A stretch of DNA of 50,097 nt from Girardia tigrina. Taxonomy: Eukaryota. Position numbers and translations under genes: made by a program. Each line of letters begins with the position of its first letter. The stretch's first letter is position 1. Under the pieces are notes generated by a model. It ran no database searches and was not told the origin of the DNA. It saw only the letters and a program-made list of their open reading frames with translations. This document shows, piece after piece, positions 1 through 50,097 of the stretch. The stretch spans positions 1 through 50,097 of the forward strand of contig MQRK01193996.1 of assembly GCA_001938485.1 (NCBI GenBank), given 5' to 3'.

Positions 1-53
1 GAATCAATTTTGGCTAAAAACTTTTGAAAATTGGCCAGATATATTTTTTATTT

Positions 54-107
54 TTCGGATTATGAAGTTTCCGGATTATTGAGGTTCGGATTAATGGGGG
101 TTGACTG
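54..107. mobile_element. Terminal inverted repeat (TIR) end of a pogo/Tigger-like DNA transposon or MITE; the body lies left of the window
   Basis: Reverse complement reads CAGTCAACCCCCATTAATCCGAAC... with three TTCGGATTA/TCCGGATTA subterminal repeats. TA follows at 108-109. Confidence 0.55.
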
Positions 108-110
108 TAT

Positions 111-290
111 TTGTTTATATACATCATCATCAGCAATTTTCGGATATTTAGTATATGAATATTGAATTCTTTGAATAATACAATTTTAATACAATTTTAA
201 TAGATACTTCTGTATATTAACTTTAAAAGGTATAGTGAATATTAAGAACATTTAGACAAGTCGCGTTTGAACTTTTATTACAATCACATT
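111..290 (-). mobile_element. Penelope-like element 3' (pLTR) remnant with a truncated hammerhead ribozyme
   Basis: TGTTTATATACATCATCATCAGCAAT (112-137) nearly matches the HHR at 31477-31502. The CUGAUGA half is present; the GAAA/cleavage half is replaced by the adjacent transposon end. Confidence 0.55.
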
Positions 291-2799
291 TAGAGTCACT
301 ATGACTCTCAGAAAGTCAAGAACGATGACTTTTTACAAGAGTTTTGTGGAGCATTGTCCTAGTGAGAATTCAAGTTGTGATATCAATAAATGTATTGAAA
401 ATCCAATTAGTGTTCTTAATACATACATTTCCATGTAAGTTGTTTTTTTGATTACATAAGGTACCATACTTATTTTATTGAAGAAAATATCCAAAGAAGA
501 TGAACATCTTGATTCACAAGAAAATATAATATGGCTTCTGTAAAAATATTTATTATTACACTGAAAATAATAATAAACATATCAAAATGACATTTTATCA
601 ACAACCAATTCTGATATGAATATTTTTAAAATAAATTAAAATAAAAGAATTTTAACGAAACTTTAAAAGGATAAAAATTTATTAAAAGAAATGTTGTTAA
701 ACTAAATTTGAAAATTCCAAAAAATAAATAATAAATTAAGTAATAAATAATTTAAGTATTTATTTTACGTTATCTATATGTATAAATGGTTTGTGCGAAA
801 AATCGTTCCTCGAAAATTGGTTCGAAAAATTTGTTATTGTGTTATATAAATAAAACTTTTGAATAATGTCGATTTCTGTTTCTTCTCTAAACACAACTAA
901 AATTTTGCTTTTGAAAATTTTAATAAGAAATTTTATACCAAAGTTTTTATTTTGATTTTATATTTTTACAAAAAAATTTTTTTAATAAATTTTCCCTTTC
1001 ATATTAATGTTTCACCAATGAAAATTATTATTTTAGATTTTAATTTACAATATTTTCAACCCTAACATTTTTCAATGTTTTACTTTTTAAAACATTTTTT
1101 TCTCTAAAATTTCTTTCGTAATATACATAATTCATGAAATATTTTAAAATATTTTGAAAAATCTCTTAATAAATTTTAAATATTAAAATTGAAAATTTTA
1201 TGTTAGCTCCCCGAATCCTAAAACTAATTTACGTGATTTATCTAGTTTTTATTTTTTCTTATGGCATTTTATTTGAATATTTTATGACATTTATTTAAAA
1301 AAAACAAATAATAATCGTCAAAGTATTAAAATTTTGCATTATTATTATTTTAAAAATCATCGAAAATAAATTTGAAGATCAAATTATCATTAAAATTATT
1401 TTAACGCTTATTTGTGTGACATGTATTGAAAATGAAGTGGGAATTATTTTCCCATTTAATATAAATTATATTTTTATATCCGATAGTCGAGAGTTCATAA
1501 TTGGCACGTTCAATTCTCGTTAATTAAAATTTTCGAGTGACTTTATTATGTTTAAATTGTTCATAAAATTCTGAGTAAAAACTTTGAAAATATAATATTA
1601 ATGTCAACAAATTAATATTTAACAATTTTATTTTCTATGTTTAAGACAACTTATTTATAGGAAATGTGATACCTCATCTTTGTAAAGGGATGGTGTTTGT
1701 TGTTTTTTTTGGTGTGTGTATGTCTTTTCCTTTACTTATCTGAAATGTGCATTTTTTTGTTGTTGGGCGGTCATTTTTTATGTATCTGTATTATAATTCT
1801 TGTACGTGCTTGTAGGTTAATTGTTTTATTATTTTCATTTTATTCCTTTTAAAAAAAGAAAGAAGATTGTATTGTGTATTTATTTATTTAACTCCAATGT
1901 TTAACTACAACAGTCGTGTTTATTAATTTTAATGCAAAGACCGAAAGAATTCATAAATGAAAGCATTATACGCAACTCAGATTAGTGATTATATGAAGAA
2001 AAGCGTTATAATTCTGTCGAGATGTCTCAAAAGCTCATTAGAACTATCAGTGAAAAGCAATTCTGATGATATAATTTTTAACGAATTTCCACAATATAAG
2101 AAAACACTAAACGGTTTTTCGTTGAGGATTCCCAATAACAATCAACAATTTGATCGACCAAGAATACGACAAAGACAATCTGTCGGATTGCGCCGATTAT
2201 TATTAATATTATTATAATGAATCGAAAAATCGTTAAAAAAATAATGAATTGAGATTTTTGAATCATAACAATTAATTACCGTTTGCTGTTAAAGTTATAT
2301 GTCTTATGCTGCAAAATAAAATTATTTTTTCACTGAGGTTATTTTTATTTTTATTTACAGATTTTTATTTGCTGTTTTTTATTAGTTGTTTGTTTTTGTT
2401 ATATATAAATTTGTTGACTATTTTTATTTACAAGTAAAAATAGATATTTGGCAATCCTTCCAAACATCTATTTTTACAGGAAATATGAAAAAAATTCTAC
2501 AAAGAAAGAAATTTTCTAACGTTTGGTAAACGAGTTTCTTTTAATTATATAATTATCCTTATATGATCGGTAAAAAATATTTTGCTTCTCAAAAAGATTA
2601 AAGCATCTAAATCTTCAACCATGAAAAGGCTGTTTTCCATCCCAATTTTTCATCAAAATTAACGATTACTTACAAAACAAAACGCAAGACAATCTCAAAC
2701 TTTTTTTAAACAATTCAAATTATTACTTTTCTTTCAGAAAAGCAAACTCAATAACGTTGAAAATGATAAAAATGGTAAATTAAAAGCATTATCATAAAA

Positions 2800-2920
2800 C
2801 CAGGACTTCAATTTTTTCTCATTCCCATTCCCGTTCCCGGTAAATCCCTAGGAATTATGGAAATGTGAATGGAAATTTTAAAACTGAATTCCCGGGAATT
2901 GGAATTCTGAGAATACAACT
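2800..2920. repeat. Degenerate MITE-like inverted repeat with TTCCC/GGAAT motifs
   Basis: ATTCCCATTCCCGTTCCCGG opposed by GGAATTATGGAAATGTGAATGGAAA and TTCCCGGGAA. Confidence 0.3.
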
Positions 2921-3296
2921 ATGAACGTTTATTCAGGCGTTATTTCTGATAATACACCAGTTGGTATTAAATTTTCTTTATATTTTTGCTTCCAATTAGA
3001 GTCACCAAAATTGAAAATAACAATTTTAAGAAGGCTGTGGACTGTTTTCATTATTCACTAAACATTTTATGTTTTTCATGAAGCTTTTTATGAAAAAGCT
3101 TTTTTACGAAACCGCAAATCTTTTAATTTTTAATAAATTATTAAAAGTGTTTAAAGATAACGAAATTATTTTAAAAAATATTCATTTGAAGTCTTTTATC
3201 GAAGAACTAACTCGAGGCACTGTAGTTAAATAATTAAAAATAACGAGAAAGAAAACACTTTCTAATGAGTAACATTCTAATTTATATTTGATTGTA

Positions 3297-4553
3297 TTAG
3301 GTGGATGCAAAAGAAATGCCGTTTTTAATGTATTTAATATTCATTGTTTGAAATATTTAGAAAATCATTAATAAATAGATTCATATTTAAATTCACTTTA
3401 AAGCTTAAACTTTACTCTATATTTTGATACCAAGTATGAAATTATTGTTGTTAATTTAAGGTATATTTATTTCATTTTAAAAATGTTAGAAAAGAAGGAA
3501 ATGAGAACAATTTTATTATACGATTTCAAACTAGGTCGAAAGGCGATAGAAACGACTCGGAATATTAACAATGTATTTGGACAAATTACCACTAATTTAT
3601 GAACAGTACAACGTTGGTTTTCCAAGTTTCGTAGAGCAATGAGAGCCTTGAAGATAAAGGACACGGTAGTCGACCATCACAAGTTGACGACAACCATTTG
3701 AAGGAGTTAATCAATGCCGACCCGCATAAAAATTCACGGGAAGTCGCTCAAGAACTCAATGTTCACCGATCAACAGTTGTTCGCGATCTGAAGAAAATCG
3801 GGAAAGTGAAAAAGCTGGATAAGTGGGTGCCGCACAAATTAAACGAAAATCAAAAATCGTCGTTTTAACGTGTGTTCTTCTCTGCATTTACGTAATCAAA
3901 ACGACCCGTTTCTGGATCGAATTGTAACTTCCAATGAAAAATGGATCCTATACAACAACCGGCGACATTCAGTTCAGTTGTTGGATTTCAATGAGGCTCC
4001 AAAGCCTTTCTCGAAGCCAAAATTACACCAAAAAAGTCATGGTAACTGTTTGGTGTAATCCATTACAGCTTCCTAAAACAAGACAAAACAATTACAGCGG
4101 AAAGGTATTGTCAGCAAATTGGCAAAATGCACCAATAAATACAAAAAAACGGTCGACATTACTCAATAGAAAGGGGCCAATTCTTCTGCATGATAATGCT
4201 CGTCCACATGTTTCAAGAAAGACAATGCTGAAGTTAAACGAACTGGGATATGAAACTTTGCCTCATCCACCGTACTCACCAAACCTTTCTCCTACAGACT
4301 ATCACCTTTTCAAACATTTCAGCCAGTTCCTTCACGAAAAATGCTTCAGAAACCAGAGAGATGCTGAAAGAGCCTTGGACGATTTCATCGCCTCCAGAAC
4401 TTTTTCAAACTGGAATAAAAAAACTTGTTACCCATTGCAACAGTGTGTTCAATATAATGATTTTTATTTTGACTAATAAAGTTAATTCTAAAGAAAGGTA
4501 TGTTCATTTAAAGTTGACGTTTAAAAAACGACATTTATTTTGGATCAACCTAA
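3297..4553 (+). mobile_element. Full-length defective mariner (DD34D, cecropia/Hsmar1-like)
   Basis: Imperfect ~30-bp TIRs (TTAGGTGGATGCAAAAGAAATGCCGTTTTT / AAAAACGACATTTATTTTGGATCAACCTAA) with TA on the left. The transposase from 3483 (MLEKKEMRTILLYDFKLGRKA..., WVPHKL, HDNARPH, YSPNLSPTDYHLF) is broken by a stop and frameshifts. Confidence 0.95.
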
Positions 4554-4599
4554 TTGATAAAAAAGTGAATGAATAAAATAAGGATAGTCCTAAGATACG

Positions 4600-5085
4600 G
4601 AGTTCTTTCATACTGGTATATCCACTAAACTTAAATTTCAATGAAGGATTCAAACGTTTCACGAATTATTTTGTGAAAGCAACATGTAAACTTTACAATT
4701 TAAAAATTGTTTATCGGTCACACAAGGTCAGGAATAGGACAGGCTTCCCAATGTCATTTCTCCAAATAAATTCAAGAGTTCGTTAATAACAATGATAAGA
4801 ATAATGTTGTTGTATTTGGTAAAACTAATAAATGTAACTTGAGTGAAAATTATTTCAAAATTCTGCCAAAGCATTTAAAAAACGTTATCGAGAGAAATTA
4901 TCACAGGAAGTACTGTTGATAAGATCTCTTGATTACAAAACCAATGTTCAAACAGTACTCTCAACTCATTTATTAAGAGTTACGATTAAGTTTAATAACT
5001 ATTGCTCATCATTTATTTCAGTAAGTCGTAATAAAGCACATAATCAGTTATCTGATGATGACATTAAAACCATCAAATACTATAC
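4600..5085 (+). mobile_element. Decayed Penelope-like element fragment (GIY-YIG C-terminus plus degenerate hammerhead core)
   Basis: Translates RYREKLSQEVLLIRSLDYKTNVQ, resembling the PLE endonuclease tail. It is followed by CTGATGATGA...CATCAAA at 5052-5077. Confidence 0.4.
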
Positions 5086-6234
5086 TTTAACATTTATTTT
5101 AAATGGTGTTTTTATTTATTAAAAACATCAACTTCAATAATAATAATTCGGTAACTTACTATTTATTTTAAAGAAAATCTGAAGTTTAAAACATTCCAAA
5201 CCCATTCAAAAAATAATTTTTGCATATAACTTCATAATGAAACTCTAATTAAACCATACAGATTAAGAGAACAACTTAAAAATAAATATCTTTTATTTTT
5301 TATATTATTTATTTCTTCAAAAATAATATTGCTGGAAAAATCCTATTTGGAATTTAAATAAATTTGAGAATTTTTTTCTAACAAAAAATCATTTCCTAAG
5401 AGAGTTAAACTCATAAACAAATCTCAAATTTCCACAAAATATTCTTAAAGATATTTTGTTAAATAAAACAATTCATATCGTTCATTCAATTCGTTATAAA
5501 TATAAATTGCATAGATTTCGGTCAATTAATAAGTAATTGAATATTTTTTCCATTCCTTTTATTATCTTGCTTTATATATATATATATATATATATATNNN
5601 NNNNNNNNNNNNNNNNNNNNNNNNNNNNNNNNNNNNNNNNNNNNNNNNNNNNNNNTATATATATATAAATGTTAAAAATTTACCAAAAAAACTTTTTAAG
5701 GTCTCAAAATTAAAACAAAACAGTCTCATCCAAGTTCCTGAACAATATTTGCATGAAAAGATGTACATATAAATTATAAGTAGTTTATATTACTGAAAAA
5801 ATAAATAAAGTTCAGTAAATCGATTTGTTGGACTAGTGAAAATTTTAACCGAAAATTTAATTGACAAAAAATATAAAAAATAATAAAAACAAATTATAGT
5901 TGTTTTAATAATATGAAAAAGACAATTTTAAAAACTAGTTTTATTCCAGTCATGGACTTCCAGGTTGTCGGGTGATAAAATTCAAAGAGTGACTGAAGGC
6001 TATGATGTTACATGTTTCGGAGACCGAGCCTCAACTATTATCGTTTTTAATGGTGTGCTCAAAATGTTTTTTATATTGAAAGTTGCTACATTTTTACAAA
6101 TCTTATGAATTACAGACACTCGATTCATTTGAATTTTCCAATGACGATAACCAATTACTTTTTTTTGACAAAATCGAACAAGACCGTTTTTTCAAAATAT
6201 TTTTATTTGAGTTTTAATTGTGATGACATTTTTT

Positions 6235-6856
6235 TCTCAATCCATGGCGGTCGAAAAAGAGTTCCAAAAGAGGGTTACAAGCTCTTTCACGGCGGATACG
6301 GGGATTTTCAGTTAGTCGAGGCACCACTTGCAAAAAATAAGGCTTCAGCAGCAGGTCATGACGACAATGTTTTGGACACAACGCTGACTCAAATTCAAAT
6401 CACTTGCAACATGTCAAATTGATTTGCCTGTCCAAATAATCTCTCTGGCCACATTCATTATGTAATTGGATGTACGTGCTGACCGCTTTTTTTCAGAATG
6501 TGAGCCATTATGAGAGTGGCTGATACTGTTCTGGTTATGAAGACAGTATCGGGTATTGATTTTCTTCACTTGATATTGAATGGTTGTGTCACATTCAATG
6601 TGGGAAATTCTTTTTGAGAGCCTCAGCAGCGTTATGATAACTTCCATGCAAATGGTAAAGGTCAATAGCTCGTTTGCGCTGTTCAAGAGAGAGTTGTGGC
6701 ATTGTCAAGCATAAAACAGCAATAATGAATTGAGTGTCTCAAATTATTATTCACACGCACATTCACATGCCATGATGCATGGTGAACAGCCCTCAAATGA
6801 TTATTCACATGCACATTCGATTTCCATGATACATGGTGAATAGCACATAACTACTG
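6235..6856 (-). mobile_element. 5' half of a Tc1/mariner-superfamily element (maT/rosa-like HTH N-terminus)
   Basis: End CAGTAGTTATGTGC... next to TA (6857-6858), with duplicated ~45-bp subterminal repeats. ATG at 6702 gives MPQLSLEQRKRAIDLYHLHGSY; across frameshifts ...KRSARTSNYIMNV...HVASDLNLSQRCVQNI.RHDLLLKPYFLQVVPRLT. Confidence 0.7.
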
Positions 6857-6902
6857 TATTGTTTTATAAATTGTTTGTTTATTGTTTTATAAATAGTTAT
6901 TA

Positions 6903-8085
6903 CGAGAGGTGTCCAAAAAGTTCGCAGACTGAGAGAATACGGCGTGGTCACGTGTGTGCGTGACTGTAACGCGCAGTGTGTGTACGATAACATAAGGGGG
7001 AACCAACCAATTGTAATTGAGGTGAACTCTCATGGGCTGCCCATCGGTATGTGTGTGACATACAAATGTATTAATTTGTCATTTTCTCTCTTGTAGTTAG
7101 TATGGAAGAGGCAGTGAAATCTCAACGAGCAATCATCTATTTCCTCTGGGGGATGATGAACGCAGTGGGCGATCAACAACGTCCGGATGTCAAGAAAATG
7201 TAAAGTTATCAAGGAACTCATTCTTTGTGACAGATGTCTCACTATCCGTGAGATAGCAGCTATTACTGGCGTTTCTAAAAGTCAGGTGCACCGCATCATG
7301 TCAGAGGAGTTGCATATGAGGAAACTGACTGCCAGGTGGATGCCACGCCTACTCAACAACGACAAGAAGGCTAATCGAAAGACGGCTTGTCAAGAACTGC
7401 TGCAACTGGTTCATGATCTGGGTGAGGCGTTCTGGTCACGGATTGTGACAGTGGACTAAACGTGGTTCACGTTTTATCTTCCTGAAACCAAGGAGCAGTC
7501 CCGTCAATGGTGCTGCCTAAGTGACAGACTCCATTTAAAGACGAAGACCCTCCCTTCAGCCTGGAAGGTAATTGTTACAGTATTTTGAGACTGATGGGAT
7601 AATTCACATTGATTACCCAACAAAGGGGGTCACCATCAATAGTGCATACTACACGAACCTGTTCGACAAAGATCTGCGAAAAGCTCTCAAGAACAAACAG
7701 CGGGGAAAGTTGTCATCCATCCCATTATTGCAACAGGACAACGTACGTTCCCATACAGCGAAGTTGACTGTCAGTACCGTGCAACGATTGGGCTGGACAC
7801 TTGCCTCACCCCCCATATTCACCGGTCCTTGCGCCGAGTGATTATCACCTTTTCTCGGCATTGAAGAAGCCTCGTCGAAGACATAATTTCGTGAATTTGG
7901 ATGAAATGAAAACAGCAGTCAGATCGTGGATTGCGGAGACACCGCCTATTTTCTTCGATAATGGTATTAGGCAGTTGACACAGAGATGGAAAAGTGTGTG
8001 AAACTGAATGGTGATTATATTGAAAAGTTCGATAGCGATTCTGATGAGGATTGATCTATTTTGTTAACTGGAATAAACTTTTTGA
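6903..8085 (+). mobile_element. Defective mariner (DD34D, irritans/Hsmar2-like) with N-terminal deletion
   Basis: TA followed by CGAGAGGTGTCCAAAAAGTT. ORF pieces carry WMPRLL, RIVTVD*TW, LLQQDNVRSH and PHPPYSPVLAPSDYHLF. The 3' TIR is only partial (AAACTTTTTGAA near 8075-8085). Confidence 0.9.
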
Positions 8086-8459
8086 ATTTGTTGTTATTTA
8101 TACTTTAAATTAAAATAATTTTTACTTATTTTAAGAAAATTATTATTAAAATATTATTTATGAAATATTAATTTAATTTTAAAATTGGTTGTTTACATTT
8201 TAATAATTGATTAAATAATCCCACGTTTTAAAATATTTAAGATATCAATCTTCCATCTGGGTGGGAGAAACGCAATCCTAAAACAACACCAAACAACATA
8301 CAATAAGCATCATTCAAAAATATTCCTCACAATGATAATATACGAAATAGACCCCATCTAATAACAATGATGGCACCTTTTGAAATCGTTGTTAATTTAA
8401 CTATTTAACGACTTGTACAGTTTTCAATCGATTTTATCTATGTCCGAGCGTCTCACGCC

Positions 8460-9587
8460 AAGGCGCCACATAAACAGAATTGTATTAATGCGGGATATGC
8501 AGACTGACCACGTCCTTAAATGGATTCAATCCTGTTCCTCCCAATTTAGCATTTTATTCGTTGACATTATTTTTTAAAAATGAAAATTTGTATTTTCTAC
8601 AAAATTGATTTTTAGCAATCTTATTTTTGACCTTAGCCGTTGGGCCGTGGGTGCACACAATTATAAACCAGCCTTCGCCACATCTTTCTATTAGTAGTTT
8701 CTTTTCTCAGACATTCCATACTCAGTCCAGTCCATTCTTTTAAATCGTTCATCCATTGCCTCTTGGTCTTTCTCTTTTCACTCTTCCCTCATTCATAACC
8801 TTTGCTAGTGCTTGTTTTCTTATTTGATGACCGTAGAATTTCAGCTTCCTCCTCTTGGTGATTTCTTCTATTGATTCCGATCTTTTACCTAGTATTTCTG
8901 TCACTCTCCTCCAAACAAAGTCATTTGTCTTCTTTTCTTTCCACGTGATCTTCAGCATTCTCCCGTAGTACTTCATTTCAAACGCTTTAAGTCTATCCAT
9001 ACTCTTCTGATTTATTGTCCAACTCTCGCTTGCATAGAAGAGTGCTGCCCAGAAATTAGCCTTAGTGATCTTTAATCTGCTCTTGAGATGTATTTCTTTG
9101 AGGTTAAAAACTGTGCTAAGTTTAATCAATGCGCTTGTTGATATACCAATCTGGCTTCTGATTTCTTCTTCGCTTCCCCCATTCTCTTCCCCCATAGTAG
9201 AGCCTAAATATTTGAAACTCTTATCTTGTCCCAGCTTCTCCCCTTCAATGAAAATATGCAGTTTAACCTCGTTGTTATGGTTTCCTGAAACCATTACTTT
9301 GCTTTTTTGTCTGTTGATTATATAATTAGTAAATATAATTAGTATATAATTAGTAAATAAGTGATGAGAATAGTAATTTATCAAATAAATTAGTATTTTA
9401 TTAGTATTTTCATAAAAAAATTTCACGAAATTCCTTGTATGAATCCTTAAAATCGTCATTCAAAATCGGTATTAAATTAAAAATTTTCGATCGATTTCAT
9501 CCTTCGGTAAAGGCGCTGTACTGATAGAATTGTATTGATGCGGACTATCCAGATTGACCACGATCTTAAATGGATTCACTCTGGTTC
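8460..9587 (+). repeat. Pair of ungapped 78-bp direct repeats (8460-8537 and 9510-9587)
   Basis: AAGGCGC...AGAATTGTATT(A/G)ATGCGG..TAT.CAGA.TGACCACG..CTTAAATGGATTCA is present in both copies, roughly three-quarters identical. Confidence 0.8.
8633..9320 (-). mobile_element. RTE-clade LINE 3' fragment (RT thumb and C-terminal domain)
   Basis: KSKVMV...FKYLGS...FYASESWT...RLKAFEMKYYGRMLKITW...KRRKLKFYGH...RPRG; after a frameshift WMNDLKEWTG...RKMWRRLV. Confidence 0.9.
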
Positions 9588-9844
9588 GTCTGACATTTCA
9601 CATTGAAAAGCGTGACTGACAAACGAACACACTTTTAAGACAAATATTATATATATATATATATATTACATGTATCGTATATTAAATGTCTCCGGATTAA
9701 TTGTGTCCTCGGGATTGATCGTCTTCGGGATCAAATTACATCTATTTACCTCGGGATTAAATATGTTCTGGATCAAGAGCCGTGGATTCATAAATTTTGG
9801 ATTCCATTTTTAAATAAAAATAGAAAGATGCATTATTGAAGTAT

Positions 9845-10300
9845 TTGAATACTGGTGAAAAAAAGGATTGTGTAAAACAATTTGGAATGCTGTAGATCAT
9901 TGATAAAATGAATGAGTTAGTATAAAAGATCCCAAAAATAGAAATTTATCTAAAAATGCTTTGCAACTGTTGTGATTTTAAAAGAAAAATGTTTTTAAAC
10001 TACCATCGAAGAATGGAACTATCAACAGTAAAAAAGGATGTCCTAAATTGGTAAAACAAAAAGTAGTTGTAATTTAGCATGATAACGCAAGTTTGGTCAC
10101 TCATCATAAATTCTTATCACTGATGCTTCGTCCCACTCGACATATTACCCTGACTTCATCCAACGGAATTTAAACTTATTGAGATTCCTGAAGAATTCTT
10201 TCGCTAATGATGGTAATAATATATAGTTTCTATATGGCTATCAGGAATAATCAAACTCCTGGATAAATGGAAGAAACTGATTGAAAATAATAATATTTGT
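9845..10300 (+). mobile_element. Highly decayed mariner relic
   Basis: Residual motifs TGEKK, HDNA (about 10078), PHSTYYPD and GIIKLLDKWKKLIENN occur in mariner order. Confidence 0.6.
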
Positions 10301-10634
10301 ATCATCATGTAAATTTTAATTAAGAAATTTTTTATAAAACATTGAAGTGACTTCTTAGTAATCATAATTTATTACTTTAATTTATTACACTGTCGATGTT
10401 GTGATGGTAAAACGGGGTTTTTTTAAATTTATTAATAAAAAGGACTTTTGTTATATATAAATAATTAACATGCCTTAAATCAGGTTAGTCTGAAAGCACT
10501 CATAGAAAGTAATGATAACTTAAAGAAAATCCTTTTAAATTAAACTAACATGAATGCAGATAAATGCGTTCTGAATCACATCTGAAAGTAAAATCCTTTT
10601 TTGCGATTCTTTTTATTAGCTTACTTTCAATATA

Positions 10635-11914
10635 TTAGGTTGGTCGAAAAATAATGGCGGTTTTTAAGCTTTATACTTTGTTTATCTACTTTGATATGTA
10701 TATAAATTTAAATGCATTAGTGTTAGATATTATTTTAAATCTTATGCTGTATATTCCTATAGCCATTACTAACATATTGCTGTTATTTTTTAGAATATTT
10801 ACGGTGCTAAATTAATAATGGAAAAAAATAAAATTCGAGCAATTTTCTTGTACGAATTTAAACTGGGTCGTAAAGCAGCAGAAACGGCTCGCAATATCAA
10901 TAAAGCATTTAGCAAGGGAACAGCTTCTAAGCGAACAGTGCAACGATGATTCCTAAAATTTTCTGATGGAGATGAAAACCTTGAAGATGAAGAAGGTCGT
11001 GGTCGTCCTATTGCTGTGAACAACGACAATTTGAGGACAGTGGTGGAAACAGATCCCCGTACAACAATCAGAGAACTTGCAGATGGGTTGGGCATTAGTC
11101 ATTCAACATTCCTGGATCATCTAAAACAACTTGGAAAAATCAAGAAACTTGATAAATGGGTTCCACATGATTTGAATGAAAATCAAAAGAACCGACGCTA
11201 TGACATTTGTTCTGCCAATCATCTTCGCAATAAAAACTATCCATTTCTTGATCGTATTGTTACCTGTGATGAGAAATGGATCCTGTATGATAACCGACGT
11301 CGATCTGCACAGTGTTTGGACAAAGATGAAGTACCGAAACACTTTACAAAACCGAAACTAACACCCCGTAATGTTATGGTGACAGTTTGGTGGTGTGATN
11401 NNNNNNNNNNNNNNNNNNNNNNNNNNNNNNNNNNTGAAACAATCACAGCGGAGAGGTACTGTCATGAAATTGATGAAATGCATAAAAAATTGAAAACCCT
11501 TTGTCCGGGATTGGTCAATCGAAAAAGTCCCATCCTTCTTCATGATAACGCTAGCCCTCGTATTTCAAAAGTGACTCTTCAAAAGCTTAATGAGTTGGGC
11601 TATGAAACCCTGCCTCATCCACCATATTCACCAGACCACTCGCCAACGGACTTCTACTTTTTCAGGCATTTTTACAACTTCCTACGTGAAAAAATTTTCA
11701 AAAACCAAAATGATGCTCAAAATGCCTTCCAAGAATTCGTTGCTTCAAGAACCGATGCATTTTATGCTGATGAAATAAAACAACTTGTTTCTCGTTGGCA
11801 AAAATGTATTGATGCCAACGGTTCATACTTTGATTAATAAACTTTTGTTTCTGTGAATTTGCACGTCTTTGAAGTTTGTGTCCCAAAACCGTCATTATAT
11901 TTCGACCAACCTAA
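10635..11914 (+). mobile_element. Full-length mariner (DD34D, cecropia/Hsmar1-like), TA-flanked on both sides
   Basis: TIRs TTAGGTTGGTCGAAAAATAATGGCGGTTTT / AAAACCGTCATTATATTTCGACCAACCTAA; element length 1280 bp. Confidence 0.97.
10818..11837 (+). pseudogene. Mariner transposase in one reading frame with a single visible premature TGA (10947-10949)
   Basis: MEKNKIRAIFLYEFKLGRKAAETARNIN...VQR*F...WVPHDL...TCDEKW...HDNA...YSPDHSPTDF. The 35-N gap at 11400-11434 preserves frame. Confidence 0.92.
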
Positions 11915-12475
11915 TATATATATATATATATGTTTGTACATGAAAAAATTAATATTTTTTTATATTTTAATTATGCTTTTCCAAGATAGATTTACGATTT
12001 CAAACAGCAATTGCATAGTTTTTTCAATTTTTTATATATTATAGTAAAAGTGAACTTAGTAGTACATAATTTACTATCTCAATTCTCTTTTAATATAGTA
12101 ATATAAAAAAATATTAGGTTACACATTACTATTATATTAGACCTATAACATATAATCAGATATGTTGAAAATACGTTAGTTACTTATAACCGTTGTTTGT
12201 ACAAGCAAGAAGTTGGTCGTCAAATTGTTTTTAAATAGTTCAAAGAACTGTTCGTAATAGTTCATAAATAGTGTTAGATTGTTCGTTAATAGTTCGTGGA
12301 ATTGCTTTTTAAACAGTACAAGATTAAATAATTGTTTGCCAAGATAATTCGTCGGTAATTAATTAATTTTAATTTTTAAATATTCAATCAATTAATTGAT
12401 TTGAAAATTATTATTAATATATAATTATAATTAATTATTTTTAGATAGTCATTTATATTTATATATAATTTCATT

Positions 12476-12545
12476 GGTCCAACCATGTGGAGGCGGCAGC
12501 TTAGAGCATTGCTCCCAGATGGTGCTGGTAAAGAGTAACTAAATG
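12476..12545 (+). mobile_element. Possible extreme 3' end of an RTE-like LINE
   Basis: Short GC-rich island translating MWRRQLRALLPDGAGKE*, followed by TAACTAA. It resembles RTE ORF termini with a short-repeat tail. Confidence 0.3.
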
Positions 12546-14753
12546 ATATGGTGCTTTATTACGTCTAAGCTACATTAAATTACAATAATATTTAAAAATT
12601 AAATTAATACAATTTACGCAAGACAAATAAAATTAGCGTGACTCAACAGAATAACTTTTCTTGATATTCCACTAATGATACGAAAATTGTTTAAATATTT
12701 AGTACTTATTATTTTCTACTCAATCAATAAACAGATGAGTCAAATCAAATTTTTCGCTAACAAATTTTTCGATTTTGCTTAGAAATGATAAGATATTCGC
12801 AGAATTTCGATTTTTTTTAGAAACTAATTATTATTTTATGCACATTTAATTTTATTTATTTATAGTCCAATGAAGAGCTGTGCACATAAATTTTTATTCT
12901 CTTCCTAGTTTCCTTATGTAAAATAAGATGATTTTTTCGATTTACAAAAAACTATATTATTCAAACCAATTAGATGATCCAATTAATCACATCTTATGTA
13001 CATGAAAAGGTTAAATATTCTTTCCAAAATTATTTTCTATTTATCTATTTATCCAAATAAATCAGAAATATAAATGCATAGTACATAAAATATTATTTCA
13101 TTTAAATTGTATCAAAATTTATAAAATTATTAATAATTTTTTTAAAGTCATTATTGATCAAATTTCTTTTAGAAAAAGAAAACAAAACAAAAATTCGTTA
13201 TTTTGTAACTAATAATTTTTGGAAAAATTTTCGATAAAATAACTATTAGGCGAGAAATTCTGGAAGATCTTTCCTTTGCAAATCTGATTAATGGGCATAA
13301 TAATTTATGTCATAGCTCAATAGAATTGATAAACAATTTTATTTCTATAGAAATAAATTTTCTAATTTGATTTTCCAAAAATTTAGCTCGTTCATCTCTC
13401 TTAACAATTGGCTTTTGAATTTATATAATTTCTAATGAATTTATTCGTCGGTATATTTTAAACAAAATTAAAAACTGAAAACCTTTTCATACACTGAAAT
13501 GACATTTATAAGGGTTAATGTTTTGAAGACTGGCCATAAATTTCTTATCAGATTGTAAATTAAAATGACTGACATCTAATAAATTTTTTCGTCTTAATAA
13601 TTAGTTTTACTTTTGCGAATATCGTTTTATAATTTTGTGACAAGATGCCGAGAAGTCAACAGAGCGCGAATTTTGAGCGCGAAATGACTTTGGAAGCCTT
13701 CCAGTTTACTTAATCAGAGAAATTGTTATTGTCTTACCTTTTTCTCGTGGATGTGTTCAAAATAAGTTTCCGATAATCATTACGCAAAAAAATTAATTGA
13801 AAAATAAAAGAAGTCCAGTAAACCGATTTCAAGTCTTACTAGTAAATCAAAAAAATATTTTTTAATTAAAATTTGTTGGCAAAGTAGAGTTCTGTCTGGT
13901 TAAAGAATGCATATAAAAATTTTTTTGCATTACTAGTTTGTCTGATTTACTATTAAATATTTAAGTAATTTTGGTTGATTTTATAATTAGGTGATTCTTT
14001 TGATATTGAATTAATAAACGGAATCGAAAGAGACAATTTAATTTGGATTTTGAATTTTGATCTGATTAGGTAATATGTAGAAGACAGTTTTATTTTGAAT
14101 TTCCTAGATGACCTATCAGAATGATTTTATTACAATATGGGCCCAGCTTATAGAATCATCCCATCTCTTAATATAATTCAGCGCTTCTGCTACAACCATG
14201 TGATCTTTGAGGCAACCTGAGGATGAAGCGGAACATATGGTTATTCATATTTACACCAGGTAGTCCAAAGTTAGAGCAAGACTTAATAATGCACGAATAA
14301 TTTCAAAGTTCCCAAAATTTAAGACTTCGATTTCTGTCAGATAACCGGGAATTCAGTATACAATAGTGCCAACAAAATATGAATGAAGATAAAGGAATTT
14401 TCTTGGTTGTCATGTAATACAGTAAGTCTTATGTTTATATAAACGTTTTTTTGTCTTAATGTAATGAATCTGTCCTCGAAGTTTTTTACAGTATTGTTAT
14501 GGGCTATTATAACTATCTCAAGGAAAGAATATTATTGAGTTACTCAAGTCTATATAGTATAAGTCTAAAATTGTATACGTTACAATAAAAAAATGACTTA
14601 AAGAAATTTTCATATATGGAATATCAGATTAAACTAACTGACCAATACAACATTGAAAAGTGTTGTTCTGAAATAGACTATATTAATCAAGAATTTGAGA
14701 GACAATTTTCAAATCTAAATCGTTTTAAAAATATTTTTGAATTTATTTACTTA

Positions 14754-16131
14754 TAGGCTGTGTCGTAAAAAACGGTGTTTTCTCTTAATCATCGAATAGC
14801 CTTGTTTTCTCTGATATGGACAGTATGCAATATATGCACTACAAACATTAAGCCTTAATGTTTAAACCTTAATGATTAAGGTTATAAATAAATGAGTGTA
14901 AAAATGTTTAAGAAATTAATAACTTATTAATGTATTTTAAGAAACATATGTACAGTATATATATAAATACGTTTATATATTTTAATTTTTGTTTGTTCGT
15001 GTGAATGTTATATCCATATTTTTTGTGAAAAATGGAGTGCTCTTCTGAGAAATTATATTTCTTCTTTGAAACCCTTCGGCGAATTGGCATGAAAGGGACT
15101 GATATTCATTCAATAATGGAAAAGGCATGGCCATAGGATACTTTATCTCTTCGACGTGTGCAGACTATTCTCAAGGAATACAATGATGGCGAGCGAACTG
15201 CATTTGCGAGAACATCTGGTAGTGGAAGACCGAAAAGTGTTGAAAGAATACAAGGTATCAATGAAGTCGAAGAAAATCTACAAGAAAATTGTACAATAAA
15301 AAACGTGACCTTGCGGTAGACCTGTATATGTCAATGAAAATGGTGCATCGAAATTTAACGGAAGACCTTAACAGAAAAAGGATGCTGACACGCTGGATTC
15401 CGCATCCCATTTCGGAAGCGAACAAGGTAATCCGAATCGAGCGAATAACCGACATGCTGGAAGTACTCCAATCGAGACTAGTTATAAAGAATTTGGTGAC
15501 GATAGACGAGAAATGGTTCTTTGTCGACATCTTCCACCAAGAAACAAAATTAGGAGCTGGGTCGTACCAGGTGGTGATCAAATCCAGATAGCTCGAAGAG
15601 GTCCTATAGAGAAAAAGATTATGGCCATTGTCACAGTGAGTGTTCGTGGCCATCACTTCTTCAAGGTTCTGGATCGAAACCAAAGTGTTGATTCTAACTT
15701 CTATATCACTTTTCTCAATGAAATTGAAGCCATCTTTGCAAATTATATGTACTCCTATCCAATACGAATGCGGGACATGCATCTCATTTACGACAATGCG
15801 CGACAACATGCATCCCAAGCAACAACAACTTACTGGCAGGACATAGAAGTGAAGTTGCTGATGCAGCCGTCGTATTCATCAGACTTCAATCTAAGTGACC
15901 CTTACATCTTCCCACGTTTGGAAGCGCTTAGAAAAGACAAGAATAAAACAAAAGAAGAATTGGAGGAATTTCTTTTACACCCCTTGCCGACATTTCATGG
16001 AGAGAGGATGAAGGGCGCTATTGAACATATGTGCATAGACCTACGATCTATTCTGGAGAAAGGATGGATTATCTATAGTGTTTATATTAATACACGTATT
16101 TAATAATCGCCGTTTTTTATGACACAGCCTA
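14754..16131 (+). mobile_element. Full-length defective divergent mariner (DD34D)
   Basis: TIRs TAGGCTGTGTCGTAAAAAACGG / CCGTTTTTTATGACACAGCCTA with TA flanks. The transposase from 15032 has SGSGRP, WIPHPI, VTIDEKW, YDNARQH and YSSDFNLSD, with 34 residues between the second and third D. It contains stops and frameshifts. Confidence 0.92.
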
Positions 16132-16396
16132 TATTTTTTAGAGAATATTATATTGATGATATGTCATCTAATGTAGCGCATATTTTCCAATTAAATTCAA
16201 TAAACCAATCAGTTTTACCAATAATATCAAAAATAATTTTGAAATGAAAATTCGTTTAGGAAGTTAGTACCAGAAGAAAAATATTCATTATTAAGATCAG
16301 TAGTGTTAGATGTTTTTGGAACATCTTCCACGTTATCAATATTAGAAGCTAACATCAGTTTTTCAAGTTTTATTTATTTACAAAAAATGTATAATA

Positions 16397-16587
16397 CGCC
16401 CAACTCTTTTTTTGCACGGTAGAATGATGCTATGTTGCTGACTTGATCCATAAAAAAAATTTTTAGAAAAAACTCAAAACGAGGCGTAAAAAAAACGTGT
16501 TAGAAAAAAATTTCGCGGGAAAATATTTTTATGAACCGTGTTATTTCAAAAACGTGTAAAAAAAGTCGTGCAAAAAAGAGTTGGGTG
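16397..16587. mobile_element. 191-bp MITE with TA target duplication (pogo/Tigger-like)
   Basis: TA|CGCCCAACTCTTTTTTTGCACG ... CGTGCAAAAAAGAGTTGGGTG|TA. Confidence 0.85.
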
Positions 16588-18794
16588 TACATTTTATTTA
16601 AACAAATTTAATCAAAATTAAATCATTTATTTGTTTTTAATTTTGAGGAACTATTTATATCATAAATCTCAAACCGGTATAGTAAAAGTAAATATAGTAT
16701 TAATAATCCATTTGACTTTTTTAATTTCCAACGATTAAATAATTTCATTTTCTTTAATTAAATTTACGAAATTTTATCGTAGTTAATAAAACTTTATTTA
16801 GTTCTTGATTTATTTTTTAATTTTAAAATGATACTTTAAATTCAATTATTATTTCAAAAACTTTAAAAATATTTCCAAAAAAATTCCTAACAAGTAGCAT
16901 TGAGGATATTTTCATGTTTTGGTTCCAATTATATATATGAAACCGCATTTTCTCAAATGAATATAATCAAATCGTAATATTGAATTTGTCTGACCGATAA
17001 CCACTTGATGAAATTTATCAGACTGTGGTTCAGTCAATACAAACCTAACTTTACAAAACTTTGCGATGAAATGGAATGTGATGCGTTAACATCCAAAAAT
17101 TAATAACAATTACATTGTGTGATAATTAAGTTATTTTATAATGTTATGTTTTATTTTTTCTACAAGTTAAGCAATAAAGATTTTTGTCGATCACAGATCT
17201 TTTAAGTGTGCCAACCCCTGCTTTAGAAGAATAGGACATTTCATCTCGATAAAATTAAAAGTTTTTTATTGCTTCAAACATTTTTTTACAAATAAATTCA
17301 AAATGTAATTAAAACATAAAACATTATTAAAAATAAATAAAATGAATTTATTTTAATCAATTAATTTAAACAAAAAATGGAAATTATAAAGAACATTTAA
17401 CTTAATGAAAACGCTAAAACTTAATTGCTTTAATGAAATGATATTAAATTTTCTTCTAAATGACACCTTAAAAACCAATGTTGTATTTTTGACAGAAATG
17501 ATTAAAATTATGTCTAAAATTTGACTTTTTTCGTAGTATTAAAATGACGAAAACTAGCTCTAAATAAATTTAATTTCATTACTAGATTTATTCTTTAACA
17601 ATTCGTTAAAGTATGATGTATTCCTTTGGAAATAAAAATTATAATTTAAGAGAGTTTCATTAGGTCAAGAAATAAAAGAATGTTAGATGGTTGAAGAAAG
17701 TAAACAGGATCTAGTTTTGATTTATTCCTTTTTTTGGATTCTATCATTTATGTGTTATAATTGAAACTGAATAACATTTTCGGTAACATGATGTGTCAAA
17801 TGTTTAAGTGTCACATCTTATTTTCATTAATATAACATTTGGCAACAAATGTTGTCCTAAAACTTCCTAATAATTTCTTCTATTCAGTTTAAAATAATTA
17901 AAGCAGAAAGCAGCAGTTCTGAAACAAAATATTCCTTCAAAATAACTTAGGTTTAATAAATCTCTTCGACCCAAACTCAAGGTTGCCCCAAAGGCCGGAC
18001 GAAGGCAACGGTAGAGTATCAGTTCTTAGAGACTCGGACATTTTGAAATCGTGCTAGGCATCTTTTAATATTGACATTAATTGTTCGTTCATCGATTTGT
18101 AATTATTGTCTTATTATTATATATATTTCATAAAAATTTTAAATAATTAAAAGTTCATTAAGATCTCTTTATTGATTATTTATTCGTCAATAAAATCTTA
18201 AAATAAAGTTCGACTTATATAACTTCACACAACTAAACGTCTGTCTCAATCAACATAATTTCTACAATAAAAAGCTTAATTGTAAATGAAATATAAGTCG
18301 TGAACTCGATTCAAATCTCTAATAATTAAAATCGGTAACAACAAAACAAATCCTAAAATACGGAAAATTAATCGTAAATTTATTAATTGTACATCAGTGA
18401 AAATGAGGTGAAAAAATGTCTGGCGAAAGGCTCGCTCTGATTAGTTGATCAATCAGACTGAGAAATTTAATTCAATGCCTCATAAAAATCTGCACACAGT
18501 GGCTTCGATCAACAAATATTAATTAACTTGGTGAGTCATCGTTTAATATGATGATTCTTTGTTCGTTTTTAAAAACGAACAAAATTCAATTAAAAATATT
18601 TTTTGCCTGAATTTTTTTATTTTTAGTTTTATTTTATCTTTTTATTTCTTCAATTAATTAACATATTATTTATATTTTAAATATTCCAATAAATCTGTAT
18701 TGCAACGACTATTAAATACAACAAGTTTTCTATTTTCTTTTTGAATGATATTTATTCGGCGTTTAGAGACAGGTTCACCTCTTAAAATTCTTTT

Positions 18795-18850
18795 TCTGTC
18801 GGTGTTTTGGATTTCAATGTTTTGACTGTCAATATTTTGGGGTACACCCC
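18795..18850. repeat. Relic end of a MITE with ~15-bp subterminal repeats
   Basis: TGTCGGTGTTTTGG / TTTCAATGTTTTGA / TGTCAATATTTTGG then GGTACACCC; architecture is similar to the element at 20602-20747. Confidence 0.35.
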
Positions 18851-20601
18851 ATTATATATATTGCAATAATACAAATAAATATATCAACGATTGTCTGGCA
18901 AATATATCCGGAAAATGTCAATTTGAATCTTCTTTGCGCTAAGAGAGACAGATGTTTTCCAATATAAATAATTGTAAAGTTTTGAGGAGACGCGAACGAA
19001 TGAATAAAGTTACAAAAGAAAATATGATATTGTGTCTGACTGTGATCGAAGCTTATATAAAATAACCAACGAACACACTCTACTTTACAACTTTTGATAA
19101 TAAAAAAACAATTGATAAATGATAAAAAATAATAAACTAACTTTTATAAACTAAGTATATTAAATTAAGACAAACCAATAACAAAAGGATAAAACGAAGG
19201 GTTCTTGATATCACTAGAAAAAAAGAAACTGAGTCGATTAAAATAACCGATAATCACCTAATTACTTTGACGGTACAGTAAGAGTTTCGATATAGAATCA
19301 GACTTTGAGTTCTTCGGTCGCAATATTCACTTTCTTTAAAATACTGTAAATTTTGAGGGTTTGTTTTGAAGTTAAATAATCGTATAGAATTAGTCAGTAA
19401 GGTAGAATATAATCTGGTTAGACAGGAAATCGAACGATTGATCACTTTGGAATAATATCAGTAATTATGTCGTAAATTTGACGTACTGCCCAAATACGCG
19501 AATGAGATCAGGCAGACAAGGAGAAGCAATATTATAATACAAATAATAATTAATTTGTGATTGAAATCGTTGATTTCAATCTATTTAATTTTTAATTTTT
19601 TTTAATTATAAATTTTAATTTTCAATTAACAACGTTTACCGTTATGGAATTAACAATATAATATTAATATATTAAAACATATAATAATACATATACTAAT
19701 GTATATATGTTTATGAAGTAAATTGGTGTCAGGCAATGCACAATAATGATAACAAAATGTATAGAAAAGAATTTTTTTCGAAACAAATCTCATGAATTTT
19801 GTTTTATTTGTCTCTGTTGACCAAAACGTACCATCATCAAATTCTATAGTTGTATTTTTTTAAGTTTTGAACAAGAATGAATTATCTCATTATAATTTTA
19901 AGTCTTACTTAAAAGATTAGAAATATCTGATCTCATCTGAACAAAATGTTTTTAATAAAATAATTTTAATCATCAGGTGTAAAACAGAAAATACAACATT
20001 GGCTAATTTATAGGGTTTTTCGATCTCTTATTCAATCCTTGCAATCAGTTTTCCAAATTTAGGAATTAATTTTCCAATAATTTAATTTTAATATGTTTAA
20101 ATAATATAAAAAATAAAGGTAAACATTTACAAAACATATTTTTTATACAAAACTATTATTCAAGATTTAAAATCTATATGCATTTGTCATGATTTTTATA
20201 AAAGATTCATTTAATTTTTATTCGTGGGAGCAAACACAGAAATATATTTAATTATTACTGAAGGAACATCTACATAAAAATTATCTACAAGTAACCTTTC
20301 ATTTTTGACTGCCAAACCAAAATTATCTCAGAAAATTAGTTTGTGTAAAAATCGGTTCATCTCAGTAAAAAATGTTCAGAGACTGTACAGTGTGAATTAC
20401 GAGGATAAACCAACTTTTACTCTCCAATTTTTCACAGAGGCAAAAAAATCACTTAATGTAGGAAAAATATGTTGTTAACAACAATCAAACATAAATTGAT
20501 AAACAAAAATAAAAATAATAACCTCATGATATAATCAGACGCGAAATGATCAAAAAATGAATAATAATAATTATTGTTAATATGATGGATGTCAATAGAA
20601 T

Positions 20602-20747
20602 GGCATATCCCCATAACAGCGAATTACAAAACAACGAATTGCATAACAGCGAACTGTTTTGGGGAATTCGCTGTTTTGTAATTCGCTGTTTTGAGATTCG
20701 CTGTTATGTAATTCGCTGTTTTGTAATTCGCTGTTTTCGGGTATACC
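20602..20747. mobile_element. Foldback/MULE- or Merlin-like MITE built from 15-bp units
   Basis: Ends GGCATATCCC / GGGTATACC. Three inverted and five direct copies of AATTCGCTGTT(T/A)TG(T/A). A perfect 8-bp flanking duplication AATAGAAT. Confidence 0.88.
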
Positions 20748-22428
20748 AATAGAATTACAATTGTGAAGTATACTTCGAAGAGGAAAGTCACGTGAACCAA
20801 AAAATTTTCAGATATCCTTTGGCGAAAATTTGGTCTTTGTCAGTTGTCAGAAAATAATCCCGCCCTAATTTTCAATCAATATCAATATTGATTTCTTTTG
20901 TAATTATTTGCCCTTAGCAATTTGATAATAAATAATGTATAATTTAATTTTGGGAAATTAATTGAGGGAAATATAATTCACAGTTTCCTTTCTTTTTTTT
21001 TCTTTCGCTGACTTGATGACCTTCACTTTTATTTGACTTGACTAATTTGTCTTCTTGACACGTACTCAAAAAAGATAAAATACAAAAAAATTGCAACAGT
21101 TAAACGATACATATCGTTAAAAAATAAAAAAATCGGAAATGGGAGAAAATCACACTTCAGTTTGTAAGCACTATGAATAATCTCATATTCCCTGAATTTC
21201 TGAGCATGCCCATATATTTTTAAATAGTACTACCATTGTTTTGTGATACAAGAACTATTATGGTCTCTTTGAGTGTAATACAATTTTATGAGACAACAGT
21301 CAATGGTAAACATCTTTAACTTTACCACTCAATTCTTTCAGTCTTTTACCTTCAATAAGAGTGTATTTTTAATTTAATAATTCGACTTATTAACCGGAAT
21401 AAATAGTATATATATATATATAATTTTATTTAAATGTTAACTATTATTTTTAAAATAAATAAATATGTAATGCAAAAATTAGTAACAAATTTACATTATT
21501 TAAAATTTTAATTTTAATTTCTTTTTATAAATAATAACAAGCAAATAAAGTTTTTTATGAAAAAAATATATAAAAAATAATTAAAAAAATATTTGTCTCA
21601 TTAATTTCGACGATTATTTATTCAAAAATAATAATAATATTCTCATCAGTTATTTAGATATAAATAGTATATTTATTTATATTATGATATTTTATCAAGA
21701 TAATAATCGATTTTTATATGTATCTTGAACAAAAATTGATAATAATAGTAAAAAATATAACTTAAAAACAAAATGTATTGTTTCAAAAATTTAAAATTTT
21801 ATTTATATTTTATTTAATTAATACTTGTTAAATCCCTATATTAATATTGAACAAAATCTCAACAAAATACCATAATAAATTGTATTAATTTCCACTTAAG
21901 TAAATGTAAATTAAATCTAAAGAGGTTTTCAAGTAAAATTGAAATTAAAAATTAGAATTTACATTTTTTCTTCTTTTCCAAGGTAATTTTTTTGAAATTT
22001 TATAATTATAAAATTCTTATGGATAATATTTTATAACTCATTTAATTTTATTGATAATTTTAATTGGTAAAATAATTATTTTTCCAAAAAAATTAGTACA
22101 ATATTTTCCAAACAAAACCAAATTTGATTTACTTGAAAATATAAGTTATTTTTATTAACTTAAATTTAATATATTGAAAGAATTCCACGGAAGGAAAACC
22201 TGAGTTTGTTTAACCTGCCAGTCACATCAGTAGGGTAATGTGTAACATAAGTTTTTAAATGTGACAAACATGTTTTTCAATTGGAAATCTTTTAAAGTAA
22301 ATATTTAAATTAATTAGTTAAAATTTGTTGGAGCAAAATTTTTTTTAAATAATTTTTTTTGATTTTTCCAAAGTTATAAGAATCTTAATTATCTAATTTT
22401 AAAAATTTAACTAAATGAACAGTAAAAT

Positions 22429-22435
<7 letters not shown>

Positions 22436-22472
<37 letters not shown>
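22436..22472. repeat. (TA)n microsatellite abutting a PLE 3' end
   Basis: Direct observation. Similar (TA)n tracts occur near 5574-5665, 24791-24812, 28857-28876, 30342-30368, 31385-31420, 42054-42162 and 46063-46098. Confidence 0.95.
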
Positions 22473-22479
<7 letters not shown>

Positions 22480-22558
22480 AGTCTTGTGAACGCAAGTTTA
22501 TTATTTCGAAAATATAATTTGATTAAAGCTTTTTTTATATAATTATTGGACATGTTTC
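22473..22558 (-). mobile_element. Penelope-like element 3' end with the 3' half of a hammerhead (the rest is in the N gap)
   Basis: Near-identical to 31421-31474. Minus strand reads GAAACATGTC-CAAT...AAAGCTTTAATCAAATTATATTTTCGAAA...TTCACAAGACTCAATAA into (AT)n. Confidence 0.8.
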
Positions 22559-22877
22559 NNNNNNNNNNNNNNNNNNNNNNNNNNNNNNNNNNNNNNNNNN
22601 NNNNNNNNNNNNNNNNNNNNNNNNNNNNNNNNNNNNNNNNNNNNNNNNNNNNNNNNNNNNNNNNNNNNNNNNNNNNNNNNNNNNNNNNNNNNNNNNNNNN
22701 NNNNNNNNNNNNNNNNNNNNNNNNNNNNNNNNNNNNNNNNNNNNNNNNNNNNNNNNNNNNNNNNNNNNNNNNNNNNNNNNNNNNNNNNNNNNNNNNNNNN
22801 NNNNNNNNNNNNNNNNNNNNNNNNNNNNNNNNNNNNNNNNNNNNNNNNNNNNNNNNNNNNNNNNNNNNNNNNNNNNN

Positions 22878-23741
22878 NGGGCCTCCCATCTCTGTAATGG
22901 TATTGAGCCTAAGGCTCTTTAGAGGGTCCACCCAAACTAAAGTCCTTAAGGGCCCCCCGATAGGCCTCATACGGGGTCAGTGGCCTTCCGCCTCTGAACA
23001 GTCGGCTTGCCAGTAACGAACGACCAACCATGGGACTTGATACCATGGCCGTACATGCCGTTGGCCGTTACGGTGGATGCGTAACAACCGCGAAATGGGC
23101 ACTTTAATTGTCCTCTTGCAGTCTTGTAATCGGCTGGCAGTCGGTATTGTAGGTGCGTCTCTTCGGCATCGTCGTTCGGCTGTATCCTCGGTATACTCAC
23201 AGTTGCGTCCGGCAACTGAGGATTGGATTGGTTTGATGTCGGCTCTTCCTCGTTCTCTTCTTCCAAGTTTTCTTCTCTCTGGGCGTTGGATGTTGGTGAT
23301 GATTCATGATGATTCTTCTGAATATGAATCTTTAGAAAACCAGCGGTCTTGTTTTCCCTCGGACAGTGTTAACATTGATATTTTCCTTTCTTCTAAAGTG
23401 GCTGGGCTTTCTTATCTCTCTTCTTCCGCGGGATTTGCTCTACTCCTTCGTGATCTCTTCTGAGATGCATGTTTAACTCCTTCACTTCCGCATATTGTTT
23501 GTAACAGGCATCCATCGGGCAGCTGTGTTCTTTCAGACGAGGTAGCACCAGTCTTAGTGGATTTGGATTCTTTGGATTCTCTTCAGTCGGAATACTTTCT
23601 CGATCTTTCCATCCATCTTCAGTAAGTTTTCCTGCAGAACGTCTCTTTTAAATTCACCGAAACTGTACTCGGCTCCAAAGAGCCAGTGAGCATCCACTCT
23701 GAGACATTCTACCAAATGTTGCTTTCTCCGACCGCGAGTTT
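22878..23741 (-). mobile_element. N-terminal fragment of a probable RLE-type non-LTR retrotransposon (NeSL/R4/R2-like) with two C2H2 zinc fingers
   Basis: GC-richer block. Minus frames give LRLVLPRLKEHSCPMDACYKQYAEVKELNMHLRRDH (about 23449-23522) and LKCPFRGCYASTVTANGMYGHGIKSH (about 23030-23105), separated by a low-complexity acidic linker. No RT is visible, so the clade call is an inference. Confidence 0.6.
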
Positions 23742-24041
23742 TGTACGAGTTTTGATACCTGTGACAATTAAATTTATATACCAGATTAGCTTGCAAAACA
23801 CAAACTGTTTTCAATTTGTTTTAGAGGAAACCTTGAACTTTGGATGTGATAGAAAATACTTTAGCACTACTTATTGTTCTACAAATACAATTGAGTATTT
23901 GTAGAACAATAATTAGTGCTAAAGTAGTCTCTGTCACATCCAAAGTTCAAAGTTTCCTCTCAAACAAATCGAAAACAGTTTGTGTTTTGCAAGCTAATCT
24001 GGTATATAAATTTAATTGTCACGGGTGTCAAAACTCGAACA
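23742..24041. repeat. Long inverted repeat: 147-bp arms with a 6-nt loop (AATTGA, 23889-23894)
   Basis: The arms align ungapped with about 10 mismatches. Both encode the start of the PLE GIY-YIG domain in opposite orientations. Confidence 0.95.
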
Positions 24042-24380
24042 TCGGAGAGACAAATCGTCATCTCAAAACCAGGATTAGCGAGTACTCGCAAATGCGTCGA
24101 TCGAGTAAGGTTCTTGATCATTGGTTATGTTGTAAGGATAGAACTTCATCCATTTCAAAAGATGAGTTTTCTGTTCTACAAAAGGGTTTTGATTCACATT
24201 ACGAACGACAGTTTNNNNNNNNNNNNNNNNNNNNNNNNNNNNNNNNNNNNNNNNNNNNNNNNNNCAGTTTTGTGAATCTCTACTAATAAGACACTACAAC
24301 CCATCAATTAACATTCAGAATGGGCAAAGTAAGGTTATTTCAATACTTAAAATTTTTAATTAAAATATTCTTTTTGCCAT
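23895..24380 (+). mobile_element. Penelope-like element GIY-YIG endonuclease fragment
   Basis: LVYKFNCHGCQNSNIGETNRHLKTRISEY...VLDHWLCC...RQFCESLLIRHYNPSINIQ, matching the PLE VYxxxCxxCxxxYIGETxRxLxxRxxEH pattern. Confidence 0.92.
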
Positions 24381-26249
24381 TATATATGTTAATTTATTCA
24401 ATTTTGCATAAATCATATTTTGTTTTTCTTTATCAATTTTTACAATGTTTATTAATTTGAAATATAAATTTAAATTTTTAAAATGATTTTAATGGACATG
24501 TCCTATAAAAATTCAGTTCCTAAATAATTTTTCTTTAATTTTGAAATGCAATTATAAATTTTTTTAATGAGAATTTCCGTTGACGATTAAATTCAATAAA
24601 ACATTATGATTTTTATTTTAGAACTTGGTTTTAAAATATTCAATAAATTATTTTTTTAATAAAACTTATTTCATTTTAATTAGTAAAAATATTATTTTTT
24701 AATTTATCTCAAATAAAATTATGATTTTTAATTTAAAAATATCAAAAATTTACAGTTCACCGAAAAGAGCATAACAATATGTATATATGTATATATATAT
24801 ATATATATATATCTTTGTGATTTTCTCCAGTTTCCAACGGTATCTTAATTAGATTGTTTAAACTCTTTTACTGACTTTTATGACAATTACTGCACAGCAT
24901 ATTTTTTGTTATACATAATACAATTTAGTATCAAAACTTCGTTTTATTTTAAATTTATAAATACCTGTACTAATACTGGTATCCCGGGTTTATCTAATTA
25001 GATTATCGAAATACCGGTTTTTACTTTTGACAAGGTATTGCAATCTCTAATCTTGATTACTCACGAATGTCAAGCTTATGTATTTGCTGAATCTGTCACT
25101 TTTTAAAAAGATCCATTTCGCCTCATTTACTGCAAATTGTGTTCTACAGGAATCCATATAAATGTCATGTAAGGGACTCGGAGACACCAACTCATAATTT
25201 TTTTTTTTTTTTTTTTTCCATGTGTAAGATTTTGAAATTTGATATTTTGCACACTCCTTCTAATTCCACTTCATAATAAAAGTAAAAACTTTTTGACACA
25301 AAGAATAAGTTTTCCGCTTTATTATATATAAAACAATAATGAACTAAAACAAAAATTACAAGGATTTAGTGAACATATTTCATTGTACAAATGGAAAAAA
25401 TGAAGGTTTTATTAATCTCAAAAAAGAATTTGTGATAAAGAAAGAAACAATACTAAAGTTATTAGAACTAACAGATATAGTTATGATTTGGTAGAGTCAG
25501 TAAATAAAATACTGTCGTAACGAAAACTGGTCAGACTGAGATATTGTTTCTTCATAAATTTGGATGTAATTGATCCGATTTTTTGAGTAAGCAAGTGAGA
25601 AAAAATTCTTCAAGAACTCGGTAAAATTAATCAATCCAAGGTGATTAATTATAATTTTTATATTTTTAATCCATAATGTATATTAAAATATATATTATTA
25701 ATTTAAAATGTTCTTTTTATAAAATGTTTAGATTTAATTTTAACCAATTAAAATCTTTGTCATTAATAATTATTAATAAAACCTTTTTATTTATTGTAAA
25801 ATTAGTATGAATTTAAAAATTTATTGATCAAGAAAAATGTCGAATAGCGAAAGCCTTTTGAGTAATTGTTGTCATAACAATTCTGATTGTGATGTTAATA
25901 AATATTTAAAAAATCATATTGATGTTGTTAATACATCTTTTATTTACTTTAAAATCTGTAGTGTCAGAGTCCTTTATTTTATTCATTATATTCATTATTT
26001 CTAAATAATCTTGCTTTCATGGAATTTGCGATACTTCTGTGTTTAGTGCCAACATTCGCATTATCGTCTTGATCATTTTTCTTTGTTCATGTTGTGCAAA
26101 ATTTGATGGTCTGTTCTAGACCAAGCTTAAGTATTTATATATAATACACTTTTTTGTATTCTAACATAATATCAAGATTACTAAAATAGTTCATCCTCTT
26201 TTGGAATTGAGGCTTCATGAGTTTCTTCGTTTGCATCATAAATTCTTTG

Positions 26250-26700
26250 ACTTTATTCGAGTGCTCAATATTCAACTTTGCGTTTCAATATCGTTTTCGA
26301 TCCAATGGCCTCTTCTTCATCTTTAATACTTTCTGCAGACAAGACTGCTCTAAAAGTATCAAGGGATGCATCCGTATCCAGTATAAATTGCTTTTGAAAA
26401 TCAGGATAGCAAAAAATCGGGGTCAATGTCAATGCTTTTGTTTAGGTTTGCGAATGTCTCTGTATGAGTTTATGTCCAATATATTGTGTCTTTGCCTCTA
26501 TCACAAAGCTCCTCTAACACCTTATTAAATTTCGAATATTGTTGAATAAATTTCCTGTAAAAGTTGCGTATTCCATTTATGGTGCTTGAAATACTTAATT
26601 GCTCCAATCTATTCTGAATCATTCTTAACATCGTCTTTTTCACAATTTGACCCAAAAACTCTTTTTAAAACAATTTACACTTTCTCGGATTTATTCAAAG
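26250..26700 (-). mobile_element. Gypsy/Ty3 pol fragment (RT connection to RNase H)
   Basis: GIRNFYRKFIQQYS...YWT, and in another frame KALTLTPIFCYPDFQKQFILDTDASLDTFRAVLS. Confidence 0.85.
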
Positions 26701-27449
26701 TCACATTACTTAGATCCTTGAGAATACTTAACTAGTATTTTCAGATGTTTTGTGTTTTCAACTTTCGCTTTAATCTTCTCGATTCCTAAAAAAAGCTTTG
26801 ATTTTGAGATTTTCTACGAAGTGGATAAAAACTTAAGACATGAGCTCTTGCTTCTTCCATCTCTGGAGCAATTATCTATTCACAATATTTTCAATTTTGT
26901 TTAAAAATACCAGCACAGTATCCAATCCTTTCTGTTAATTCATAAATTCTTGAAGATCTTTAATTGACAATGTCGGTTTCTGTAAACATCTTTTTAATCC
27001 ATCTACAAAGTCAATTATCTTCAGATCAACATACTCTTATTTAGTAAATAGTTCCAATCAAAGCCTTCACCATCAGTCCATAGATCAGAATTTGCTAATT
27101 TGAAAAATCTATTTTCCATAGGTGATGAATTCTTCTAAATTACGGCGCTAATCATAAACCTTCGATGCTAGGCTTTTTTATAGCACTAGGCGTAGCAACC
27201 ATTTATGTAAAATTATGCATAATAACTAATGAGTATATACACTTTTTTTAACAATTTGTACTGGTAATTTTACCTAAAATCTATCTCATGTTGCTGACTA
27301 TTATTCTGTAATTCAATGTGGAAGTGAAAAAATATAAATAACCTTCAATAAACATTTTTAACAAAAGAAAGGACGGGTCTAAACACGATGAAAAAAGCTT
27401 TGTCTGCATTAAAAAAATGGAAAGATACACACTTGATTTCTGAATATTC

Positions 27450-28079
27450 TAGGGTGCGGTCCTTACCCTGCCCGTGCCAGTAACATTTTGCCCATCCGTG
27501 CCCATGTCTGTATTTTAATGCCCGTGCTCTACGGACATGGACCTTACTAAATATTTAAGTAAGTAGTTAATTTTAAAATTCTAATAAAATTAATATTTGA
27601 TTTTTTATCAATTCTTGTGTTTTTTAATATTAAACAAAAATAATAAGTTCATCTAGTCAACAGTCACTTTTCAATTTTAACTTTTCAAAGATTGAAAAAG
27701 AATCTTTTTTTCTCATTATCAGATACCTCTAAATCTGTCTTAACTTTATGCTGTTCCAAACATGTTTTATCGTGAATTATCAATAATGCCAAAAATATGA
27801 TTGCTACTACTAATGTAGTTTCTTCTAAATGACTCTTAAAATAGTAGTAGTAGTTATTTCTACCCTTAAAATGTGTCGCTCATTGTATAAATCTTATTTT
27901 CCTTTATTTGGTTTTATTAATGTATTAATATATTATATAAAATGTATTATATATATATATATATATTATATTATATAAAAATTAATGAAATCCGAACCCA
28001 TGCCCGTGCCCAGCCCGTAACCCGTACCACCTTTCCGATGTCCTTAAAATTGGCCCGTGCCCATACGGGCCGCACCTTA
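27450..28079. mobile_element. Non-autonomous hAT-like element
   Basis: TIRs TAGGGTGCGGTCC / GGGCCGCACCTTA, multiple GCCCGT(G) subterminal motifs at both ends, and GAATATT in both flanks (approximate 8-bp target duplication). Confidence 0.8.
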
Positions 28080-29654
28080 GGAATATTTTAACAAATATTG
28101 ATAAATCTTTTATCGATATTTAAGGGAATTTTTGTAATAATATCCTTAACATGTCTTAAGGATAATTTTTCTAACACTTATTAGGGATTGATAAATTATT
28201 AATAAATGATTAATTGATTTGATTAGAAAAATGTCGGCCAATGAAGCTGTAAAACATAATCATATTTACCTTTGATCACATAATGAATTACATACAACTA
28301 CTACGCAACCTTTTACACAACTTCTTAAAATGTTTACTTGATTCATGCAAGATATAGACGTAACACTGCCAATATTGTGTAGCCATTCCCTTATTTTGAA
28401 GGTTTGCCCTCGTTAAAATGGAGTAAAATAAATTGAGGTCTTTGCCATTTGATCTACAGAACCAAAAATGTTTTTGAAGTTGCTGAATATTCGATTAATG
28501 TAGAAATTTCAATAATTGGCGATTTATTTTCATTACTATCAATCATGAAAGAATGAACTTACAAAACAAATTATTATATTACTTTTGAACGTCTATTAAT
28601 TACGAATAATTATAATAACAAAAAATAAACTGACATTATATTGAAATATTTATATAAATAAATTAACAATGCGTTTCAACTAATTTTGTTTATTAATTTA
28701 TTAAAAGAAAAATGACATTTATGATTGATTACGTCTTCTCTCATAAAACTAAAACAAAATAAATCATTTCATTACAATAAAACAATTAGATAAAATTATA
28801 AAATCAAACTCTAAAATATAAATTTTAATATGAATGCTGAAAAGAAAATTTTTTTAATATATATATATATATATATNNNNNNNNNNNNNNNNNNNNNNNN
28901 NNNNNNNNNNNNNNNNNNNNNNNNNNNNNNNNNNNNNNNNNNNNNNNNNNNNNNNNNNNNNNNNNNNNNNNNNNNNNNNNNNNNNNNNNNNNNNNNNNNN
29001 NNNNNNNNNNNNNNNNNNNNNNNNNNNNNNNNNNNNNNNNNNNNNNNNNNNNNNNNNNNNNNNNNNNNNNNNNNNNNNNNNNNNNNNNNNNNNNNNNNNN
29101 NNNNNNNNNNNNNNNNNNNNNNNNNNNNNNNNNNNNNNNNNNNNNNNNNNNNNNNNNNNNNNNNNNNNNNNNNNNNNNNNNNNNNNNNNNNNNNCAGGAT
29201 ACTGATATTTTCGTAATGTTTCAATTTTAATTTATAACCCTAACTTTTCTCCTTTACAGGATACTTGAATTTTACCCTATATTATTAAAAATCAAATTTA
29301 CCGTACATTCAGTAAAATTTTCTTTGAGTAATCTTTTGTGTGACATATGACTGAAATAACTATTGCTTATATACTAAATTTTCATAACCTTGAAAATTGA
29401 AAAACTAAAACAAATCTTAAAATATTTTCAAATATTTATAAATTTCAAAAAATAATTATTATAATAATCAAAAAATTATTAATTTAACTAGAATATTATT
29501 TTTAATTTTTTATTTGTTTTTTAAAAAAAATTAATTTATATTTTACGGAACCCCAACATATATATATATATAAATTATTGGGTCATTTTAAGATCTTCGG
29601 AGCATTTTGAAATGATATATCCTACAAACCTTACCGAATTTTAAAACAATTTAA

Positions 29655-29964
29655 AATTTACAATCGCATCTAAGTAATTTCCAACACAGCCCCTTCTGAT
29701 TATCATCTATTTCGGTCTCTCTTACACTTATTACAAGGGAGACCCATTGGTTCAGAAGCAGAGTTCAAAACTGGAATCGCAGATTTTTTTACATCTAAGA
29801 TACCTGTATTAAATTGCCATTGGATTGAGAAGTCGATAGAAAGATGAATTCGAGTCTTTAAAAATGATGGACTGTATTTCGAGGAATAATATTGTCAGTA
29901 TCATAAAATTTTGTGTAAGTATAAAAGTCACATAAAAACATGAATAACTTTAGACTCAACCTAA
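29655..29964 (+). mobile_element. Mariner 3' fragment
   Basis: APSDYHLFRSL...IEKSIER*IRVFKNDGLYFEE*, then a TIR ending ...CTCAACCTAA|TA. Confidence 0.85.
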
Positions 29965-31381
29965 TATATACTCTAAAACTTCTAATAATCCCCCAGTACA
30001 GCTATTTCTTCTCATCAAATTTTTTCTCCAGAATAATCCCCCACTTCTAATACTTTCGCACGCTGAAAAAAGACTGTCTGCGTGGCAAAACTGCTCAGTG
30101 ATTGCAATCTGATGTTTGTAAGCGTACCAAATCTGATAGAATAAAACCTCCGCCATGCGAGCTGATTTCAAAATGGGTTAATATTGCTTGGGATACTCTT
30201 TAAAAAGAACTGATTATAAAAAGTTTTTATTTATGTTTCTTATATGAATGAATGAACTTACTTATTGCCAAAGATGCACAATTTGATATCAAATTTTGAA
30301 AAAAAAATTGTGCTAGTATAAATCATTAAGTTTTTGATGGAATATATATATATATATATATATATATAATTGATTGAGTCTTAACGTATTGACAAAATGT
30401 AATAGTTATAAATAAAATACTATAAATCAATTATAGAATATAAGGCAACTTTTTATTATAAATTAATTATTTTTCCTTTTTATTTTTATTTTTAAAACAG
30501 GTAAAAAAATAATTTTTACAGTCAAGCCGAAATATTTACAGTTTGACCGTTTCCCTCATTTATATCCATCAAATAGGAATATATGTCAAACATGTACGAT
30601 TTACTAAATATGAATCTTCATTAAATTAAAAAATATACATAAATATTAAATTTTTTTCAGATAATTTGTCATTTTTAATGTTTCTAATTGAAGTTTAAAT
30701 TCTTTTTAATGTGAATTACAAAAATTATTTTGCTTTTTGCAATTTAAGAAAATTACCAAAAAAAGTTTTGAAAAATAGTCTGAAAACGTATTATTATTAT
30801 TAATATTATTATTAATAAAGAAAAAATTAATAAATAAAACACATAATTTAACATTATAAAAACATTTTTTAGAAATTAAAAAAAATCTTGTTTGCTTTTA
30901 ATTGATGAAATTCAATGAGACTCATCGCGAAGAACAATCGCCTTTAAGTATCCTCTCTATTTAAACAATAAATTATTTTTGTTTCAAATAAAATTGATAA
31001 TTAAAATGTTTTTTTTTAATTTTATATTTCTCTTAGTATATTTTAACAGTTAAAAAACATTTGAAAGCTATTCATTTTTTTCTATTTTTATGTTTATAGA
31101 AATTATGAAACATACATATATCTATATATAATTGAATCTTGTGAATGATAATTTTATATTTTTGAAAAATAATTTAGAAATTTTTTTTAGAAATAGACTA
31201 TTTGGAAATTCTTTTTTATCCCTAGCAATTATAGTTTAATATTTGTAAGTATTTGAATCGTGAACAAAGTCGATAATCAAAATTTACAAATTTATTAAAA
31301 CTACAAACACATTAACATTATTTAAACAAATTATTGAGGAACTACATTTTCTTTTTTCGCAAAAACCAGTTTCTACATTTC

Positions 31382-31420
<39 letters not shown>

Positions 31421-31422
<2 letters not shown>

Positions 31423-31736
31423 CGAAAATATAATTTAATTAAAGCTTTTTTTATACAACTATTGGACATGTTTCGATGTTTATATACATCATCATCAGCA
31501 ATTNNNNNNNNNNNNNNNNNNNNNNNNNNNNNNNNNNNNNNNNNNNNNNNNNNNNNNNNNNNNNNNNNNNNNNNNNNNNNNNNNNNNNNNNNNNNNNNNN
31601 NNNNNNNNNNNNNNNNNTATTGGGTAATATGGCAAAAGTATTTTAATTAAAAATTTTAAGTATTGAAATAACCTTACTTTGCCCATTCTGAATGTTAATT
31701 GATGGGTTGTAGTGTCTTATTAGTAGAGATTCACAA
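31421..31736 (-). mobile_element. Penelope-like element 3' segment (GIY-YIG tail, pLTR, hammerhead) ending at (TA)n
   Basis: 31630-31736 is the reverse complement of about 24270-24379, and 31421-31474 matches 22503-22558. Confidence 0.9.
31461..31502 (-). ncRNA. Minimal type-I hammerhead ribozyme (PLE-associated)
   Basis: RNA AUUG-CUGAUGA-U-GAUGU-AUAUAA-ACAUC-GAAA-CAUG-UC-CAAU: stem I AUUG/CAAU, stem II GAUGU/ACAUC, a palindromic CAUG in place of helix III, and a GUC cleavage triplet. Confidence 0.88.
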
Positions 31737-32194
31737 TTTTTAATTAAAATAGTTTTGATTTTACTTTTAATATTCGGGTATTAATTTATTTTAAACATGA
31801 AATTTGTAGTCAAATAATTTTTTAAACGTTACACAAAATATAATTTCTAATTAAAAATTTTTTAAAACATTATATTATTCTCGGTATTTAAGTATTTCCC
31901 AAGATTTTTTAATATTGAAACTTATCTTTATTATTTTGTAAAATTAATTTTCTTTTAGATTTTTAAAATTTGATCTTTAATAATTTATATTTTATTTTGA
32001 TTTTTGTCAAAGGATTTTAATTTTATCATATATAAATATTTAAATATTAAATTCGAAAATTCTATTGTTCGCCAAGATTCAAACAGTAATTTTTAATGTT
32101 AGTTTTATAAAATGTTACTTTTAAAAGAATGATTTTTTATATATTTTTTTTATTCAAGATATTATTCACTAATAATGGCGAAGTATTTTAAAAT

Positions 32195-32290
32195 TTTATT
32201 AGAAATTTTAAAATTTAAAACATTTTTACTTTGTTGAATGCTTATTAATAGGTTGTAGTGCCTAAGTAATAATGATTCATAGAACTGAAG
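32195..32290 (-). mobile_element. Diverged PLE GIY-YIG C-terminal fragment
   Basis: LQFYESLLLRHYNLLISIQQSKNVLNFKI, similar to QFCESLLIRHYNPSINIQ at about 24265-24320. Confidence 0.6.
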
Positions 32291-32644
32291 CAAGCTGGGT
32301 AGACACGAATGAATCACCAAAACATAGTGTAAAGTGCAACATTTGCCAAAAAAGCTGATGATGAGTGTTTGGTGATTTGCCACAAATATATTCAATTATG
32401 ACTTCATGAAACCTCATTCTTCAATCACAGCAGACAAAATGCTGAAGCTCAAAACAAAACAGTCGAGTTAAGTAAACAGGTCGACTTCCATCTTACTCCA
32501 CAACAAGAACTTGATTTGGAACTTTGCATCATAAGAATACCAAGGAGTTCTATGGGAGAATCTGAACACAATAATATATCGCAATATGAACTAACAAAAT
32601 ATCTTCACTGTAAATTGAAGTAACTTTTAAAAAAGAGTAGGAAA

Positions 32645-32740
32645 AATAAAATAATGAATTCTTTTGATGTTGTTTCTCATTTCACAAATATTTCTTAGAA
32701 TATTTCGTTCGACTTATGTTTAAATCTGTGGAAAGATCTT
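32645..32740 (+). mobile_element. PLE reverse transcriptase motif remnant
   Basis: MNSFDVVSHFTNI, versus the PLE RT consensus SFDVxSLFTNIP. Confidence 0.55.
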
Positions 32741-33994
32741 TCAAATCTTTGATAGAGTAAAAAAAAATCCAATGTGCTCATTCTTTAACAATTCCTCTTT
32801 ATTCACTAGAATTCCACTGATATATTTAAATTAAGGAATGCCTTTATGATTAAGTGACAAATTAGTTGCATGAATTCTTTTCACATGTAGGTTTACGACT
32901 TCTTGAGAACTTATGAGAAATCTTATGATCCCACTTCTATCCAAATTTAATGTAAAAAATACCCAAGATATGGAGGAGTGATTACTGACTACCACCAGTA
33001 CAAGGATAAGCAAGTTTCATTAAATGAACATTGCAAACCATCTTCTTAACTTGTTAAAAATAGGATAATATTGGATAACATATTATTAATAACTTATTAT
33101 ATATTAAAAATAAATTAAAAAAATAAATTAAAAAATAAATTAAAAAAATAAAAAATAAATAAATTAAAATATATAATTAATAAATAAAATTTAAGAATTA
33201 GATGTATAAAATTTATTTTTAGCATTTTATGTTAAATATCAATTTTATGTTCAATAACAAATTTTCGATTCTTTTTAAAAGTAAGTTTTGTGAATTGATA
33301 AAACATTATATAATATTTCCAATGAACAAAAGGTCGCATCAACCCTAAATCCTTTAGTTTAATAAAATTTAATATTAATATTAAAATGACAATTATTTTC
33401 ACTTCAATCTTTTAATCTTTTCTTGTATCTCCTCGGTCGCGTTATCTACCCTATGGTAATCTCTAGGAACAGCTACCAGCATAATTTGTATAAAAGTATT
33501 TGATATTTTATGTGAAAAATAGTGGTTTTCATAGTTACAACTTCCATTATAATTTACATTAAAAAGTTTATTTTGTTTATTTTTTGGATATTAAATAAAT
33601 CTTTTTTTGGAATTTACAATTGACAGCTGTCTAAACAAATGTTCCTCTTCCTTGTTTCATTCAAATAAACCCGAATGAGACGAAAACATCTCCAGCATTT
33701 TATTTCGAGAAATAGCAATCTAAATTTACTTTTCTAAATCCAAAAATCAGATAATTTTTATTCAATAATTATTTTATTTTATTGTGGCTGGTTAAGATTT
33801 ATAAATAACTTCCTTCGTTGGCCCTAAACATTTGACAGAAAGTAATTTATGGAAGAAGAAGCTCAATACTTTCCAAATGCTTCTGGAAGACAGCTAACTA
33901 ACTGCACAAAAGAGTTTAAGCTCTAAGATACTTTTGTTGGATAAGAAAAATAATTGTATTTTTAAGAGTTTTGTTAATGAAGTTAAAACAAGTA

Positions 33995-35257
33995 CCAGGT
34001 GTTGTTGAAGTCCTTTCAAAAACGCATTTTAAACAGATAAACATTTATATTTCAGAAAATAAAAAAATACTGGAATGAAAATTTAAATTGTATTTGAATG
34101 GAAGTTTTATGAACAATTTATTCAAAATGATGCACGACGGTTTCCAGACATTTCCTGAATGCGGCACAGACTTTCACTACAAACACATTTGACAGATTCT
34201 TCCAGAACTTCGCAACGGAATCCCATAGGATCTTGACACTTGTGTGAAGAGCATTGCAGGCTTCACTTTCTACATGTGTCCATATGGAGTAATCCAGAGG
34301 ATTCATATGTGGTGATGGTGGTGACCACTGGCCTTTGGTTGTAAAAAGTATGGCTTTGTCTTCAAAGGTCTTATTGATGGCTTGATAGGTTTAACGTGGT
34401 GCACCGTCTTGATAAAACTAAAATTCCCCCGAAGAAACTCTTTCTTCAGCCATGGCTGTACAGTTTGATTCAAAGCTTGTTGGTAACCTTTTATACTCAC
34501 TCTGTAAACAGCAGGAAAGAACACTGGGGCTGACTTTTCCATTTGCTGCCACTATGCTGGTAGCACTACGCTGGAAAGATGCTTTGTTCTGCTAATCGTT
34601 CATGTATAACTTATATAATCATCTCCTAAGCGATTGACACGGTTATTGTATCGGTTTCTTGATTAATCTACAGTGAAAGTTTTTTTTCGTCTTCAAAGAC
34701 ATTTACAATTCCAGATGGGCTGAACTTCTTGTCTTTCAAAACGACTTTACAACGTTCAAAGCGATTTTACTTCATTGTATTGGTTAGCGAAGATCTCTCG
34801 GTCAATATAAGACTCTTTTATTAAGATTCTTGACTGCACGAATGATCTGTTAATTGGAACACGAAATTATTAATTATGAACGGTGATTGATCGCTTTGAA
34901 TGGGCTGTGATGTTCCTTCTGAGGTGGGATAGATTTATTTTTGATTTTTGACCATTCTTACGCTTATCTTGCAGACGCTCGTTTGTAAGCAATTGTTTTT
35001 GGTCTCAATTTACTGTTCACACACGGGATCTCAGTTGCTCGAAAATTTCATTGTCAAGGTGGCTCCCGCCTAGAAATGTAACAATCTCAGAGTGTTGTGC
35101 GACAATTTCTTTACAAACAGATTGCTAAATATTATGTATTGATTAAAAAATGTCAATACTTATAACCTCTAAACAAAATATAAATAAATTGCTACATATC
35201 AACTTAAGGCTTAAATCTAGTGTCAAAGTCAATTGACAAGACTTTCAGAACACCCAG
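33995..35257 (-). mobile_element. Defective DD37D (maT/Bmmar1-like) transposon
   Basis: WSPSPPHMNPLDYSIWTHVESEAC...VCAAFRKCLETVV. Imperfect TIRs CCAGGTGTTGTTGAAGTCCTTTCAA and (reverse complement) CTGGGTGTTCTGAAAGTCTTGTCAA. Confidence 0.88.
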
Positions 35258-35811
35258 AATATGAAGATTAAACATGGCATCAGTTATATATTCATAAACT
35301 CTGATGATTGTTCAAAGAAGAAAAACTTCAATATGAATGCCGAAGGGGAAAATTAAAATTTTAAACAAAACATATTTTTTTTAAAATAAAATTTTATAAT
35401 GTTTTTGGAAATTTTAATTGCAGTAGGATAAAATTCATATAAATATTTTTAAATTGACGATAAATTTATTTTAAAAATCAAAAAACGTTCATCAAAATTT
35501 ATTGTGATCATTTGCAACGGATCAAAGGTCATCATCAAACTAAAATTATTAATGATAAAATTATTACGTGATCTATGATAATTTTTCTTTTACCCTTCTA
35601 TTATCAGTTAATTGTTACATAAAATCCTTATAATTATATTTAACCATAGAAGTTCATATATGTTCAATTATTGTCTAAAAATATAATTCAAAAATAATGA
35701 ATTTTTTCCTATTGTAGGAAAACTAATTTCAAAATATAAGTTAATCAATTGTTTCGAAAACATATATTATTTTGCAATATTGTTTGAAAGTTGTATTTTC
35801 ATTGCGTTAAA

Positions 35812-36930
35812 ATGAATTTGAGTCAAAAAGATATTTGAATGATGATAAATTACTGCTGGAAACGTAATTTGAATCCCCTCTCTATATGTAAAGAGATGAA
35901 TACAGCACTTGGAAGTGATTTTGTTCGTGAGAGCTCTTGCCGTTGATGGATAACACAGTTTAACAACGGCGATTTTAATGTTGAAGATCTACAGCGCTCT
36001 GGAAGGCCGTCAATGAACATTGATGACGCTATATTGCAACAGCTGGATTTGGACAAATACAGCACATGTCGCTTCATAGCACTTGAGTTGGAAATTTCCC
36101 CGGTGACAGCTCGAAATCATTTCATTCAGATTGGGAAAAGGTACCTGTGTAATCGATGGATCCCACATCTACTACACCCTGAACAAATGGCTACTAGAGA
36201 AAGAATATGCAATGAGCTGTTAGCAAAGCAATAAGCTTTTGATTTTCTTGGACAACTGGTAACCATGGATGAATCCTAGATATATTAGGACAATGAAGGC
36301 TCTCAAAATCATCATTCTTGGCGAAGAGAAAGAGACAATCCTCCAGTCGAAGTTCGTCGTATGCTTACACCCAGAAAGCACATGATTTCAGTTTTTTTGG
36401 TACTGCAAAGGTGTATTGCTAATAAAAGTTCTCCTCATGGAGAGACAATTTCTTTTGATACCTGCTGTTAACAGCTGGATCGTCTTGTTGCTGCAATACA
36501 ACAAAAGTGGAAGTGGCTTATGGGAGGAGGAGCTCAACAATTACTTACCTTTACGATAACGCCTGATTCCACACAGCTAACAAAACAGTAAATAAGCTGC
36601 AAAAAATCGGGGTAAATGTATTTCCCCATCCACCATACTTATCTGACCTCGCTCCCTCCGATTTTTATTTATTCTCCTCAATGAAAACGGCCATCCGAAG
36701 ACGAAATTAAAACTCCGTGGAAGAAGTTTAAGTGGTGTTATTGCATTGGGTTGAAGAGAAACCTCGCAATTTCTTCACCAAAGGAATTAGAAAACTCCCT
36801 GAACGGTGGGAGAAGCAGGTGGCTCACAATGGACAATACTTTGAACACATTAGAGAGAATGATGAAAATAACAAGAAATACTTATCTTTTACTTGTCTAT
36901 AAATCGGTCAAGACTTTCTGGACAGACCTG
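35812..36930 (+). mobile_element. Defective mariner (DD34D) lacking a recognisable 5' TIR
   Basis: MNLSQKDI*MMINYCWKR...EDLQRSGRP...WIPHLL...VTMDES*...YDNA...PHPPYLSDLAPSDFYLF...GIRKLPERW. The 3' TIR is GACTTTCTGGACAGACCTG. Confidence 0.9.
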
Positions 36931-37334
36931 CATTTCATTCTATCGACATCACTTACATTATACAAAGCGGTATTTATCAAAGTTAATTGTTTCGTCAAAT
37001 CATCCAATCTTTTATTTTCAACTTCCAGTATTCAAATCTTTTGATTGCAGTAGGATAAAACTCATATAAATATTTAAAAAATGCCGATACATTATTTTAA
37101 AAAAATCAAACTACGTTTGTTAAAATTTATTGTGATTAATTTATATAATTCATTTGTAATTTAATAATATTTAAATATATATGTACGTCATACATTTCCA
37201 ATTTAACTTAATTTGAAAATATATCATGAAAAGGTTATTCTTACAAATAATTAACAACAAGCAAAGTTAGACAACAAAGGTGTTGACTAGGGTCACCAAA
37301 TAAAATAAATTTCTATTAAAAAGTTATCACTCAC

Positions 37335-37554
37335 CTTTTGGTACTAATTTAGGTATATCCATACCGTTGCTTTTCAAAATGTCCAGGAGTTCATAGCGGA
37401 AGGCACTAATATCACCCTTTATTTCATTGATATCATCTTCCGTTACTTCTTGTTTATCTTCCTTTTTCTGTCGTAACATTAGGTATCTCATTACAAGATT
37501 TTCCATCACTTTTTGGTATCGCTGTTCCATTTCATTGACTTTGGTGACGATTTT
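37335..37554 (-). CDS. TRPC: Internal coding exon of a canonical TRP (TRPC / TRP-gamma-like) cation channel, C-terminal coiled-coil region
   Basis: KIVTKVNEMEQRYQKVMENLVMRYLMLRQKKEDKQEVTEDDINEIKGDISAFRYELLDILKSNGM matches the TRPC motif YQxxMxxLVxRY...TEDDxNEIKxDISxFRxEL. Acceptor ATTTTCCAG, donor AAAG|GTGAGT; 220 bp, phase 0 to phase 1, no stops. The symbol is family-level only. Confidence 0.93.
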
Positions 37555-38139
37555 CTGGAAAATATAATGTATAATAATCATAATTATTGATTATTGTAAA
37601 TTATATTTAATATTTATGTAAGTTTACATTTCACAGAACCTTATCTATTATATTTTTATTAGTTTATTTCCCAACAACATTATATAAATAAATAAATCTT
37701 ATGGACTTTCAAACAGTTAAAAACAACACAATTAAAGGCCTTTATATTCAATCCAGCTTTAATATTTAAAAAATAAATAAATTTAACTTTATATTCAATA
37801 TTATTTTATGCAATAAACAAGTTGTACATTTCTATCTACAAAAAAGTTAAATCCGGGCTCCCTCCTTTGTAGGAGAGTTAGAAACTTTAAAATGAGTGTT
37901 ATGTAATTCATAATAGGCACTAAAGATTTTATTATTTCTCCTTTGAAATATATTATTAATACAGAAGAATTAAAACAAAATAAATAGAATATTTTAAAAT
38001 ACTTGATAAAATTATAATGCAAAATATATAAAATTGTGTATGAATGTGGTGCGTTGATTTGAGTGTGTTGAAATTTGAATTGTGATTCTCACATCCTGTT
38101 GGAAAATTGATATTTTATTGTATATCAATTAGCTTGGGA

Positions 38140-39100
38140 GGAGTGCAAAAGTGGTAACACTCCTCAAGGGAAAGAGTGCAAGGTCTGATCCGAATTATTA
38201 TAGAGGGATCTTCTTCTTGAATGTCACTGGCAAAGTATTTGCTTAAATAATTGTAAATAGAATGACGCCGGCGATGGATGAAAGGTTAGACCCTTGGCAG
38301 TTTGGTTTTCGGCCGAAAAGATGTATTATGCAAGCTATAATTATACTCAGGTGGATGCAGGAAAAAGATCGATTTAAGAACCAGAAGGTATTTGTGATAT
38401 TCATCGATTTGGAAAAGGCATTTGATGGTGTCCCACGTGAAGTTCTGTGGACCTGCCTGAAAAGATTCGGCTTGAACGACAAGATTCTCTACCTGATCAA
38501 GGAATTCTATGAGAGCTTTATTGCCTCTGTGGAAGATTGTGAGTTTCTCATGGAAAGAGGTATCAGACAGGGATGTGTGATGGGACCTTGTCTTTTTAAC
38601 TTGGTCTTCAATGAAGTTATCAAAATGGCGATACTGAAAAGATTCGGGGGAGGAATTACCCTGATCGACGAGCATGGTGAAGAATTTCAAGTCAATAGAC
38701 TTAATTATGTGGATGATCTATGTATCTTCGACTCTGATATTGATCGTGCAAGTAAAAACCTTGATATACTTAGAAGCACATTTTCAGAATTCGGGTTGAC
38801 TAATAGTGCATCTAAGACGAAAGTCTTGTGCCTAACTGATGATTCGGGGACTGGAATATCGCAAGTAATGTGTGGTGACAAAGTCATAGAATGGGTGAGT
38901 AAGTTCTACAACCTCGGCAGTATATTGACCACATGTGGTAACTGAAGTCGGAATATCGGTCAGCTGTTGCGTTGTGGAATGAGTAAGTTACGCGAATCGC
39001 AGTCTGAGATTCAAAGTAACCGAGTTCCTATAGTGCTGAAAGGAAGAATAATTGTATGGAGCATTTTTCCGACAGCGTATTATGGGAGTGAGTGAGATAC
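38140..39100 (+). mobile_element. RTE-clade LINE reverse transcriptase fragment
   Basis: NYYRGIFFLNVTGKVFA*...QFGFRP...FIDLEKAFD...GIRQGCVMGPCLFN...YVDDL...KTKVL...FYNLGS. Confidence 0.93.
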
Positions 39101-40163
39101 TGATGTGTACCAAGAAGTTATTTATATCAACTTTTTCGAACCAATATGACGGATCTGGTGGCTTTTCTGCATCTTCAACAACAGTCAAAGTTGCAGGACC
39201 ATCCCGTCAATTTTTATGTTAGTTTTTTTTTGCATATTTTTTTATTTTTTGGAGCCACAAATCATGAAAACACACTGGAAGCATCCGAGAATAAGTCACT
39301 ATCAATGTTTTCTTTTGTTAGGTCGACCGGTGACACCGTAAATATAAGTCCAAGACTACCATCAAGGTCAACCGGATTGGAAAATCAGGCGACGACAGTT
39401 ACTCGACTCTCGGTCCTTCTGGATCCAGTAATCGTAGCAGCATTGTCACATTTACCAGCAATAGTCGGCAGAACCGATCTGGTCACATCATTAGACAGAG
39501 TCATTTATCTCTATATCATCATTGCTATTTTTATTTTTTTATATTGACAGTTTTTTTGATAGTGTTCTCAGAGGCAACTTTAATGTCATTCATCGAAAAT
39601 AAATTTTTGACAATTGCATAGTTTGATGAAGTGATTTTATGTTCTTTGACAATATTTTGTAACCTAATCTTTAGATTAACATCAGCATCTCTAAGTCCAA
39701 GTTAATAAAAAGAATGGAATAAATAAGTACCTAATAAAATACTATTTAAAAATTAATTCGGATTTTAAAGACATCATTTCAAAAAGTAATTTCTCACGAT
39801 CTTTAAAACTCAGTTTTTTATACTTACCTCAAACGACAAAACAAAGTGAAAAAGAAAATCATAGATGAATTAACATTTTCATCTGAGGTAATAAAAGCTT
39901 CCAATAATGACGAACGAGAAAGTATTGTGAAAACCCTTAAAGTATATTTATCTTGATCATATCTTTTACGTATAGCAATCATCCCAAAATCATAAATACT
40001 CGACTGTCAAAATAAAGGATGTCTGATATACAAAGAATGACAGGAAAGTAACTTAACAGTATATTAAAACTTTATTTGAAAGTAGTTTATACAGAATATT
40101 TTTAATTACTAAATACTTAACATTCAGTTGTTCAAATGAAGTATTGAAAGTTTGAATCCCTAG

Positions 40164-40502
40164 TGTGATACTGATTTTTCTTCTAAATAGTATAAGGGAT
40201 AAGGGAGTGTTTCATTACCCATTTCGTAGTTGCATTAAGTGCGTTTATACAACCAAAAGCCTTCAGATTCACGGAGCGACGGAACATGGCTGGCCATTTT
40301 TGAGAGAGAAGCCGAAGCCGTGTATTGAAAAAGCGCACTCTTGCATCCGCAGCCGTGTAAGAGAATACAAAAATTTATATTTGACAAATGATTTCTACCC
40401 GATACAGAGTCTATGATTCATTAGCCTGTAAGACTATGCTGAATTTTATTTGTAATAAACAGTTATCCGTCCCAGTCTTGGGAGGTTTAATCTTATAATA
40501 CA
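40164..40502 (+). mobile_element. Putative LTR (solo or remnant)
   Basis: GC-richer 339-bp block bounded by TGTGATA...TAATACA, with AATAAA near 40454 and close to Gypsy RT. No clear target duplication. Confidence 0.45.
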
Positions 40503-40944
40503 CAAATAAGCACGTCTAACATGTTTTTGATAACGTTTGTTCGTTCAGTTTGGGATATAATTAATTTCATTAAAAATATTTGTTTAATAATAAAAATCGC
40601 ATACGAAATGGTTGAATGATCTGGAAAGTTCCAAATTTCTAGAATATACGTTAGTTTATGTGGACATCTTAGTATAATCTCTTGTATATGTTTCATATTT
40701 TTTATTTAACTGGTTACATGAGTATCCCAAACAAGAAATTAGTTTAACATGTTAACTAATTCAAAAGAAGAATACACTCTATTGATATTGTAGCCTGGGC
40801 AATGATGGTAAATTCTAGTTACGGACATAGAATAAAACTAAAGAAGGAAACTATAGATTCAAGTGATATATGGATGATTAGAGAGAGTCTAACAGATTAT
40901 GGCAGACTAAAGAGAATTAAAGAACCAAAGTCGACAACCAACTA

Positions 40945-41290
40945 ATGAGACTATTTACAGAATATAAATCAATATTCATGGCTGACAAGTGGGATGTTGG
41001 GAAAACTTCCTTAACGATACACAAAATAGAAACTCGAGGAGAACCAGTCTTAGTGAAGCCTTATCGACTACCACAACATTTTGAAGAGAAACTAGAGGAT
41101 GTCATTAGAAATTTTAAAGAAAACGGTATAATTGAAAAGTGTAGTTCTCCATGGAACTTCCGTCTGGTGTGTGTATGAAAAAAAGAGAAACAAGACATCC
41201 GAGTATGTGTCGATTTTCGACAGTTAAATAAAATTACGGTAAGAACAGCATTTCCCATGCTAAATGATGATGGCATGTTAAACACGTTAC
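40945..41290 (+). mobile_element. Gypsy/Ty3 reverse transcriptase N-terminal fragment
   Basis: HKIETRGEPVLVKPYRLP...GIIEKCSSPWNFRLVCV*KKEKQDIRVCVDFRQLNKITVRTAFPM. Confidence 0.92.
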
Positions 41291-42050
41291 AAGATGATCA
41301 TTACAAAACGTATCAGATTATGTGATCCTTGCAGCAGCTATGGATTTTAGAATAAAGTCAATGATAAAGCTTTTAAGTAATAATAAATATATTTTCTTTT
41401 AATTTCACTTTTGATTTTCATTAAATTATTTAGTTCATAGAAAAACCCTTTAATCAAAAAATTACATATTTTAGGTAATAATTTTATAATATAAATAAGA
41501 ATTAAATATTAAAAAAAAGAAAATATTTTAAACATATTTTAATTATCGATTAAAATGACTTTTTAGTTTTTAGTTTAATAAAATTAATTTTTAATTAAAT
41601 AAAAATATTCATTATTTTCTAAATAAAATGTTAAGTTAAATTTTGGTTGATAATTAGTTTAATAATGTTACATTTGAAAGAAAATAAAACGTTTTTCCCG
41701 ATTTTTGCATGACAAAAGAAAATATTTTTTAAATCGATATTTTGAGGCCAGTTTTTCCAAGAAAAAATAATTAGAAATTATTTATTTTTTTATTAAAGTA
41801 GAAGAATAAAATTTATTGATTTTACTTAATTAATCAATAAATTATGGAATTATATGGAATTAGAAGAAGTTTTGATTTTACTTATAAATTATTTTAAATA
41901 ATTATGATATTTTTTAATTTAATTTTGAATCAAAATTATTTTATTATTATAATAACTGTTTCTTCTTCATTTCTGTTTTTAAGTTGTATTCTTTCTTTTA
42001 TTGAACAGAAATTTAATGATTGGGTAAATAAAGTATGTAATAACCTATCT

Positions 42051-42091
<41 letters not shown>

Positions 42092-42162
42092 NNNNNNNNN
42101 NNNNNNNNNNNNNNNNNNNNNNNNNNNNNNNNNNNNNNNNNATATATATATATATATATATA

Positions 42163-42562
42163 ACGGATAACATGAAATAGTAGGACACCTACTATTTTAA
42201 TAGTAGGTGGAAAAAAAATTGAAAAGCCGCCCAATATTGGTTTACACCTACTATTTGGTGATTTTGTTTTGAACTTGTTTTAAACTTGAAAAATAAATAA
42301 GAATTAAACTGGAAAAATAAGAATTTATTCATCATAGATAATAAAAGCATCATCAGTTAATATTTCTTCACTATCACTGTGATCAGTTTCTTTTTGGGAT
42401 TGCGACAAATACTTTTTTACAAAACGTTCACCATACACATCATTTAAAAACGATACACCTACTATTTGATTCCACCTACTATTTTAATAGTAGGTGGAAA
42501 ATTTTTTGAAAACTTCATTACACCTACTATTTCATGTCCACCTACTATTTGATGTTATCCGT
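42163..42562. mobile_element. 400-bp MITE with TA flanks and repeated CACCTACTATT motifs
   Basis: TA|ACGGATAACATGAAATAGTAGG ... CCTACTATTTGATGTTATCCGT|TA. The internal palindrome CACCTACTATTTTAATAGTAGGTG occurs twice. Confidence 0.88.
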
Positions 42563-43307
42563 TAGTTATTTACGACATCAATGAGTTTTACAACATTTTT
42601 TAATATTACAAGCGCCTTCACTATTGGATATTTTTCTTGATCAATATATTTCTGAATTCAAACTTGTTATTTTCAATAAATGGAAATCTTTGAATAAAAA
42701 TTATTAATTATAAATTAAATTAAATCTAAACATTTTTTAAAAAGTACATATTAAATTAATATATTAAAATTTTAAATTACATTAAAAATTAAATAATACA
42801 TTCAAAAATTATTTTAAATCTTTTTAGTTTAAAATTAAATTCAATTATTTTTAATTAGTAAGAATCAAAGAAAATACCAATCATCCATCTGGGTAGGAGG
42901 GGCACAATCCGAATCAACACACAACATGTATATTAGAAATTTTAAATGCTAGGAAAATTTTTGAAAGAAGATTAAATTAAATATGCACAAATTAAAATTT
43001 ATATATCATTAAATGTGTTACGTTTGAAACAATAAATTACTAAAATTATGAAGATCTAATTAAATTGTTAATAATTAAAAAATTTTGAGTTAAATTATAA
43101 TATAAAAATTAAAATGTATAATTTTTATATGTTGCATGATTTCTAAAATTAATTTATAAAAGTAATAAAATAAAATCAAATATGAATATTTATAAGCATT
43201 TTTATTTATACCGGTTTAAGGTTTATAAAATAAATTGTTTCTCAAAAAAATAATAAGTTTGTTTAAATATTAGATTTAAATTTGGTGTTGTATTAATAAA
43301 AGTTTTG

Positions 43308-44150
43308 ATGTCTGAAATAACTCAGAATAATAATTCCGACGACGTTCCTAGAACCTCTAATATGGGGGTCTTTGCCACAAACTCGGACCAGCTAATTTCT
43401 AGATTAATTCCGGAGCATTTTAAACTGGATGACGATGTCGAAGTATTTATTACGAGCTATAATAGATATTTTAAAGCAGCAGGAGTACCCGATAATTTAA
43501 AAGAGACAATGGTGGTGACTTTGCTTTCGCGGAAGTTAATCTAGGTATACGAAAACACGAGATCTTTAGAAAGAGGTTTTGAAAACCGGTTACGAGAAGC
43601 GTTTTAAAAGAAAAGATCCCAAATGGATGTTCTAAGAGAAGCCGTAGAATTTCAAAGTACAACGGAGACGCCTGCAAAATTTTTTGCTAAAGCAAAGAAG
43701 ATGGCTGAGGTGATAGTATTATTCCAATGGACAGTCAAAGAAGTGGAATAATGCATGTTATTAAATTGTTATAACGATAACGAAACAAAGAAAGAAATAA
43801 AAATGAGGGATATCCAAGAAAAAGAAGAGATAAAGAAAATTATCAAAAAGATGGAGGAAGTCAAGTCAGAAATAAAACAGGTCAATGCCATAAGACCATC
43901 TTATGCCAGCGCGGTACAGCGTAACAAGCTAGTAAACAATATAGTTCCGATAAGAAATGGATCGAATAGAGAACAGAAAACCTGCTGGAATTGTAATGAA
44001 GTAGGCCACGTGAAAGCCCAATGCCTGAAGAAGCGTGAAGTGATATGTTTCGGATGTGGTCAAAAAGGCCACATCAGACGCGAATGTCATGTACAATGTA
44101 AAAGATGTCAAAGACCAGGCCATAGAGCGGAGGAATGTTATACCAAAATT
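43308..44150 (+). mobile_element. Gypsy-type gag pseudogene with three CCHC zinc knuckles
   Basis: CWNCNEVGHVKAQC, CFGCGQKGHIRREC, CKRCQRPGHRAEEC. The N-terminal part (PEHFKLDDDVEVFITSYNRYF) is separated by stops and frameshifts. Confidence 0.85.
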
Positions 44151-44561
44151 CGAGATAACATATTATTCATATCTAATGATCCTTCGATTTCTTTCTTAGA
44201 TCCATCAGGAGAAGCCAAACTCTAATTTTTCGAAAAATCTTTCAAAAGTATTTTATCTACTGTTTCCTTTATTAATTTTTCTAGAAAAGATTTAGAATAA
44301 CTGTAGTGTACCCACTACTTCACAAAATCAAACATATTGCGTCGCGTATTGTGTTTGCGTATTCGTCCTGTTGTTGTTTGTTATTTGTGTATTGATTGTT
44401 GACGCCACTGTTCGGGGTCAGTGTGAGTGTACTGGTCTGTGAATATTACTGTTTTCGATANNNNNNNNNNNNNNNNNNNNNNNNNNNNNNNNNNNNNNNN
44501 NNNNNNNNNNNNNNNNNNNNNNNNNNNNNNNNNNNNNNNNNNNNNNNNNNNNNNNNNNNAA

Positions 44562-44856
44562 AACGATAAATTTTTCGTTATAGTTGTTCCACATAGTCAC
44601 CAGGATGCAGGATGGATAAAAAGCTTTGATGAGTATTACTTTGAAGATTCTTAAAATATTCTAAATATGTTGGATTTTTTAACTACTGAATCCCATATGA
44701 CATTTGTTTATGCTAAAATAATCTTATTTGAAAAATGGTGCAATTCGATTAATGAAGATCGCAAAAAAATAACAAGTTAAAAGACTGTTAAATAACAAAC
44801 AATTGGAGATAGTAACTTGTGGTTGAGTCATGACAGACGAAGCAAACACTCATTAA
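44562..44856 (+). pseudogene. Disabled fragment of Golgi alpha-mannosidase II (glycoside hydrolase family 38, N-terminal domain)
   Basis: VIVVPHSHQDAGWIKSFDEYY...*NILN...MTFVYAKI.LFEKW...[frameshift]VKRLLNNKQLEIVTCG*VMTDEANTH*. It is collinear with the GH38 motifs VVPHSHNDPGW, FIWAE, GQLEFVTGGWVMPDEA and carries three stops and one frameshift. Confidence 0.9.
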
Positions 44857-45169
44857 TTTTCAAGATTAAAAATCGATTAATATTATTGATTACAATATTA
44901 AAGATATAAATACGGATTTACTGCTATGTATTGCGAGCATTATTTTTTTNNNNNNNNNNNNNNNNNNNNNNNNNNNNNNNNNNNNNNNNNNNNNNNNNNN
45001 NNNNTGTTGTTTGTTTTTTTCTTGACTTGGCTGTTTTATTTAATTATTTAAGTTCGACTTTCATAAGAATTAATCTCACCCAATTTCCTTTAGAACTCTA
45101 TTGGGTTAGATTAATTTTATTCTTTTGTATTGCTATTAGAGATAAAAATACTGCGAACTGAGAATATCA

Positions 45170-45417
45170 GATCTAGTATTTTTACAATAACCATTCTTAT
45201 TTAACAACGAACTTAGTTTATTAACACTTTCTACAGATTTAACAAAAGTGGAAGACAACGACCAGTAGTGATAAATTAAACCTTTAATCATGTTTCTGTT
45301 ATACTTAAGTTCACAAAAACTATCTGGTGAAGTATATAAACCTGTATCAGTTTGCTTCCTATAAATTCCAGTATCGTAACTAAGAGATTTTCTTTCAACC
45401 AAAAGATCCAGAAAAGA
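45170..45417 (-). mobile_element. Penelope-like element RT C-terminal (thumb) fragment
   Basis: FLDLLVERKSLSYDTGIYRKQTDTGLY...MIKGLIY...LLNKNGY, matching the PLE FLD...YRKPT...NGYP pattern. Confidence 0.88.
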
Positions 45418-45458
45418 TCACCTGTATTTATATACAGGTGAATTGATTATTAATTAGT

Positions 45459-45497
45459 GACCTGAAGATAACGGTAGATCCATCGAAATATATTGTC
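45459..45497 (+). ncRNA. Second-family minimal hammerhead ribozyme with a degenerate stem II
   Basis: GAC-CUGAAGA-U-AACGG-UAGAU-CCAUC-GAAA-UAUA-UU-GUC: intact core, stem I GAC/GUC and a palindromic UAUA, but two mismatches in stem II. Confidence 0.65.
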
Positions 45498-46055
45498 TTA
45501 AAATATATTTTTTAATGGATGACTTTGGTTAATAATAATAATAATAGTTTTTTTGACAAAGTTAATAAATTAAATCTAAATTATACAAATTCAAACATTC
45601 CAACATAAAAACATCGGAGGCTCATGAAAGAAAGAATTATAAAGTTTTTGAACGAGGATATCAGGTTGTTATTATGATTCAATTCAATTTTTAATAACAT
45701 ATTACAAAAAAAGCGAAACGGTTTGGTTGTGACGGAATTCCAACACTAACTCACTAAAGGAAATTCTTGCTCGATTTTCGAACACGAATTAACAGCGATA
45801 CCGCAAATAAAAAAGATTTTGTTATTAATACTTTTCTCTAAAGAATACGAGACTCTGGCTTCCGATATTCATAAATCAATTTTACATTTGGCTTATGATA
45901 AATATTAAATTTTCTATTATACTTTGTTGGGAAATATTATAAAATAGTAATAATTATGCAAATGTCTTTGCATTTACATAAATGTATCTTGAGTAATGTA
46001 ATATAATGTTTCAATTATTTCTTTATTATATATTTCTTTATTATATCTTTATTTC

Positions 46056-46101
<46 letters not shown>

Positions 46102-48456
46102 CAAAGTAAAATCGATATAAAAGGAATAAGAAAAGAGGATACGTTTTGAGGAAACAATATCATCATCAGGTCAACTCACACCATGTAATTAACTAGTAGA
46201 CAAAAAATAGATTTATTAATAAAGTAAATATTAATTCTTAAATTTTAAATTACAATATAATTGCTTTAAGACCAAATGAAAATAAAATTTTCGATAAAAA
46301 AAAGATTAAATCAAAACAACTGAAAATATAGTTTTCAATTTTTAAGAAATATAACTTATTTTTATTTTAAAAAGTGTATTTTAAAATGGAAAGGTAATTT
46401 AAAAGTTGTTTAATTGAAATAAAAACGTAATTATTATTGAAAATATTGTGATAATGACAATTAATTAATAATAAAAATTAATTATTGTTGTTTAAATATA
46501 CGGATTTTAGGAGAAAATTAAAAATACGTGAAAGTTCATGACAAATAGATTTTAGTCTCAATTGTCTTATTTTCTAATTACAAATATAACTTTATTTTAT
46601 CTAAAAAAGAGGTTATTTAAAAGTTGTTTAATTAAACGAAAATTGCGATTTTATTTTTAAAACGTTATCTTATGAAATCTAAAAATTATTTTTAAGCGAC
46701 TATGAAAACGAAAAGAAAATGTTATTTTATAGAATGGGGAAATGTAATTGAGACACGGTTAAATTTAAATGTATAATAAAACGGAAATTTAATAAAAGAT
46801 GCAACAAAATCTTTGTGACAAAATTTTAATAAAATAACTATAATTTTAACAAAAAAAAGTATAAAATTTAAATTCTTAATTAATTAAAAATATCTATATA
46901 ATGCAGTCCATGACACAGCTGGAATCAACCGCATCCCAAACCACTCGAGTGTGAAGAGCGAGTTTTGACCCAGATCGGGTGTCTCTTCGGTTCTATGTAA
47001 TCGTCCCGATGTCTCCGCAGACTCTCCACCGAGATCCGTCCTAGCGTTGTGACGATCACGACGTTCAATTGATTAGAGTGACAAAGGGGTTGCTCAGTCC
47101 ATACCGCGCTCGATAGCAGTCATGACAGTGATATTGCACTCCGTGAGCCCTAGTTCAAGAAAATTCGTGAAACGAGCATTCGTGTTACTTCCGGGTGGTG
47201 GAGAAGGTTGTTGATCTAAAGGAGTTTCATTCTGTTTTCTCTGTTTCCTTTTTTTACTTTCTTTTTCTGTGTTCAATATGTTTTAACGATGAAACATGAA
47301 CGAGCAAAAACTTTTATTGACATTCGAATTTGTGTAGCTTTCTACATTCCTTAAAACAATTTTCGAAAATTTCTTATTAAACCCATTTTGAGTTTTTTGT
47401 CATAATGAATTTTTTTAACTGAAATTGCCGCGACCACCACAATTACATTTAAGTTTAACAAAGAACTAAATTACATATAAAAATTAAAAATTTTAATAAG
47501 TTTTTATCAAGAATTAAAATTTCTTTTTAAATTTGATTTAGAAAAAAAATTGATAAAAATTGTTCTAATGAATTGATAAATTGCGATTTATTCGACATTA
47601 TAAATATCTGTCATGTTTAATTGGTTTCTTTATAAAAATAATTTACTGATAAAAAGAAATTATTTATTAAATTTTTTATTTAATTTTCATTTCCAATATT
47701 TCCAATTTTTAATAAAATTTATATTATTTTTGGAAAATGTCAATACGATTTTTTTAATTAAACACTAAAAAAAATTAATTTAGCAAAAATTTTCCAAATA
47801 ATTGATTAATGAATTTTTGCTTTTTATTAGCAAGATTTTTTTTGCATTAATATTGTCGACTATCTGGGGAATGATCAAGATAGGTAGAAATATTTAATTA
47901 TATTCCCCAAAAATAAATTCTACTAGAAAAATAAAAGAAATTAAAGAAAAAATACCGTTATTCAAAAATATTAAAAAAATAAATACAAGAGCTTAATTAA
48001 TTTATTTATTTGGTTTTTACAGGATTTTTATTAATTAACTACAATTTGTATCGAAATTTTTAATTAAATTAATTTATTGTTTGAAAAAAGACAATATTTA
48101 TGTTTCTTAATTATTTTTTTACGAAATAAAAATTTTGAAAGAAAATAACAGTTATAATTTGAATTATTAATTTGAATATTTTGTAAAAATGCGTTTTTCA
48201 ACTGAATAGGTAATTTTAAAAAATTTAGACAAAGAAAACACTTTTAAAATAAACATTAAAAAATATTATTATTGTTCCAACTTATTTCCAGGTTTCCCCG
48301 AATACCGGACAGTAACAATAAAGATATGACGCTCTGGAATTTTGTGCTAGGCCCATTTTTATTTAATGGATTAATTATCTTTTTAGAAAGCTTTTATGTA
48401 GGCTTTTGTAAGCTTTGTCGAAAGATTCCAACTAAGGTTTACTACAAAAATATATA

Positions 48457-49817
48457 GGGTTTTTCAATCTACTTGGAAGGCTTTGCAACAAACTTGGAAA
48501 TCTTTGCAATCAATTTGGAAGTCTTTTGATCAATATGGAAATTCTGGCAACCAATGTAAAAAGTTTTGTAATCAAATTGAGAATTTCTCAACCAAGATGG
48601 AAATTATTTCAATCAAACTGGCATTTCAGGCAATCAATTTTGAAATCATCATTTATTATTATATTAAAAACCCTCATGACTAATTCAAACATAAACGCAA
48701 GGAGTAATGAAACGGAGGAACTGGACGACTTTAAGCAAAGTTTATTTGAGGAAAGGATGAATCCGGAAAGTGCAAGTAGCAGCACTAGGAGTACTGACCA
48801 AACACGAAGATCTAAACTAAGGAAACCCACGGTTTCCAATGATGACAGACGCAGGATTGTGGCGAAAACATACGAAGGTCATGGTGTATCTGAGATAGCT
48901 TCTATGTATCAAAGACGCTACAAAAATGTCTATAATATAGTACGATGATATAATAGTACAGGTCTGATTGAATCTAGTAGTAGAGAAGGTAATGGGAGAT
49001 CTAAACTAAGTGCGCAGATTGAAACTAGTTTAATAGCCAAAGTGGATGGCGAATGTACGTTAACATTAGCCAAGTTGATTTCCTGGGTTAGGGAACAACC
49101 AAGTCAAAGTGTCTCCATCAACTATTGACAGAGCTCTTCGTCAGTTCCACCACACCTTAAAAATGACCACTTTAGTTCCCGAAGCAAGAAATTATAAAAG
49201 AACTATTGAATTAAAGGCTGCTTATGTATCCGATTTTAGAGCTCTTGAAATCGATAATGATGATAAAAACTTCATTTTTTTAGATGAAGTCGGAATCGCC
49301 GTTGTAACTAAGCCAAAGGCAGGGAGGAGAAAAATTGAAGAATCTGCTATAATGTTTGTCTCTGTTGCAATAAGTCGCCACATTTCAATTGTAGCGGTCA
49401 TGAATAAATATGGTATGTTATATCACAAAATTCATGAACGGATAGTAAATGGTGAAGATTTTAAAGAATCATTGCAGGAAATTAAGACTTCGTGCACTCT
49501 TTCTGGTATTATTAATCCCATTTTTATCATGGATAATGCTCGAATCCACCATTATCGAGGATTGGTAGAAGATGAAGATTTCTTAATATGAAATAAAATA
49601 TCTACTTCCATACTCTCCGTTTCTAAATGTAATTTAAAACGTATTTTCGGTTTGGAAGAACAAAGTAATAAGAAGTGGCACAATTTCTGAAATTGAATTA
49701 AGAAGGCTTATAAGTGAGAAGTTTGGAGAAATAACGCAAGAACATTGCAGAAGTTTTTATCGGAAGATGTTGGGATATGTGCAAAGAGTTGAGTTGTTGC
49801 AAAAGAAAATTGAATAA
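48457..49817 (+). mobile_element. Defective Tc1/IS630-like DDE transposon with 21-bp tandem subterminal repeats
   Basis: Transposase from 48676 (HTH ...SNDDRRRIV..., FIFLDEVG, FIMDNARIHH, [frameshift] YLLPYSPFLNVI*NVFSVWK), D-to-E spacing about 34. About nine degenerate 21-bp units lie at 48462-48646. No right TIR is visible. Confidence 0.88.
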
Positions 49818-50032
49818 ATGTTTGTTTGTGTGTATTATTTTTCTTTTTTAACTTTTAAACTTTTTAATTTAAAGATTTTTTAAGAGAAATTATTAGAAAA
49901 TAATGTTTTTAGATGTGCATTTGATCAATGAAAGGCGGTTAAGAATTTTTATTCTCGAAATATTTTTTATAGATTATAATTTGCAACGTATCATATACAA
50001 TTCAAAAGTAGGGGGAAAATGTATGTTCTCCA

Positions 50033-50063
50033 CCACCCCCCCCGGGGGGGGGGTCGTAACTAG
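50033..50063 (+). mobile_element. Possible Helitron-type 3' terminus
   Basis: C-run/G-run hairpin followed 6 nt later by CTAG then T. Confidence 0.3.
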
Positions 50064-50097
50064 TTACCGCGGTTACCATGGCAACGGTCGCGATCAC

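Follow-up and report, generated by a model that had tools for sequence, protein, structure and literature searches.

The 42 bases at positions 31461-31502 (minus strand) of the 50,097-nt Girardia tigrina sequence analyzed here (GCA_001938485.1, contig MQRK01193996.1; hereafter the window) are, read as sequence, a genuine and intact minimal hammerhead motif. Very probably, a very abundant EN+ Penelope-like element (PLE) has left a dead, 5'-truncated copy here, an inert passenger whose 3'-terminal region holds these bases as a minimal hammerhead ribozyme (min-HHR) of intact sequence. We regard the copy as a passenger, and not as a functional host element, because it has no ORF, no tandem partner, and no promoter of its own and should be essentially inactive as a monomer. 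In active, tandemly arranged PLEs, the same motif would serve RNA processing and perhaps template recognition too.

Direct reading of the window places the motif within AAUUGCUGAUGAUGAUGUAUAUAAACAUCGAAACAUGUCCAAUAGUUG (minus strand, 31503 to 31455), where 31502-31461 reads AUUG-CUGAUGA-U-GAUGU(AUAUAA)ACAUC-GAAA-CAUG-UC^CAAU. The first-pass annotation of this DNA had transcribed it exactly, base by base, and had recognized in it a complete PLE hammerhead of the minimal type-I class; every core and helix feature is indeed present (Table 1). The conserved G10.1-C11.1 pair is present (31490 and 31475), the A15.1-U16.1 pair is kept, and nucleotide 17, at 31465, is a C (non-G). As standard hammerhead numbering puts C17 at 31465, cleavage is predicted between 31465 and 31464, the same position as had been proposed. 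Helix I has only four base pairs, three of them A-U. The palindrome ACAUGU at 31471-31466 is the candidate dimerizing helix III, with 1 bp in a monomer and 6 bp in a dimer.

Table 1. The hammerhead motif, the element that carries it, and neighboring features, in window coordinates.
Feature	Position	Strand	Remark
Complete minimal type-I hammerhead motif	31461..31502	-	helices I and II, core, extra U, GAAA, ACAUGU, C17
Helix I, 5' strand AUUG	31502-31499	-	pairs with 3' strand CAAU 31464-31461, 4 bp
Catalytic box CUGAUGA (core C3-A9)	31492..31498	-	direct reading
Extra unpaired U, after A9	31491	-	direct reading
Helix II	31475..31490	-	GAUGU 31490-31486 / ACAUC 31479-31475, 5 bp
Loop 2 AUAUAA	31485-31480	-	closes helix II
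G12 A13 A14 (GAA)	31474-31472	-	direct reading
G12-A14, A15.1, CAUG, U16.1, C17	31465..31474	-	A15.1 31471, CAUG 31470-31467, U16.1 31466, C17 31465
Conserved 3' tail of element past cut site	31425..31460	-	93-99% common to other copies, up to about +80 from core start
(TA)n microsatellite abutting 3' end of insertion	31381..31424	.	likely target site
N run of 114 bases between ORF tail and hammerhead	31504..31617	.	assembly gap or mask; left unfilled
End of GIY-YIG ORF and start of 3' UTR	31618..31739	-	5'-truncated PLE end; last 30 codons 31735-31646, stop 31645-31643
Older, diverged second GIY-YIG tail fragment	32162..32395	-	about 70% DNA identity
TRPC (TRP-gamma-like) coding exon	37331..37560	-	TRP-gamma residues 730-792, E 5e-17

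To gauge how readily such a motif arises, we used a descriptor consisting of the core, zero or one inserted nucleotide, helix II of at least 4 bp, GAAA, a palindromic helix III, non-G17, and a 4-bp helix I. The full descriptor matched once in the window, at 31461-31502, and none of 400 windows of 50 kb simulated with a first-order Markov model contained a match; for a loose pattern, 0.26 matches are expected per window. The Infernal search with hammerhead models that the first-pass annotation had proposed was negative: the Rfam hammerhead families gave no match in the window at gathering score, and Hammerhead_1, _3, _II, HH9, and HH10 gave none on 31380-31520 even at E<=10. We do not hold this result against the motif: the Rfam models carry a helix III hairpin, which the motif does not have. 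Our own covariance model, whose seed alignment contains this copy, scores 31461-31502 at 50.3 bits.

The hammerhead belongs to the end of a PLE. Upstream of it and in the same orientation, as had been claimed, lies the tail of a GIY-YIG ORF, whose last codons (31735-31646, minus strand) encode ..CESLLIRHYNPSINIQNGQSKVISILKIFN* and whose stop codon precedes the hammerhead by ~130 nt. Over 31629-31736 this tail shares 96% identity with the end of the GIY-YIG-like ORF at 23840-24380 (24270-24380, plus strand). The N run at 31504-31617 sets in a single base before the motif; N runs were left unfilled, and distances over this one were compared by coordinates in other copies. In the gap-free copies L001, L011, and L013 the GIY-YIG tail occupies -228 to -109 relative to the hammerhead, and in L029 an exact hammerhead (2068-2035) follows the end of the ORF at 2207; because these four gap-free copies join both parts, the linkage across the N run is real. 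In gap-free copies the tail is 11 nt nearer to the hammerhead, so the gap is over-estimated by about 11 nt. Homology ends near 31739, which makes the PLE copy a 3' fragment of about 0.3 kb. The insertion abuts (TA)n, a sequence among the preferred PLE targets (PMC8557442). The motif had been assigned to a Penelope-like pLTR, a term that does not fit this locus: there is no direct-repeat pair round an ORF here, only a solo, 5'-truncated 3' fragment of ~0.3 kb. At the locus, no second same-strand copy flanks an ORF, the ORF remnant being the last 30 codons only, and no head-to-tail tandem unit with a hammerhead was found at 31-32 kb. Downstream of the older GIY-YIG fragment at 32162-32395, no hammerhead was detectable.

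Pfam searches of the window's own short GIY-YIG pieces gave no match, hence a longer ORF from another copy was needed to place the element. The 436-aa ORF of copy L032 ends in the same tail and matches Pfam RVT_1 above threshold (30.7 bits), and in L035 an RT-plus-tail ORF is followed by the hammerhead. Homologs of the L032 ORF (2,490 proteins at E<=1e-5, the lowest E being 1e-232) have RVT_1 along with a GIY-YIG domain at the C terminus (PF01541; 25.7 bits in P0061). The predicted architecture is therefore that of a canonical EN+ PLE, RT then C-terminal GIY-YIG, at the level of the family; the interiors of full-length elements are N in the copies fetched. Copies with apparent open frames of 829-1,397 aa proved to be N runs and were rejected.

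Across the 1.43-Gb genome, the GIY-YIG piece returned 43,868 first-look candidates. A 40-mer of the motif occurred at no fewer than 6,654 places with up to three mismatches, the reversed control at none, and an exact 35-mer in 1,193 copies. A sister subfamily differs in one loop-2 base (AUGUAA vs. AUAUAA in the window) and is apparently the more numerous, with 3,427 copies when the loop is left free vs. 1,193 exact. The 5' ends of the copies vary, from -5 to -244 relative to the core, and their 3' ends are fixed, at +80 or at +113 to +130, which is the footprint of target-primed reverse transcription. Copies also form inverted pairs about 150 nt apart and have (TA)n at the 3' end. All four features have been described for PLEs (PMC8557442, PMC11167929), and like other EN+ PLEs the family has 5'-truncated copies, copies inverted next to each other, and a tail whose targets are AT-rich or (TA)n. 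When copies were counted with either the core or the loop left free, as a test of selection, variability in the core was no lower than in the loop: differences confined to the seven core positions are seen in 191 copies, per site about as many as in the loop. Since the core varies about as much as the loop, genomic copies decay neutrally, as dead insertions should, and the comparison lends function no support.

Many pairwise alignments ended at -5, where contigs diverged, which raised the idea of a hammerhead-plus-tail cassette hopping between unrelated elements. This was rejected, as what lies upstream in those other copies proved to be variant 3' UTRs of PLE subfamilies. Dozens of contigs have one of their ends no farther than ~50 nt from the hammerhead, and N runs interrupt the PLE body in several of the fetched copies. 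For annotation, this means that the PLE repeat breaks short-read assemblies exactly at the motif.

The window holds further remains of such elements. At 112-231 (minus strand) lies a partial copy in which a PLE 3'-UTR subfamily variant is joined to the same hammerhead's 5' half; the copy is broken off within the helix II 3' strand at 112, with unrelated sequence beyond (111-1), and either a deletion or an insertion into the ribozyme may account for the break. At 22429-22558 (minus strand) the 3' part of the hammerhead, from G12 on, recurs with (TA)n and a longer tail; the 5' part of this second copy falls in the N run 22559-22878. The place expected for the GIY-YIG tail upstream of this second copy is occupied by an ORF (22967-23266, minus strand) that has a Cys/His motif in common with another at 40165-40416, plus strand (CPFRGC...HGIKSH and FRSCIKC...HGATEH, respectively); Pfam gave no match for either. 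Within 23554-24286, GIY-YIG ORF starts are inverted head to head round about 23830-23900, the usual arrangement of inverted 5'-truncated PLEs, and the 3' region of the plus-strand copy (24380-24520) has no intact hammerhead, only the remnant ..GGACATGTCC...

We also searched the genome for hammerheads of other families. A pattern excluding the window's family recovered 5,815 further motifs vs. 19 in the control, which fall into at least eight further families. Among the 100 motifs listed, these families have differing helix II sequences and nearly always a U between A9 and G10.1, and helix III is palindromic in 84 by hand count, where ~6 are expected by chance; the palindromes seen were ACAUGU, ACGCGU, AUAUAU, AUUAAU, AUGCAU, and ACUAGU. 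Thirteen representatives were aligned, omitting three decayed or duplicate copies (L045, L051, and L053). In this alignment 91.6% of cells are paired vs. 63% in shuffles, none of 500 of which reached that value, and the covariation score is 0.883 vs. 0.252, slid controls giving at most 0.21. All three helices covary between the PLE families of the genome; helix II is biased by a filter that required at least 4 bp, and helices I and III are unselected. The G10.1-C11.1 pair is G-C in all 13 representatives, a pair that the search pattern had required. With at least 12,000 motifs, nine or more families, and six helix III palindromes, the genome is a rich natural data set, which could help decide what PLE hammerheads serve, catalysis or recognition by the element's protein.

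Two decayed hammerheads of another PLE family, with GAC/GUC in helix I, also lie in the window. The one at 45457-45499 (plus strand) scores 29.5 bits (E 4e-7) with our own model and has an A at 10.1, and the one at 46133-46174 (minus strand) scores 15.7 bits and has G12 replaced by A. A PLE-like ORF fragment lies at 45136-45402 (minus strand).

Computed folds were examined for the monomer and the dimer. The hammerhead fold of the monomer lies at +3.2 kcal/mol and the double-hammerhead arrangement at -10.2 kcal/mol. The unconstrained monomer has a minimum free energy (MFE) of -6.4 kcal/mol with core bases paired instead, and in the unconstrained dimer ensemble helix III pairs at a probability of 0.003. 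With the core held open, the two helix II hairpins persist in the dimer MFE structure, as does the intermolecular helix III of 6 bp. These thermodynamics agree with the dimer model without proving it.

Published work bears on how the motif may operate. Cleavage of min-HHRs in vitro is very low and occurs as dimers only (PMC4209133), and cleavage of PLE hammerheads as dimers is attributed to Lunse et al. 2017 in the passage of PMC6765202 that cites it. The first-pass annotation had described PLE hammerheads as cleaving mainly as dimers, with helix III reduced to a palindromic tetranucleotide, in accord with the literature (PMC4209133, PMC6765202). By analogy with these reports, two motifs in active tandem elements would pair through ACAUGU to form a double hammerhead, in which each core would cut the other copy after C17, slowly. 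The cutting would probably be helped by the element's own protein, which would trim PLE transcripts in this way.

RNA data were also inspected. In two leaf-litter metatranscriptomes contigs cover the motif, and one contig from each spans the cut site uncut; a contig from a wastewater RNA run covers the motif without bridging the cut site. No pile-up of contig ends was seen at the cut site in the assembled contigs of the RNA runs, which cannot show RNA ends. These contigs show at most presence in RNA libraries and are silent on cleavage. The PLE tail is present in leaf-litter, wastewater, and freshwater metatranscriptome or metagenome runs, which hints at a common invertebrate of soil or litter as the host.

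A different reading of the motif's role, which we consider unlikely although it is the strongest competitor, is that it is kept mainly as a 3'-terminal RNA module, a structure or protein-binding element that the PLE RT/endonuclease recognizes and primes on, catalysis being dispensable or vestigial. Comparison of diverged subfamilies gives identities of 70% for the upstream UTR, 93% for the 41-nt tail past the cut site, and 96% for the hammerhead, the last value being inflated because some copies were fetched via the hammerhead itself; the hammerhead and tail are thus a module far better conserved than the adjoining UTR. Consistent with such a module, insertion 3' ends lie 45-95 nt past the cut site and not at it, and PLE clades without hammerheads proliferate well (PMC8557442). 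The Poseidon element PAc of Anolis carolinensis (Frangieh et al. 2024), the one PLE studied biochemically, points the same way: its hammerhead needs the element's protein to cleave, insertion in vitro tolerates mutation of the hammerhead, no RNA-seq read ends were found at the cut site, and reverse transcription initiates internally near the 3' end (PMC11167929). However, the 11 nucleotides of the catalytic core, G10.1-C11.1, and non-G17 are invariant over at least nine families while every helix changes, which is the pattern that catalysis, but not protein binding alone, would lead one to expect.

It is very improbable that the locus is a nonautonomous tandem retrozyme instead of a PLE copy. 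Animal retrozymes, which stem from PLE pLTRs, do bear type-I hammerheads of this same sort (bioRxiv 10.64898/2026.07.22.740005), and many copies here have only the hammerhead and tail in common. Yet a GIY-YIG ORF tail lies directly upstream, both at the locus and in gap-free copies, the unit is not tandemly repeated at the locus, and the alternative upstream sequences are PLE-subfamily 3'-UTR variants that were fetched through the GIY-YIG protein.

The location of this PLE copy relative to a host gene was then considered. The TRPC exon at 37560-37331, which has 566 library matches at E<=0.001, ends in the consensus donor AAG/GTGAGT at 37331/37330. The first-pass annotation had placed the hammerhead downstream of this donor and on the same strand, possibly within the TRPC pre-mRNA. 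Position and strand are confirmed, at a distance of 5.8 kb; a comparison of 12 homologs with the window found only exon 37560-37331 and no TRPC exon downstream. An intronic position in TRPC is plausible. The region is transposon-saturated: mariner/Tc1-like transposase fragments occur at 3934-4476, 7187-7841, 11016-11837, 15289-16103, and 34118-36902, LINE-like RT at 8749-9459 and 38262-38945, and pieces of LTR-element gag/pol at 40945-44225.

A sense hammerhead in a TRPC intron might cut the pre-mRNA, alone or paired with PLE transcripts, and so lower TRPC expression. The same-strand position past a consensus donor, a motif without mismatch to its 1,193-copy exact variant, and the PLE tail sequences in RNA libraries would fit such an action. 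Against it stand the missing downstream exon, the unstable monomer fold, and the nearest same-strand partners, which are 9 kb off (22558, mostly masked) or broken (143-112), and the copy is one of thousands of neutral-looking insertions; we therefore rate this action on the host as extremely unlikely. Just as unlikely is the reading in which an intact sense min-HHR inside a TRPC intron is cut, or cuts the pre-mRNA, by pairing in trans via ACAUGU with the abundant PLE transcripts. If that were true, the genome's retrotransposon load would dampen a host ion-channel gene post-transcriptionally.

Chance resemblance within AT-rich repeat DNA, to which the AT-rich surroundings and the likeness of the CUGAUGAUGAUG stretch to a simple trinucleotide repeat might point, is refuted by the absence of descriptor matches in the 400 simulated windows, the 6,654 genome copies vs. 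none for the reversed control, the excess of other-family motifs over their control, and helices that covary between PLE families.

Amniote introns hold the hammerheads HH9 and HH10, which are single-copy, conserved between species, and stable as monomers. Both lie in sense orientation, and the window motif is likewise sense to TRPC and in a candidate intronic position; it differs from them in being a repeat copy with an unstable monomer fold. The canonical type-I hammerheads (Rfam Hammerhead_1, Schistosoma SM-alpha, and newt satellite 2) and animal non-LTR retrozymes have the same core, topology, short palindromic helix III, and dimer logic. Compared with these, the window motif is without loop 1/loop 2 tertiary contacts, has no tandem array at its locus, and is left unscored by the Rfam models. 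The practical point for annotation is that Rfam models overlook the PLE min-HHR class.

The PAc element resembles the window family more closely, both being EN+ PLEs that target AT-rich DNA, have their hammerhead in the repeat region, and continue beyond it in a genomic "tail" (PMC11167929). In PAc the ORF starts inside the hammerhead, whereas in the window family, known from sequence, the hammerhead lies ~130 nt past the stop of the preceding unit's ORF.

The closest match is to the min-HHRs of Cervera & de la Pena 2014, which have a helix I of 4-5 bp, an unpaired nucleotide before helix II, G10.1-C11.1, and palindromic 15.x-16.x positions (PMC4209133). In metazoan genomes they occur as thousands of mostly solo copies, with opposite-strand pairs 100-700 bp apart, and their families are full of compensatory changes (PMC4209133). 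Like these, the window motif is of type I with an open 4-bp helix I, a full core, and an unpaired nucleotide between A9 and G10.1; G10.1-C11.1, A15.1-U16.1 round a palindromic CAUG, and a PLE-flanking 3' location are also common to both, as are copies that are mostly solo and number in the thousands, inverted pairs 100-700 bp apart, and several covarying families per genome. The window motif differs in its helix II, which has 5 bp; that of the Schistosoma families has 7-8 bp and that of Drosophila virilis 6 bp. Judged by its sequence, the family of 31461-31502 bears every structural and genomic mark of that class, cleavage behavior aside. The family and its host genome may be uncatalogued, with no difference in kind from the published min-HHRs. 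The single copy at 31461-31502 matters little by itself: the class has been known since 2014, and the window motif is a real but ordinary member of it, one of >6,600 near-identical copies.
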